Origin: a virus
Virus genome (UHGV): UHGV-0115523
Strand: one strand, 5' to 3'
Length of the DNA stretch: 25,861 nucleotides
A program made the translations under genes and the position numbers. The notes beneath the pieces are model-generated. The model was not told where the DNA came from. It searched no databases and worked only from the letters and a program-made list of their open reading frames with translations. Shown here one piece after another: positions 1 to 25,861 of this stretch (positions within the stretch are counted from its first letter, which is position 1; each line of letters begins with the position of its first letter).

Positions 1-239
1 TTCACCGCGATGGTCTGGCACATATTCCCATGAGTTAAAATCTGCAGAACGGCAGATTGCATAACCAGCTTTATGTGTAACTGGTCCATCTAAACAAGAA
101 CATGCCGGGATACCGACGCCAACCGCAAGATATTCAGTTGATGTGGAAATATATTCCCGCGTTTCACCATCATAATTATAAATGGTAATGTCTCCCGCTT
201 TTATGGCAATGAGTTCGTTATTTAATACGGCTTTATTCA
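1..239 (-). CDS. G: Tail fibre assembly protein (P2 gpG-like), 5' part only; C-terminus lies beyond the window start
   Basis: ATG at 237-239 (minus) directly after the H stop; translation MNKAVLNNELIAIKAGDITIYNYDGETREY...GVGIPACSCLDGP...AICRSADFNSWEYVPDHRGE matches the N-terminal pattern of tail fibre assembly (Tfa) proteins; position downstream of H as in P2. Confidence 0.7.
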
Positions 240-1748
240 TCAGGCAGCCCTCACGATATAATTAAAAGCAATGTTACGAGGTCGGTTTTCGTTTGCAGTT
301 GGAACAACTCTGGAAGCATCGAATGTTACTCGCTTTGCATAACCACCTTTAATTGAATCAGATGAAGCATCTCCGATGACGCTGGTTGTAAAAACGCCAG
401 AATCAGAAGGGCAGGTATTAAACCTGACATCCACTAATGCACCAATTATATTTCGAATGGCATCTCCCTGTGACGAAAGCAAGCTACGGTTAGTATCTAT
501 TCCTCTTCCGTCATCCCAGCCACGAATGAACTCACCACGTAAATCAGGCAATTTATTTGTCGGGTAAGCCTTTGCCAGTTCCGGGTATTCTTCAGCAGAA
601 AAAGCCGCACCGTTGCATTTCAGCCAGCCTGTTGGCGGAGTGGCGGAAGGCCACGGAACAGGCACACCAACGGGTAATGCCGAACCTTCTCCCAAACCAA
701 GGTATGTGAGAAGACCAGCTACATCCTTTCCACTCAAATTGGTAAGCGTATTGTCCAGCGGTTGTTTACCTGCCAGCGCATTAAGCATTGTCGTGGCAAA
801 GTTCGGATCATTCCCCAGTGCCGCCGCCAGTTCGTTCAGTGTATCCAGTGCAGCAGGTGCAGAACCCACCATTCCTGCAATCGCCGATTTCACAAAAGCC
901 GTAGTGGCAATCTGTGTATTGTTGACCGACTGCGCCGCCGTGGGGGCTGTTGGCGTTCCGGTGAGTGCCGGACTCGACAACGGTGCTTTTAGTGCCAGCG
1001 CATTGTTAATGGTGGTACTGAAATTCGGATCATTGTTAATGGCTGCGGCTATTTCTTTCAGCGTGTCCAGCGTGGCTGGCGCACCATTAATAAGGGCCGT
1101 CAGTGCCGCCTGTACAAACGCAGTGGTCGCAACCTGCGTGGTATTATTCCCCGCCGCTGGCGTTGGCGCTTTGGGGGTTCCGGTAAATGTCGGGCTGGCT
1201 TTTGGCGCGTACTGTGAATGCGGGTCCGGTGCGGCAAGATGTTTTGCCATCTGATCATCCGCGTACACCTTCAGCTCCAGTGCCTTGTCATCCACATACT
1301 TGCGGGTTGCCAGCACTACAGCAGGGTCGATTTTCAGGGTGATATTGTCCGTGCTGCTGGTAATCAGCACCATGCGCACGGTCTGAGTGCGCCCGCTGCC
1401 TTCAGCCAGTTGCGGCTTATAGCTTTCCGGGCAGTTGCCCACGGCAATCAATGCCCCGGACTCATCAAACAAGCCCACTTCACGTATCCACCAACCGCCC
1501 TCGTTTTCAGGGATCACCTGTTCGGCAATAATCTGGCTGCTGTTCTGCGGGTCGATATAAAGCATATTCAGCGCAGCCCGGCGTTTCTCATTTACCAGTG
1601 CCGTCTGCTTTGCGTCCGGCGTTGGCAATACTCCACCGCCATCGCCCACCGCCATATGGGTAATTTTTAGCGGCACACCGAGCGCGGCGGCGCTGGCAAG
1701 TTTCGCCGCGCCAATATCCGTCAGCAGGGTATAAAATTTTGTGCTCAT
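240..1748 (-). CDS. H: Tail fibre protein (P2 gpH-like), 502 aa
   Basis: N-terminus MSTKFYTLLTDIGAAKLASAAALGVPLKITHMAVGDGGGVLPT is the conserved P2 H N-terminal domain; internal Thr/Ala-rich tandem repeats; synteny I-H-G. Confidence 0.85.
   Translation of the reverse strand: MSTKFYTLLTDIGAAKLASAAALGVPLKITHMAVGDGGGVLPTPDAKQTALVNEKRRAALNMLYIDPQNSSQIIAEQVIPENEGGWWIREVGLFDESGALIAVGNCPESYKPQLAEGSGRTQTVRMVLITSSTDNITLKIDPAVVLATRKYVDDKALELKVYADDQMAKHLAAPDPHSQYAPKASPTFTGTPKAPTPAAGNNTTQVATTAFVQAALTALINGAPATLDTLKEIAAAINNDPNFSTTINNALALKAPLSSPALTGTPTAPTAAQSVNNTQIATTAFVKSAIAGMVGSAPAALDTLNELAAALGNDPNFATTMLNALAGKQPLDNTLTNLSGKDVAGLLTYLGLGEGSALPVGVPVPWPSATPPTGWLKCNGAAFSAEEYPELAKAYPTNKLPDLRGEFIRGWDDGRGIDTNRSLLSSQGDAIRNIIGALVDVRFNTCPSDSGVFTTSVIGDASSDSIKGGYAKRVTFDASRVVPTANENRPRNIAFNYIVRAA
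753..1193 (-). repeat. Two diverged tandem copies of a ~73-aa unit inside tail fibre H (TGTP.APT.AA...NT.Q.ATTAFV...APA.LDTL.E.AAA..NDPNF.TT..NALA.K.PL)
   Basis: Direct comparison of H residues ~186-258 with ~259-332 in the translation; the nucleotide copies are diverged. Confidence 0.6.
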
Positions 1749-2350
1749 GGATTCACTCTCATTGTGTCAATAACATGGACCGCCCCGCCTTCATGCGCGG
1801 TGCCACCGGAAATAATCGTTTCGTTGATATACGGATAGATCGTGATTTCTTCGCCAAGATAGCTGGCGGCTCCCACCCAATGCGGGCCGCTGGTCTGCAG
1901 ATTGATGGACATGCCGATCATGTGGCGGCTACATGGTTTGGCATCGCTTATCAGTCGCTCAAGTTCCAGATAGGTATCTTCAGTGATGCCCTGGTCCTGC
2001 ACGCCGATATCCAGGCGAAACGTGCCCGGTGTTTCTCCGGTCTGCCACCACTCAATAATGCGGATCAGGAATCCGAACGGTTCCACCACCCGCCGCACGG
2101 CACTGGTGGTTCCTTTATGCTGATGAATATAAAAAGCATCCTTCACTACCTGGCGTTTGACGCTTTCTGTCCAGCCCTCGTCCCAGCGATCCACAGAGAA
2201 CGCCCAGGCGAGATAAGGCAGGAAGCTGACCGGACAGGTAGCCGGATTCCACAAGTCACGCAGCGGCACCTGCAAATCAGAAATCCCGCTACAGGTTTGC
2301 GCCAGTCGGCGCTCCAGTGAAGTTGAACCCGGTGGCAGCAGACTATTCAT
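1745..2350 (-). CDS. I: Baseplate assembly protein (P2 gpI-like)
   Basis: Position between J and H; size close to gpI; start overlaps the J stop. Confidence 0.75.
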   Translation of the reverse strand: MNSLLPPGSTSLERRLAQTCSGISDLQVPLRDLWNPATCPVSFLPYLAWAFSVDRWDEGWTESVKRQVVKDAFYIHQHKGTTSAVRRVVEPFGFLIRIIEWWQTGETPGTFRLDIGVQDQGITEDTYLELERLISDAKPCSRHMIGMSINLQTSGPHWVGAASYLGEEITIYPYINETIISGGTAHEGGAVHVIDTMRVNP

Positions 2351-3251
2351 CCGTTCCTCCGTTGGTTACGCTCCACTGCGTACATGATGCCGCCTGTGTT
2401 TTGTTCAGGACCACATCCGCCAGCGGAGAAGCCAGTTCCACACGTTGGACACCCTCAACATGCAGAGCAGCAAAGATGGCGCTACGGCGAATATCCCGAC
2501 CAAGCCTCGTCTGGCTGGCAATGTACTTCTGCAGACTGGCTTTTGCCGCTGCCATTACCGGCTCTGCTTCCGGTCCCGGATAGAGAAAAATGGTGGCTTC
2601 CACGCGATACGGGATGATTTCTGCGCTGCGAACCGTAAGACGGTCAGCCACCGGGCGGACGTTCTCACTGTTCAGAGCTTTTTCCACCACGTCCAGCAGG
2701 TCTTTTTCTGCAGTTCCATCGCCTTCGCGGCTAAGGACAGTCAGCACCACCTCTGCAGGTGCCGGGCTGGTTGCACTGGCATCCGCCACCCGACCGTCGG
2801 CGCTTCGGGCATGAAATTCATAAGCTGCAGTTGGCCCCGCAACAGAAAGCCCTTCAAAGGCTGCAGGCACACGCAGGCGCAACGCTTCATCGCTTTCCAT
2901 CACAGCTGCAACGGGCGGCACAGCATCATTATCAGCAGGCGTCACCGTCAGGCGTGTCACGTTGTAGTTGGCAGCGAGCTGGTCAAGATCGCCGCCCATA
3001 GCGTAAGCCACCATCACCGCCTGCGCGGCTTCGTTAATGCGCTGGCGCAGAAGCAACTCACGGTAAGCGTTCTCCTGCAACAATTTAGTGGCGGGTTCAG
3101 ATTCCAGTTCCAGCGTGCGGATCACTGCTTCCTGCTCATCTTTCGGATGAAGCGCCACAAATTCTGCCTTGCGTTCGGCAAGCAGCGTCTCAAAGTCCGG
3201 CACATCCACAATCTGCGGTGCAGGCAACTGCGAAAGGTCAATCACTGCCAT
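2343..3251 (-). CDS. J: Baseplate assembly protein (P2 gpJ-like); start trimmed to Met14 of the ORF-track frame
   Basis: ATG at 3249-3251 is preceded by AGGAGC; product MAVIDLSQLPAPQIVDVPDFETLLAERKAEF is gpJ-like at about 302 aa; synteny W-J-I. Confidence 0.85.
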   Translation of the reverse strand: MAVIDLSQLPAPQIVDVPDFETLLAERKAEFVALHPKDEQEAVIRTLELESEPATKLLQENAYRELLLRQRINEAAQAVMVAYAMGGDLDQLAANYNVTRLTVTPADNDAVPPVAAVMESDEALRLRVPAAFEGLSVAGPTAAYEFHARSADGRVADASATSPAPAEVVLTVLSREGDGTAEKDLLDVVEKALNSENVRPVADRLTVRSAEIIPYRVEATIFLYPGPEAEPVMAAAKASLQKYIASQTRLGRDIRRSAIFAALHVEGVQRVELASPLADVVLNKTQAASCTQWSVTNGGTDE

Positions 3252-3597
3252 TCTCTGCTCCTGTTGATACGGAAAGGGACACAGGCACACCGTTATTCCG
3301 CCGCCCGGTCAGCTCCACCACCATTGAACCGTCAAAATTGCTGTTGATGGTGATGGAATCCAGCGTCAACCGTGGCTCCCAGCGACTCAGCGCCACATAC
3401 ACTGCCGACATGACCTGCAGGCGTAATGCCGGATTTTGTGGCTGATCTATCAGTGCCGACAGCAGGGAACCATATTCCCGGCGGGCAATACGGCTACCCT
3501 GCGGTGTCAGCAGAATGTCCCGCACCGACTGGCGCAGATGATCAATATCAGTAATGACTTTGCCGCTGGTATTGTTCATCCCGCTATAAAGCGTCAT
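3238..3597 (-). CDS. W: Baseplate wedge protein (P2 gpW / GPW-gp25 family)
   Basis: 119 aa; synteny V-W-J; 14-nt overlap with the J start. Confidence 0.8.
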   Translation of the reverse strand: MTLYSGMNNTSGKVITDIDHLRQSVRDILLTPQGSRIARREYGSLLSALIDQPQNPALRLQVMSAVYVALSRWEPRLTLDSITINSNFDGSMVVELTGRRNNGVPVSLSVSTGAENGSD

Positions 3598-4172
3598 ACC
3601 GGGCCTCCGGTTGTATCGCCGCCTTTCAGGACGCCAGTATGCTGATGCGCATCAACCACGATCCCGTTAGAACTCATCGCTCCGCCGCCCTGGGTAACGC
3701 CACCATTGATCACCACTTCGCTGTTAATGCGCGTGCGGTCAGCCTCCAGTACAAACTCACTGGTTTTCATGGTGATGTTGTCAGCAGCCTCAATGACCAT
3801 TGATTTGATGCCCCTGACATACCAGCGCCCGGTGGCGGGTTCGTATTCAAACCAGCCACCGTCAGGATGTTCTGTCACGCAGGCGTCCGCCGACGTCGAC
3901 GGTGGTGCGAACTGATTCGAATAGACAGCGGGCAGCGCAAAGGCGGTTTCCAGATTGCCGCCCAGACTCAGCAGCACCACCTGCTCACCTTCCGATGGTC
4001 GCCACCATGTACGGGCATTCCCGGCACGCAGCGTCAGCCAGCTGATCCAGTTGGTTTCAAGCTCGCCCGTTTTCACCCGGCAAAGCCAGTTTTCCCTGTC
4101 CACTTCGGTGACTACCCCTGTGCGGATCAGGTTGGTGATAAGGCGCATGATTTCGGTTAATTGTGCGTTCAT
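3594..4172 (-). CDS. V: Baseplate central spike protein (P2 gpV-like)
   Basis: 192 aa; C-terminal Gly-rich spike region; first gene of the tail operon downstream of a TGT-N12-ACA box. Confidence 0.8.
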   Translation of the reverse strand: MNAQLTEIMRLITNLIRTGVVTEVDRENWLCRVKTGELETNWISWLTLRAGNARTWWRPSEGEQVVLLSLGGNLETAFALPAVYSNQFAPPSTSADACVTEHPDGGWFEYEPATGRWYVRGIKSMVIEAADNITMKTSEFVLEADRTRINSEVVINGGVTQGGGAMSSNGIVVDAHQHTGVLKGGDTTGGPV

Positions 4173-4218
4173 AGGGAAAGGTTGCCATCAGGGGAAGAAA
4201 GGCGGCAGTGCTGCAACT

Positions 4219-4236
4219 TGTATCAGTGCTGATACA
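4219..4236 (-). promoter_or_regulatory. Candidate Ogr/Delta/B-type late activator site (TGT-N12-ACA) of the V-operon late promoter
   Basis: Perfect TGTatcagtgctgatACA between the S stop and the V start, centred about 55 bp upstream of the V ATG. Confidence 0.5.
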
Positions 4237-4240
4237 AAGA

Positions 4241-4687
4241 TCACCCCGCCAGCCATTGCAGAATCATGTCGCGGGTCATTGCCTCAACATCATCATTTAC
4301 ACCCAGAAGGCGACGCTCTGCGTAACGCACCTCCGGTCCCTTACGACTGACGCGATCTCGCAGGCCGTAATGGTGAACGCGGGCAATGCGCTGCACCTTG
4401 CCTTCAAACTGCACGCTGGCAGAGTCGGTGCTGGCGGCAGTTTTCAGGTATTTTGTGGTGCGCAGCTTTGCAAACATCTGACGTTTGATACGGCCTTTTT
4501 TACTGCGTGCTGTTACCCGTCGCGGTTCATAGCTGCTGCCGTCAGGGTTCCGCTGCATCCTGATATTCTGCTGCTGTGTCCGGCGAAGTTCCTGCGCCAG
4601 CTGGCGCATCATGCGGCTTCTCGAGGCTGGTTCCAGATTCGCCAGCAAGGCACTCAGCCAGTCGTCCACCTTCTGCAGTTCAGCCAC
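4241..4687 (-). CDS. S: Tail completion / virion morphogenesis protein (P2 gpS-like)
   Basis: 148 aa; synteny R-S-V. Confidence 0.8.
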   Translation of the reverse strand: MAELQKVDDWLSALLANLEPASRSRMMRQLAQELRRTQQQNIRMQRNPDGSSYEPRRVTARSKKGRIKRQMFAKLRTTKYLKTAASTDSASVQFEGKVQRIARVHHYGLRDRVSRKGPEVRYAERRLLGVNDDVEAMTRDMILQWLAG

Positions 4688-5111
4688 GTTTCACCGTCCA
4701 CATTTCTTCAGGTGCATCAGGTTCCGCTATAGCTTCAACGCTCGACACACTGCCGTCAGTGCTGACCAGCACACGTTCCGTCAGTTGCAGGTTCAGGCTG
4801 ATATCACAGACATCGTTGCGCAGAATATCCACCTCAAAGGTGAATAGCTTTTCCCGTAACGCCGGGTTATTGATGGCATCGGGCTGGTTATCCCTCAGCC
4901 ACAGCAAAACCGGGGCCATCAGCAGATTCTGGTCGCCGCTGAAATCCTCAATCACCGCGTTCAGTGTGTAACGGTACTCCCACGACATGGAGCTGGCCCC
5001 CGTGGCAACCAGCGAACCGTTATCCACAAACAGATGCAGTTTGTCCGGGTTATTGCGGACATAAGGCACCGCTTTATTGAGGGCGTGGCGCAGGGATTGT
5101 GGTTTGTTCAC
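4680..5111 (-). CDS. R: Tail completion protein (P2 gpR-like); probable GTG start
   Basis: Frame begins VNKPQSLRHAL, similar to the P2 R N-terminus; GTG at 5109-5111 is preceded by AGGAG; the ORF-track ATG at 5132 is an alternative. Confidence 0.7.
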   Translation of the reverse strand: MNKPQSLRHALNKAVPYVRNNPDKLHLFVDNGSLVATGASSMSWEYRYTLNAVIEDFSGDQNLLMAPVLLWLRDNQPDAINNPALREKLFTFEVDILRNDVCDISLNLQLTERVLVSTDGSVSSVEAIAEPDAPEEMWTVKRG

Positions 5112-5364
5112 TGTTTCGCTCCTGACACGCAATAATCATGTCCACTTTGTCTGCACAGACCGCCCAGGCGGCCTCCGTTTCATCCAGCAACGCGTTCAGA
5201 TCACCGTTAGTGCGCGGCGTTGCCTGATCCAGCCGACACGGCGTCACTCGCGGACAACCACTGACGGTAAGCCATACCTCCGGTGAGTGCCGGACGTTTC
5301 CGCAGCCGGATAATGTCAGCAGGCAAAGGAGTATCAGCCCAGCGGCGTAAATCCTCGTTCTCAC
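5074..5364 (-). CDS. lysC: Outer-membrane spanin lipoprotein (LysC / Rz1-like) in an overlapped frame
   Basis: N-terminal signal with lipobox LTLSGC; overlaps the 3' half of the LysB/Rz-like gene in another frame and extends beyond it, as in P2 lysB/lysC. Confidence 0.6.
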   Translation of the reverse strand: MRTRIYAAGLILLCLLTLSGCGNVRHSPEVWLTVSGCPRVTPCRLDQATPRTNGDLNALLDETEAAWAVCADKVDMIIACQERNSEQTTIPAPRPQ

Positions 5365-5635
5365 GTTTCAGTTCCTCGATCCGGTGTTGTCGTTGTCTCA
5401 GCAGCGTGCTGGTCTGTTCTGCTTCGGCATAGAGCCGCGCCTGCTCCCGGTTATTGGTTTCAGTCAGAATGGACAGGCTGATAAGCTGGCTATTGCTCTT
5501 TGCCAGTGCCTGGCTTTTGCTCTGCAGCTCGTCTGCCTGCGTGCTGATGGTCTGGCTGGCATCAGCCAGCCGCCACGTCTGCCAGCCCAGCGCCGCCAGT
5601 AATAACGTCAGCACAACCAGCAGCAACCGGTTCAT
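5207..5635 (-). CDS. lysB: Inner-membrane spanin (LysB / Rz-like)
   Basis: N-terminal TM segment LLLVVLTLLLAALGW followed by a charged coiled-coil-like region; position in the lysis cassette. Confidence 0.7.
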   Translation of the reverse strand: MNRLLLVVLTLLLAALGWQTWRLADASQTISTQADELQSKSQALAKSNSQLISLSILTETNNREQARLYAEAEQTSTLLRQRQHRIEELKRENEDLRRWADTPLPADIIRLRKRPALTGGMAYRQWLSASDAVSAGSGNAAH

Positions 5636-6009
5636 GCTGCTACCTGTTGCGCCATCTGATTACGGGTGATCCAGAAGGCAATAACGGTCAGTAGATAAAA
5701 GACCAGGGTAATAGCCCACCCCGTCCAGGCGAGACTTACAACAATCAGCAATCGCATCACCCAACTGGTAAATACGTTTTCTTTTCGGGTAATTGTCTTC
5801 AGCAAAGATGCCCTTAACTCCTGCCAGAGCGGGCCATTCTTAATTAACGCAGCCAGTGCTACCGGAATTACCGCCCATGTCAGCAAACAGGCTACCCAAA
5901 CGCCGGACGCTGCCAGTACCGGAAAAATCCCCTGCGGATACACCATTGCTGCGATTAACAGCGCCATCCATAACATCAGAAACAGTCCGCTGATTAATTT
6001 CTTTTTCAT
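5632..6009 (-). CDS. lysA: LysA-like membrane protein (lysis timing); start trimmed to MKKKLISGLF
   Basis: Multiple hydrophobic TM segments; ATG at 6007-6009 preceded by GGGAG, one nt after the endolysin stop; position between endolysin and spanins as in P2. Confidence 0.55.
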   Translation of the reverse strand: MKKKLISGLFLMLWMALLIAAMVYPQGIFPVLAASGVWVACLLTWAVIPVALAALIKNGPLWQELRASLLKTITRKENVFTSWVMRLLIVVSLAWTGWAITLVFYLLTVIAFWITRNQMAQQVAA

Positions 6010-6010
6010 T

Positions 6011-6523
6011 TCAGTTTGCTCCCTGTAAACACCAGGCCATCTCCCGCGCACGGCGGTTATCCAGCCCCTGATTAAAAACACCTTTCACATAAACCCAGCG
6101 CGGCAACTGTCGGCATGCATCCGCCCAGCGCCGCTGATTGAGCAATTTCACCAGCGTGGAACTACAGGCATTGCCCGTCCCCACGTTGAAGGCAAACGAC
6201 ACCGTAGCGTCATACACCTTCTGCGGCGGCTGTTGCTTCACACACCTTTCCAGCGCCCGCTCCACTCGTAGCACGTTGGAGATCAGCCCTTCAGCTGCCT
6301 GTCGTTCCGTAATAATTTTGCCGGGAATGACGCCCGACGTATTACCAATGCCGTCGGTCCAGACACCCGCGCTGCACTGATACGGCTGCAGACGACAGCC
6401 TTCATAATCGGCGATCAGTTTCAGTCCCTCCTCGGAGGTGTGAAGCTGCTGAAACCCCGGCAGCGTGGCAGCAATAGCCAGCACGGCCCCGACAAGGCAG
6501 CGTTTAACGATTGATGGATTCAT
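6011..6523 (-). CDS. SAR endolysin, T4/P1-Lyz-type lysozyme with N-terminal signal-anchor-release domain
   Basis: Gly/Ala-rich N-terminal hydrophobic segment CLVGAVLAIAATLPGF; lysozyme motif EGCRLQPYQCSAGVWTDGIGNT; Cys9/Cys43/Cys50 positioned like the regulatory cysteines of P1 Lyz. Confidence 0.75.
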   Translation of the reverse strand: MNPSIVKRCLVGAVLAIAATLPGFQQLHTSEEGLKLIADYEGCRLQPYQCSAGVWTDGIGNTSGVIPGKIITERQAAEGLISNVLRVERALERCVKQQPPQKVYDATVSFAFNVGTGNACSSTLVKLLNQRRWADACRQLPRWVYVKGVFNQGLDNRRAREMAWCLQGAN

Positions 6524-6719
6524 AGTCCTCCCGCGAGATCTGCCCGTCGCGCAGAAGCTGGTAGGCTTTGTGTTTGTAGTACCAGTTGATAGCCAGCATC
6601 AGCACACCGATCATCAGGCCGCCCAGCGTTGAGGCATCCTTGATGGACAAATCGCCCAGCCAGGCCAGCACGACGGCGATGCAATACGTGATAAAGGCGC
6701 TGATTCGCTCAAGCGTCAT
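6504..6719 (-). CDS. Holin (small two-TM holin, likely pinholin partner of the SAR endolysin)
   Basis: 71 aa, two hydrophobic segments, charged C-terminus; immediately upstream of and overlapping the endolysin. Confidence 0.65.
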   Translation of the reverse strand: MTLERISAFITYCIAVVLAWLGDLSIKDASTLGGLMIGVLMLAINWYYKHKAYQLLRDGQISREDYESINR

Positions 6720-6722
6720 AAT

Positions 6723-6926
6723 TCAGTCCCATAGCTGGACGGTCTGCACGGTGGTGGTTGTCGGAATGTCCGGCAGCTCCACCTGCAGCCCGTGAGGTAA
6801 AAAGGGGCCGTATTCGGCAAGCCCCGGATTTGCCTTCAGTACCTGCTCCGTGACACCCTGCGTGCGCCCGTAATGACGCCAGCAAAGTGCGTCCACCGTG
6901 TCATACTGATGCGCACGCACTTTCAT
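6723..6926 (-). CDS. X: Tail protein X (P2 gpX-like)
   Basis: 67 aa, the same length as P2 gpX; position between L and the holin. Confidence 0.7.
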   Translation of the reverse strand: MKVRAHQYDTVDALCWRHYGRTQGVTEQVLKANPGLAEYGPFLPHGLQVELPDIPTTTTVQTVQLWD

Positions 6927-7390
6927 CAGATAAGCTCCACTGTGCAGTGCGGCGCATCCTGCACCCGGCTGATGGCCCAGCGGGCGTCACGCCATAAATC
7001 ACCGCTTGCTTCCGCCAGTTCCTCGCCTCGCTTCGCACCGGATGCCGTGGCGTCATAGTCCTGGTAACGTTCGTTGAGCATGGCGCGTGCCCAGCAGTAA
7101 ACCGCGTTGAAATAGTGCTGAATGCGCTCGCTTTTGCCGTCCAGTTGTTCCGCCGGGACTTCTGCCAGCGAGGCATACCCCAGCATCTGCTGGCGTCTGC
7201 GAAACTCATACAGCTCTGCGTTGACCTCCGAAATTGCCGACAGGGCAACCTGTTTTAAACGCGGCTGCGTCACCGTGCCGTCAGTGCGCATCACACTGCG
7301 AAACTCCGACAGGTCCACATCAGGCCAGAACGGCGTATTCCTGATGATTTCCGCCTGTTCCGGTGCCTGTTCTGGCGCAACAAACTTCAT
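6926..7390 (-). CDS. L: Head completion / stabilisation protein (P2 gpL-like); start trimmed to MKFVAPEQ
   Basis: ATG at 7388-7390 preceded by AGGAG; synteny M-L-X. Confidence 0.75.
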   Translation of the reverse strand: MKFVAPEQAPEQAEIIRNTPFWPDVDLSEFRSVMRTDGTVTQPRLKQVALSAISEVNAELYEFRRRQQMLGYASLAEVPAEQLDGKSERIQHYFNAVYCWARAMLNERYQDYDATASGAKRGEELAEASGDLWRDARWAISRVQDAPHCTVELI

Positions 7391-7485
7391 GCTGCTTTCT
7401 CCTGAAATAGAGGGCGGTGGACGGGGTTTTGATGTGGCAGTACCTTTCGCCACCCCGTGCCGCCCGTGCGCGGGGGCACGTTCTG

Positions 7486-8136
7486 TCAGCGGCTGTCATT
7501 GCGCAGTCTGCGCTCCAGCTGCTGTTTGTCTTTTTTCACGCCACAGCGGGGATCGAGCTGTAACGCATGGTTGAGATGATTAAGGGCAGACGCCGGATTT
7601 CTTTCACTCAGGACAGCGCCAATCGCTTTATGCAGACGCGCCCGTGACTGGTCCGGCATATCCATACCGTCTGTCAGCTCCAGGGTCTGCAGCAACAGAT
7701 CGGCATCAAAGCCGGTGGCGGCAAGCATTGCGCTCTGGGCTGCATCTGCCATTTCCTCTGCCAGCACGGTCTGCACGTTGCGGTTACCTAACGGCATCAC
7801 CCAGCCATGACGCAGGGCGTGACGCCCGATCTCCAGCGCCCCGGCATAATCTCCGGCATCAATGCGCCACAGCATCACGTACATCAGCACGTCATCCTGT
7901 TGAGCGCCTCCGGCAGCCAGGACACCCTCCGCCCAGGCGGCGTACTTCGGCAGCAGCTCCACCTTGATTTCCGCTTTTTTGACCGTGGACTGAACGCCCT
8001 TGAGACGGCGGCGGTCTTCCGCCAGTTGCAGCAGCATCAGGTCATAGCCCGACGCGTGGCGAACGCTGCCGCCCTCGCGGGCGGCCTGTTCAGCCTGAAC
8101 GCGCAGGCGATGCTGCCGTGCGGGACTCAGGCTCAT
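7486..8136 (-). CDS. M: Terminase endonuclease (small) subunit (P2 gpM-like)
   Basis: 216 aa; directly downstream of capsid gene N; synteny O-N-M-L. Confidence 0.75.
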   Translation of the reverse strand: MSLSPARQHRLRVQAEQAAREGGSVRHASGYDLMLLQLAEDRRRLKGVQSTVKKAEIKVELLPKYAAWAEGVLAAGGAQQDDVLMYVMLWRIDAGDYAGALEIGRHALRHGWVMPLGNRNVQTVLAEEMADAAQSAMLAATGFDADLLLQTLELTDGMDMPDQSRARLHKAIGAVLSERNPASALNHLNHALQLDPRCGVKKDKQQLERRLRNDSR

Positions 8137-8139
8137 GAA

Positions 8140-9198
8140 TTACGCTCCGGTTTCTGCTGCTGCGGCGCTGAAGTCGCCAATCTGGATGTTTTCCACCAGT
8201 GCGGCGCAGCGGTAGTCCTCAACCACATAGGCTTCGTTAACGGATTCAAAGTTTTCAATCCGGTCACGTTTCGGGTTGTCGATAACTGAGCGGCGGCGGG
8301 TGTCTTCCTGCCAGTAGATGGACAGGTTATCCAGACGGGTGATCAGCAGTGCATTCGGCGGGAAGAACGGCGCACGCACGGCCTGCAGGCCACCCATGCG
8401 TTTTTGACTGATGATCATATCGGCAGCCAGTTTTTCACTGTTTTCCTGCTCTTTGTTGACCAGCGGGAAATACTTGTCAGACAGCAGTTCACGACCGCAA
8501 ATCACCACCAGATCGTCATCGTCCTGGTAGACCACATCGATAAGCTCATTGACGGCATCCATCACCACGGCGTCCAGGTTGGCATATTCGCCACCTTTCC
8601 CGACTTTCACCGCACCCGGTGTGGTTTCACCGCCCGTGGTGGTGCTGCCCATGACGTGATCCGGTGCATCTTCACGGATTTTCTGCAGCCAGCCTTTGTT
8701 CACATCCTGCAGCAGCGGGTTTTCGCTACGGTTGGAGGTTTTCGCACGCTTCACGCCGTTAAAGCCGATCATGATGCGGTCCAGAGCCTGACGTTTCACG
8801 ATGGCGTCACGGATGCGCACCTGGAAATCCTGAAACTTCGCCCACAGGTCCAGCTTCGCGTAGGTCAGCACCGTGTCAAAGTTGGTCTGCTCGCATTTAT
8901 ATTCCACATCGACCATCAGCGTCGGATCGACAGGTTCACGCTCTTTCGCGGTGGTGTCAGTGGTTCCGGCAATGGTGCTGCCAACTCCCAGCCCCAGCAG
9001 CTGACCGGACTGCTCAGTCACTGGCGTGACGTTAATCAGCGTCAGGAAAGCGGCGGACTGCTGGATCTGGTCTTCCAGCGTCTGCTGCACAGACGGCTCC
9101 ACAGTGAACTTGCTGGACAGTTCTTCAACTGCCACACCGTTCAGACGCGCCAGCTGCTGCAGGTAAGCGTTAAAAGCAAAGCGGGTATTCTTCTTCAT
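8140..9198 (-). CDS. N: Major capsid protein (P2 gpN-like)
   Basis: 352 aa (P2 gpN is about 357 aa); translation typical of P2-family capsid precursor; synteny. Confidence 0.85.
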   Translation of the reverse strand: MKKNTRFAFNAYLQQLARLNGVAVEELSSKFTVEPSVQQTLEDQIQQSAAFLTLINVTPVTEQSGQLLGLGVGSTIAGTTDTTAKEREPVDPTLMVDVEYKCEQTNFDTVLTYAKLDLWAKFQDFQVRIRDAIVKRQALDRIMIGFNGVKRAKTSNRSENPLLQDVNKGWLQKIREDAPDHVMGSTTTGGETTPGAVKVGKGGEYANLDAVVMDAVNELIDVVYQDDDDLVVICGRELLSDKYFPLVNKEQENSEKLAADMIISQKRMGGLQAVRAPFFPPNALLITRLDNLSIYWQEDTRRRSVIDNPKRDRIENFESVNEAYVVEDYRCAALVENIQIGDFSAAAAETGA

Positions 9199-9214
9199 CG
9201 GGTTTTGTGCTCCA

Positions 9215-10048
9215 TCAGCAATTGGTCAGAGTGTCAGCGGGGGCGTTACCGCCTGTTGCACGCTGGCGGTAGTCCTGGCGGCTGTCTTCATGACTCAGCT
9301 TGTCCACCAGTTCGTTAAAGGCGGTTTGCTGTGCCTGCAGGGCAGTCTCCAGCTCAGACAGGCGTTCTTCCTGCTCAGACAGGGATTTTTCGGTGCGTGC
9401 GCTCAGGTTCTGCTGCTCAGTGGCGACCAGCTCCACGGCCTTATGCACATCAGAGAACCGGGCGTCATCGGACTGCTCTTTTTTGGTAAACAGCGCCGTG
9501 ACACGGGCAAACAGGGACGGTTTTTCCTCCTGGATTTCTTCCAGTTCGATCACCGTTTCCTCTGCAGCGGTAAAAAGATTGGCGGGATTCTGCTTGCGGT
9601 TTGCCAGCGGGTTATGGGCTGCACTGGCGCTGAATGTCAGCATTTCAGTACCCAGACTGGCGGGATCATCAGTGGCAGCCAGGCCGACCAGGTAGGCTTT
9701 GCCCGTATCAGCAAACTTCGGGCTGACTTCCATAGAGGTGAATAATTTCTGGCCTTTTTTCACCAGCTCCACCAGGGACTCTGTTGGCTCAACGTCGGCA
9801 TACAGCGCCATCTTGCCCGCCAGCGGACCTTCCGTGATTTCTTCAGCAAACAATGCCGTCACCTTGCCGTAGCGATTAAAGGTGCTGTCCGGCAGATAAG
9901 ACTTGATGTGCTCAAGGTTAATCAGCGCGGTATACACCGCCGGGTTGTAGCTGGCTGCCATCTGTTCCAGCCATTCACGCTGGATTTCGCGTCCGTCGGT
10001 GGTGGCACCTTCCACCCCGATGCGAAAACGCTTTGCTTTCACTGTCAT
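9215..10048 (-). CDS. O: Capsid scaffolding protein (P2 gpO-like)
   Basis: 277 aa; acidic coiled-coil-rich C-terminal half; divergent from P with a shared late promoter region. Confidence 0.85.
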   Translation of the reverse strand: MTVKAKRFRIGVEGATTDGREIQREWLEQMAASYNPAVYTALINLEHIKSYLPDSTFNRYGKVTALFAEEITEGPLAGKMALYADVEPTESLVELVKKGQKLFTSMEVSPKFADTGKAYLVGLAATDDPASLGTEMLTFSASAAHNPLANRKQNPANLFTAAEETVIELEEIQEEKPSLFARVTALFTKKEQSDDARFSDVHKAVELVATEQQNLSARTEKSLSEQEERLSELETALQAQQTAFNELVDKLSHEDSRQDYRQRATGGNAPADTLTNC

Positions 10049-10126
10049 GAGCCGTGCTCCGTTAGAAAAAACTTACTGGAGCCTTATGGTTGCGGTGATG
10101 GGGGCAGTGAAACAATGCGCGGTATT

Positions 10127-10144
10127 TGTACCGACAACCACACA
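10127..10144. promoter_or_regulatory. Candidate Ogr/Delta/B-type late activator site (TGT-N12-ACA) in the divergent P / O late promoter region
   Basis: TGTaccgacaaccacACA in the 142-bp O-P intergenic region. Confidence 0.45.
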
Positions 10145-10190
10145 AACCGCAGGCGGGGAAAGCCTTCATTCAAGGCTGTAGGTTTGTGCC

Positions 10191-11957
10191 ATGAACACCA
10201 CACTGACACCCGCAGATCTCGATCCCCGTCGGCAGGCCATGCTGCTGTACTTTCAGGGATACCGCGTAGCCCGCATTGCTGAAATGCTGGGCGAGAAAGT
10301 TGCAACCGTTCACAGCTGGAAAAAACGCGACAAATGGGGTGACTATGGGCCGCTGGATCAGATGCAGCTCACCACCGCCGCACGCTACTGCCAGCTCATC
10401 ATGAAGGAGCACAAAGAAGGGAAAGATTTCAAAGAGATTGACCTGCTGGCGCGCCAGTCGGAGCGCCACGCGCGGATCGGCAAGTTTAACAATGGCGGCA
10501 ACGAAGCCGACTTAAACCCTAACGTCGCCAACCGCAACAAAGGCCCGCGCCGTCAGCCGGAAAAGAATGTCTTCACCGATGAACAGATTGAGAAGCTGGA
10601 AGAAATCTTCCATTCCTCCATGTTCAACTACCAGCGCCACTGGTGGGAAGCCGGAAAAACCAACCGCATCCGCAACCTGCTGAAGTCACGCCAGATCGGC
10701 GCGACCTTCTATTTTGCCCGTGAAGCCCTGATTGACGCTCTGCTGACCGGACGTAACCAGATTTTCCTTTCCGCAAGCAAGGCACAGGCCCACGTCTTTA
10801 AGCAGTACATCATCGACTTCGCCAAAGAAGTGGAGGTGGAGCTGAAAGGTGATCCGATGGTGCTTCCCAACGGGGCCACGCTTTACTTCCTCGGCACCAA
10901 TGCCCGCACGGCCCAGAGTTATCACGGCAACCTGTATCTGGATGAATATTTCTGGATACCGAAATTCCAGGAGCTGCGCAAAGTGGCTTCCGGTATGGCT
11001 ATTCACAAGAAATGGCGACAGACCTATTTTTCCACGCCATCCAGTCTGACACACAGTGCTTATCCGTTCTGGTCCGGTGCGCTGTTCAACCGTGGGCGCA
11101 ACAAAGCTGACAAGGTGGACATCGACCTGTCCCACAGCAATCTGGCCCCCGGCCTGCTGTGCGCAGACGGGCAATACCGCCAGATAGTCACCGTGGAAGA
11201 TGCGGTGCGCGGCGGCTGTAACCTGTTCGACCTTGACCAGTTGCGCATGGAGTACAGCCCGGACGAATACCAGAACCTGCTGATGTGTGAGTTCGTGGAC
11301 GATCTCGCGTCCGTGTTCCCGCTCAGCGAGCTGCAGGCGTGCATGGTGGACAGCTGGGAAGTCTGGACCGACTTTCATGCACTGGCTCTGCGCCCGTTTG
11401 GCTGGCGCGAAGTGTGGATCGGTTATGACCCGGCAAAAGGTACGCAAAACGGCGACAGCGCCGGATGCGTGGTGGTGGCACCGCCAGCCGTGCCGGGCGG
11501 CAAGTTTCGCATTCTTGAGCGTCACCAGTGGCGCGGGATGGACTTCCGCGCCCAGGCTGACGCGATCAAAAAACTGACCGAACAGTACAACGTGACCTAT
11601 ATCGGTATCGACTCGACCGGCGTTGGTCACGGGGTTTATGAGAACGTGAAAGCGTTCTTTCCTGCCGTCCGGGAGTTTGTCTACAACCCCAACGTTAAAA
11701 ACGCCCTGGTACTCAAGGCCTACGACATTATCAGCCACCGCCGTCTGGAGTTTGACGCCGGGCACACCGACATTGCGCAGTCATTTATGGCAATCCGTCG
11801 CGCCACCACCGCCAGCGGCAACCGCCCGACCTATGAAGCCAACCGCAGCGAAGAAGCCAGCCATGCCGATCTGGCCTGGGCAACAATGCACGCACTGTTT
11901 AACGAACCGCTGCAGGGCGAGTCCGCCAATACCAGCAATATTGTGGAGATTTTTTGA
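10191..11957 (+). CDS. P: Terminase ATPase (large) subunit (P2 gpP-like)
   Basis: 588 aa (P2 gpP is about 590 aa); N-terminus MNTTLTPADLDPRRQAMLLYFQGYRVARIAEMLGEKVATVHSWKKRDKW; stop overlaps the Q start. Confidence 0.9.
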   Translation: MNTTLTPADLDPRRQAMLLYFQGYRVARIAEMLGEKVATVHSWKKRDKWGDYGPLDQMQLTTAARYCQLIMKEHKEGKDFKEIDLLARQSERHARIGKFNNGGNEADLNPNVANRNKGPRRQPEKNVFTDEQIEKLEEIFHSSMFNYQRHWWEAGKTNRIRNLLKSRQIGATFYFAREALIDALLTGRNQIFLSASKAQAHVFKQYIIDFAKEVEVELKGDPMVLPNGATLYFLGTNARTAQSYHGNLYLDEYFWIPKFQELRKVASGMAIHKKWRQTYFSTPSSLTHSAYPFWSGALFNRGRNKADKVDIDLSHSNLAPGLLCADGQYRQIVTVEDAVRGGCNLFDLDQLRMEYSPDEYQNLLMCEFVDDLASVFPLSELQACMVDSWEVWTDFHALALRPFGWREVWIGYDPAKGTQNGDSAGCVVVAPPAVPGGKFRILERHQWRGMDFRAQADAIKKLTEQYNVTYIGIDSTGVGHGVYENVKAFFPAVREFVYNPNVKNALVLKAYDIISHRRLEFDAGHTDIAQSFMAIRRATTASGNRPTYEANRSEEASHADLAWATMHALFNEPLQGESANTSNIVEIF

Positions 11958-12985
11958 TGGGAAAGAGTAAGAAGAACCGCGCTGCGGCGACGAATCAGAT
12001 CCAGTATAAAAAACAAACTTCAGCCGAAGCATTCAGCTTCGGTGATCCCGTTCCTGTTCTGGACCGCCGCGAATTACTGGACTATGTGGAATGCGTACAG
12101 ACAGATCGCTGGTATGAGCCGCCAGTAAGCTTTGACGGACTGGCGCGCACCTTCCGCGCCGCCGTGCATCACAGTTCACCAATTGCGGTGAAATGCAACA
12201 TTCTGACCAGTACCTACATCCCTCACCCGCTGCTCAGCCAGCAGGCTTTTTCACGTTTTGTGCAGGACTATCTGGTATTTGGTAACGCCTACCTGGAGAA
12301 ACGCACGAACCGCTTCGGTGAAATTATCGCCTTTGAACCTGCCCTGGCAAAATACACACGACGCGGGTTAGACCTGGATACCTACTGGTTTGTGCAATAC
12401 GGTATGACAACCCAGCCGTATCAGTTCACGAAAGGCAGCATTTTTCATCTGATGGAACCGGACATCAACCAGGAGATCTACGGCCTGCCCGGTTATCTTT
12501 CTGCCATTCCGTCAGCCCTGCTCAACGAGTCCGCCACGCTGTTCCGCCGGAAGTATTACATTAACGGCAGTCATGCAGGCTTCATCATGTACATGACCGA
12601 CGCCGCACAAAACCAGGAGGATGTGAACAACCTCCGCAACGCGATGAAAAGCGCCAAAGGCCCAGGTAACTTCCGCAACCTGTTTATGTACTCGCCTAAC
12701 GGCAAAAAGGACGGGCTTCAGATCATCCCGTTGTCAGAAGTCGCGGCGAAGGATGAGTTTCTGAATATCAAAAATGTCAGCCGCGATGACATGATGGCTG
12801 CGCACCGCGTACCGCCTCAGATGATGGGGATTATGCCAAATAATGTAGGGGGGTTTGGAGATGTGGAGAAGGCTAGTAAGGTATTTGTACGCAACGAACT
12901 GATGCCGCTTCAAAAGCGCTTCGAGGAATTGAATAGTTGGGTAGGAAAATCTGTGGTCAACTTTAACACTTATATATTATCTTAA
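11954..12985 (+). CDS. Q: Portal protein (P2 gpQ-like)
   Basis: 343 aa (P2 gpQ is about 344 aa); P-Q on the strand opposite to O-N-M-L, as in P2. Confidence 0.9.
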   Translation: MMGKSKKNRAAATNQIQYKKQTSAEAFSFGDPVPVLDRRELLDYVECVQTDRWYEPPVSFDGLARTFRAAVHHSSPIAVKCNILTSTYIPHPLLSQQAFSRFVQDYLVFGNAYLEKRTNRFGEIIAFEPALAKYTRRGLDLDTYWFVQYGMTTQPYQFTKGSIFHLMEPDINQEIYGLPGYLSAIPSALLNESATLFRRKYYINGSHAGFIMYMTDAAQNQEDVNNLRNAMKSAKGPGNFRNLFMYSPNGKKDGLQIIPLSEVAAKDEFLNIKNVSRDDMMAAHRVPPQMMGIMPNNVGGFGDVEKASKVFVRNELMPLQKRFEELNSWVGKSVVNFNTYILS

Positions 12986-12986
12986 T

Positions 12987-13029
12987 AAACATCTCTTGCA
13001 GGAAACTTCCCTGCAAGAGATGTTTTGCA
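12987..13029. terminator. Bidirectional intrinsic terminator between convergent Q and the cargo operon
   Basis: Perfect 15-16 bp inverted repeat aaacatctcttgcagg / cctgcaagagatgttt around a 7-nt loop, flanked by T-runs on both strands. Confidence 0.65.
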
Positions 13030-13036
13030 ATGACAC

Positions 13037-13318
13037 TCAAAAAGATAATAATCGCCCCCCAACATTTTCGATAAAATCTAACTCTAACTCCTCCATATCG
13101 GATATTATCATGAGATGAATAGGCAATATCAATTGAAGTTTATTTATTTTCATTCTCAAAAGAATAACATCTGGAACATAACCAACGATTAAAATATCGA
13201 TGTCATTGGCTTCATCGATACTTTTGAGTGCGGAGCCAAACAAATAAACCCGGACTCCATACAAGCAATGCTCCAAAATAATATCACAAACAGCTTCAGT
13301 TATAACTGATAAATTCAT
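13037..13318 (-). CDS. Minimal nucleotidyltransferase (MNT, Pol-beta superfamily) domain protein, about 93 aa; start trimmed to the Met that overlaps the upstream stop
   Basis: Motif LFGSALKSIDEANDIDILIV fits hG[GS]-x9-DhD; ATG at 13316-13318 overlaps the upstream TGA (TGATG coupling); AT-rich. Confidence 0.6.
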   Translation of the reverse strand: MNLSVITEAVCDIILEHCLYGVRVYLFGSALKSIDEANDIDILIVGYVPDVILLRMKINKLQLILPIHLMIISDMEELELDFIENVGGRLLSF

Positions 13319-13968
13319 CACTTCGAAATTCGACTCAGCAAATCTCCCCATTTGAATATTTCAATATTCATACTTCGGGCTGCAATGGTAGCCTCATGGG
13401 TAATTCTACTATAAGGGTTAGACGATAAAATAATATCGCAACCGCCATGTATCTGACATGCAGTGCGCACAGCCTCTGCACTCAAATCATAATCATTCAC
13501 GGAAAGAATAATCAAACTTGGTCCTGAACACCTTTCAACCATATATTTTTTATTGGTCAACCTTTCGACACTGCTGACATCAGAGTGTTGACGGAGTCCA
13601 CGGATAATAAATTTATTTTCTTTATCAAGATGTTCACTGATATTTTCTAAATCTAAACCCGTTGAAAAACGTCCAAAAGAATCATATGCAATCCCTTTTG
13701 ACCGTAGCAACTCAATTGCATCTCCAGACATAAATAACAAATCGCCTTGAATAATTAGTATATTTAATTCTTTATCATTCAAATATTCATTTAAATCGGA
13801 TAGTTCTATTCTTCCTGCATTTACAGCACCAACAAGATATATCTCCCCATTCCTTGTTGTTACCGTTAAAGTTTGATTGTCATGTTCTATAACATTATCA
13901 ACACTATGTTTAGTGCATAACTTTTTATTCATCCAATTAATAAAATTCTGACTCATTCCAATGCTCAT
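13318..13968 (-). CDS. Hypothetical 216-aa protein, middle gene of the cargo operon (contains an RGLRQH stretch; function unknown)
   Basis: Long ORF tightly coupled to flanking genes (3-nt gap upstream, 1-nt overlap downstream); AGGGTGA RBS; AT-rich. Confidence 0.5.
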   Translation of the reverse strand: MSIGMSQNFINWMNKKLCTKHSVDNVIEHDNQTLTVTTRNGEIYLVGAVNAGRIELSDLNEYLNDKELNILIIQGDLLFMSGDAIELLRSKGIAYDSFGRFSTGLDLENISEHLDKENKFIIRGLRQHSDVSSVERLTNKKYMVERCSGPSLIILSVNDYDLSAEAVRTACQIHGGCDIILSSNPYSRITHEATIAARSMNIEIFKWGDLLSRISK

Positions 13969-13971
13969 AAC

Positions 13972-14667
13972 TCACCCTTTAAATAAATCAATTGCTTCAG
14001 GAGGGAATTTCTCACCATTATCACATGTTAACTCTAAATGTTTTGATTCAAAATCATCAACATGCATGCAAAGCTTAACAAAAACATCTTTTTCATCTTC
14101 ATGAATTAATTGATAATTTTTATCAATTAGTCTTATAATTTTTCTGTTATTAGGTAGGATATGTGTTTGGATTTTCCTTAACCATATATTTACTTGCGGA
14201 CTTTCAGGGTTTAGTGCTGCCTCTGATTGGGGTCCATACGTATTAAATATTACTTTATTTTCCCTAAACAACTTATCAAGCTCAGCATGTACCTCTTCAC
14301 GGCTATCAAACTCACGAACTCCAAAGGTTGCATTAATTTTCGCGATATGCTCTCCTTTCCATCCCCTGATAATTTCATCCGTATAATAATTCTCAGCTTT
14401 ATCTATTTTAGTATGACAATTAGCGCAAAGAAGAATTATATTATCAAAATACCCTCTCTCTTCGGCAGTTAATTCCGTATTAGTTCTAGGCCCATTATCA
14501 ATTGCACTGAATATATGCGCCAATTCACCAATTGTAATAATTTTATCTCCAGCATCTTCGAACAACGGTTCAAGACATTTAGGGTTCTGGCAATACCCAC
14601 CTGAACTTGCGAAGAGCTTCCTGACTGTGATTGATCCGGGACTAGCCCGCCCTCGTGAACATGCCAT
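13972..14667 (-). CDS. HNH nuclease-domain protein (N-terminal HNH motif plus about 140-aa C-terminal domain of unknown function)
   Basis: CQNPKC ... ELAHI ... FDNIILLCANCH gives the CxxC...H...N...CxxCH HNH signature; AGGAGA RBS; first gene of the three-gene operon. Confidence 0.65.
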   Translation of the reverse strand: MACSRGRASPGSITVRKLFASSGGYCQNPKCLEPLFEDAGDKIITIGELAHIFSAIDNGPRTNTELTAEERGYFDNIILLCANCHTKIDKAENYYTDEIIRGWKGEHIAKINATFGVREFDSREEVHAELDKLFRENKVIFNTYGPQSEAALNPESPQVNIWLRKIQTHILPNNRKIIRLIDKNYQLIHEDEKDVFVKLCMHVDDFESKHLELTCDNGEKFPPEAIDLFKG

Positions 14668-14786
14668 TTCGTATCTCCTGATTGGGTTCGAATTTTACAA
14701 TAAATTATGATAATCAAACAAATTTAGCTAGCAAATAAATTTCCTATGTCGTTTAATTTCCCTAGCGTTTTAATATCAAGCGCGCG

Positions 14787-14805
14787 CTCGTATCCCCGCC
14801 ACGCC
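14787..14805 (-). other. Candidate cos (cohesive end) site of the P2/186 type
   Basis: Minus-strand GGCGTGGCGGGGATACGAG resembles the remembered 19-nt cohesive ends of 186 (GGCGTGGCGGGGAAAGCAT) and P2 (GGCGAGGCGGGGAAAGCAC); lies at the expected place beyond the 3' end of Q. Confidence 0.5.
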
Positions 14806-15147
14806 TGCCCGCTTTATGTAGTGGTTTTCATGCAGGTGCATGATCTACGCAAAAGCCCGCCAGTTCTGGCGGGCCTTAGCAAAAACGATCCTCAAACGAT
14901 CATGCAATCTCATGCAGCATAGACATGCACAGACGAGTAAAGCGAATCGGACCTTACGCAAGGTGAACTCCTCAGCGGGCATAATCAGTATGTCGGAAGA
15001 TCTCTAAAAATAAATAATTCGGTTAACAGGTATGCTTACAAAAGCATATATTTGATTAAAAATCATGTAAGGGGGAGGATCTCAAACTGAATCGCCACGG
15101 GTTTTACAAATTTCGATAGTCTCTCTAACGTTTCGGCTGAGGTCAAA

Positions 15148-15573
15148 ATGAAAAGCTTTTACGTATTAATTTTAATTCTGGTTGCAAGCTTTGTTAGCGT
15201 CCCAGTTCAGGCGGTAACAGCTAAAAACTATGAGAAAGGAACTAAAGCTCAACAGAAATCAATATCTTACCTTTCATGTGCATTCTATGGCAGTAGCACA
15301 CAATTAGATCCTAGCTACACGGAGCAAGTACCTACAGCCGATATCAAGATATTACAGAAAGCAGCTTACCACGCTTACAACGATGCGCTCTCATACTTTG
15401 GCTATGAGGAACCAGATCACGAACAACGCATAATTGATTATGCTGAATTTGTGGCGTCGCAAGAAGCTGTGTTATGGGATAAGCCGGGAATGAATGGAAA
15501 GCAGGTAACACTAATTGCTCGTTCTCTCTACAATGAGAGTAACTGTAACTTGTTACTGGACTCAATTAAGTAG
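15148..15573 (+). CDS. Secreted or periplasmic hypothetical protein with cleavable signal peptide (cargo)
   Basis: N-terminus MKSFYVLILILVASFVSVPVQA then mature domain; GAGGT RBS; AT-rich. Confidence 0.55.
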   Translation: MKSFYVLILILVASFVSVPVQAVTAKNYEKGTKAQQKSISYLSCAFYGSSTQLDPSYTEQVPTADIKILQKAAYHAYNDALSYFGYEEPDHEQRIIDYAEFVASQEAVLWDKPGMNGKQVTLIARSLYNESNCNLLLDSIK

Positions 15574-15732
15574 GAAAAAGATGGTATTTTGCCCGTAGTT
15601 TCAACCTTAATCTCCGAACCTGTCGCAGAACGGGCGTTCACTCATCAAATAAACGCCACACCTAACGCCTCACTGTACTCGTTGTTCAACCTTGCTGACG
15701 CCAGAACCAAGTTCAGACGCCAGCAACTTTTC

Positions 15733-15966
15733 TTAATGCAGCCAGCTGTCGTCTTCCCACACCTTCTGCATAATCTTCATCACTTGTTTTCTTTCTTCGT
15801 CCAGTTGCAGTCCGGTCAGTTCCACACCGTTAGAGCTACCTTTGCGGATGCGAATTACCATTTTGGGATACAGGGGGCGCAGATTGCGGTAAAGCTCGGA
15901 TTCAAGGGCGTCCAGGGTAGACTGGCTAATCTTCTGCTCTTTATCGATCATTATTTCAATGCGCAT
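15733..15966 (-). CDS. DinI-family protein (about 77 aa)
   Basis: MRIEIMIDKEQKISQSTLDALESELYRNLRPLYPKMVIRIRKGSSNGVELTGLQLDEERKQVMKIMQKVWEDDSWLH matches the DinI pattern (MRIE..., acidic W-containing C-terminus); GAGGTG RBS; the ORF-track frame extends upstream to 16038 but that start is less likely. Confidence 0.65.
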   Translation of the reverse strand: MRIEIMIDKEQKISQSTLDALESELYRNLRPLYPKMVIRIRKGSSNGVELTGLQLDEERKQVMKIMQKVWEDDSWLH

Positions 15967-15976
15967 AAAGGTCACC

Positions 15977-16165
15977 TCAGCTGATGACATCCATTGAGCG
16001 GTTGTATTCGTGGGTTCTGATTTTTGCCATGAGTTCATCAGTCAATTCAGAAACCCACTGCAGAGCCAGCCCCTTCTCTTCATCACTACACTCACTAGCC
16101 GCTACAAGCTTAAGAAAAAAATCAATGCGCTGGAGCTTCAAAGACTCCAAAAAATAGTCCTGCAT
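15977..16165 (-). CDS. Small 62-aa protein, first gene of a LexA-box-controlled cassette
   Basis: Strong AGGAGG RBS 7 nt upstream of the ATG; LexA box 43-58 bp upstream; stop 10 nt before the DinI-like start. Confidence 0.5.
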   Translation of the reverse strand: MQDYFLESLKLQRIDFFLKLVAASECSDEEKGLALQWVSELTDELMAKIRTHEYNRSMDVIS

Positions 16166-16207
16166 CTTTCCTCCTATGACACCAAAGTAATACTGTATAT
16201 ATAACCA

Positions 16208-16223
16208 CTGTCTATATTTACAG
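16208..16223 (-). promoter_or_regulatory. LexA (SOS) box CTGT-N8-ACAG
   Basis: actgtctatatttacagta is near-consensus to TACTGTATATATATACAGTA; an adjacent half-site tactgtatat lies at 16191-16200. Confidence 0.65.
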
Positions 16224-16317
16224 TATATAATAATCTTACTGATGTAAAACGTTTTTTTACGTTCATCAGCCTGAAATGCCTGGTATTATTAAGAGCACGA
16301 ATTGTTAACCCGCGTAA

Positions 16318-18732
16318 TTAATACAGGTTCCGCCACTTATCATCTTCCTGCAAACGCTGGTTCCGATAGAAGATACGCAGGCCTGCTCCTGACGGAATAC
16401 TGCCGCCGCGAAGGAGTAAATCGACCTCTTTCTCGCTGCCATCAAATCCTCTGGACTTCAGTTCATAGACGAGCTGCTGTCGCTGATGGTCTGTAATTCG
16501 CTGTTTGTAGTCTTTACGCCGTTTCGGTTTCACCAGGCGTAACCTTGCAGCCAGTTCCCGGCGCTCTTTTTTGCTCATACTGTGCAGGTATTCGTGCAAC
16601 TCCTTGTCATCCATGCGGGTAATGTCCGTTCTGGTATCCCCATCAGCTGATTTGTCTTCCCCTTGTTGGTTCAAATTTTCAGCAAGGGGACAGTTATTGC
16701 CACGAGTCCAAGGGGCGCAAGCGCCCTGGTCGGCTGCCGCCTCCTGAACGTCAACGGCTTTACGAACCATTTTCCACTTCACTGCATGAGTGCAGATCTT
16801 GCCCTCTGCAATGGGTGACCAGATGCCATAAATACGAATGCCGTGATCGCCATAGGCGGTCGGCTCTTCGTTGATTTCATAAGCGGTTCTGATGAGGTGA
16901 TATTTACGGGGAACCAGCACGCCGCCCTGCTTCATGATGTAGGTGGCAAAACAACCAGCATCAGCAGCAGCCAAGATGGCATCAAGGCGCGGGTTATCCA
17001 GTACCGGCGCACCTGCTTTTTTGTCCCCCTGTTGCCTTGACGCCTGACCAGCCAGCAATCGCAGTTCACGGTAAGCCTGACGCCCCGGAATGCCAAAGAA
17101 GCGGAATTGCTGAACACGATGCAAAGACGCCCAGGCGTTCACGTATTCAGCGTTATCACGCAGAGATTTACCCGTTACCTTGCTGATCTCGCCAGCCAGA
17201 CCACGCCCGTCAATGTTCTTACTGATGTATTTCGCTATGTAGCTTGTCGGCGTTCCTTTGCGCGGGTTAATCAGCTCAGACTTAAAGCGCGGCCCCGTGT
17301 TATTGCCCAGCTCCTCGCGGTCTTCACGGATAGCAAACTTACGCAACAATGCAGTAATGGCGCGGCGGTCTTTTTTGCGCATGAAACACAACAGGTGCCA
17401 GTGAACTGTGCCGTCGTGATGCGGCTCAGCCACCCGCACGCCATACCAGCGCAACCCGGCTTTGTGCATCGCCTTACGAAATGCAGCAAACATACCGACC
17501 AGATAATCGCTGCTTTGTCTTACCGTCGCATTTGTCCAGGTCGGGTTGGGCCTGCCGTTATTTAGCGTGGAATGGAAACGTGACGGACAGGTGATGGTGT
17601 AGAAAACGGCGCAGTCACCGCGCATTTCCGCGATAAGCTCCAGACCTTTAACACAGGCCATCATCTCATTGCGGCGATGCGCAGGGTTGCTGCTGCTGGC
17701 GTTTACCACATCCTCCATGTCCAGCGTGTCGCCGTCTTCGTTCACCAGTTCATGAGAACGGAAAAACTCCAGCGACTTACGGCGCTGCTCACGTTTATGC
17801 AACACGGCTTCATAGCTGACATAGGGAGATGCTTTTTTGCTGACAAGGCAGACAGCACGCAACTGCTCTTCCCGCCATTCGCAACGCATCTTCCATAATT
17901 TCCGATACCACCAATCGGCGCACAACATACGCGCCAGCGAACCCGGAATGAGTTCATAGGGCACGGGTTTACGGCGGTTTCTTTTCCGGCGGAGTTGCTC
18001 AAACGCAGGCGGGATGACATCCAGTCGCAGGGTTTCTGCTGCCACCTTTTCCCATGTCTTGCGGATTTCTTCTGGCTTAACATCATCGGTGGCGTACAAA
18101 TCACCACAAGCGGCATCAAGACACATACTCATATGCGCAGCGACAAGAGTAGACAGGCGTTTCACCTGATCCTGACTCATTTCAGGCAGGATCAGCAGGC
18201 CGTCCAGCCCTTCATGGCTTGCCATAAAGCGAAAAGAAGTGGATAGCTGACTGTCGCGTACATGCTCCAGTCGTTCCAGACATGGCTTAATCGTCTCACG
18301 CAAATAGCGGGAATAAGCCTTTGGCCTCCCCAGGCTGCTGAAGTATTCGATACGTTGCATCAGCGGCTTGCTGATGTGGGTGGGCTGGGCGCTGACGTCC
18401 GCCAGAATGACGATGTCCGGGTTAAAACGCTGCTGCTCATGCGCCAGCTTTGCCCGACTAATGAGCTTATCCTGCTCCATTTCGCGCTGGACAGGATCAC
18501 GGGATTCATTAAAGAAATAACGCTCCCAGACCTGTTCACTCAATTCCTCGCGGCGCAGCTGTTCCTGCTCGTTATCGGCAGCATACAGAGTGATCAGGTT
18601 TGAAAGCGCAGAAACCGGCGCAACTTCCGCCGGGTCCAGATAAGGGTTTATGGCCTTTTTCGGGCCGTTCCATGAAAATGCTGCAGCGGCCTCGTTAAAG
18701 CCGCTAGAGTCGCTCATATCGGCATGACTCAT
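16318..18732 (-). CDS. A: Replication initiation endonuclease (P2 gpA-like, rolling-circle initiator)
   Basis: 804 aa; position upstream of cos and downstream of the early genes as in P2/186. Confidence 0.8.
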
Positions 18733-19586
18733 ACACGCACCTCGTACACAGCAGAACTATCCACGCCACGCGAAGGATCAAATCCCATCCAGCAGCGCGC
18801 CCCGGAAACAGCAATGATTTCTGTTGCAGATTTACTCTCGCCAGCCGACACGCCGATGCTGCGTTTTGCCTTGATGTAGTGGTGAGTGAAATTGCGATAC
18901 AGCGAACGAATCAGGGATGTGTCACTGTTAGAAACAATGACCGGATGACCTTCAGATGATCGATGTTCAAGAACGGATGCCAGGTGATACTGGTCATCTT
19001 CAGTGAAACCATCAGTGTGATAGCCGGAAAACGTACCGTCATAAGGCGGATCGCAATACACCACATCCCCCGCCTTCAACATCGCCAGCGTTTCATCAAA
19101 GCTGGCGCAGATAAACGTTGCCCGCGGGGCTTTCTCTGCAAATGCGCGAATTTCTTTTTCAGGGAAATACGGATTTTTATAATTACCGTAGGGAATGTTG
19201 AAATGCCCGCTCTTGTTATAGCGACATAAACCACGGTAACCGTGACGATTGAGATACAGGAAATATATCGCCTTCATGAAATCAGTAATTTCAGTTGAGT
19301 AATTAAACTCCTGTCTTATGTTGTAATAAGCCAGCTCACTGTTTGCTTCCTCAAATAAAACTCTGGCACGAGATATAAACGCTTCGCAATCAGCGGCAAT
19401 CTTTTTATAGAGGTTGATTAAATCAGGATTAATATCCGCAACCAGATAGCTGGGGTAATCCGTCGCCATCATCACAGCACAAGAACCCGCGAAAGGTTCA
19501 ACCAGTCGCGGGCCAGCAGGAAGGTATTTTTTCAGTTCGGACATAATGGCGGTTTTATTACCCGCCCATTTCAGGATGGTGCTCAT
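18729..19586 (-). CDS. dam: DNA adenine methyltransferase (Dam family); start trimmed to [11 protein letters not shown]
   Basis: N-terminal AdoMet-binding region FAGSCAV and catalytic DPPY motif; ATGA overlap with the upstream gene. Confidence 0.8.
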
Positions 19587-19885
19587 ACAGCACCTCCTGC
19601 AATAACATATCCTAAAGCTTCTAATGGGGTTAATGGGCGAAATGATAGCATCACCCATTGTTCTGAAACTGCCATGACGTCATTAACAGGAAGCACATGA
19701 GAGATAACAGCGGCCCATTCCTTACCCGTAAATACGCCATGCTTCCATTCACAAAGAGAAAGAACATCACCAACTTTATAGCCACGATCGTCTTTACGAA
19801 GTTCAGCCGTCTTTTGACCTGCAACCACAGCGTTGAAATACTTAGGTGCAATTTTTAATTGATGGATACGCACTGCCCTTGTCAT
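19583..19885 (-). CDS. Small ASCH/PUA-like (DUF3850-like) protein; start trimmed to MTRAVRIH
   Basis: About 100 aa; pattern resembles DUF3850 proteins common in P2-like early regions; ATGA overlap with the TraR-like gene. Confidence 0.45.
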
Positions 19886-20109
19886 ACAGCACCTCCGTTG
19901 TAATGTTTGCCTTTCAGTTCTGCGATTTCCTGGCAGGTAATGCAAAGCTGCACACCCGGAATGGCACGGCGTCGTGCTGGCGGAATTGGCGCTTCACATT
20001 CAATACAAAGCACGCGAGACACGCCCGGTGTTTTGGCACGGGCAGCACGAATATGGCGCTGGAGTTCTTCTTCAACGCGCTGCTGTACGAGATCCATTGC
20101 ATCAGCCAT
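19882..20109 (-). CDS. TraR/DksA-family C4 zinc-finger protein
   Basis: [25 protein letters not shown] gives a CxxC-N17-CxxC finger near the C-terminus. Confidence 0.6.
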
Positions 20110-20348
20110 TAGTGGATCTCCTGCGCTTCGTTCTGGATTGCTTCAGCAGTTACACGCAACAGTTCTGCCGCTTCGACGTGGTTTAGTTGGCGGGATGTGA
20201 TATGACACGCCAGGCTATCAAGGCGAGCTGCCATTGCTTCAGCCCTTGCCCGGCGTTCTTCCAGACGGGCCTCTGTCAGTAAAATATTAAGCCCTGCATC
20301 ATCCGGTCCGGTTTTAGTCGTGAGGGTTTCAATATTATGCATAATCAA
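20109..20348 (-). CDS. Hypothetical early protein (79 aa)
   Basis: ORF in the early operon; no motif recognised. Confidence 0.4.
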   Translation of the reverse strand: MIMHNIETLTTKTGPDDAGLNILLTEARLEERRARAEAMAARLDSLACHITSRQLNHVEAAELLRVTAEAIQNEAQEIH

Positions 20349-20409
20349 TTCTCCTGAATTTAGATAAAGGGATGCCCGGCGGGTTTACGCCATTAATTTC
20401 ATTAGTTGG

Positions 20410-20751
20410 TTAATTCGGCATGGTTAACCGTCTGGGAAATAAGCTCACCACTGCACGAAAATGATTCATTGCTTTAATCAACTCCCGCTTTTCGTCAGTG
20501 GTCAGCTCATTAATGCTGATGCTATGACGTTCAGCTGGAATTTTTGCCATAAAGAATATGGCAGCCAGTGCCCGTTTATTTTGTTCGCTATTAATATCCC
20601 GTGGATCACGCATATCTTTAATAAACCGCTCAAGCTCTGACTCAATATTAAGGCCAAAAACTTTCGCCCTTAACTCCGCGATATGATTAAGTCCATTCAG
20701 GCGTTCACCGGGGCTTAATGGAACAGTTGCTGCAGCGCCATTAATTGCCAT
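20410..20751 (-). CDS. Hypothetical early protein (113 aa)
   Basis: ORF in the early operon; no motif recognised. Confidence 0.4.
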   Translation of the reverse strand: MAINGAAATVPLSPGERLNGLNHIAELRAKVFGLNIESELERFIKDMRDPRDINSEQNKRALAAIFFMAKIPAERHSISINELTTDEKRELIKAMNHFRAVVSLFPRRLTMPN

Positions 20752-20773
20752 ACTTCATATCCCCCAAACGCAG

Positions 20774-20998
20774 CTATCGTTCTTTGTTCTTACGGTAACG
20801 TTCAAGAGGAGATACATTTTTTCGTATCGTCTCTTTAACCTGCTCTCCCCGTAAAAACGTCCCATCCTTTAACGTGAAAAAGTAACTGCCATCGCCCGAC
20901 AATGACGGATAGCAACAGAGCAAATCATCTTCAGGTACTGAATAACTCTCCCCTCTGTAACGAAACTGATAAACCACTTCACTTTCTGCCGCATACAT
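20774..20998 (-). CDS. Hypothetical early protein (74 aa)
   Basis: GGAGAAAG RBS 6 nt upstream of the ATG at 20996-20998. Confidence 0.4.
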   Translation of the reverse strand: MYAAESEVVYQFRYRGESYSVPEDDLLCCYPSLSGDGSYFFTLKDGTFLRGEQVKETIRKNVSPLERYRKNKER

Positions 20999-21195
20999 TT
21001 GGACTTTCTCCGTTTCCTCGTGGTCAATTCAGACAGCAATTCATCTTGTGAATGACATGGATGCCAGCGTTTTCCATCCTCACCCGTGATCCAGCCGTGA
21101 CCGTAGTGCATTGCCGGGCTTTGTTTTACCAGCAGCGATGCAAATGATGGTTCTTTCGTCAGCATAAGCACCTCACAGCAAACCAAATGAAGCAC
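20869..21195 (-). CDS. Hypothetical ORF overlapping the 74-aa gene in another frame (uncertain)
   Basis: 108-aa ORF whose 3' 130 nt overlap the neighbouring gene; could be a real overlapping gene, a frameshifted gene, or spurious. Confidence 0.25.
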   Translation of the reverse strand: MLHLVCCEVLMLTKEPSFASLLVKQSPAMHYGHGWITGEDGKRWHPCHSQDELLSELTTRKRRKSKCMRQKVKWFISFVTEGRVIQYLKMICSVAIRHCRAMAVTFSR

Positions 21196-21682
21196 CGAGG
21201 CCAGTCACGGTATCAACTGCACTCGCCATCGCAGGGTTAGCCTGTAAACGGGCCTGCAATGAAACAGCGGCCAACGCCATCAGTCGTGTTACAGAGTTAA
21301 TGCTGCTGATAGCTTCGCGACGGCCTGCACTGGTTTTTACATCGCCAGATACCGCACCTGCAGCAACACGCCCGATCTCTGCGGTTGCACTCATGACGTA
21401 ATGTGGCAGTTTCTCTTTTGCCACCTCATTAATCGGTACACATGGCAGACAATGAATCTGTGCCAGAAAACCGTCTACCAGCGTTGAATCTTCAGTCAGA
21501 TCGGTAAGTAGCCAGATATCTGGTGCGGTTAATAAATGAGGTTGAGCTGGGTTCAGCTTGTTCCGCAGAATCTGCACATTCATGCCTGCACGTTCTGCCA
21601 GTTGCACCAGGTTGTGGCGCAGTGCGAATACTCGACAGGCTTCATCAAAATGTGGATGTTTGGAAACTTGGTAATCAAACAT
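21173..21682 (-). CDS. cII: CII-like transcriptional activator of lysogeny establishment (186 CII family)
   Basis: 169 aa, the same length as 186 CII; N-terminus [45 protein letters not shown] and C-terminus ...[21 protein letters not shown] match my recollection of 186 CII; position after apl. Confidence 0.7.
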
Positions 21683-21714
21683 AGTCGATACCCCTGATGT
21701 ATCCCAAAATGGAA

Positions 21715-21936
21715 CTAGTTAATACTCAAATTGCATTCAGAGAGCGCATCAACGGTCATTGCTGCGATATTGATCATTACCTTTTCTCGCTTTTTATCTT
21801 TACGGAGACGATGGCGAATAAGGCGTCCATCAGCCAGCATGTCATTGATAGTATCGATAGATAACCCAGTCAGTTCACTGTATTTCTCAATAGAAACAGA
21901 TGGGACAGCTAAGGTGATTGAAATATGTGGAGCCAT
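21715..21936 (-). CDS. apl: Apl/Cox-like excisionase-repressor (small HTH protein); start trimmed to MAPHISITL
   Basis: 73 aa; GAGGAA RBS; divergent from cI across a 125-bp switch region; position as 186 apl. Confidence 0.6.
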   Translation of the reverse strand: MAPHISITLAVPSVSIEKYSELTGLSIDTINDMLADGRLIRHRLRKDKKREKVMINIAAMTVDALSECNLSIN

Positions 21937-22061
21937 GATGCAAGATTCCTCGTTTAACAAGATGTGTGGTAACTGGTGATTAATCCTGTTCAGTTCACTT
22001 TCGCACACACTAATTCTTCATTTGAGAAGTGTCAACCAAAAATTACTCAAAGGCGTAATAA
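21937..22061. promoter_or_regulatory. Lysis/lysogeny switch region between apl and cI (promoters and operators not resolved)
   Basis: 125-bp intergenic region between divergent regulators with short inverted motifs (gtgtgg / cacacac). Confidence 0.4.
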
Positions 22062-22943
22062 ATGAATTTCAAAAACGGAGGACAAGCAGTCATAACGCGC
22101 ATGCTTGAAGCGTATGGATTCAAGACAAGGCAAGCTCTGTGCGAACAGTTCAACGTATCTGCAAGCACTATGGGCACGCGCTGGATGCGTGACGTATTTC
22201 CTGCTGACTGGGTAATTCAGTGTGCAATTGAAACGGGTGCATCTATCGAGTGGCTCTCATTCGGAAAAGGCGTACCATTCCCTCAGAGTACTGAGGCTCC
22301 GGTCATGTCAAAGGCAACTGCATCAAAGGTTCAGCACGTTTCTCAAGCCACCACCCTGAAGTCCCCAATTGGGAACGATCTGAATTTTGACTCAGGCGGA
22401 CGTGATGCAATAGACAGGCTAATGAAAGCGTATGGCTTTAAAACAAGACAAGAACTTGCCGACCATCTGAATGTATCTAAAAGCACTATGGCAAATAGAT
22501 ATTTGCGAGACACATTCCCGGCTGATTGGATCATAAAATGTTCGTTGGAAACAGGAAATTCTCTTTTATGGCTAGCCACTGGACAAGGCAGCGAGCACAA
22601 TGCTCTCACAACATCGGTAAAAGAACTGCCTAAATTTCATCTCAATGCAGGCAAAATGGTTGAGAGTGGCTCATATATTTTCGATTCGTCATTTTTACCC
22701 GCTAATCTTTCAGCACCAATTGTCGTTCAGGATGGTTTAGTGGCATACATCTGTGATCAGAAATTTTCTGATGTATTAGATGGATACTGGTTAATTAATA
22801 TTGATGGAACCTATTCCGTCAGACAAATTACTAGGCTACCTAAAGGTATGATAAATATCAGAAGTAAAGAAACTTACTTTGAATGTGCATTTTCTGATAT
22901 CGAGGTAGTTGCATGCATAAGAAGCACAATCATTTCGAATTAA
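22062..22943 (+). CDS. cI: CI immunity repressor (186 CI family) with a tandemly duplicated N-terminal DNA-binding domain
   Basis: Two copies of the 186-CI-type NTD signature (AYGFKTRQ...NVS.STM..R..RD.FPADW.I.C..ETG.S..WL..G.G) at residues ~9-70 and ~115-176; 293 aa versus about 192 aa for 186 CI. Confidence 0.7.
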   Translation: MNFKNGGQAVITRMLEAYGFKTRQALCEQFNVSASTMGTRWMRDVFPADWVIQCAIETGASIEWLSFGKGVPFPQSTEAPVMSKATASKVQHVSQATTLKSPIGNDLNFDSGGRDAIDRLMKAYGFKTRQELADHLNVSKSTMANRYLRDTFPADWIIKCSLETGNSLLWLATGQGSEHNALTTSVKELPKFHLNAGKMVESGSYIFDSSFLPANLSAPIVVQDGLVAYICDQKFSDVLDGYWLINIDGTYSVRQITRLPKGMINIRSKETYFECAFSDIEVVACIRSTIISN

Positions 22944-23023
22944 AGTGACATTCAACAAATGTCATTCTAATAGAAGTGATTATATTAAGCGAAAGATTTA
23001 AAAGGTGAAGAGAAGCAATAACA

Positions 23024-24226
23024 ATGAGTAAAACCAACTTTAAAACTGAACGCGGCATTATAACATTTTTTGATTTAGAAATGTTTGGCCTTTATAAAAT
23101 ACGACAAGGCAAATCGCCGGAATTAGTCGAAAAGAACTTATCCCATGTTCTGTGTAACTTACATAGCTGGATCTGTTCAAGAACAGTTGAACAATCTGTT
23201 CCATGGGGAAAGGATAATAATAGAAGAACAAAAGCATACTGTAAAAATATTTCATATGACAGTACGACAGGAGATTATCTATTTGTTATCTGGAAAACGC
23301 TTGGTGATAACTCTGGAAATATTCAAGGTATAGATGCTGAAAGTAAGATTGACGGCACTTCAGATAATGTTGTATCCGCCTCTGATACTCAAGGTGGCGG
23401 TAAATATATCTGGGGCGTACCTTGCTACTATTGGGTAATTCCAGAATATAACAAAATTGCATCCATACGATTCCCAAGTTCTAATACGGATACAGATCTT
23501 TTCTGTCATTATATTAAAGCATACGTTGACTTTAGGATGGAGCATCCTAATAAAAAAGTCATAGATATGACTCGTCCTCGTAATGACTCACCTGAAGACG
23601 TTCATTACAAACGTGTTCTTTTTTCTCAAGGTGATGATGAAAGTTTAGTTTTTAAAGTACAGACTAAACAAACAAGGATGATCACGAGTGGAGCAAACAT
23701 AGAAGAACTGTGTAAAAAAATCACTCACATTGTTTACCATGACGTAATAGAAACAAACATACCTGATACACGGGAAAAATGGCAGAAGTTATTTGATGCA
23801 GTTGGAGATGTTTTCTCAAGAAGCTCTCCTATTTTATCAAAAAAACATCGCGTTGAATTATTAGTCGAAGGAACGCCTACGCCTGAAGAGTTCACTAAAC
23901 TCATCGATGAATATATAGAAAACCACAATCCTATTTCAGAAGATACAGAAAACAACAATGAGAATGTAGGGAATGATCACGCACGCATCGGATTCAAAAT
24001 AAATGGGAAAAATGGTTCAACTACTTGGTTAGATGAATATGTTTATCGCCATGAAATTCACGTTGACCTTTCTAACAGAAACAAACATTACTCTTCTTCA
24101 TATTTAATGAGTGTGGTAAAAGCTCATAGAAATGATTTGGTGAATTGTTTTAAAAATGAAGATATAATAGAACAACCAGAAGCTGATAATGATACAGCAG
24201 TGCAGATTCATAAAATAGGTGCATAG
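23024..24226 (+). CDS. Hypothetical 400-aa protein (cargo; candidate sensor of a two-gene module)
   Basis: Long AT-rich ORF immediately downstream of cI on the same strand; no motif recognised. Confidence 0.55.
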   Translation: MSKTNFKTERGIITFFDLEMFGLYKIRQGKSPELVEKNLSHVLCNLHSWICSRTVEQSVPWGKDNNRRTKAYCKNISYDSTTGDYLFVIWKTLGDNSGNIQGIDAESKIDGTSDNVVSASDTQGGGKYIWGVPCYYWVIPEYNKIASIRFPSSNTDTDLFCHYIKAYVDFRMEHPNKKVIDMTRPRNDSPEDVHYKRVLFSQGDDESLVFKVQTKQTRMITSGANIEELCKKITHIVYHDVIETNIPDTREKWQKLFDAVGDVFSRSSPILSKKHRVELLVEGTPTPEEFTKLIDEYIENHNPISEDTENNNENVGNDHARIGFKINGKNGSTTWLDEYVYRHEIHVDLSNRNKHYSSSYLMSVVKAHRNDLVNCFKNEDIIEQPEADNDTAVQIHKIGA

Positions 24227-24227
24227 T

Positions 24228-24749
24228 ATGATTATAAAACCTAAAATTTTGCACATATGTTTTCTCCTAACAATTATAGCTATTGCTTATTTGTTCGGAG
24301 ACAAATATACGTATGCAGATATAAAAGATATTTTATCTACCTTGCAAAACATTTCTGCAATGATCTTCACTATTGCAGGTATTTGGCTTGCATATATTTA
24401 CCCTGCAGCTGTAAGTTCAATTGTAAAGCCATCAACAATAACTAGTATAAACTATCATAAGGAAACAGAAAAAGATATTGAGCGAATTACGCTGATAGTG
24501 AAAACCATTATAATTTCAGCTATTGTAATATTTTCTATTGTTATAATAAATTTAACGAAACCTATATTTTCAAATCTGGATTTCATTTCCTTGCATAAGC
24601 ACGTGTTCTGCAAGTTTGGATTTTTTATCACAGCGTTATTAGTATATCTACAAATAATAGCGTTATTTAGTATCATTGCTAGTAATATATTATTTCTTAA
24701 TGATATACATGATAAAAGAAATAAACGAGAGCTTGATAAATTAAGGTAA
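24228..24749 (+). CDS. Small integral membrane protein with four predicted TM helices (cargo; candidate membrane effector)
   Basis: Four hydrophobic stretches; ATG at 24228 with AGGTG RBS, one nt after the upstream stop; GTG at 24219 is the ORF-track alternative. Confidence 0.55.
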   Translation: MIIKPKILHICFLLTIIAIAYLFGDKYTYADIKDILSTLQNISAMIFTIAGIWLAYIYPAAVSSIVKPSTITSINYHKETEKDIERITLIVKTIIISAIVIFSIVIINLTKPIFSNLDFISLHKHVFCKFGFFITALLVYLQIIALFSIIASNILFLNDIHDKRNKRELDKLR

Positions 24750-24804
24750 TGTATGGATTTCACAAACCATACATTGACCACTGGTCAAACATACAGTTAA
24801 ATTT

Positions 24805-24830
24805 AGCCCTCTGACATGAGGGCTTTTTTA
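24805..24830 (+). terminator. Intrinsic terminator immediately upstream of the int start
   Basis: agccctc-tgacat-gagggct hairpin followed by TTTTTTA. Confidence 0.6.
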
Positions 24831-25861
24831 TGGCAGTACGAAAACTCACCACAGGGAAATGGCTTTGCGAATGTTACCCCGCCGGACGAAGTGGGCGTCG
24901 TGTGCGTAAACAATTCGCCACCAAAGGCGAAGCTCTGGCTTTTGAGCGTCACACGATGGAAGAAACCGAAGCAAAGCCCTGGCTGGGTGAATCAGTAGAT
25001 CGTCGAACACTGAAAGACGTGGTTGAGCTATGGTTCAAACTACATGGTAAATCACTGACTGCTGGGCAGCATGTCTATGACAAATTGCTGCTGATGGTTG
25101 ACGCTCTGGGCAATCCCCTTGCAACTGATCTCACATCTAAAATGTTTGCCCACTATCGAGATAAACGCCTGACAGGTGAGATCTACTTCAGCGAGAAATG
25201 GAAGAAAGGAGCAAGCCCGGTCACCATTAACCTGGAGCAAAGCTATCTAAGTAGTGTTTTTAGCGAACTATCCCGCCTGGGCGAATGGTCGTATCCGAAC
25301 CCACTGGAGAACATGCGAAAATTCACCATTGCAGAAAAAGAGATGGCATGGCTTACCCATGAGCAGATTGTTGAATTGCTGGCTGATTGCAAACGTCAGG
25401 ACCCAATTCTGGCACTGGTAGTTAAGATATGCTTAAGCACAGGCGCACGTTGGCGTGAAGCCGTAAATCTTACCCGCTCACAGGTGACCAAATACCGAAT
25501 TACCTTTGTAAGAACGAAGGGGAAGAAAAACAGAAGCATCCCTATCAGTAAAGAGCTTTACGAAGAGATCATGGCGCTTGATGGGTTCAATTTCTTTACA
25601 GACTGCTATTTTCAATTTTTATCCGTGATGGAAAAAACGTCTATCGTGCTCCCTCGCGGTCAACTGACACACGTTCTGCGCCATACGTTTGCGGCGCACT
25701 TCATGATGTCGGGTGGAAATATCCTGGCCTTACAAAAAATTCTCGGGCATCACGATATAAAAATGACTATGCGTTACGCACATCTGGCACCGGATCACCT
25801 GGAAACTGCATTACGGTTTAATCCGCTGGCAACACTACCAACATCAATAGCAAGTTTTTGA
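24830..25861 (+). CDS. int: Tyrosine integrase (P2/186 integrase family)
   Basis: 343 aa; conserved C-terminal catalytic region ...LRHTFAAHFMMSGGNILALQKILGHHDIKMTMRYAHL; the stop is at the window end, so the att site is expected just beyond it. Confidence 0.9.
   Translation: MAVRKLTTGKWLCECYPAGRSGRRVRKQFATKGEALAFERHTMEETEAKPWLGESVDRRTLKDVVELWFKLHGKSLTAGQHVYDKLLLMVDALGNPLATDLTSKMFAHYRDKRLTGEIYFSEKWKKGASPVTINLEQSYLSSVFSELSRLGEWSYPNPLENMRKFTIAEKEMAWLTHEQIVELLADCKRQDPILALVVKICLSTGARWREAVNLTRSQVTKYRITFVRTKGKKNRSIPISKELYEEIMALDGFNFFTDCYFQFLSVMEKTSIVLPRGQLTHVLRHTFAAHFMMSGGNILALQKILGHHDIKMTMRYAHLAPDHLETALRFNPLATLPTSIASF

Follow-up and report, generated by a model that had tools for sequence, protein, structure and literature searches.

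How would the lysis region of a P2-like prophage hold its muramidase silent until the moment of lysis, if that enzyme carries its own membrane anchor? The question is raised by two adjoining genes in a window of 25,861 nucleotides (UHGV virus genome UHGV-0115523; the window is the whole stretch of DNA that was analysed), which code for a class II holin of 71 aa (6504-6719) and for a GH24 lysozyme of 170 aa, a predicted P1 Lyz-type SAR endolysin (6011-6523). The whole lysis region lies on the minus strand, and its neighbours were assigned by Pfam, PHROG and NCBIfam scans. In the order of transcription, the genes for the major capsid protein (8140-9198), the terminase small subunit (7486-8136), the head-completion protein gpL (6926-7453) and the tail protein gpX (6723-6926; Pfam Phage_tail_X, 2.2e-34) precede the holin and lysozyme genes, and a homologue of LysA (5632-6009), LysB (5207-5635), LysC (5074-5364) and the tail-completion protein gpR (4680-5132) come after them, all on the minus strand. 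The end of the holin gene overlaps the start of the lysozyme gene by 20 nt, a GGGAGG Shine–Dalgarno sequence can be read upstream of the lysozyme ATG, and the ATG of the LysA homologue stands 1 nt past the lysozyme stop codon. The LysA homologue (125 aa; NCBIfam DNZ54_00345 family, 1.2e-35) is a membrane protein with four TMDs by hydropathy and a putative antiholin or lysis-timing factor. LysB is an Rz-like inner-membrane spanin (TIGR03495 phage_LysB, 1.9e-51; phrog_89), and LysC, whose frame overlaps lysB out of frame, is an Rz1-like outer-membrane lipoprotein spanin (Pfam LysC, 6.6e-16; NCBIfam P2_Rz1, 8.9e-36) with the lipobox LSGC. The positions and residue numbers that a preliminary description had given for the holin and the lysozyme are exact: both reading frames lie on the minus strand, and in the lysozyme the codons, checked directly, place Cys9 at 6497-6499, Glu41 at 6401-6403, Cys43 at 6395-6397 and Cys50 at 6374-6376. 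We consider it likely that the region represents the lysis cassette in the late operon of an E. coli prophage that is P2-like (Fels-2/186-related), and that it is made up of a class II holin, a SAR endolysin, a LysA-like protein and the LysB/LysC spanins.

Comparison with P2 shows how much of this cassette departs from the prototype. In both phages the lysis genes stand between X and R of the late operon, and homologues of LysA, LysB and LysC are found here in the P2 order. By BLAST, gpX is 61% identical to P2 X, gpR 53% to P2 R and gpL 40% to P2 L, while LysC shares 41% identity with P2 LysC over 92 aa and LysB 35% with P2 LysB; phrog_162 is common to the LysA homologue (2.2e-43), P2 LysA (1.8e-67) and the protein annotated as 'putative antiholin' in Escherichia phage Midge. 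The two remaining genes differ. The BLAST match of the holin to P2 Y (E = 1e-4) covers the TMD only, and Y, a holin of 93 aa, belongs to phrog_175 and not to phrog_20, the family of the holin described here; the lysozyme shows no significant similarity to P2 K by BLAST (E = 0.006 over 26 aa), K being a cytoplasmic, lambda R-like enzyme. Judged by these comparisons, only the holin–endolysin pair (Y, K) is replaced relative to P2, with gpX at the upstream edge of the exchanged segment, and the homologues of LysA, LysB and LysC remain. Thus, the earlier suggestion of an exchanged lysis cassette holds for the holin and the endolysin, which are unrelated to Y and K, but has to be narrowed to those two genes.

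The lysozyme matches the Pfam Phage_lysozyme family (PF00959, 1.4e-39), which identifies a GH24, or T4 lysozyme-type, muramidase domain. Its closest relative of solved structure is P1 Lyz, the SAR endolysin controlled by disulfide isomerisation (PDB 1XJT/1XJU; E = 1.1e-26 for 1XJT), the R21, RrrD and T4 lysozymes being more distant; the protein is 37% identical to P1 Lyz, 35% to HP1 Lys, 36% to RrrD (across the catalytic domain) and 97% to KP12.peg.319. When the lysozyme was aligned by MAFFT with the proteins encoded by lyz of P1, lys of HP1 and rrrD of E. coli, E41, C43, C50 and T56 of the catalytic and regulatory motif E41-G-C43-x6-C50-x5-T56 (6356-6403, minus strand) fell in the same columns as E42, C44, C51 and T57 of P1 Lyz and E47, C49, C56 and T62 of HP1 Lys. 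The catalytic triad is therefore present in the form Glu-x8-Cys-x5-Thr (E41, C50, T56), with Cys replacing the usual Asp, and the partner cysteine, C43, is found two residues past the catalytic Glu, in the column of P1 C44. HP1 Lys likewise has the cysteine triad of the lysozyme described here. Across 54 close homologues E41, C50 and T56 never vary, and C43 is nearly invariant (at least 90%). On these alignments the match of the motif to P1 Lyz is one of homology and not of chance. The P1 Lyz-like arrangement of these four residues, which had been proposed earlier, is thus borne out column by column, and the alignment suggested as a check on it places both active-site cysteines, C43 and C50, at the regulatory positions of P1 Lyz. 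Foldseek reconfirmed the P1 Lyz fold, 1XJT being the best PDB match (TM 0.74) of an AlphaFold2 model. The model was built from a shallow alignment of 54 sequences and its pLDDT falls below 50 at residues 1-10 and 40-69, that is, in the region of the cysteines, and for this reason we draw from it neither the geometry of the cysteines nor an active or inactive conformation. Two other known arrangements are not those of the present enzyme. The R21 type has Glu-x8-Asp-x5-Thr, with a catalytic Asp and no regulatory cysteines, whereas here positions 43 and 50 are both Cys (Val and Asp in RrrD). The disulfide cage of Lyz103 reportedly involves cysteines before and after the catalytic Glu; in the lysozyme Asp39 and Tyr40 precede E41, and C43 is the only flanking cysteine.

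The third cysteine of a P1-type switch would have to come from the N-terminal segment. Cys9 lies at the N-edge of the N-terminal hydrophobic segment, directly after K7-R8, and residues 9-24 (CLVGAVLAIAATLPGF; 6452-6499, minus strand) form the putative SAR anchor. The K7R8 pair is followed by 22 uncharged residues (best 12-residue Kyte–Doolittle mean 2.53; 35-44% Gly/Ala/Ser/Thr). The hydrophobic core within them is a short one of 13-16 residues, and the best 17-residue window sums to +3.1 on the Hessa scale, where P1, HP1 and R21 come to about 0. In P1 Lyz, too, a cysteine is present in the N-terminal segment, but the details differ: here the cysteine stands directly after K-R, the hydrophobic stretch is shorter, and Cys9 is offset by about 3 residues from P1 Cys13, such that it is separated from the catalytic Glu by 32 residues, against 29 in P1 and 36 in HP1 (family range 29-36, with 32 the commonest). 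HMMER, moreover, aligns P1 Cys13 to L15 and not to Cys9. Since Cys9 stands outside the HMMER column of P1 Cys13, its position was tested across homologues. The set comprised 150 diverse homologues from a search of 1.84 billion cluster representatives (clusters at 50% identity), filtered for a catalytic Glu in place and within 75 residues of the N-terminus and for M, V or L as the start residue, and deduplicated at the N-terminus; clusters at 50% were chosen because the top 120 matches of a word-indexed search were all at least 80% identical, and hence useless for covariation. Among the homologues with an N-terminal hydrophobic segment, a cysteine occurs in the segment in 17 of the 18 that have Cys at both 43 and 50, always near its N-terminal edge, and in none of the 6 that lack the pair (RrrD/R21-type and others); Fisher's test gives p = 5e-5, a value uncorrected for the relatedness of the sequences. 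Among the 54 close homologues no change is seen at R8 or C9 and little at K7 (at least 90% conserved), while positions 10-13 vary.

The pair C43/C50 is not in itself diagnostic of SAR regulation, because about half of the homologues that have it lack a hydrophobic N-terminus and presumably stay in the cytoplasm. Read across the family, the mark of a P1-type switch is the C43/C50 pair together with an N-terminal cysteine, in exported members. This co-occurrence supports an uncleaved SAR anchor with disulfide switching of the P1 type. The claim that the N-terminus is a SAR segment containing the regulatory cysteine of P1 Lyz is accordingly upheld as to the presence of Cys9 in an N-terminal hydrophobic segment and its invariance in the 54 close homologues, but not as to the HMMER column of P1 Cys13. 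Cys9 as the cysteine of a lipoprotein was ruled out, as V-K-R precedes it and there is no lipobox. The single C43/C50 homologue with a hydrophobic segment that has no cysteine in it begins MAGALLSALAAF and may represent a mis-called start.

A different reading of the N-terminal segment is that it is a cleavable Sec signal peptide, releasing a soluble periplasmic lysozyme that would be restrained by means other than tethering. The 13-residue h-region that follows K7R8, the A16-I17-A18 sequence within the segment, a possible site for signal peptidase, and the helix-breaking Pro-Gly nearby would all suit a signal peptide. A-I-A, however, is also found in P1 Lyz, whose N-terminal segment is said to remain uncleaved. 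Cleavage would remove Cys9, and the retention of a segment cysteine in nearly all exported C43/C50 homologues, together with the conservation of K7, R8 and C9 in close relatives, argues against a cleaved segment. An active, soluble lysozyme in the periplasm would, in addition, kill the host before assembly is complete. SignalP did predict a signal peptide for the HP1 homologue (PMC7312051). Taken together, we regard a cleaved segment as improbable.

Even with an uncleaved anchor, control could be exerted mainly as in R21, where the SAR helix, once released, refolds non-covalently into the catalytic domain; the cysteines would then be structural or incidental. The lysozyme does resemble RrrD and R21, and not the P1 and HP1 enzymes, in having no 11-residue insertion in the C-terminal lobe, and the many homologues taken to be cytoplasmic carry C43 and C50 with no regulatory need for them. 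Such control, however, has to contend with a Cys at position 50 in place of the Asp of R21/RrrD and with the C43–C50 disulfide expected in the oxidising periplasm, and it leaves the tight co-occurrence with an N-terminal cysteine unexplained; we give it little credence. The preferred reading remains a P1-type disulfide switch.

As for the partner of the lysozyme, residues 6-22 and ~29-48 of the holin are hydrophobic and form its two TMDs; the protein has a charged C-terminus and a single start codon, and its gene adjoins and overlaps that of the endolysin. It passes the cutoff of the Pfam HP1 holin family (PF16080, 36.7 bits against 28.8) and narrowly misses that of the P21 holin S model (23.2 bits against 26); its PGAP name is 'HP1 family phage holin'. 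At the level of PHROGs it falls in phrog_20 (1.9e-26), as do EssD/S21 (1.7e-33), HP1 Hol (9.3e-10) and the class II holin of Midge. Like S21-68, the prototype pinholin of phage 21 (EssD of DLP12, which is paired with the SAR-type lysozyme RrrD as S21-68 is with R21), it is a two-TMD class II holin, and its TMD2 is 45% identical over 20 residues to that of S21, with the small-xxx-small-xxx-small face (S30/G34/G38) kept. The first TMD is another matter. The releasable TMD1 of S21/EssD is rich in Gly, Ala and Ser (65% Gly/Ala/Ser/Thr) and has a summed Hessa value of +6.49, and that of HP1 Hol has +3.88, whereas TMD1 of the present holin (ISAFITYCIAVVLAWLG) sums to -0.56 with 35% Gly/Ala/Ser/Thr. 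It is strongly hydrophobic, and not the weakly hydrophobic, releasable (SAR-like) segment of S21, as far as the Hessa sum, a simple scale, can tell. Nor does the holin gene contain the dual start of S21: a start for an antiholin was sought, but there is only one Met, with an in-frame TGA two codons upstream of it.

These features bear on whether the protein is a pinholin or a canonical, large-hole class II holin that would merely depolarise the membrane on behalf of the SAR endolysin, in the way that LydA serves P1 Lyz. Canonical holins can serve SAR or exported endolysins, as in P1 (LydA) and fOg44 (PMC6116005; PMC9025707), and a hydrophobic TMD1 and the score below the cutoff of the P21 holin S model would be in keeping with such a protein; TMD1 and the single start codon both speak against a strict S21-type pinholin. 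Against this have to be set the PHROG shared with S21/EssD and HP1 Hol, the alignment of TMD2 with that of S21, including its small-residue face, and the position of the gene directly upstream of, and overlapping, a SAR endolysin gene, which is the usual pinholin arrangement. A canonical holin is a possibility to be taken seriously, though the less likely one, and it is compatible with a P1 Lyz-type switch in the endolysin. Because TMD1 is far more hydrophobic than in S21 or HP1 Hol, 'pinholin' is a label that we infer; on sequence grounds the protein would act as a depolarising trigger, for which the label is plausible. We leave the size of the holin hole aside, since depolarisation is all that a SAR endolysin needs. 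What had been put forward as the expected pinholin partner therefore agrees with that description in its two TMDs, its membership of phrog_20 and PF16080 and its place next to the endolysin gene, and departs from it in the strong hydrophobicity of TMD1.

A close parallel among the systems studied by experiment is that of Haemophilus phage HP1, itself P2-like, for which experiments indicate a pinholin and a SAR endolysin: hol is needed for lysis, the lesions are too small for beta-galactosidase, and the endolysin is P1 Lyz-like and Sec-dependent (PMC7312051). The two cassettes have in common the Pfam family and PHROG of the holin, the overlapping hol-lys order, a holin gene with no dual start and a Peduoviridae backbone. 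They differ in that the similarity to HP1 Hol is seen at the profile level only (BLAST E = 0.19), the present TMD1 is by far the more hydrophobic, and HP1 has no homologue of LysA. P1 differs in its organisation, with lyz preceding lydD and the main holin unlinked, whereas here the lysozyme follows the holin in a late operon of the P2 type.

A P1 Lyz-type SAR endolysin triggered by a class II holin is, by analogy with these systems, the best explanation of the locus and in our judgement a rather probable one. The analysis itself establishes how the genes are ordered, which families they belong to, how the cysteines align and that they occur together across homologues; from P1 Lyz, R21 and HP1 we infer the following course of events. 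Once the late operon is expressed, Sec would insert the lysozyme, made together with the holin, the LysA homologue and the spanins, in the form of a type II signal-anchor protein, and residues ~9-24, remaining uncleaved, would tether it to the inner membrane. In the periplasm, a Cys43–Cys50 disulfide would lock the catalytic Cys50, so that the tethered enzyme would be inactive, with the thiol of Cys9 out of reach at the cytoplasmic edge of the bilayer. Triggering of the holin would collapse the proton-motive force and the anchor would exit the membrane; Cys9 could then attack the disulfide, forming Cys9–Cys43, freeing Cys50 and rendering the muramidase active. Disruption of the outer membrane would next fall to the LysB–LysC spanin, with the timing probably tuned by the LysA homologue. 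The LysA homologue is kept here beside a holin of the S21/HP1 type that has a very hydrophobic TMD1 and no dual start, and we offer, as a conjecture rather unlikely to be correct, that its role in timing, if real, is not that of an antiholin specific for Y, and that it would act instead on the SAR endolysin or on the energisation of the membrane; the holin itself might trigger by a change of topology unlike that of S21, as proposed for HP1 Hol.

The cassette is widespread. Among 5,426 complete E. coli genomes, 1,039 have the 2-kb region, in most cases with an identity of at least 95%. In E. coli strain 1283 a prophage that lies between ybjL and rcdA matches it at 100%, and the proteins are identical to RefSeq WP_001069895.1 and WP_000171568.1 of that strain. 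Cassette DNA about 97% identical is found in the Klebsiella phages 4LV2017 and KP12 and in many Kp48xx records, and more distant versions occur in Fels-2, RE-2010, SEN8, ENT90 and Yersinia P2-like phages. Numerous ORFs of 296 aa in which the lysozyme is fused to a LysA-like sequence (lysozyme::LysA) were considered as a real architecture and set aside: they arise by different frameshifts and nearly all form single-member clusters, pointing to mutations or assembly errors. The cassette is the standard one for the Fels-2/HP1-type lineages of P2-like phages and has already been annotated and published, so that the novelty implied in the preliminary description falls away. The annotation of Fels-2 notes the similarity of its endolysin STM2715 to P1 Lyz and lists the 71-aa protein as a putative holin with two TMDs; the annotation of Midge lists a class II holin, a SAR endolysin, a putative antiholin, an i-spanin and an o-spanin; the HP1 work likewise came earlier; and a paper of 2023 described KP12.peg.319 as structurally P1 Lyz-like with a conserved SAR domain, and sought a pinholin, leaving the cysteines undiscussed (PMC9902359).

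Past its correct annotation the cassette matters little, and it raises no new question on its own. We suggest the labels 'class II holin (HP1/S21 family)' and 'SAR endolysin, P1 Lyz type', the latter replacing the generic 'lysozyme'. The co-occurrence of the cysteines lends modest comparative support to regarding the P1 disulfide switch as the rule among the exported members of this GH24 branch. Its abundance among prophages of E. coli, Klebsiella and Salmonella would make the cassette a convenient natural system for questions on SAR endolysins and pinholins. The cassettes of Fels-2, KP12/4LV2017 and Midge have the orthologous gene set in the same order and show essentially no difference from the one described here.

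Among the homologues of the window lysozyme recovered by database search is a natural variant, P0085 from Dryocola sp., which shares 86% identity with the product of 6011-6523 (-) and in which Cys43 is replaced by Gly (YEGGRLQPYQC), with Cys9 and Cys50 both retained. This naturally occurring protein would lend itself to testing the disulfide-lock model. The N-terminal hydrophobic segment is absent from about half of the diverse homologues with Cys at both active-site positions, 43 and 50, whose sequences open with the catalytic domain itself. A catalytic Cys in place of Asp is thus also widespread among GH24 endolysins that are presumably cytoplasmic.

The search that yielded P0085 also returned ORFs in which the lysozyme runs to roughly residue 160-164 and is then joined to the downstream LysA-like membrane protein (junction of window 6011-6050 with 5632-6081; P0006, P0010-P0014, P0017 and others). 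ORFs of 296 aa account for 31 of the 120 best database matches, and additional fusion variants range in size from 276 to 295 aa. The fusions are produced by distinct frameshifts, reading …AREMPGVY, …ARRWPGVY, …AREMACVY or …AREMARAY across the junction, and in nearly all cases form single-member clusters; the P0017 ORF was found on 30 contigs. Mutation in decaying prophages, or faulty assembly of their sequences, is the probable origin of these lysozyme::LysA-like ORFs. At the other end of the gene, three ORFs of 196-197 aa (P0037, P0049 and P0098), homologous to window 6452-6719, join the holin N-terminus, through …GVLMLAI, straight to the lysozyme at …AIAATLPGF. The motif LAI is common to the second transmembrane domain of the holin and the lysozyme anchor, and the holin::lysozyme fusions are the result of a deletion across this microhomology.

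Within the lysis cassette, a GTG start at position 5364 yields a LysC of 96 aa (5074-5364, -), collinear with P2 LysC, which is also 96 aa long. For the identical sequence in E. coli strain 1283, PGAP places the lysC start 42 nt further downstream, leaving almost no signal peptide ahead of the LSGC lipobox.

Two regions of the window are unlike the reference prophage of strain 1283. In the first, at 22062-24749 (+), a 293-aa CI repressor ORF, in which Pfam detects the Phage_CI_repr HTH domain as two matched stretches together with the CI C-terminal domain, is followed by ORFs of 400 and 176 aa, both without any Pfam match, and then by the integrase. The second is the cargo (13037-14667, -) of a variable island at 12916-15988; this cargo adjoins the portal gene and looks like an anti-phage defence module. 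It encodes three proteins: one of 216 aa with no match, one of 104 aa that resembles nucleotidyltransferases (Pfam, 2e-4), and an HNH endonuclease of 231 aa, which matches PADLOC PDC-M68A (1e-28) and also CBASS-type endonuclease effectors (2e-21).

Follow-up and report, generated by a model that had tools for sequence, protein, structure and literature searches.

Cap5, the ligand-activated effector of CBASS, and the HNH-APAZ protein of the short-Argonaute system SPARHA each carry an N-terminal HNH nuclease domain followed by a regulatory domain, SAVED in the former and APAZ in the latter. Both proteins are silent until switched on by assembly. In type VII toxin-antitoxin systems (HepT/MntA, i.e., HEPN-MNT; HI0073/HI0074), a small minimal nucleotidyltransferase (MNT) is paired with a nuclease module, and MntA modifies its partner, HepT. 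In the known pairs, the MNT is partnered by an all-helical HEPN RNase that has a tyrosine beside its Rx4-6H motif. The two proteins are sometimes fused, as in FhepTA. MNTs of this type oligoAMPylate a tyrosine of the partner toxin, and in fused MNT-HEPN proteins the reaction also takes place in cis (PMC13000451).

The gpQ-gpA slot beside cos is the main defence hotspot of P2-family phages, and most of its tested cargo has a defensive role (PMC9122126; bioRxiv 10.64898/2026.02.27.708500). In 19% of P2-like prophages, the hotspot holds genes of unknown function alone (bioRxiv 10.64898/2026.02.27.708500). One described occupant, Rst_3HP ("hp + hp + hp") from E. coli E1114, comprises three genes without clear Pfam domains in a P2-like prophage (Rousset et al. 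2022; PMC9122126). Here, we describe a concrete case of such unexplained cargo: a three-gene cassette in a 186/P2-like prophage, contained in a 25,861-nt viral sequence (UHGV-0115523) that we refer to as "the window". Our preferred reading, to which we assign a probability of roughly 45%, is that the cassette is a new candidate anti-phage module, probably acting by abortive infection, in which an HNH effector is gated by an MNT by analogy with type VII systems.

Organization of the locus

The cassette consists of three tightly coupled minus-strand genes between the portal gene Q, which ends at position 12985, and cos (Table 1). Gene A lies beyond cos, at 16318–18732. The 13-nt sequence GGCGTGGCGGGGA, which we take to be the 186-type cos core, marks the right-hand boundary of the slot and is not part of the system. 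Genes 1 and 2 are separated by a 3-nt gap (TGA-GTT-ATG), and genes 2 and 3 overlap by 1 nt (TGATG). An alternative upstream ATG at 13351 would extend gene 3 to 104 aa; alignment with homologues favours the shorter form. The same three genes appear in the RefSeq annotation of E. coli ECE218, where gene 1 is listed as hypothetical.

Table 1. Features of the cassette and its surroundings, in window coordinates
Feature	Position	Strand	Description
Gene 1	13972..14667	-	ORF, 231 aa; predicted HNH nuclease with conserved C-terminal domain
HNH nuclease domain	14320..14631	-	Gene 1 residues 13-116; beta-beta-alpha-metal fold with four-Cys zinc site, from profile matches and conservation
Gene 1 C-terminal domain	13975..14319	-	Gene 1 residues 117-231; conserved, without known family; no Pfam or PDB relative
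Gene 2	13318..13968	-	ORF, 216 aa; predicted tandem duplication of an alpha/beta domain
Gene 2 N-terminal copy	13654..13968	-	Residues 1-105; degenerate, dispensable; lacks the polar residues conserved in the C-terminal copy
Gene 2 C-terminal copy	13321..13653	-	Residues 106-216; core domain with RGLxQH, R146, Y160, R168
Gene 3	13037..13318	-	ORF, 93 aa; predicted MNT of the Pol-beta superfamily
Ribosome-binding site	14675..14679	-	AGGAG, direct sequence reading; 8 nt before the gene 1 ATG
Promoter-like hexamers	14707..14734	-	TTGCTA-16-TATCAT, upstream of gene 1; weak, 9/12 match
Hairpin	12987..13025		Between convergent stops of Q and gene 3; inverted repeat, 19-nt arms, 95% complementary, 1-nt loop
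cos core	14793..14805	-	GGCGTGGCGGGGA; single exact match, 0.02 expected by chance

The cassette forms a 35% GC island (0.349) within a prophage whose core genes have ~54% GC (0.547 for P and Q, 0.536 for A; window median, 0.535), which bears out the AT-richness that the original prediction had judged by eye. Homologues across phyla are 32–50% identical to the cassette genes, with the same lengths and gene order. We therefore consider the three genes to be real rather than chance ORFs in AT-rich DNA. The ORFs, the junctions, the HNH and nucleotidyltransferase signatures, and the ribosome-binding site were all as first read from the sequence.

Distribution of the cassette

The sequences flanking the cassette occur in 1293 of 5426 complete E. 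coli genomes. The cassette itself is rare and patchy, being present in two of these flank-sharing genomes (2/5426 overall), and none of the 50,697 deposited phage genomes contains it. In related prophages, the same slot holds retrons, SieB, DUF262/GmrSD, and PIN or OLD-like genes. In one phage backbone that is 97–99% identical, the cassette allele is only 70% identical. Comparison of the Q-cos junction thus shows the cassette to be variable, horizontally acquired accessory cargo of the cos-proximal hotspot of P2-family phages, as had been proposed, and the hotspot itself is documented (PMC9122126).

Elsewhere, the triad is carried by prophages, plasmids, and islands, and across phyla it also occurs outside phages, on chromosomes and plasmids. 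Its neighbours include genes for AIPR, AbiH, type I restriction-modification, Lamassu LmuB/LmuC, AbiEii, RmrA, AriA, ShosA, HEC-01B, and integrases. In other genomes, housekeeping genes (e.g., GMP synthase, ETF, ABC transporter) account for many of the directly adjacent genes, and this counts against a defensive role. The reading of the cassette as a defence module is favoured by its position in the hotspot, its defence-gene neighbours, its rarity, its AT-richness, and the presence of a divergent allele in a near-identical backbone. No methyltransferase or other self-marking gene accompanies the triad at the loci examined.

Three linked genes, probably one functional unit

Across ~100 loci from many phyla, the three genes occur together, in the same order and on the same strand, whenever the contig extends far enough. 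The linkage set comprises 80 genome loci from many phyla, seven viral contigs, metagenome contigs, and one Vibrio plasmid. A word-index homology search badly under-reported gene 2 (four clusters) and gene 3 (three clusters), and this was corrected by an exhaustive HMM search combined with neighbour analysis. At eight loci, all parts are fused into a single chain of ~465 aa; one such natural fusion is a 465-aa protein of Halomonas halodenitrificans. Given the obligate three-way linkage and these fusions, we regard the cassette as one functional unit. From sequence profiles and modelling, its predicted domains number four: the HNH nuclease and the novel C-terminal domain of gene 1, the restriction-endonuclease-like domain of gene 2, and the MNT. 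Fusion into one chain excludes a mechanism based on a labile antitoxin and leaves an enzymatic or conformational switch.

Searches of PADLOC 2023, Pfam, and the searchable literature, and comparison with Rst_3HP, yielded no named system that matches the cassette, just as the original prediction could match none; NCBIfam and PHROGs gave nothing informative. Literature searches on PDC-M68, on the RefSeq accessions, and on defence by HNH nucleases with nucleotidyltransferases turned up no account of the triad, and no PDC-M68 paper was found. Rst_3HP resembles the cassette in gene number, location, and lack of clear Pfam domains. We reject identity with it because its proteins (~330/356/227 aa) are unrelated in sequence, and the cassette motifs are absent from the tables of that paper.

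Gene 1: an HNH nuclease with a novel C-terminal domain

Gene 1 has 172 homologues of ~231 aa, with 42–83% identity. The HNH signature (CQNPKC...AHI...NIILLCANCH) is intact, and C26, C31, H51, N76, C81, C84, H85, and D89 are essentially invariant across ~90 homologues. The catalytic and metal-binding residues H51, N76, and H85 are kept in 90–91 of 92 homologues, as well as in the window protein. In PADLOC, effector models match gene 1 with E-values of 1e-10 to 1e-21, including the CBASS HNH effector and SAVED-HNH models at ~2e-21 (SAVED-HNH, 4e-21), and the best match is PDC-M68A (1e-28). Profile comparison with the PDB identified SPARHA HNH-APAZ (9om4; 2.4e-17) and a series of Cap5 entries (8ysq at 2e-16, 7rwm at 7e-15, 8fm1 at 1e-13, and 7rwk; overall range 2e-16 to 4e-10), with the 9om4, 8ysq, 7rwm, and 8fm1 matches spanning residues 6–124. 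Matches to Pfam HNH and HNH_2 fall below the cut-offs of those families, and PHROGs HNH families match weakly. Judging from these profiles and the conserved residues, the HNH domain of gene 1 is an intact nuclease domain of the immune-effector clade that includes Cap5 and SPARHA HNH-APAZ.

The C-terminal domain, which the original prediction had been unable to assign, is without detectable relatives: there was no Pfam match among 116 family members beyond spurious ones to FliT, and no PDB sequence-profile match at E ≤ 10. It is nonetheless well conserved, with invariant W162, P172, N184, and H202 and the motifs NPES, ILPNNRR, and FRQHVDDxExxH. Thus, gene 1 has the Cys4 and H-N-H residues of Cap5 and SPARHA HNH-APAZ and, like them, places an N-terminal HNH domain before a putative regulatory domain, but its 115-aa C-terminal domain is neither SAVED nor APAZ. 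The partners also differ: instead of a CD-NTase or an Argonaute, the cassette encodes a restriction-endonuclease-like protein and an MNT. PADLOC SAVED-HNH models align to gene 1 over the HNH part only, and neither PADLOC nor Pfam nor the PDB reveals a SAVED, CARF, or other known sensor signature in the cassette. Membership in CBASS can be rejected, given the lack of SAVED and of a CD-NTase, for which at least about 300 aa would be expected (gene 3 has 93 aa); PADLOC cyclase models do not match gene 3, with one fused homologue matching at 0.0025. Membership in PDC-M68 can likewise be rejected. The likeness to PDC-M68 protein A is confined to the HNH domain, with positions 9–110 of the 253-position model aligned and unlike C-terminal parts, and no PADLOC model matches gene 2 or gene 3.

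Gene 2: a duplicated alpha/beta protein

At E ≤ 1e-3, the gene 2 family comprises 271 representatives, almost all of them 205–225 aa long. An AlphaFold2 model built from a 114-sequence alignment (pLDDT 96.8) predicts two alpha/beta domains. The two halves of the protein are homologous (hhalign probability 99%, E 5e-18, 98 columns), and the N-terminal copy is missing from short (~130 aa) and fused forms. Tyr160 is the most conserved residue, being present in 86 of 87 sequences, and His128 is almost invariant.

The original prediction had tentatively pointed to an Rx4-6H motif of HEPN type in gene 2. The motif is indeed conserved, with R-x4-H kept family-wide as RGLxQH, but a HEPN fold can be rejected because the high-confidence model is alpha/beta rather than all-helical. 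Moreover, none of the three families has a HEPN or DUF86 match. Gene 2 therefore resembles the known MNT partners in having a conserved R-x4-H motif and an almost invariant tyrosine, and differs from them in fold and in the position of the tyrosine, which lies 32 residues from the motif.

In the model, the fold of gene 2 is distantly similar to Mrr-like LlaBIII, NucS/EndoMS, Hjc, and type II enzymes, suggesting a restriction-endonuclease-like topology. Compared with the PD-(D/E)xK domains of Mrr-like LlaBIII, AF1548, NucS/EndoMS, Hjc, and the nuclease domains of Can2 and Card1, however, gene 2 conserves Q/H, R, Y, and R instead of the catalytic residues, and its domain is duplicated in one chain. 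Strands 2 and 3 carry no conserved acidic or lysine residues, and D159 and D161 are not conserved in the family. With no D...(D/E)xK, an active PD-(D/E)xK nuclease can be rejected. Foldseek found no significant match to the gene 2 model in the PDB, and the protein has no Pfam family (114 members searched), no PADLOC match, and no PDB sequence-profile match.

Gene 3: a minimal nucleotidyltransferase

Gene 3 carries the signature GS-x9-DID. F27, G28, S29, D39, and D41 are invariant in the family, and E76 nearly so. The match of gene 3 to Pfam NTP_transf_2 (2e-4) lies just above the cut-off. The family profile matches AF0614 (5e-6), HI0073 (2e-5), and the MntA antitoxin (5yep; 4e-3), with HalB of Hailong as a very weak match (E 0.13). 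These similarities agree with the original prediction in identifying gene 3 as a putative minimal MntA-type nucleotidyltransferase, closest to AF0614, HI0073, and MntA. PADLOC HEPN/MNT and PD-T7-2 models do not match the cassette. As in type VII systems, a small MNT is paired, sometimes fused, with a nuclease module. In contrast to those systems, the predicted effector is a DNA-type HNH domain rather than a HEPN RNase, and there are three components, with the MNT encoded last.

Possible mechanisms

In the mechanism that we favour, the HNH domain of gene 1 would be the DNA-cutting effector, and gene 2 together with the gene 1 C-terminal domain would provide a regulatory or sensor scaffold. In healthy cells, the MNT would hold the nuclease off by nucleotidylylating (AMPylating) a partner, with Tyr160 of gene 2 as the best candidate acceptor. 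Infection would then interrupt or reverse the nucleotide mark, releasing the nuclease. The effector assignment is favoured by the HNH matches to CBASS Cap5/SAVED-HNH, SPARHA HNH-APAZ, and PDC-M68A and by the invariant catalytic and zinc residues. Regulation by the MNT is favoured by the likeness to AF0614, HI0073, and MntA, by the GS...DxD...E residues, and by the near-invariance of the gene 2 tyrosine, whereas the alpha/beta fold of gene 2 and the distance between that tyrosine and RGLxQH count against it.

Other roles for the MNT can be envisaged. It might act in signalling, as in CBASS or Hailong: together with gene 2 or the gene 1 C-terminal domain as the substrate-binding half, it would make a nucleotide or short oligonucleotide, and this ligand, or its loss, would activate the HNH nuclease through the C-terminal domain or gene 2. 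The HNH clade of gene 1 is the one used by Cap5, its C-terminal domain occupies the position of the Cap5 SAVED sensor and has many invariant polar residues, H128, R146, Y160, and R168 of gene 2 would suit a phosphate or nucleotide pocket, and there is the HalB match. However, the 93-aa gene 3 protein is nearest to protein-modifying MNTs (AF0614, HI0073, MntA) rather than to CD-NTases, known sensor signatures are lacking, and a diffusible signal loses its usual purpose once synthase and effector are covalently joined. We consider this signalling scheme unlikely. A plain addiction (toxin-antitoxin) module that stabilizes prophages and other mobile elements, with no anti-phage role, would account for the carriage of the triad by prophages, plasmids, and islands, and the pairing of a nuclease with an MNT resembles type VII systems. 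Yet the tested cargo of the slot is mostly defensive, the relatives of the HNH domain are immune effectors, and differential stability is impossible in the single-chain forms. Defence and addiction are, moreover, compatible with each other. Addiction on its own thus strikes us as distinctly unlikely.

The cassette could also target DNA in the manner of a restriction system, with gene 2 reading the ends, structure, or modification of invading DNA and recruiting the HNH nuclease to cut it without killing the cell, while the MNT works on the 3' ends of DNA or RNA or else modulates the complex. The predicted gene 2 fold points in this direction, restriction-modification genes adjoin some loci, and Pol-beta-type transferases often have nucleic-acid 3' ends as their targets. 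Set against this are the lack of a self-marking gene with the triad, the lack of D...(D/E)xK residues in gene 2, and the protein-modifying activity of the gene 3 relatives, and we judge targeting of this kind quite improbable. Finally, HNH homing endonucleases are common in phages, and the cassette adjoins Q, P, and cos, as would befit an HK97 gp74-like terminase-associated packaging nuclease or a homing endonuclease with two passenger genes. Such phage functions are effectively refuted: 1291 of the 1293 flank-sharing E. coli genomes and all of the deposited phage genomes lack the cassette, the same triad resides in non-phage chromosomes and plasmids across phyla, and PHROGs HNH families match gene 1 weakly. 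On distribution, we reject both a gp74-like packaging nuclease and a 186 core gene, and here the flank comparison upholds the original prediction.

If the MNT does gate the HNH nuclease, as we favour, control by nucleotidylylation of the type VII kind would prove to govern a DNA nuclease of the CBASS/short-Argonaute clade. A broader proposal, which we put forward tentatively and with some doubt, is that the triad represents a previously unrecognized, phylum-spanning immune system that comes either as three genes or as a single fused protein. The MNT would mark the almost invariant tyrosine of gene 2, a restriction-endonuclease-fold protein with rewired catalytic residues, or make its nucleotide ligand, and a new regulatory domain would pass this control on to the Cap5-type HNH DNase. 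In that case, the reach of type VII-style enzymatic control would go beyond HEPN RNases and take in DNA nucleases and a new sensor fold. Two families here are unannotated, that of the gene 1 C-terminal domain and that of gene 2 as a whole; they have no Pfam or PDB relatives yet keep invariant polar residues. The minimal core would consist of the two gene 1 domains, a single restriction-endonuclease-like domain, and the MNT, and the natural single-chain versions suit biochemical and structural work.

Expression signals

The cassette had been proposed to have its own promoter-like region and ribosome-binding site. The AGGAG element supports the latter. A promoter of its own is not supported: the candidate hexamers match weakly, and the region contains 15 promoter-like matches versus 10.2 ± 3.3 in shuffled sequences, i.e., no enrichment. 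A search of positions 12800–16400 against Rfam (E ≤ 1) gave no match to a non-coding RNA partner of the type III toxin-antitoxin or retron-like kind. At the other end of the cassette, a simple terminator scan passes over the hairpin downstream of gene 3 because it has no T-run; by its sequence, this hairpin could act as a bidirectional terminator for Q and gene 3.

Layout and composition of the cassette

The window is a prophage of the 186/P2-like type, with genes P and Q running toward a minus-strand cassette. The original prediction of a three-gene operon between Q and cos is confirmed by the open reading frames (ORFs) themselves, by a 3-nt gap between genes 1 and 2, by a TGATG overlap between genes 2 and 3, and by an AGGAG sequence ahead of gene 1. 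The AT-rich island that was described by eye is equally clear from computed GC content: 34.9% for the cassette, versus 54.7% for P and Q and 53.6% for A; the median over the window is 53.5%. For the promoter-like region, the upstream sequence is only a weak match, and comparison with shuffled sequences shows no enrichment of matches of this kind. The hairpin between Q and gene 3 lacks a T-run, and a terminator scan made no call there. The cos core is of the 186 type.

Features of the window and of related loci
Feature	Position	Strand	Remark
Terminase P	10191-11957	+	Runs toward cassette
Portal Q	11954-12985	+	Runs toward cassette; convergent with gene 3
Hairpin	12987-13025		Near-perfect, 19-nt arms; exactly between stops of Q and gene 3
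Gene 3	13037-13318	-	93 aa
Gene 2	13318-13968	-	216 aa
Gene 1	13972-14667	-	231 aa
HNH nuclease domain	gene 1 residues 13-116		Best matches all immune effectors
Second domain	gene 1 residues 117-231		Equally conserved; W162, P172, N184, H202 invariant
AGGAG	8 nt before gene 1 ATG	-	Sequence reading
cos core	14793-14805		Sequence match
141-aa ORF	15148-15573	+	Between cos and DinI-like gene
Replication gene A	16318-18732		Past cos, after 141-aa ORF and DinI-like gene
D12-class (Dam-like) adenine methyltransferase	18729-19658	-	Directly downstream of A
400-aa ORF	23024-24226	+	Between CI repressor and integrase
176-aa ORF	24219-24749	+	Overlaps 400-aa ORF
L091 (IMG/VR UViG_2703718809_000018) cassette	8001-9669		Divergent allele
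L010 (Enterobacter sp. kpr-6) cassette locus	3268-8441		Beside Lamassu gene
L005/L006 (Pseudomonas atacamensis prophage) gene 3 homologue	7359-7766		Missed by source's gene finder
Fusions of ~465 aa (L069, L071, L075, L076, L077, L079, L081, L086)	about 5950-7400 in each		Single protein

Variable cargo of a defence hotspot

In P2-like phages, the interval between gpQ, cos and gpA is the principal hotspot for defence genes; 1,650 arrangements are documented among 18,150 loci (PMC9122126; bioRxiv 10.64898/2026.02.27.708500). The cassette is variable cargo of this hotspot, as had been proposed. When a 4.1-kb query from Q to A was compared with 5426 complete Escherichia coli genomes, the flanks matched in 1293, of which only two (ECE218 and ECE228) carry the cassette. 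Other E. coli genomes have at the same position retron Ec67 or St85, SieB, RelA/SpoT-domain, DUF262/GmrSD, PIN+DUF6236, HIRAN+REase, P-loop NTPase, ATP-dependent nuclease, or other genes. The two sub-slots flanking cos vary independently of each other. In ECE218, a DUF4145 gene takes the place of the window's 141-aa ORF. E. coli GF4-3, in which 54% of the query matched, has a gene of retron Ec67 within this interval and probably shares the right-hand sub-slot with the window. The 141-aa ORF itself (40% GC) has a hydrophobic, signal-peptide-like N-terminus and no Pfam or PADLOC match.

Divergent alleles of the cassette are found at this slot in further P2-like elements (L002, L090, L091, L010). 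Compared with the window, gene 2 is 77% identical in L002 and gene 1 is 95% identical in L090. In L091, gene 1 is only 70% identical, in a backbone where A, P and DinI are 97%, 99.7% and 99% identical; recombination at the hotspot may thus have exchanged one allele for another. In L010, a Lamassu LmuB gene lies immediately upstream of the cassette and a truncated remnant of a P2-type portal gene downstream; the host element resembles a P2-like prophage in decay, with two stacked defence-type cargos. Elsewhere, homologues adjoin AIPR; AbiH and DUF5677; DUF4365 and UvrD; type I restriction-modification genes; and LmuB/LmuC, AbiEii, RmrA, AriA, ShosA, or HEC-01B. Some are also close to integrases and prophages. 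Neither the cassette nor gene 2 was found among 50,697 deposited phage genome records. The unit is mobile, rare and patchy, and sits in defence slots or beside defence genes.

Three genes as one unit

For gene 1, 172 homologues are indexed, of uniform length (~231 aa; 42-83% identity) and from sources that include Flavobacterium, Pseudomonas, Nostoc and Aureispira. Pattern scanning across 100,044 species genomes yielded 90 relatives, in Alpha-, Beta- and Gammaproteobacteria, Bacteroidota, Actinomycetota, Cyanobacteria, Chloroflexota, Planctomycetota, Acidobacteriota, Gemmatimonadota, Omnitrophota, Desulfobacterota, and Leptospira. A word-index search returned only four clusters for gene 2 and three for gene 3; an exhaustive HMM search found 271 gene 2 representatives, nearly all of 205-225 aa. 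Wherever the contig allows, the loci examined have homologues of genes 1, 2 and 3 in that order on one strand; loci that depart from this are cut off by the end of the contig or are plainly degraded (L014, L032, L049, L066). The same order is seen in seven viral contigs, in loci of distant gene 2 homologues, and on a Vibrio plasmid. In the P. atacamensis prophage, the gene 3 homologue is present but uncalled, meaning that two-gene appearances in annotations can be artefacts.

In eight loci, from cyanobacteria, Chloroflexota, Halomonas, Desulfobacterales and others, all parts form a single protein of ~465 aa, in which gene 1 is complete, gene 2 is represented by its C-terminal half alone (HMM positions 113-214), and the transferase is included. 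Such fusions show the system in a minimal form that occurs naturally. Genes 1 and 2 alone are fused in one locus (L070), and about eight others have a short gene 2 (~130 aa) corresponding to the C-terminal half. From the fused and short forms, the minimal system needs the HNH domain and C-terminal domain of gene 1, a single gene 2 domain, and the minimal nucleotidyltransferase (MNT). Two enzymes with intact active sites, an HNH DNase and an MNT, are obligately linked, sometimes covalently, to two conserved non-canonical domains.

Domains of the three proteins

The HNH signature noticed in gene 1 is borne out, with C26, C31, C81 and C84 (the zinc site) and H51, N76, H85 and D89 invariant in ~90 systems. 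In PADLOC, it matches PDC-M68A at 1e-28, effectors of the CBASS endonuclease type and SAVED-HNH at ~2e-21, and a variant of Shedu at 1e-12. Among PDB entries, it matches several Cap5 structures (2e-16 to 4e-10) and 9om4 (2e-17), the HNH-APAZ protein of SPARHA (PMC12738770). The second domain, with motifs NPES, ILPNNRR and FRQHVDDxExxH, gave no hit in Pfam for any of 116 members, nor one among PDB sequences at E≤10.

Gene 3 is, as predicted, a Pol-beta-type MNT (Pfam NTP_transf_2, 2e-4). A profile built from 41 sequences comes nearest to AF0614 (5e-6), to HI0073 (2e-5), the MNT member of the MNT-HEPN pair HI0073/HI0074, and to the MntA antitoxin 5yep (4e-3). F27, G28, S29, D39 and D41 are invariant and E76 nearly so, indicating that catalysis is under selection.

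For gene 2, AlphaFold2 gave a pLDDT of 71 with four sequences and of 96.8 (pTM 0.89) with a 114-sequence alignment. The model consists of two alpha-beta-beta-beta-alpha-beta-alpha modules. Aligned with hhalign, the two halves prove homologous to each other (probability 99%, E 5e-18, 98 columns), so gene 2 is an internal duplication. The predicted alpha/beta fold rules out the HEPN reading that had been hinted at; the R-x4-H motif behind that hint is nonetheless real, conserved, and present in fusions too (RFLANH in L071). Conserved residues are kept only in the C-terminal copy: RGLxQH (Q127, H128), R146, Y160 (86/87 aligned sequences), and R168. Foldseek gave no match at E<1e-3, the highest probabilities being for EndoMS (E 0.013) and RPB5. 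Gene 2 lacks the canonical D...(D/E)xK residues. The family has no match in Pfam, PADLOC, NCBIfam or PDB sequences.

Classification and possible mechanism

We class the cassette as a nuclease-based module of several genes, for defence or akin to a toxin-antitoxin system. In PADLOC-DB v2, only the gene 1 HNH domain is recognized and no model covers gene 2 or gene 3; the cassette may, however, have been given a name very recently. Full-text literature searches found no description of the triad, and all database copies are annotated as hypothetical; in the two E. coli genomes, RefSeq lists two hypothetical proteins and a "nucleotidyltransferase domain-containing protein" (gene 3). Rst_3HP, a validated system in the same hotspot, also comprises three hypothetical proteins, but direct comparison shows the sequences to be unrelated. 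Two of its domain families are unannotated, and its pairing of a Cap5-type HNH with an MNT is unprecedented. New defence systems are often found; this one is well delimited and broadly conserved, with natural fusions, and it raises a specific, testable regulatory hypothesis. Apart from the HEPN hint, the original interpretation is largely borne out, with function and mechanism inferred as follows.

The HNH domain of gene 1 would be the effector. Its solved relatives stay inactive until a ligand or target drives their assembly; Cap5 assembles into tetramers. The SPARHA relative assembles into filaments (PMC12738770). MNTs of the gene 3 type neutralize a partner nuclease by oligoAMPylating a tyrosine, in cis too when fused (PMC13000451). 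By analogy, gene 3 may mark gene 2 (Tyr160) or gene 1, keeping the nuclease off, and infection would then relieve the mark. The single-chain forms fit an enzymatic switch of this kind, but not a labile protein antitoxin. Alternatives are a nucleotide-signal model, a pure addiction module, and a direct restriction-like mode. The distribution excludes a role in packaging or homing.

Other genes in the window

The D12-class methyltransferase is also present in ECE218 and L002, and is therefore part of the phage lineage, not of the cassette. The 400-aa and 176-aa ORFs (32.8% GC) have no match in Pfam. They match proteins A (2e-36) and B (5e-24) of the PADLOC candidate PDC-M18, so the window has a further candidate for defence cargo, at a different P2 slot.

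Follow-up and report, generated by a model that had tools for sequence, protein, structure and literature searches.

In P2-like prophages, the hotspot near cos has proved to be a reservoir of anti-phage systems. In the P2 record, old and tin are lysogenic-conversion exclusion genes, transcribed away from cos from an mRNA start that lies 150-170 nt from cosR. Old is an AAA/OLD nuclease, and both Old and Tin act inside the cell. For phage 186, the record of orf97 states that its "expression from plasmid blocks 186 infection". Other small phage exclusion proteins, such as T4 Imm, TP-J34 Ltp, T5 Llp and phi80 Cor, are exported beyond the cytoplasm and act alone. The helical protein Spackle (Sp) of the virulent phage T4 is soluble in the periplasm, where it prevents genome delivery. 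The gpA-gpQ locus is a documented defence hotspot of P2 (PMC9122126).

The locus described here belongs to the virus genome UHGV-0115523, analysed as a single stretch of 25,861 nucleotides (the window). The portal gene (11954-12985), the cos site (14787-14805), a 141-aa ORF and gpA (16318-18732) follow each other in this order, so that the ORF has the portal gene Q on one side and the replication gene A on the other, the location by which the hotspot of P2-like prophages is recognised. The RefSeq protein WP_000834899.1 is identical to the ORF product. This accession appears as 'hypothetical', with varying neighbours, in Table S5A of Rousset et al. 2022 (PMC9122126), and it was not found in the part of Table S5B of that work that was available (PMC9122126). 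It is also absent from the supplements of Vassallo et al., and a literature search found it in no paper's main text.

The gene and its place beside cos

The ORF occupies positions 15148-15573 of the plus strand, and its product starts with MKSFYVLILILVASFVSVPVQA. The first-pass annotation had proposed a 141-aa ORF with a good RBS, and its exact position, strand and N-terminus agree with our reading, as does the Shine-Dalgarno sequence GAGG, read from the sequence at 15139-15142 (plus strand), 5 nt ahead of the ATG. The start codon and the signal peptide are kept in four of four aligned contexts, and the Shine-Dalgarno position reads GAGG or AAGG in three of them and GAAA in the lambdoid copy. 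Pairwise comparisons with three orthologues, carried by 186-like prophages of the K. aerogenes type, by a lambdoid prophage and by a P2-like prophage of Hafnia, gave dN/dS values of 0.18-0.27. The intact ORF, with at least 99% identity, is present in 101 of 5,426 complete E. coli genomes (~2%), and no disrupted copy exists among these 101 carriers. The HMM of PHROG 7437 ('unknown function') matches the ORF along its full length (residues 1-141 on profile positions 1-141 of 141, E 4.3e-99). Because of the dN/dS values, the 101 intact copies and this full-length match, the ORF is, judged by its sequence, a genuine gene and more than a chance reading frame.

Between cos and the DinI-like gene, this is the sole credible gene on the plus strand, in line with the initial description of the ORF as standing alone there. 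An overlapping antisense ORF of 73 aa and a 131-aa ORF at 15589-15984 were rejected as mechanical ORFs, and a search of Rfam over 14500-16400 found no RNA family. The ORF has a GC content of 40.4% (GC3 38.7%), whereas the window as a whole has 49.6% and its structural and replication core 54-61%, so that the gene is indeed AT-rich with respect to the phage core.

The neighbourhood of cos had been recognised from the outset, and it holds up well. The cohesive-end core at 14787-14805 (minus strand) reads GGCGTGGCGGGGATACGAG and matches the annotated P2 cosR 19-mer at 14 of 19 positions; the block beside it, GCATnAAAACC...AAGCGGGC, is also conserved. A 150-bp block (14778-14930) is conserved in 94 P2-like phage records from Klebsiella, Escherichia, Yersinia and Salmonella. 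Immediately after it starts a single-gene cargo cassette of about 730 bp (14931-15661, plus strand), whose flanks at 14930 and 15660 were delimited by BLASTN against related prophages. One related prophage has an empty site, in which the two flanks are 7 bp apart, and in others the site is filled by a different single gene, coding for an HNH endonuclease, a DUF4145 protein or, in BL21(DE3), a 111-aa hypothetical protein. The ORF is found in 101 of the 1,285 genomes that bear the flanks, and about 92% of them do not carry it. The early description of the gene as an accessory moron, to be checked by its presence or absence in related prophages, is thus borne out by a discrete, low-GC cassette that is polymorphic for presence and replacement at a fixed site. 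By comparison with these prophages, the gene can be described as accessory cargo, carried in a cassette of its own at the hotspot next to cos in a P2/186-like prophage of E. coli.

Among 31 IMG/VR loci, the same ORF is joined to 20 or more different cargo segments on the portal side and, since it is combined with so many of them, it probably works alone. Searches with tblastn and blastn against 50,697 GenBank phage records gave no match to the ORF or the cassette, the gene being known only from prophages and IMG/VR contigs. A search of species-representative genomes for related loci, using the family alignment, gave no confirmed locus. The carriers were isolated from humans, livestock, pets, food and water, with no restriction to any one source, and no pathotype enrichment was found among the carriers listed.

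The SOS operon that had been noted next to the gene lies outside the cassette, at 15733-16223 on the minus strand, and is the equivalent of the 186 p95/tum operon. It consists of a perfect LexA box (CTGTCTATATTTACAG, 16208-16223, minus strand) followed by a 62-aa phrog_698 ORF (15977-16165, minus strand) and a DinI-like ORF (minus strand, ending at 15733), which shares 40% identity with the C-terminal part of 186 Tum. LexA control of the 141-aa ORF was considered and rejected: no LexA box lies upstream of the ORF, which thus does not appear to be SOS-controlled, whereas its neighbour has a perfect one. The sole near-match (15543-15558, one mismatch) lies within the coding region, at its 3' end, and such sites occur at chance level in the window.

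A sigma-70-like promoter may be located at 15023-15052 on the plus strand (TTAACA, 18 nt, TATATT; 10 of 12 consensus positions), spanning the junction between unique cassette sequence and a gene remnant described below. It is to be taken as a candidate only, because the region holds about as many promoter-like sites as shuffled sequence does (4 found, shuffle mean 3.4). It is overlapped by a 6-bp palindrome, ATGCTTACAAAAGCAT (15033-15048), that is conserved in the K. aerogenes-type cassette. An intrinsic terminator was not found downstream of the gene (folding z = 0.51).

The ORF and the SOS operon converge with no terminator between them, an arrangement that might point to a function in the phage cycle itself at the envelope, such as lysis timing, protection from lysis-from-without by sibling virions, or release, rather than to a conversion factor expressed in the lysogen. 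The position of other family members goes in the same direction: that of Hafnia has the late genes S and V on its two sides and the lysis cassette beside it, and others are in the lambdoid early-left region or downstream of tail-fibre genes. However, the gene appears to be dispensable for the phage cycle, because about 92% of the flank-sharing prophages lack it and some sites are empty. Like P2 old/tin, it is also transcribed against the direction of the early and SOS operons, and the S-V site is itself a known P2 accessory site (orf30). A phage-cycle function is, in our opinion, very unlikely.

The predicted exported protein and its family

The coding part of the signal peptide extends from 15148 to 15213 (plus strand, residues 1-22), as delimited by hydropathy and the (-3,-1) rule. 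By these rules, the n-region has K2 as the sole basic residue, the hydrophobic core is composed of 16 residues (SFYVLILILVASFVSV, with Kyte-Doolittle 11-mer means of up to 3.35) and the c-region has Pro at -4, V at -3 and A at -1, so that cleavage by SPase I is predicted after VQA, before V. The same n-h-c/AxA-type pattern is present in 16 of 16 aligned family members, although the residues themselves are variable. The protein sequence has no lipobox cysteine, nor any Cys before residue 44. A classical signal peptide had been claimed for this protein, and rule-based criteria support one of the Sec/SPase-I type. The low AF2 confidence for residues 1-24 is compatible with a signal peptide and is no test of one.

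The mature domain (15214-15573 including the stop codon, plus strand) would comprise 119 aa, with a mass of 13.4 kDa and a pI of 5.1. It has exactly two cysteines, Cys44 and Cys133, both of them conserved in the family alignment. The AF2 model is a five-helix bundle (mean pLDDT 88.7, pTM 0.76) with helices at residues 25-50, 63-83, 91-110, 120-130 and 133-140. The mature protein is therefore predicted, on the basis of this model, to be a compact five-helix bundle with two conserved cysteines. The positions conserved in the family alignment are Y41, C44, A99, A107, W110 (invariant), Y128, N132 and C133, and the conserved helix-loop reads IIDYAEFVASQEAVLWDKPGMN. These positions form no recognisable catalytic set, which, together with the all-helical model, suggests a binding protein rather than an enzyme.

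Neither of the two database entries that correspond to the protein is informative: PHROG 7437 matches along its full length and WP_000834899.1 is identical, but both are placeholders without functional or structural annotation. An exhaustive HMM search recovered only about 15 clusters, all of them Enterobacterales hypothetical proteins. Every cluster that could be placed occupies an accessory position in a temperate phage, a phage-plasmid-like plasmid or another mobile element. The 13 placed contexts examined include the 186-like cos slot, the P2-like S-V slot, the lambdoid tail-fibre end, integrase-proximal sites, the lambdoid early-left region and phage-plasmid-like elements. The family moves among eight or more distinct (pro)phage or phage-plasmid settings. 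The distant relatives are only 24-40% identical and the motif is strongly conserved among them.

Beyond PHROG 7437, nothing was found that would name the family, as anticipated in the first-pass annotation, which could assign none. Neither the protein nor any of the 16 family members gave a match above noise in Pfam, NCBIfam or PADLOC, and PADLOC-DB 2.0 (5,027 models) gave 0 families at E <= 1. A search of PDB sequences with the single sequence produced no significant hit, the best one being an Xaa-Pro dipeptidase (E 0.24), and with the family profile it produced 0 hits. With Foldseek, the model matched no PDB or BFVD entry at an E value below 0.5, and no significant sequence or fold match to Spackle or to other known exclusion proteins was present in PDB or BFVD. 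As far as these searches go, the ORF matches no named family and belongs to a very small family that is confined to Enterobacterales and carried only as cargo of mobile elements.

The conservation of the motif across relatives that are 24-40% identical argues for a conserved target, perhaps of the host, and fits roles in host physiology as well as it fits a block of phage entry. The protein could then be a host-adaptive lysogenic-conversion factor with no relation to phages or toxins, namely a periplasmic stress, chaperone-like or host-interaction protein raising the fitness of the lysogen in the gut or animal host. The morons bor, lom and sodC are precedents for this kind of function, and stress chaperones are known among the small helical proteins of the E. 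coli periplasm. The moron architecture, the occurrence in many temperate phages of enteric bacteria only, and the isolation of carriers from people, livestock, pets, food and water are also in agreement with it. However, Spy/CpxP, HdeA/B, cytochrome b562 and other periplasmic helical families are absent from the sequence and fold matches, the carriers listed show no pathotype enrichment, and the characterised occupants of the slot are all anti-phage. For these reasons a host-adaptive function is regarded as rather unlikely.

The upstream remnant and its intact counterparts

Upstream of the gene, at 15042-15125 on the plus strand, there is a decayed remnant that corresponds to the last ~28 codons of a gene for a 215-aa membrane protein with two TM segments, interrupted by two in-frame stops. 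In a tblastn search with the Hafnia 215-aa protein, KHTFDYKSGKWEDLK--PWEFYRFRDAL was aligned with KHIFD*KSCKGEDLKLNRHGFYKFR*SL (57% identity; E 1e-5 in a small search), and the homology is also visible in the nucleotide alignment. In a Hafnia P2-like prophage, the 215-aa membrane-protein gene is intact and located directly upstream of the orthologue. Intact two-gene and five-gene versions are found in prophages of Hafnia, Klebsiella and Scandinavium. Since the ~85 nt upstream of it are a decayed remnant of the partner gene, the E. coli gene is best read, from these alignments, as the surviving downstream half of a two-gene envelope module, composed of a 2-TM protein followed by a periplasmic protein.

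In K. aerogenes/Scandinavium-type prophages, the family member is in an operon with a 157-aa secreted protein and with other secreted proteins. The 157-aa protein resembles a distant paralogue, with weak reciprocal HMM matches (1e-5 and 2e-4 in small databases). Homology to the family was not supported for the neighbouring secreted proteins of Siccibacter, of 154 and 165 aa, the hhalign comparison being not significant.

The decay of the partner to a stub with stop codons, together with the lack of a strong promoter or terminator, could mean that the gene is a non-functional relic, an orphaned leftover of a disrupted two-gene module that hitch-hikes in the hotspot. This is hardly credible in view of the dN/dS of 0.18-0.27, the 0 disrupted copies in 101 genomes, the preservation of the start codon and signal peptide (4/4 contexts) and of the Shine-Dalgarno sequence (3/4), and the recombination of the cassette into many prophage backgrounds.

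The gene order and the decayed 3' stub also resemble orphan toxin-immunity modules. The product could thus be an immunity protein or inhibitor that neutralises a periplasm-acting antibacterial protein, an antidote that the prophage keeps alone to protect its host in interbacterial competition. Amidase or muramidase effectors of the T6SS, bacteriocins, lysozyme-like enzymes and the product of the former upstream partner might be its targets. A small, periplasmic, all-helical and disulfide-bonded protein is typical of T6SS amidase immunity, the operon with the 157-aa paralogue-like and other secreted proteins recalls immunity arrays, and a gene for the lysozyme inhibitor LprI is located 3 kb from the plasmid-borne homologue. 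However, in none of the 13 contexts is a recognisable toxin (T6SS, Rhs, CDI, colicin) found next to the gene, and the 215/219-aa partner, a membrane protein with two TM segments, matches no toxin family. The partner gene is present in Kluyvera without any family member, which would be difficult to explain for a toxin dependent on an antidote of this type. The relationship between the family and the neighbouring secreted proteins was not significant by hhalign, and with regard to the periplasmic immunity proteins of the T6SS (Tai4/Rap), neither an adjacent cognate effector nor a specific family match was found. An orphan immunity function is distinctly unlikely on this balance.

A possible envelope-level exclusion function and its precedents

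A lysogenic-conversion factor acting at the envelope, as suggested in the first-pass annotation, is plausible, and the slot and orientation are those of P2 old/tin. Our best guess, which is a tentative one, is that the ORF product acts in periplasmic superinfection exclusion. The gene would be expressed in the lysogen from a promoter at the cos-side edge of the cassette, independently of its LexA-controlled neighbour. The product would be exported to the periplasm, where Cys44 and Cys133 would form a disulfide made by DsbA, and would behave as a soluble binding protein, not as an enzyme. The conserved surface of helix 3 and its loop, YAEFVASQEAVLWDKPGMN, may bind a component on which genome delivery across the periplasm or inner membrane depends, either a tail-tip, tape-measure or ejection protein of the incoming phage or a host entry factor. 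This binding would exclude superinfecting phages at the entry step, following the logic of T4 Spackle and Ltp-type proteins. The precedents of the slot count for exclusion, since it is occupied by the P2 old/tin exclusion genes and by 186 orf97, which blocks 186 infection when expressed.

Guilt by location is a weak argument, because Rousset et al. observed a phenotype for only about one third of the systems that they cloned from the hotspot (PMC9122126), and non-defence cargo is carried there as well. Further observations count against exclusion. None of the 5,027 PADLOC models matches the ORF product, and no resemblance to a known exclusion protein was found in sequence or structure. Family members are found in lytic-cycle operons (lambdoid early-left; between late S and V), where expression in the lysogen is not obvious. 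As for the copy in the window, its promoter is a consensus match only and no terminator follows the gene.

A broader proposal is that the protein founds a new family of soluble periplasmic exclusion factors in temperate phages of enterobacteria, disulfide-locked helical bundles that intercept genome delivery in the periplasm, alone or with a 2-TM partner, and are traded as a one-gene cassette among P2-like, lambdoid and phage-plasmid genomes; this is conceivable but doubtful. If true, this would be the first soluble entry-blocker acting in the periplasm to be described from the P2 defence hotspot, almost all of whose characterised cargo is intracellular; otherwise, the ORF is one more hypothetical moron. 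It is in any case a well-defined candidate for an envelope-level function, whether this is the exclusion of entry, immunity to toxins or fitness of the envelope. The cassette of 730 bp forms a self-contained unit for which natural empty-site controls exist, and the partner remnant, together with the intact two- and five-gene versions, offers a route to mechanism.

Among the known systems, P2 old/tin and the ORF share the slot between cos and gene A and the direction of transcription, away from cos and opposite to the early operon. They are likewise non-essential, low in GC and variable among related prophages. However, the ORF product shows no sequence relation to Old or Tin, for which no export signal is annotated in the P2 record, and it has a predicted signal peptide and no enzymatic domain. 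In phage 186, the closest classical relative, orf97 also lies in the slot between tum/DinI and cos. Nevertheless, orf97 encodes 243 aa on the opposite strand, in the LexA-controlled p95 operon, without an annotated signal peptide; a relationship between the two products was sought and rejected (BLASTP E 1.6). Among the exported exclusion proteins, Llp, Cor and Ltp are lipoproteins, whereas the ORF product has no lipobox. By analogy, the logic proposed for the ORF product would be that of T4 Spackle, with an unrelated fold.

An accessory gene beside cos

The window is a P2/186-like (Peduoviridae) E. coli prophage in reverse orientation. Its tail, baseplate, lysis, capsid, terminase (10191-11957) and portal (11954-12985) genes are followed by low-GC cargo, cos, the gene under study (the ORF), a DinI-like operon and the replication endonuclease gene gpA (16318-18732, minus strand), and then by Dam methylase, CII and CI genes, a second cargo pair and the integrase. 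The ORF occupies 15148-15573 on the plus strand, encodes 141 aa and has a GAGG 5 nt before its ATG; with 40.4% GC versus 54-61% in the phage core, it is AT-rich, as the first-pass annotation had described it, together with its position, length and ribosome-binding site. It is a real gene, since pairwise Nei-Gojobori comparison with three orthologues (90%, 77% and 77% amino acid identity) puts dN/dS at 0.18-0.27 and dS at no more than 0.76, since 101 of 5,426 complete E. coli genomes carry an intact copy of ≥99% identity, as do about 30 IMG/VR viral contigs, and since its product is recorded in RefSeq (WP_000834899.1, "hypothetical protein") and matched end to end by PHROG 7437 ("unknown function", E 4e-99). 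That it is a relic is very improbable.

The proposed location, next to cos and beside an SOS cassette, also holds. The cos site (14787-14805, minus strand) reads GGCGTGGCGGGGATACGAG and equals P2 cosR at 14 of 19 positions, the reference being the ends annotated for P2 and 186; it is preceded by the conserved block GCATnAAAACC...AAGCGGGC, and a 150-bp block (14778-14930) is found again in 94 P2-like phage records. In related prophages, a RefSeq pseudogene ("hypothetical protein, internal stop") covers this block (L001 5943-6137, equivalent to window ~14720-14913, minus strand) and is best explained as a misannotation spanning the packaging site. On the other side, a perfect LexA box (16208-16223) lies upstream of a 62-aa phrog_698 ORF and a DinI-like ORF, an SOS operon (15733-16223, minus strand) that mirrors the annotated p95/LexA/tum arrangement of 186. 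The DinI-like ORF shares 40% identity with the corresponding C-terminal part of 186 Tum, itself DinI-like; no similarity of the 62-aa ORF to the N-terminal antirepressor half of Tum was found. The ORF under study is independent of the LexA box.

Alignment with related prophages places the cassette edges at ~14931 and ~15661. The site is empty in strain B20127, where the flanks are 7 bp apart, and is filled by an HNH endonuclease in Ec15103, a DUF4145 protein in STEC17-183 and a 111-aa hypothetical protein in BL21(DE3). The flanks are present in 1,285 E. coli genomes, the ORF itself in just 101, so its reading as a moron is supported. The gpA-gpQ interval is the P2 defence hotspot of Rousset et al. 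(PMC9122126), whose Table S5A already enters WP_000834899 as "hypothetical", with variable neighbours including HIRAN and DUF262/DUF1524 proteins. Among 31 loci sampled, at least 20 different portal-side cargo segments are paired with a ≥99% identical ORF, which therefore does not form a multi-gene system with the cargo across cos. It is an autonomous, mobile one-gene cargo in the old/tin slot.

The window carries other cargo. Between the portal gene and cos, three genes of 30-39% GC (13037-14667, minus strand) encode a 231-aa HNH protein (PADLOC candidate PDC-M68A, 1e-28) that is also similar to the N-terminal HNH parts of CBASS/SAVED effectors, a 216-aa protein that fits no family, and a minimal nucleotidyltransferase of 104 aa (NTP_transf_2). 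This is probably an uncharacterised defence system, and the STEC17-183 prophage has a 63-71% identical version in the same position (L010 752-2420). Between cI and int, a pair of 29-35% GC (23024-24749, plus strand) encodes 400-aa and 176-aa proteins that match PADLOC candidate system PDC-M18 (A 2e-36, B 5e-24) and contain no Pfam domain. The adjacent CI ORF (22062-22943, plus strand), as a predicted reading frame, comprises 293 aa, with tandem Phage_CI_repr HTH domains (~1-70 and ~107-176) ahead of a C-terminal domain of the usual kind, versus ~189 aa for CI in BL21's relative.

With respect to expression, a candidate promoter, TTAACA-18-TATATT (15023-15052), a consensus match only, spans the junction of unique cassette sequence and a gene remnant. 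Its spacer and -10 overlap a perfect palindrome with 6-bp arms, ATGCTTACAAAAGCAT (15033-15048), which is kept in the K. aerogenes-type cassette and may act as an operator or be coincidental. Downstream of the ORF no terminator was detected, and Rfam gave no RNA family match. The ORF is presumably expressed in the lysogen; that it serves the lytic development of the phage itself is improbable.

Predicted export and fold

The annotated signal peptide agrees with rule-based prediction: a single basic residue is followed by a hydrophobic core of 16 residues, position -4 is Pro, cleavage is predicted after V-Q-A, and no lipobox was found. The n-h-c/AxA architecture is present in 16/16 aligned relatives with differing residues, the way signal peptides evolve. 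The mature part (119 aa, 13.4 kDa, pI 5.1) has exactly two cysteines, the invariant C44 and the nearly invariant C133, compatible with a putative periplasmic disulfide. The product is thus probably periplasmic and disulfide-bonded.

AlphaFold2, run on the 16-sequence alignment, predicts a helical bundle (pLDDT 88.7, pTM 0.76; all five models 87-89) with helices at 25-50, 63-83, 91-110, 120-130 and 133-140, and an earlier model from six close sequences agrees. In the family alignment, conservation peaks in helix 3 and the loop after it, IIDYAEFVASQEAVLWDKPGMN, where W110 does not vary. No recognisable catalytic set appears among the conserved positions, and the product is therefore read as a binding protein.

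Relatives and a two-gene envelope module

The first-pass annotation could assign no family, and neither could Pfam, NCBIfam or PADLOC; PDB sequences gave no match with the single sequence or the family profile, nor did Foldseek below E 0.5 against PDB and BFVD. Searched exhaustively with HMMER, 1.84 billion representatives yielded 17 matches at E ≤ 0.001, about 14 of them true full-length relatives (126-168 aa), and another profile search, word-indexed, contributed just a few more. All named relatives are "hypothetical protein". Their hosts are Escherichia, Klebsiella, Enterobacter, Hafnia, Siccibacter, Rahnella, Scandinavium, Salmonella and Citrobacter, and every context that could be placed is an accessory position of a temperate phage, phage-plasmid or mobile element. 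These are the same cos slot in 186-like prophages of K. aerogenes-type genomes; the accessory site between S and V in a P2-like Hafnia prophage; in a lambdoid prophage, the host-proximal end beyond the tail-fibre genes; the early-left region of a lambdoid phage; positions directly 3' of integrase genes in K. quasipneumoniae, a metagenomic prophage and K. aerogenes/Scandinavium prophages; a ParA/ParG-bearing phage-like contig; a degraded Siccibacter island; a Citrobacter prophage end near umuDC/DinI and tail-spike genes; a resolvase-bearing Salmonella element; and, at 27-32% identity, non-mobilizable IncFIB plasmids of 105-116 kb in E. coli, Enterobacter and Citrobacter. These plasmids also have phage genes; on one (NZ_CP010244.1, E. 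coli), the homologue (L051 4986-5405, 31% identity) lies 3 kb from a "lysozyme inhibitor LprI family" gene.

About 110 nt 5' of the ATG move with the ORF into the Hafnia context, where they correspond to the 3' part of a 215-aa gene that stops 20 nt short of the orthologue. The window frame, KHIFD*KSCKGEDLKLNRHGFYKFR*SL, aligns with Hafnia KHTFDYKSGKWEDLK--PWEFYRFRDAL at 57% identity over 28 codons, with two stops. Since this stub of the partner gene survives 5' of the ORF, the E. coli cassette derives from an envelope module of two genes, of which only the downstream one has been kept, under purifying selection. The Hafnia partner has two N-terminal hydrophobic segments with a basic loop between them, so that, by the positive-inside rule, its C-terminal 165 aa should face the periplasm.

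In prophages of K. aerogenes, Scandinavium and IMG/VR, a 219-aa homologue (29% identical) lies ahead of a family member of 34% identity. There, an integrase-proximal operon (L054 6267-8635; L061 4001-6369; L062 1861-4229) encodes five proteins targeted to the envelope, in order the 219-aa 2-TM protein, the 131-aa family member and 116-aa, 157-aa and 141-aa signal-peptide proteins, none of the five with a Pfam or PHROG assignment. The 157-aa protein, homologous to a 165-aa protein in Siccibacter (L006), gives weak reciprocal HMM matches to the family and ends in its ...NCDLL motif, and may be a distant paralogue. The partner family is as small as that of the ORF and likewise unannotated.

These arrangements bear on the idea that the product is an orphan immunity protein against periplasm-acting toxins. 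The gene arrangement is orphan-like, but no toxin, T6SS, Rhs, CDI or colicin neighbour occurs in any context placed and a Kluyvera genome has the partner but no family member, and we consider this explanation unlikely.

Possible function and comparison with known cargo

For a soluble periplasmic protein that is stand-alone cargo of many temperate phages, few modes of action are possible. Entry-level superinfection exclusion is tentatively favoured, because the characterised occupants of the slot all exclude phages; a host-fitness factor is a somewhat unlikely alternative, and a share of the probability is assigned to none of the readings considered. For superinfection exclusion, the exported product would act in the lysogen periplasm, where any anti-phage action would be confined to genome delivery. 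Exclusion at this level has precedents in T4 Spackle and the Ltp-type proteins. The recently described periplasmic HXS effector (PMC13128918) is another.

The cautious interpretation of the first-pass annotation is supported overall, and nothing in the evidence so far points to an unusual mechanism. The ORF shares slot and orientation with P2 old/tin, whose annotated mRNA begins 150-170 nt from cosR and runs away from cos toward A. In 186 the slot is occupied by orf97, unrelated in sequence, whose record states that it "blocks 186 infection" when expressed. The ORF, catalogued before and never named or studied, stands out among hotspot cargo by its predicted export and is an uncharacterised example of a familiar class, the accessory cargo of the P2 cos-proximal hotspot.

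Follow-up and report, generated by a model that had tools for sequence, protein, structure and literature searches.

A probable two-gene tum operon behind a predicted double LexA operator in a 186/Fels-2-type P2-like prophage

The DNA analysed here, a 25,861-nt stretch of virus genome UHGV-0115523 (hereafter the window), very probably carries, in a two-gene form (tumA-tumB), the LexA-repressed SOS operon of a P2-like prophage of 186/Fels-2 type. This two-gene tum is intact, very common and ordinary; it is not a broken gene. The split tum operon is already known from the literature and from the GenBank record of PSP3, and the present copy is 98% identical to that of Fels-2, which leaves little new biology in the arrangement itself and gives it a mainly practical value, that of annotation. 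Possibly worth a small experiment are its double LexA operator, the association of one TumA with many types of CI repressor, and the optional DinI partner.

The cassette and its operator

The cassette lies on the minus strand, downstream of replication gene A (gpA, 16318-18732, minus strand; Pfam Phage_GPA, 2.5e-127), and consists, in order, of a LexA box, a 62-aa gene and a DinI-family gene. A spacer of 152 nt separates gene A from the 62-aa open reading frame, tumA (15977-16165, minus strand, ATG at 16165), whose AGGAGG ribosome-binding site (16170-16175, minus strand) stands 4 nt ahead of the start codon. The 77-aa DinI gene, tumB (15733-15966, minus strand, ATG at 15966), follows after a gap of 10 nt; the tumA stop codon TGA (15977-15979) overlaps the tumB ribosome-binding site GAGGTG (15973-15978), and each gene has a separate ribosome-binding site and ATG. 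The initial annotation had described this succession of genes and signals, and its coordinates are confirmed. It had also seen correctly that the DinI frame extends upstream over the 62-aa gene (it stays open to 16038, as a 101-aa frame that is +1 relative to tumA) and that a Tum-like frame of 140-150 aa is missing: no such frame occurs at the cassette, and there is no 146-aa Tum. No intrinsic terminator was called after tumB in a sigma-70/terminator scan.

In its position, between gene A and cos/Q, the cassette matches the p95/tum operon of 186, as had been proposed from the first reading; gpA adjoins it, and the order of gene A followed by tum is common to 186, PSP3 and Fels-2. The CI repressor, CII (CP76, 21173-21682) and Fil (20869-21195) of the window are also of 186 type.

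LexA box 1 (CACTGTCTATATTTACAGTA on the plus strand, TACTGTAAATATAGACAGTG on the coding strand; 16206-16225, minus strand) contains a perfect CTGT-N8-ACAG, agrees with the 20-nt consensus at 17 of 20 positions and is separated by 40 nt from the tumA ATG at 16165. The initial annotation had placed a LexA box here, and the location stands, although the box runs 2 nt beyond position 16223, at which the cassette had been ended. Box 1 is the sole occurrence of CTGT-N8-ACAG in the 25.9 kb, a pattern found at least once in 24 of 100 shuffled sequences, and it is the only site in the window with 3 mismatches or fewer from TACTGTATATATATACAGTA, for which none of 100 shuffles held a site. It is conserved at 97% or more of its positions across 82 related loci. 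More broadly, a LexA box stands 33-57 nt ahead of the tumA start in every TumA lineage examined, despite divergence of TumA to about 30% identity.

A second box, absent from the initial annotation (CAGTGGTTATATATACAGTA, 16191-16210, minus strand), shares 5 nt with box 1, agrees with the consensus at 16 of 20 positions and has a CCAC half-site. Together the boxes form a 35-nt unit (16191-16225) that is identical at 30 of 35 positions to TACTGTATATAAAACCAGTGGTTATATGTACAGTA, which lies upstream of a cloacin-like bacteriocin gene (L005, 1502-1536). The 82 related loci differ in the spacer of box 2 but retain its half-sites, and Fels-2 has the cloacin box unchanged as its box 2. Colicin and cloacin operators are likewise 35 nt long, with two 20-nt LexA boxes that share 5 nt, and the operator of the window is a predicted colicin-type pair of overlapping SOS boxes. 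Double boxes of this type bind two LexA dimers and repress transcription very tightly (PMC2994835); the window operator would presumably accommodate two dimers as well. The colicin and cloacin operators serve a bacteriocin gene, whereas the operator of the window would serve a prophage antirepressor and has an unrelated promoter upstream. In 186, PSP3 and all other TumA lineages examined, the LexA box is single.

A putative SOS promoter (16220-16248, minus strand) is formed by a -35 element TTTACA (16243-16248) and a -10 element TACTGT (16220-16225) with a 17-nt spacer. The putative -10 sits within LexA box 1, a layout conserved in related loci, and the annotated p95 promoter of 186 likewise has its -10 TACTGT within the LexA site. 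Our placement of the tum promoter is by analogy only; because its -10 agrees at only 3 of 6 positions, it was missed by a simple sigma-70 scan.

Between gene A and the tum promoter lies an imperfect hairpin, CTGATGAACGT-A7-ACGTTTTACATCAG (16239-16269, minus strand), whose 3' arm contains the tum -35 element and which is kept in almost all of the 82 related loci. The scan did not call it as an intrinsic terminator because no T-run follows it. It possibly insulates the SOS operon from read-through of the early operon. In Gifsy SOS loci, terminator-like palindromes stand at this place.

We also observed that the tumA leader of one IMG/VR relative (L006) holds a group II intron (Rfam RF02005, 186.6 bits; 8083 to about 9960), inserted exactly after the ...AAACAGT of LexA box 1 and parting the two boxes. 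In a further locus (L147), where tum is of 186 type and fused, its LexA box is directly followed by the same intron 3' end. It is curious that, in two lineages, an intron has landed at the right-hand half of the tum SOS box.

The two gene products and the halves of Tum

The downstream product is readily placed. TumB matches Pfam DinI (PF06183) at 5.4e-23 (81.5 bits against a cut-off of 24.2) over profile positions 1-63 of 63, and its full-length alignment with E. coli DinI (1GHH, E 4.3e-6) takes in the acidic W-E-D-D-S-W segment at the C-terminus. TumB is 98.7% identical to Fels-2 TumB, 76.6% identical to PSP3 TumB and 40% identical to residues 71-145 of 186 Tum (E 2e-23). As a member of this family, TumB would bind RecA filaments and modulate their co-protease activity.

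TumA is 98.4% identical to Fels-2 STM2728, and its sequence gave no match in Pfam, PADLOC or a PDB sequence search; in PHROGs it falls in an unnamed family, PHROG 698 ('unknown function'). Of the alignments to 186 Tum and DinI that the initial annotation had suggested as a check, that of TumB bore out the expectation directly, while TumA gave no alignment to 186 Tum by BLASTP and was connected to it by profiles, which are needed here because the pairwise search finds nothing. The relatives gathered in an exhaustive profile search fell into 87 family clusters at 50% identity, and a profile built from 41 diverse relatives of the 62-aa protein matched residues 5-43 of 186 Tum (33.5 bits, E 1.6e-12). 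In a family-to-family comparison with hhalign, TumA and the N-terminal part of 186 Tum were aligned collinearly, positions 4-44 to positions 4-44, at 96.9% (E 1.5e-10). The diversity of the representatives mattered: an earlier hhalign run on low-diversity alignments had returned a probability of only 32%. On this profile evidence TumA is a homologue of the N-terminal half of 186 Tum. Since TumA matches the N-terminus of Tum and TumB its C-terminal half, the two frames correspond to the two halves of Tum, and the split tum that was raised as a possibility at first reading is borne out.

TumA is predicted to be a two-helix hairpin, with helices at 2-23 and 28-61 in an AF2 model of pLDDT 89. A Foldseek search of this model against the PDB returned only generic helical hairpins, all at E > 1.

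What surrounds TumA changes from lineage to lineage. In 186 the DinI partner is fused to it; in the Fels-2 type the partner begins after 10 nt, in the +1 frame; in PSP3 an in-frame TAG and 3 nt come between the two; in another lineage the gap is 9 nt, in frame 0; and two more lineages have no DinI gene. The DinI gene is thus optional across the TumA family. Because tumA and its LexA box are constant while the DinI partner varies, the pattern points to TumA as the effector and to the DinI protein as an accessory.

Among the closest known systems is Fels-2 of Salmonella Typhimurium LT2, where the gene behind STM2728 belongs to the DinI family and carries an annotation of similarity to PSP3 TumB; the 10-nt gap, the promoter, the double LexA operator and the location after gene A are shared with the window. 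The Fels-2 operator departs from ours at two bases, one of them in box 1 and the other in the box 2 spacer. Fels-2 differs otherwise in host and cargo, the window matching E. coli prophages at 99.9%; its gpA is 88.8% identical to that of the window, and it has an orf97-like gene, STM2726, that the window is without. PSP3 also has a two-gene operon after gene A and behind a LexA box, and its record describes tumA as 'similar to 5' end 186 tum; UV induction of prophage' and tumB as DinI-like. The PSP3 TumA (about 60 aa) is marginally similar to ours (p ~0.005), and the motif C-x6-LAL-x-LIA-x-L is common to both, but in PSP3 the LexA box is single and the genes share one frame, with TAG and 3 nt between them. 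In 186 itself the position, the LexA box over a -10 TACTGT and the 186-type CI target are as in the window, but Tum (146 aa) is one fused frame with a GTG start and a single LexA box, followed by orf97 downstream; in 186 a separate DinI-like product is also made, starting at an internal GTG that has a dedicated ribosome-binding site. More distant parallels are the dinI-gfoA/gftA loci of Gifsy-1/2/3 and AntC of N15, in which a LexA-repressed dinI homologue accompanies a small antirepressor of a non-cleavable repressor; such antirepressors are capable of acting on several repressors in trans (PMC3121763). These lambdoid phages differ in having dinI first and unrelated antirepressor and repressor families.

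Published work on these relatives bears on the function of TumA. 186 Tum looks like an antirepressor fused to DinI (Lemire 2011, PMC3121763), and it is cited there as having been shown to bind CI (Shearwin 1998). Tum is known to keep CI from its operators in this way and to be required for induction by UV or mitomycin. The same article cites Bunny 2002 for the splitting of tum in two by a stop codon in Fels-2 and PSP3, an arrangement that the initial annotation did not mention, and relays from a personal communication, second-hand, that the antirepressor activity of PSP3 resides in the upstream gene. In a Fels-2+ Salmonella strain, the STM2726-STM2727-STM2728 operon was induced by the mutagen MX in a microarray study, with STM2727 up 5.5-, 11.1- and 14.8-fold at the top of the LexA regulon table (PMC2225428). 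We infer that TumA is a CI antirepressor. Its homology to the N-terminal half of Tum also suggests that the prophage couples to the SOS response through a shorter antirepressor, one of the alternatives that the initial annotation had put forward.

In an undamaged cell, LexA bound to the double operator over the -10 and start region would keep the operon off. Upon DNA damage, activated RecA would promote self-cleavage of LexA and the operon would be transcribed; TumA would then bind the 186-type CI, CI would lose its operators, the lytic promoter would fire and the prophage would be induced. TumB, made from the same transcript, would have an accessory role, binding RecA filaments and so adjusting the SOS signal.

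CI repressors beside TumA

The presumed target of TumA is a 293-aa CI repressor (22062-22943, plus strand; Pfam 4.6e-59 and 1.2e-25) with two Phage_CI_repr HTH domains and Phage_CI_C. Pfam detected no Peptidase_S24 self-cleavage domain in it, so that SOS induction would require an antirepressor. The window CI has two tandem HTH domains ahead of CI_C, as against one in the 192-aa CI of 186; the long two-HTH form is common to PSP3 CI (286 aa) and 12 of 140 related loci. A 186-family CI is present in all related loci and in every lineage with TumA.

We sampled CI diversity in 80 IMG/VR loci with a TumA 100% identical to that of the window. This one identical protein adjoins at least 19 CI clusters (below 85% identity), while gpA in the same loci is about 97% identical in most and CII 91-99% identical. 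The N-terminal DNA-binding domains of these CIs are 51-92% identical (mean 68%), with an invariant core; for the C-terminal domains the range is 23-81% (mean 34%). To be an antirepressor, with at least 19 CI types beside one sequence of it, TumA would have to recognise a surface conserved among the CIs. Covariation of TumA and CI was considered as a pointer to the contact surface and dropped: a two-group comparison was clean, and the wider family broke the pattern, with no clean partition of TumA types by type of CI N-terminal domain.

The same diversity could be an argument for a different reading of the operon. TumA would be SOS-induced but would act elsewhere, for example on RecA/LexA, on a host factor or on repressors that belong to other prophages, and induction of the prophage would have another cause. 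One TumA linked to at least 19 CI clusters with C-terminal domains 23-81% identical, and TumA and CI types that are not cleanly correlated, would be expected of such a protein; the 'unknown function' label of TumA in all libraries and its generic helical-hairpin fold would fit it too. We nevertheless consider this unlikely. TumA is homologous to the non-DinI part of 186 Tum, cited in PMC3121763 as a CI binder, a 186-family CI accompanies it in every lineage, and the CI N-terminal domains beside the identical TumA retain their invariant core. Antirepressors that act in trans and cross-react are, moreover, documented in Salmonella prophages (PMC3121763). We therefore retain CI as the target, and binding of the window TumA to the window CI is what these observations would predict.

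If TumA does act on a conserved CI surface, a Fels-2-type TumA might be broad-spectrum, one invariant 62-aa sequence inactivating many different 186-family CIs. We regard this extension as possible but somewhat doubtful. Were it true, an SOS response in a polylysogen would cross-induce heteroimmune P2-like prophages, and this lineage, with a colicin-type double LexA operator that 186 and PSP3 do not have, would respond only at a higher level of damage.

Split genes, gene names and neighbouring cargo

The split between tumA and tumB is the normal state of this lineage. In Fels-2-type loci the genes are separate in all 83 cases, and 82 of the 83 keep the same 10-nt gap and +1 frame; among close 186-type loci, by contrast, 79 of 81 are fused. 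Across the 87 family clusters nearly all members are stand-alone proteins of 50-75 aa, and no N-terminal TumA match lies on a protein of Tum length (about 146 aa). Even the 186-type N-terminal module occurs on its own, as a 63-67-aa 'Tum protein'. The region as a whole has matches in 1126 of 5426 complete E. coli genomes, the best at 99.9%.

It could be argued that the active antirepressor is a Tum-like fusion made by a programmed +1 frameshift within the 62-nt overlap of the two frames. The DinI frame is indeed +1 to tumA and open across its 3' end, and the product, of about 140 aa, would be Tum-sized. Yet inspection of the sequence at 15977-16038 revealed no recognisable slippery or shift-prone site, tumB has a ribosome-binding site of its own, and the upstream gene of PSP3 is reported, in the second-hand account of PMC3121763, to be active alone. 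The junction, too, varies between lineages, some of which have no DinI gene, and a junction that differs in this way conserves no common recoding mechanism. We rejected the frameshift fusion on these grounds of conservation and consider it highly improbable.

The initial annotation had also allowed for a degenerate tum and had proposed resequencing for a frameshift. That the cassette is a 146-aa Tum decayed by frameshift or stop, leaving a non-inducible prophage, or else a sequencing error, might be suspected from the DinI frame, open for 72 nt upstream of its ATG over the 62-aa frame, and from the single fused frame of 186 and its close relatives, but it is extremely improbable and was rejected on conservation: the layout recurs in Fels-2 and in 82 of 83 related loci, each gene keeps its own start signals, the family stands alone in nearly all of its clusters and never at Tum length, TumA is 100% conserved in 80 loci with varying neighbours, the Fels-2 operon is damage-induced (PMC2225428) and the region is matched in 1126 E. 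coli genomes. The case for resequencing falls with it.

The presumed antirepressor gene, tumA, is labelled 'hypothetical protein' in RefSeq E. coli genomes and has no Pfam family. The name tumA would be transferable to thousands of such 'hypothetical' genes, and would flag the prophages that carry them as SOS-inducible via an antirepressor. Some TumA homologues are instead labelled 'levan regulatory (domain) protein' (UniRef for P0018; Klebsiella phage ST11-OXA245phi3.1), a name for which our analysis found no support.

A variable slot between tum and cos carries cargo (13972-14667 on the minus strand, 13318-13968 and 13037-13351). The first of these frames encodes a 231-aa HNH-endonuclease-like protein that matches the PADLOC candidate defence family PDC-M68A (1e-28) and also CBASS-type endonuclease effectors; it was tested as an orf97 homologue that would extend the SOS operon and is not a homologue. 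The frames at 13318-13968 and 13037-13351 had no matches. The two neighbours of CI (23024-24226 and 24219-24749, both on the plus strand) match the candidate defence system PDC-M18 (A, 2e-36; B, 5e-24), and no integrase domain was found in the 400-aa protein beside CI. Convergent with tumB is a 141-aa frame (15148-15573, plus strand) with a signal-peptide-like N-terminus, assigned to PHROG 7437 (unknown function); of the 80 loci that share the identical TumA, only 6 have this frame, at 98-100% identity.

Follow-up and report, generated by a model that had tools for sequence, protein, structure and literature searches.

The 186-type immunity repressor CI encoded on the 25,861-nt stretch of viral DNA analyzed here (UHGV-0115523, referred to in full as the window) carries two diverged N-terminal helix-turn-helix (HTH) domains in tandem, N1 and N2, in front of a single C-terminal oligomerisation domain (CTD). 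The protein is a chimera whose N1 and N2 heads belong to different head lineages. Tandem CIs of this kind form a large minority of the 186-type CI family and are a widespread variant of well-known repressors. We give an even chance to the reading in which N1 would recognize the operators over the phage's own lytic promoter pR, and N2 would keep its ancestral specificity, probably for the operators of foreign phages.

The gene and the domains of its product were located in the window as follows:

22062–22943, + strand: cI, encoding a 293-aa tandem-NTD 186-type immunity repressor, with an ATG start and the stop codon included (ORF list, Pfam, PGAP)
22062–22277, + strand: N1, the first HTH domain, residues 1–72, recognition helix SASTMGTRWMRD (HMM domain envelope, AF2)
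22278–22379, + strand: inter-domain linker, residues 73–106, predicted to be disordered (pLDDT <50 at residues 75–105)
22380–22595, + strand: N2, the second HTH domain, residues 107–178, recognition helix SKSTMANRYLRDTFP (Pfam/HMM, AF2)
22596–22940, + strand: C-terminal oligomerisation domain of the 186 CI type (PF16452, Foldseek)

Pfam analysis matched PF07022 (Phage_CI_repr) to two stretches of the 293-aa protein (combined E 4.6e-59) and PF16452 (Phage_CI_C) to residues 189–285 (E 1.2e-25). When the N-terminal 104 residues were aligned with the rest of the protein, 39 of 70 positions were identical (56%) without a gap (E 1e-32), the partner lying at about residues 107–176. The local alignment of N1 and N2 scored 231, against 26 ± 5 (maximum 45) in 500 shuffles. 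The alignment with 186 CI (PDB 2fjr, 189 aa) covered residues 114–284 only, so the first ~105 residues of the window CI are extra. These results agree with the initial annotation, which had described two diverged tandem N-terminal HTH domains and a protein about 100 residues longer than 186 CI. An AF2 model built from 44 tandem homologues reached a mean pLDDT of 82.6, with five helices in each head (pLDDT ~ 90) and a beta domain as the C-terminal part. Foldseek superposed the modeled CTD on that of 186 CI (2fkd_A) with a TM score of 0.94 and an rmsd of 1.3 Å over 110 columns. The C-domains of LexA and lambda CI were weaker fold matches (E 5e-06 or worse), and no match to Peptidase_S24, the family of LexA/lambda CI-type self-cleavage, was found in the window CI at Pfam E ≤ 1.

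At the DNA level, N1 and N2 are 60% identical, falling to 39% at third codon positions, and their GC contents are 48.6% and 42.6%, respectively. The copies are diverged and the second is more AT-rich, as had been stated from the sequence. The annotation was also right that the duplication is not recent and that the arrangement is no artefact. Twelve complete E. coli genomes contain the intact ORF at ≥99% identity, annotated by PGAP as “phage repressor protein CI”. In six more complete E. coli genomes, 95% of the ORF was covered at 88–89% identity, and the other 13 matches among the 31 complete E. coli genomes spanned its first 59% only, at ~ 87%. It was also present in two IMG/VR contigs, and the frame is likewise open in two diverged variants, P0002 (297 aa) and P0003 (292 aa), despite CTD differences of up to 75%.

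Both heads are under strong purifying selection. Among three cI variants, dN/dS values calculated by the Nei-Gojobori method were 0.00–0.02 for N1 and 0.02–0.15 for N2, with 0.4–0.6 for the linker and 0.3–0.4 for the CTD. In N2, the invariant or nearly invariant columns among 44 tandem proteins include the recognition helix residues S139, K140, S141, T142, A144, R146, Y147, R149, and D150. Taken together, the AF2 model and the dN/dS values indicate that N1 and N2 are both folded and selected, and that they are joined via a flexible tether. That the ORF is an artefact of faulty sequencing or assembly joining two adjacent genes, or else a pseudogene in decay, is refuted by the comparative data, and we regard the probability of this as negligible. 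Truncated tandem cI genes do exist elsewhere (229 aa in locus L018 and 237 aa in locus L161) and nothing else speaks in favor of this, whereas the intact frame recurs in 31 complete E. coli genomes and three diverged variants, is kept in 46 homologue clusters at identities down to 40%, shows dN/dS values far under 1 in N1 and N2, and yields confident AF2 models for all three domains.

The tandem architecture is less unusual than the initial annotation had implied. With the whole protein as query, tandem heads were present in 46 of the 120 best homologue clusters (90% identity), and 43 of the 173 fetched loci carried a tandem cI. The tandem clusters contained proteins of 290–330 aa from E. coli, Salmonella, Klebsiella, Citrobacter, Enterobacter, Kosakonia, and Edwardsiella. 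When N2 was used as query against 50%-identity representatives, two matched stretches were seen in roughly 30 of the best 150; representatives with four to seven matched stretches were rejected as unrelated HTH or TPR repeat proteins. Two copies of PF07022 together with PF16452 were confirmed in proteins of Pantoea, Citrobacter, Edwardsiella, Enterobacter, and Shewanella. Klebsiella phage 4LV2017 encodes a 313-aa tandem CI, and the 286-aa immunity repressor of the reference phage PSP3 has the same architecture. Such a length is only in part usual for the family: tandem CIs are frequent among the best clusters, but when one genome per species was taken, tandem heads were found in only 2 of 80. 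The literature searched, in which few subscription journals were covered, yielded no account of 186-type CIs with a duplicated head, and the sole published remark found on the length of PSP3 CI refers to a “longer C-terminal domain” (PMC3448106).

The closest relatives of the two heads are different single-head repressors. N1 is 86% identical, from the first residue onwards (MDFKNGGQAVI...), to the head of P0116 and P0100, single-head CIs of 206 aa. N2 shares 78% identity with the NTDs of the single-head CIs P0093, P0080, and P0113, and N2 together with the CTD is 73% identical to P0005, a 198-aa single-head CI. In an alignment of cI 5′ ends, the 3′ end of the linker (KSPIGND) was homologous to the N-terminal arm of single-head CIs (MSTSKYPIGD), with KSPIGNDLNFDSGG at the linker end matching MSTSKYPIGDDLAFESGG in the arm. 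The window CI therefore consists of a foreign head and a tether placed ahead of a nearly complete single-head CI. The earlier proposal of a fusion of two immunity specificities is the right idea for this protein, with N1 (86%) and N2 plus CTD (73–78%) matching separate lineages.

Other tandem CIs differ in the likely source of N1. The N1 of P0075 is closest to the single head of P0082 (78%) and that of P0004 to the single head of P0160 (72%). In the Shewanella protein P0220 (0.66) and in P0235 and P0240 (0.66–0.70), N1 is closest to the protein's own N2, which points to duplication within the gene. The tandem architecture has therefore had repeated origins.

Joint acquisition of apl, the switch, and N1 from a P0116-like phage was rejected on the affinities of Apl and CII. 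The window Apl is 71% identical to its P0116-like counterpart vs 79% to other lineages, and CII 46% vs 79–87%. As both proteins are nearer to other lineages, the P0116-like part would comprise the spacer and N1 only. An internal start at M82, which would give a short N2-CTD isoform, was considered and rejected as well. GAGG lies 8 nt upstream of M82 and ATGTCAAAG resembles the single-head start ATGTCAACATCAAAG, but the Met is missing in the P0003 variant and in other clades.

In E. coli 1105, the P2/186-like prophage that makes up the window lies between ybjL and rcdA. Its gene order is of the 186 type, in which cI opposes apl-cII over a switch of ~ 90–135 bp and is located upstream of int:

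21173–21682, − strand: cII (PF06892, Phage_CP76; Pfam E 6.1e-41)
21715–21936, − strand: apl/cox-type gene, first of the lytic operon (ORF list; 73-aa hypothetical protein in PGAP)
21937–22061, unstranded: apl-cI switch region, 125 bp, nearly identical in all N1-sharing prophages
21990–22053, unstranded: candidate N1 operator elements (blocks invariant among 8 variant switches)
21992–22001: invariant block AGTTCACTTT, candidate N1 operator element
22006–22034, − strand: putative lytic promoter pR (read by eye, homology)
22010–22030: invariant block TAATTCTTCATTTGAGAAGT, imperfect palindrome in the pR spacer, candidate N1 operator element
22045–22053: invariant block ACTCAAAGG, candidate N1 operator element
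from 24830, + strand: int (ORF list, annotation)

The apl product is 71–84% identical to the proteins in the Apl position of related loci. The putative pR, which reads as a strong promoter, consists of a -35 element TTGACA (complement of 22029–22034), a 17-nt spacer, and a -10 element TAGTGT (complement of 22006–22011), a layout that recurs in related switches. A sigma-70 consensus scanner run on the window did not list it, so pR is to be taken as a prediction.

At the homologous position, the N1-like single-head locus L004 contains a perfect palindrome, ACTTTCCATTTGGAAAGT, and two further TGGAAAGT half-sites, and the invariant blocks of the window clade coincide with the four TGGAAAGT half-site positions of that locus. 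The candidate N1 sites of the window (TGAGAAGT, GAAAGTG) are related to TGGAAAGT yet different, and form an imperfect palindrome only. The P0116-type half-site TGGAAAGTK occurred 9 times in the window vs 11.7 expected, and not at all in the switch. This lack of enrichment suggests that the N1 sites of the window are related, not identical, to the P0116-type half-site. Motif discovery on the window by itself returned weak, noisy repeats (for example TCAGTTCACT at 21870 and 21990) and was set aside. A 13-nt inverted pair at 21861–73 and 22204–16 was discounted, with ~ 0.15 such pairs expected by chance by our own estimate.

In P2-like phages, the primary repressor operators sit over the lytic promoter (PMC7498355). 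A 16-bp palindrome, GTYCCCAAnTGGGRAC, is found in single-head loci of the P0005/P0007/P0093 type, 45 bp upstream of the cI ATG and immediately downstream of the pR -10 element (L007, L008, L013–15, L021, L101, and others); a second, weaker copy is sometimes found in cI codons 5–10. Unique switches were sorted by the recognition-helix signature ANRY[LM]RDTFP. Where a single-head NTD carried the signature, the palindrome was present in 17 of 18 switches, the 18th having a 3-mismatch copy in the same place, and it was present in none of the 86 switches of other single-head loci. Where the signature was carried by the N2 of a tandem CI, the palindrome was found in 0 of 21 switches. The association between palindrome and locus type had a Fisher p of 3.5e-10, a value that overstates independence because the loci are phylogenetically related. 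The window switch contained neither GTYCCCAAnTGGGRAC nor a half-site with ≤1 mismatch.

Across the window and the 40-kb prophage locus, the only match, with one mismatch, lies inside cI, ~ 330 bp from pR:

22361–22376, unstranded: perfect palindrome GTCCCCAATTGGGAAC at the linker/N2 junction of cI, matching the putative pR operator of single-head phages with an N2-like head

Its position is homologous to that of the second site in single-head cI 5′ ends, and in the sibling variants L002 and L003 it has decayed to four mismatches. With the site degraded in the closest variants, it cannot be the general reason for the retention of N2. In the window lineage, it is a well-preserved relic that is possibly still used. 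Candidate targets of N2 are common in the same host: of 5426 complete E. coli genomes, ~ 177 contain a single-head cI gene of the P0005 type.

The switch of the largest tandem clade (N1 helix SQSTMANRYARD) is plainly homologous to the N2-like single-head switch. Its left half and its -10/-35 frame are identical to those of that switch, and both operator positions have been replaced, by AACTTCACAAAACGG and AAACACATTTCGCC. The N1-like single-head loci L088 and L073 carry CACAAAAYCG at the first replaced operator position. One combination of N1 and switch was paired with at least two N2 lineages (STLANRYLRD and STLATRYMRD helices). In terms of global similarity, the switch was nearer to that of the N1 relative in only 14 of 25 tandem loci; N1 adjoins the switch and the loci are related, and because of this adjacency linkage rather than function could explain the co-inheritance of N1 and switch. 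Inspection of the PSP3 switch revealed no clear operator pattern.

The best-characterized relative of the window CI is that of coliphage 186 (PDB 2FJR, 2FKD), with which it shares the NTD family PF07022 and the CTD family PF16452. The 186 gene occupies the same place, opposite apl-cII and upstream of int, and induction of 186-type CIs is by a LexA-controlled Tum-type antirepressor rather than by self-cleavage. In contrast to the window CI, 186 CI has one head (single-head chains are ~ 190–205 aa), in front of which the window protein adds a further head and a ~ 34-residue linker; the identity is low, at 28% in the Foldseek alignment. 186 CI forms a heptamer-of-dimers wheel that wraps DNA, with FL as a flanking site (bioRxiv 10.1101/2021.10.29.466366). 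In the window, a LexA-box-like site, CACTGTCTATATTTACAGTA, is found at 16206–16225, upstream of a 62-aa ORF, for which Pfam gave no match, and of a DinI-family ORF. This layout resembles tumA/tumB of PSP3, and Tum is known to work through binding the repressor (PMC3121763).

PSP3 cI (NP_958086; Salmonella phage, Eganvirus PsP3) is the annotated immunity repressor of a phage with a complete reference genome and a split tumA/tumB. Like the window CI, it consists of two PF07022 domains and PF16452, but it is 30% identical overall and its heads fall into another tandem group, along with those of proteins from Pantoea, Citrobacter, and Edwardsiella. The CI of 4LV2017 and the Enterobacteriaceae P0022 clade likewise combine tandem heads with a CTD, have an N2 of the ANRY[LM]RDTFP type, and lack the palindrome in the switch. 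The N1 of the P0022 clade is of another lineage (SQSTMANRYARD), with an 18-residue N-terminal extension and candidate operators TCACAWWWCGG, and the identity of these proteins to the window CI is 42–48%. Among single-head relatives of the FPADW type, P0116 and P0100 (206 aa) match N1 (86%) and have one head. P0005, P0007, and P0093 are 197–198 aa, and P0005 and P0093 match N2 plus CTD (73–78%) including the N-terminal arm. The switches of these single-head loci contain either four copies of TGGAAAGT (L004) or GTYCCCAAnTGGGRAC.

On the reading that we prefer, N1 would bind its own operators over pR and set the immunity type of the prophage. N2 would retain the recognition helix of widespread single-head 186-like phages, whose predicted operator is the 16-bp palindrome, and would bind the operators of superinfecting phages of this kind, giving one-way cross-immunity. 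It may also bind the intragenic site at 22361–22376, as a flanking site like FL of 186 that tunes looping on the CI wheel. Both assembly into a 186-like wheel and release through a LexA-controlled TumA-type antirepressor are assumed by homology. With the cognate palindrome missing from the phage's own switch, N2 has most likely been kept for a role other than at its own pR, and the conservation of its recognition helix in the 44 tandem sequences suggests that it still binds DNA. Part of this conservation could reflect structural constraint rather than DNA contact. All operators in this account were inferred from palindromes, position, and co-occurrence.

The initial annotation had instead suggested composite operators, in which case N1 and N2 would both bind the phage's own switch, through unlike half-site pairs or alternating sites on the wheel. 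The strong purifying selection on both heads is in keeping with such a role, as is the doubled number of heads on a wheel of tandem subunits; 186 CI itself is reported to use strong pR sites together with weaker adjacent and flanking sites (bioRxiv 10.1101/2021.10.29.466366), and in the L011 switch palindromes of two kinds overlap (GAGAATTTATTCTC and CTCACAAAATGTGAG). However, the window switch and all of the 21 tandem switches lack the N2-type palindrome, as well as half-sites of it at ≤1 mismatch. The same N1 and switch were moreover found with N2 lineages differing in the recognition helix, which would be unexpected if N2 read those switches specifically. Composite operators are for these reasons considered unlikely, and we assign a similarly low probability to the idea that N1 binds specifically and that N2 is no longer sequence-specific, being kept as the native neighbor of the CTD, as a spacer, for non-specific wrapping, or as a dock for a TumA-type antirepressor. 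The absence of the cognate palindrome from the phages' own switches would also fit this idea, and so would N2 plus CTD forming a complete single-head CI, the long, disordered tether of N1, and the LexA box and tumA/tumB-like pair in the window, given that Tum binds the repressor (PMC3121763). A purely structural role would, however, permit drift at surface positions, whereas the recognition helix is the most conserved part of N2 across the 44 tandem proteins, and N2 retains precisely the signature that in single-head phages predicts the palindrome.

As a tentative extension of the preferred reading, a tandem CI may be a route to a new immunity type that avoids a non-immune intermediate and also confers one-way immunity. 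A new N1 and new operators would take over the phage's own switch, and the ancestral N2 would still silence superinfecting phages of the common, ancestral type of immunity, whose own single-head repressors would be unable to repress the tandem phage. One chain with two DNA-binding domains is described for the repressor of mycobacteriophage cluster A (PMC9283540), and immunity among cluster A phages is described as graded or asymmetric (PMC6550527). That repressor is of an unrelated fold and family and is monomeric, its unlike domains binding one asymmetric site, and the likeness to the tandem CIs is one of analogy only.

The CI switch of 186 is among the best-understood alternatives to the lambda switch, and the mechanistic work on it has all been done with a single-head protein. 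The two-headed subgroup raises the questions of how a wheel with doubled heads engages DNA, and why a phage would keep a head whose operator its own switch lacks. Annotation pipelines label the tandem proteins merely “repressor protein CI”, so immunity groups derived from whole-protein similarity would be wrong for them. If N2 acts in trans, a prophage with a tandem CI would exclude common competitors and yet escape their repressors. If true, this would be a simple, testable way in which superinfection immunity becomes asymmetric and new immunity types arise.

Two features in the coding sequence of the tandem cI gene may be traces of a single-head ancestor (a CI with one N-terminal HTH domain): a palindrome and the codon for Met82.

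22361-22376, inside cI: perfect 16-bp palindrome GTCCCCAATTGGGAAC
22296-22330, inside cI: region of the Met82 codon, context ATGTCAAAG

The palindrome has no second copy in the prophage and lies ~330 bp from pR, the inferred lytic promoter. Compared with the inferred pR operator of single-head phages (L013: GTCCCCAAATGGGAAC), it differs at the central base alone. It represents a relic of a putative ancestral operator, and it may still be bound. With an 8-nt spacer, GAGG precedes the Met82 codon, whose context is similar to the way single-head cI genes begin (ATGTCAACATCAAAG). Met82 is not kept in the diverged 292-aa tandem variant P0003. This codon may descend from the start of the ancestral gene, or translation may begin there internally and yield a short isoform of the second HTH domain (N2) and the C-terminal domain.

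Two further repeats were found around the switch, both close to chance expectation.

21861-21873 (inside apl) and 22204-22216 (inside the first HTH domain, N1): 13-nt inverted pair ATAACCCAGTCAG / CTGACTGGGTAAT, arms symmetric about the pR -35, ~165 bp to each side
21870-21879 and 21990-21999: 10-nt direct repeat TCAGTTCACT, two exact copies separated by 120 bp

In the single-head Brenneria populi locus (L022), three copies of GCTTTTGGAATC in the same orientation flank pR, in the switch ~110 bp upstream of cI. As these are direct repeats and not palindromes, operators across the 186-type CI family seem, from such motifs, to be built as inverted repeats in some loci and as direct repeats in others. 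In the single-head Citrobacter telavivensis locus (L008), the gene at the apl position (2684-2905, minus strand) is interrupted by an in-frame stop (…ERYS*LTGL…); the product given by the gene caller has just 49 aa. This gene is probably a pseudogene, though the rest of the switch looks intact. Some tandem cI genes end prematurely, at 229-237 aa (L018 from Dryocola sp. BD586, L161 from IMG/VR and protein P0105), with both HTH domains present and most of the C-terminal domain lost. These may represent decaying prophages or head-only variants.

A putative SOS-responsive module was located elsewhere in the window.

16206-16225: LexA-box-like site CACTGTCTATATTTACAGTA, the single CTGT-N8-ACAG occurrence in the window
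15977-16165, minus strand: 62-aa ORF downstream of this site, no Pfam match
15733-15966, minus strand: DinI-family ORF, next after the 62-aa ORF

The split tumA/tumB of Salmonella phage PSP3 is arranged in the same way, and by analogy this layout therefore suggests SOS induction via an antirepressor.

Two AT-rich genes lie between cI and int.

23024-24226, plus strand: 35% GC
24219-24749, plus strand: 28% GC

Neither gene has a Pfam match; together the pair matches both components, A (E 2e-36) and B (E 5e-24), of the PADLOC candidate defence system PDC-M18. The same slot holds an AAA ATPase and DUF4276 in the sibling tandem variant L003, SNIPE/T5orf172 and DUF2971 in L008, and further genes without assigned function, unlike those of the window, in L002, L010 and L011. 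Because its cargo differs among related prophages, the cI-int slot looks like a defence-gene hotspot.

Follow-up and report, generated by a model that had tools for sequence, protein, structure and literature searches.

Two genes lying between the cI repressor gene and the integrase gene of an Escherichia coli prophage probably form an abortive-infection module of Rex type that would be expressed together with the repressor. The genes, termed A and B here, were analysed within a viral stretch of 25,861 nucleotides (UHGV-0115523, hereafter the window). The window is a 186-type (Peduoviridae) E. coli prophage integrated beside rcdA/ybjJ, and its gene content included CII, a Cox/Apl-like protein, Fil, Dam, the gpA replication endonuclease, portal and terminase. 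As judged from profile and pairwise sequence comparison, the A-B pair is a member of PDC-M18, an already catalogued candidate anti-phage family.

Both genes are flanked by cI and int and share the + strand with them in the ORF list. The presumed lysogenic operon is headed by cI (22062-22943, + strand; 293 aa), which RefSeq names 'phage repressor protein CI' and in which Pfam recognised the Phage_CI_repr HTH in two stretches (PF07022, 4.6e-59) and Phage_CI_C (PF16452, 1.2e-25). An 80-nt spacer (22944-23023, + strand) leads to gene A (23024-24226, + strand), which encodes a 400-aa, presumably sensory, cytoplasmic protein, and this is followed by gene B (24228-24749, + strand), encoding a 173-aa membrane protein that is the presumed effector. 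The tyrosine integrase gene (24830-25861, + strand; Pfam Int_N 3e-32, Phage_integrase 6.8e-22) then runs to the prophage end next to rcdA. The TAG stop of A (24224-24226) and the ATG of B at 24228 are one base apart, an AGGTG ribosome-binding site lies six bases upstream of this ATG, and a GTG at 24219 offers an alternative start. RefSeq places the starts of A and B identically in an E. coli chromosome that is 99.9% identical to the window.

The G+C content of A (0.35) and B (0.278) was lower than that of the whole window (0.496) and of int (0.473). Kyte-Doolittle hydropathy, the only predictor applied to this question, gave four hydrophobic segments in B (approximately residues 6-23, 41-62, 86-110 and 126-156) and none in A. 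Between the cI stop and the start of A, a terminator scan found no terminator-like site on the + strand; the spacer holds a weak promoter-like match (22959-22986) and a small AT-rich hairpin that has no U-run and is no more stable than its shuffled versions. These results agree with the first-pass annotation, which had described two AT-rich genes co-oriented with cI and not separated from it by a strong terminator, coding for a long soluble protein and, after a 1-nt gap, a small protein with four transmembrane helices. When compared with homologues of 63-65% identity, A and B had dN values of 0.25-0.41 with saturated dS, and a dN/dS of ~0.1 where dS could be estimated. On these substitution patterns, A and B are judged to be real genes under purifying selection. 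The cI of the window itself differs from the 186-type cI of sister prophages, the former having two tandem Phage_CI_repr HTH domains before CI_C and the latter a single HTH in 187-217 aa. Two loci carrying other cargo (L034, L035) have related alleles that likewise encode two HTH domains (292-297 aa, 87-89% nucleotide identity).

The right border of the slot is conserved. Homology among eight loci with different cargo resumes at 24749-24788 (no strand assigned; fold -13.4 kcal/mol), so that the ~80 bases before int share an inverted repeat (ATGTATGG, 24749-24756, and CCATACAT, 24767-24774), a palindrome (TTGACCACTGGTCAA, 24774-24788) and a hairpin followed by a U-run (24805-24829, + strand). 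The hairpin stem (24805-24824) folds at -13.3 kcal/mol (z -2.4; scan and fold against shuffles), and the U-run (24825-24829) abuts the int ATG at 24830. This hairpin likely terminates transcription of cI-A-B. GAGGG (24818-24822) in its 3' arm is probably the Shine-Dalgarno sequence of int, and therefore the structure could both end upstream transcription and mask translation of int. In the eight-locus alignment, L035, L004 and L012 differ in sequence here but preserve the structure; because it is present in relatives with other cargo, the hairpin is part of the conserved phage backbone and not of the inserted module. A terminator hairpin closing the module had been noted earlier (24805-24830): its existence before int stands, but its attribution to the module does not.

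In 186 and P2, int lies directly 3' of the repressor gene. In the prophage lineage of the window, the cI-int slot is a cargo hotspot and A-B is exchangeable cargo. The integrase type occurred in 1135 of 5426 complete E. coli genomes, 12 of which carried A-B in the slot at 99.7-99.9% identity. Sister prophages that share this chromosomal site held other cargo at this position (L003, L005, L036, 2321-3997; L006, 3550-5001; L034, 4403-6150; L035, 4395-6100). This included PD-Lambda-1, a DUF4041/T5orf172 protein (4e-120), a KAP NTPase assigned to PDC-S20, HEC-01, composed of an AAA ATPase and a DUF4276 protein, an IS element, and an unannotated two-gene pair (342 + 226 aa) with zero PADLOC matches that may be a further uncharacterised candidate. 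All six relatives of the prophage lineage that were opened had an occupied slot (6/6), and on its left side the match to the most closely related cI allele breaks off 42 bases before the cI stop. The survey of the cI-int junction suggested in the first-pass annotation thus uncovered variable cargo, and the alternative it had raised, that the 400-aa protein is a conserved phage function found at this position in all relatives, does not hold, as sister prophages carry unrelated genes there. A cI-int hotspot was already described in Vibrio K139-like P2-related phages (Rousset et al.), and the cI-int defence hotspot is now extended to E. coli 186-type prophages.

The window also has a second low-GC (0.387) cargo region (12986-16317), bordered by portal gene Q and replication gene A and known from Rousset et al. 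as the P2 hotspot. On its - strand, 13972-14667 encodes a 231-aa protein whose N-terminal endonuclease region matched PADLOC PDC-M68A (1e-28) and CBASS effector profiles, and this is followed by a 216-aa uncharacterised protein (13318-13968, - strand). Two small ORFs on the + strand (15148-15573 and 15589-15984) had zero matches.

Assignment of the pair to PDC-M18 came from PADLOC and BLASTP. A matched PDC-M18A (PDLC04494, E 2.1e-36), its residues 13-374 aligning with positions 7-336 of the 339-position profile, and five further PDC-M18A profiles were matched as well. B matched PDC-M18B (PDLC04500, E 5.1e-24), its residues 1-169 aligning with positions 1-161 of the 174-position profile. The genes have the PDC-M18 layout, A then B, adjacent on the same strand with a one-base gap. 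In the Domainator paper, PDC-M18 is equated with System #4 of the P4-satellite hotspot (Rousset et al. 2022), and both proteins aligned over their full length with those of pFR81, a System #4 clone (A with protein 1, 28% identity, E 3e-49; B with protein 2, 37% identity, E 7e-34). In PHROGs, A and B each fell into a family that has no assigned function. Neither protein matched Pfam or NCBIfam, leaving no recognisable enzymatic or defence domain; PDB sequence searches (phmmer and two profile searches) returned noise only (neuraminidase, L28 and EF-hand proteins), and no deposited phage genome matched the cassette by megablast.

Table S1B of Rousset et al. (2022) lists System #4 as 'RexA + 4TM', remarks that it 'might be a distant homolog of RexAB' and records '4 TM in protein 2'; the system was counted 169 times in the P4 psu-int hotspot. 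The family and its proposed link to RexAB had thus been catalogued before (Rousset et al. 2022, PADLOC); the carrier position is new for E. coli. The clone pFR81, from E. coli IAI75, was challenged with eight phages in MG1655 under its native promoter and appears among the 'additional tested systems' of Table S2B, not among the seven P4 systems with robust resistance (Rousset et al. 2022). The 2021 preprint had reported moderate protection against P1vir by 'a distant analog of RexAB' from an unnamed clone (pFR81 or pFR86), a claim that was not retained among the validated systems.

We further examined the spread of the family, by a related-locus search with a 14-sequence alignment and by an exhaustive profile search. 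The latter gave 502 representatives of PDC-M18A at the 50% cluster level, 298 of them at E <= 1e-10 and mostly 335-400 aa long, with named members from Enterobacterales, Pontibacterium, Fodinibius, Ca. Thiodiazotropha and Halobacteriovorax. The A-then-B order was conserved, which had not been on record: a B homologue lay immediately 3' of A in 17/17 viral loci with enough downstream sequence, and in the distant loci L025, L028 and L029 it came directly after A with a gap of 1-2 bases or an overlap.

The pair occurred in five contexts. The cI-A-B-int arrangement recurred in 186-type prophages of several genera (L007-L017). In lambdoid-type contigs (L018-L022), a pair of 37% identity was found directly 3' of a CI repressor of HTH + Peptidase_S24 type that faces a Cro/YdaS-like gene, which is the position of rexA-rexB behind lambda cI; this placement behind an S24-type CI in unrelated lambdoid-type phages is likewise new. 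The remaining contexts were the P4 psu-int hotspot, an integrative element of Ca. Thiodiazotropha and a defence island in Fodinibius (L025), where the newly observed neighbours of A and B comprised a type III restriction-modification system, PDC-M19, AbiEii/DUF6088 and BilD. In another lambdoid-type viral contig (L023, 5816-6963), the A homologue is split into ORFs of 108 and 217 aa next to an intact B, which suggests a copy undergoing decay. Lambdoid-type contigs also encode, 3' of A-B and on the same strand, a protein of 157 aa with an HTH_3 domain at its C-terminus (L018, 7850-8323).

If the pair is a Rex-type module, the repressor promoter would transcribe cI, A and B in the lysogen, with the transcript ending at the hairpin just before int. 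A, a cytoplasmic protein with a predicted RexA/RdgC fold and probably a DNA-binding dimer, would sense a product of the infecting phage and then activate B, a small inner-membrane protein of four helices that probably assembles into an oligomeric pore. B would in turn depolarise or permeabilise the membrane, such that growth halts before the cycle of the invader is completed and the second phage is excluded. A role in defence is supported by the position behind the S24-type CI, by the copy in the defence island and by the defence cargo in the sister slots. The Rex-like, candidate defence role put forward in the first-pass annotation gained from the island copy, from the defence genes in the sister slots and from the modelled fold of A. 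Counting against it, the only tested member of the family, pFR81, lies outside the validated seven.

The pair could serve defence by a route other than Rex-style abortive infection, with B blocking DNA entry and A as its partner or regulator, or with A itself acting, like RdgC, on the incoming DNA. We consider this unlikely. The defence contexts and the membrane location of B would fit any membrane-linked exclusion, and B has no detectable relation to RexB. Furthermore, DNA binding by lambda RexA is dispensable for T4rII exclusion according to PMC11077077, and therefore the fold alone leaves the mechanism unfixed. However, B is tightly coupled to its RexA-fold partner even in distant relatives, and RexABpp (PP_5643/PP_5644) of Pseudomonas putida prophage P1 is a validated defence system in which membrane damage is triggered by RexA and depends on RexB (Rosendahl et al. 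2026, PMC12894663). Both the conserved coupling and the P. putida precedent favour an arrangement of sensor and effector.

The directly post-repressor position in two unrelated phage types would also be expected of a pair acting mainly in the prophage's own life cycle, and PMC11077077 describes a switch-modulating role of lambda RexA that is independent of RexB. Such a role is nevertheless improbable as the main one, given that the pair also occurs away from any nearby repressor switch, in the P4 psu-int hotspot, the defence island and the integrative element. It is moreover dispensable for the phage, because the slot of sister prophages holds unrelated cargo instead.

Stabilisation of the prophage by addiction, with B as a membrane toxin and A as its controller in a toxin-antitoxin-like unit, seems quite improbable. 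The close linkage of a small membrane protein to a partner encoded just upstream is compatible with such a unit, as are the growth inhibition by activated RexBpp and the frequent loss of P. putida prophage P1 after internal deletions. Yet A is large for an antitoxin (400 aa) and has a fold of DNA-binding type, the family emerged from defence-association screens (PADLOC PDC), and the P4 homologue could be cloned with its native promoter. A moron for host fitness unrelated to phages, for example in membrane stress or transport, would accommodate both the standing of pFR81 and the absence of Pfam or NCBIfam domains, but is very improbable in view of the fold match of A to RexA, the hotspots shared with validated defence systems and the defence-island neighbours.

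Rex was among the first phage-exclusion systems to become known, and its trigger and mechanism continue to be debated. It is possible, and we put this forward only tentatively, that PDC-M18 is a large and widely distributed sister branch of Rex, in which a RexA-fold sensor is joined to a four-TM effector whose sequence is unrelated to RexB, and which has been captured repeatedly behind the repressors of unrelated (186-type and lambdoid-type) temperate phages. Such recurrence would point to a selected link between Rex modules and immunity operons (e.g. exclusion combined with control of the switch) rather than to a mere insertion hotspot. The family offers numerous natural versions in which a RexA-fold sensor is paired with another membrane partner, and these could help to establish which signal the fold recognises and how it is relayed to a membrane effector. 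The cassette in the window sits in the presumed native repressor operon of an inducible-looking 186-type prophage and is a useful test case; this operon may also be the right expression context, as the plasmid-borne P4 version is not among the validated systems.

Among known systems, Kiwa resembles the pair in having two genes, one for a small four-TM protein (KwaA) and one for a soluble protein of 300-400 aa (KwaB), and in also occurring in the P4 hotspot. In Kiwa, however, the membrane gene comes first, whereas the soluble gene leads in the window. Identity with Kiwa was rejected on this reversed order, on the lack of DUF4868 in A (Pfam, E <= 1) and on the lack of any Kwa match in PADLOC.

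The closest likeness is to System #4 itself, which shares the gene order, the protein sizes, the four hydrophobic helices of B and full-length homology of both proteins. The window pair differs in being a divergent branch located between cI and int of a helper-class prophage of the 186 type and not in the P4 satellite hotspot, and in probably being transcribed from the repressor operon, whereas the pFR81 clone used its own native promoter. With respect to RexABpp, RexApp is smaller than A (37.5 kDa including the tag) and reaches an HHpred probability of 98% to RexA (PMC12894663). A 25-mer derived from a PP_5643 primer was absent from the genome and metagenome contigs, and none of the proteins compared carried the N- or C-terminal residues of PP_5643.

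A relationship of A-B to lambda Rex is not demonstrable at the sequence level. The Rex models perform on lambda proteins (PADLOC RexA scores lambda RexA at 9e-110), and A matched neither Pfam PF15969 nor PADLOC RexA at E <= 1, B matched neither Pfam PF15968 nor PADLOC RexB, and none of 102 diverse family members matched PF15969 at E <= 0.1. Pairwise BLASTP gave no significant similarity between A and RexA or between B and RexB. Family-to-family alignment with hhalign gave a probability of 0.1% for B and RexB, and a weak match of A to RexA (probability 16%, E 0.0016) that is co-linear over A 235-386 and RexA 150-278, the latter spanning the dimerisation domain and C-terminal helix (domain limits from PMC11077077). 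These results concur with the first-pass annotation, in which sequence similarity to RexA/RexB could not be established.

Foldseek with the first model of A gave no significant PDB match, with RexA not listed. The fold predicted for A is nonetheless similar to that of RexA/RdgC; A has the two-domain fold of RexA, although only 170 residues superpose. At 400 aa it is ~120 residues longer than lambda RexA (279 aa, PDB 8TWQ), and the repressor in the window is of the 186 type (Phage_CI_repr + CI_C), whereas lambda CI belongs to the LexA/S24 family. The four hydropathy peaks of B have a spacing similar to those of RexB. Finally, the likeness to Rex in architecture and position that was first noticed in the window is strengthened by the 37% identical pair behind the S24-type CI of another phage type: both here and in the lambdoid-type contigs, the pair lies 3' of an immunity repressor and is co-oriented with it.
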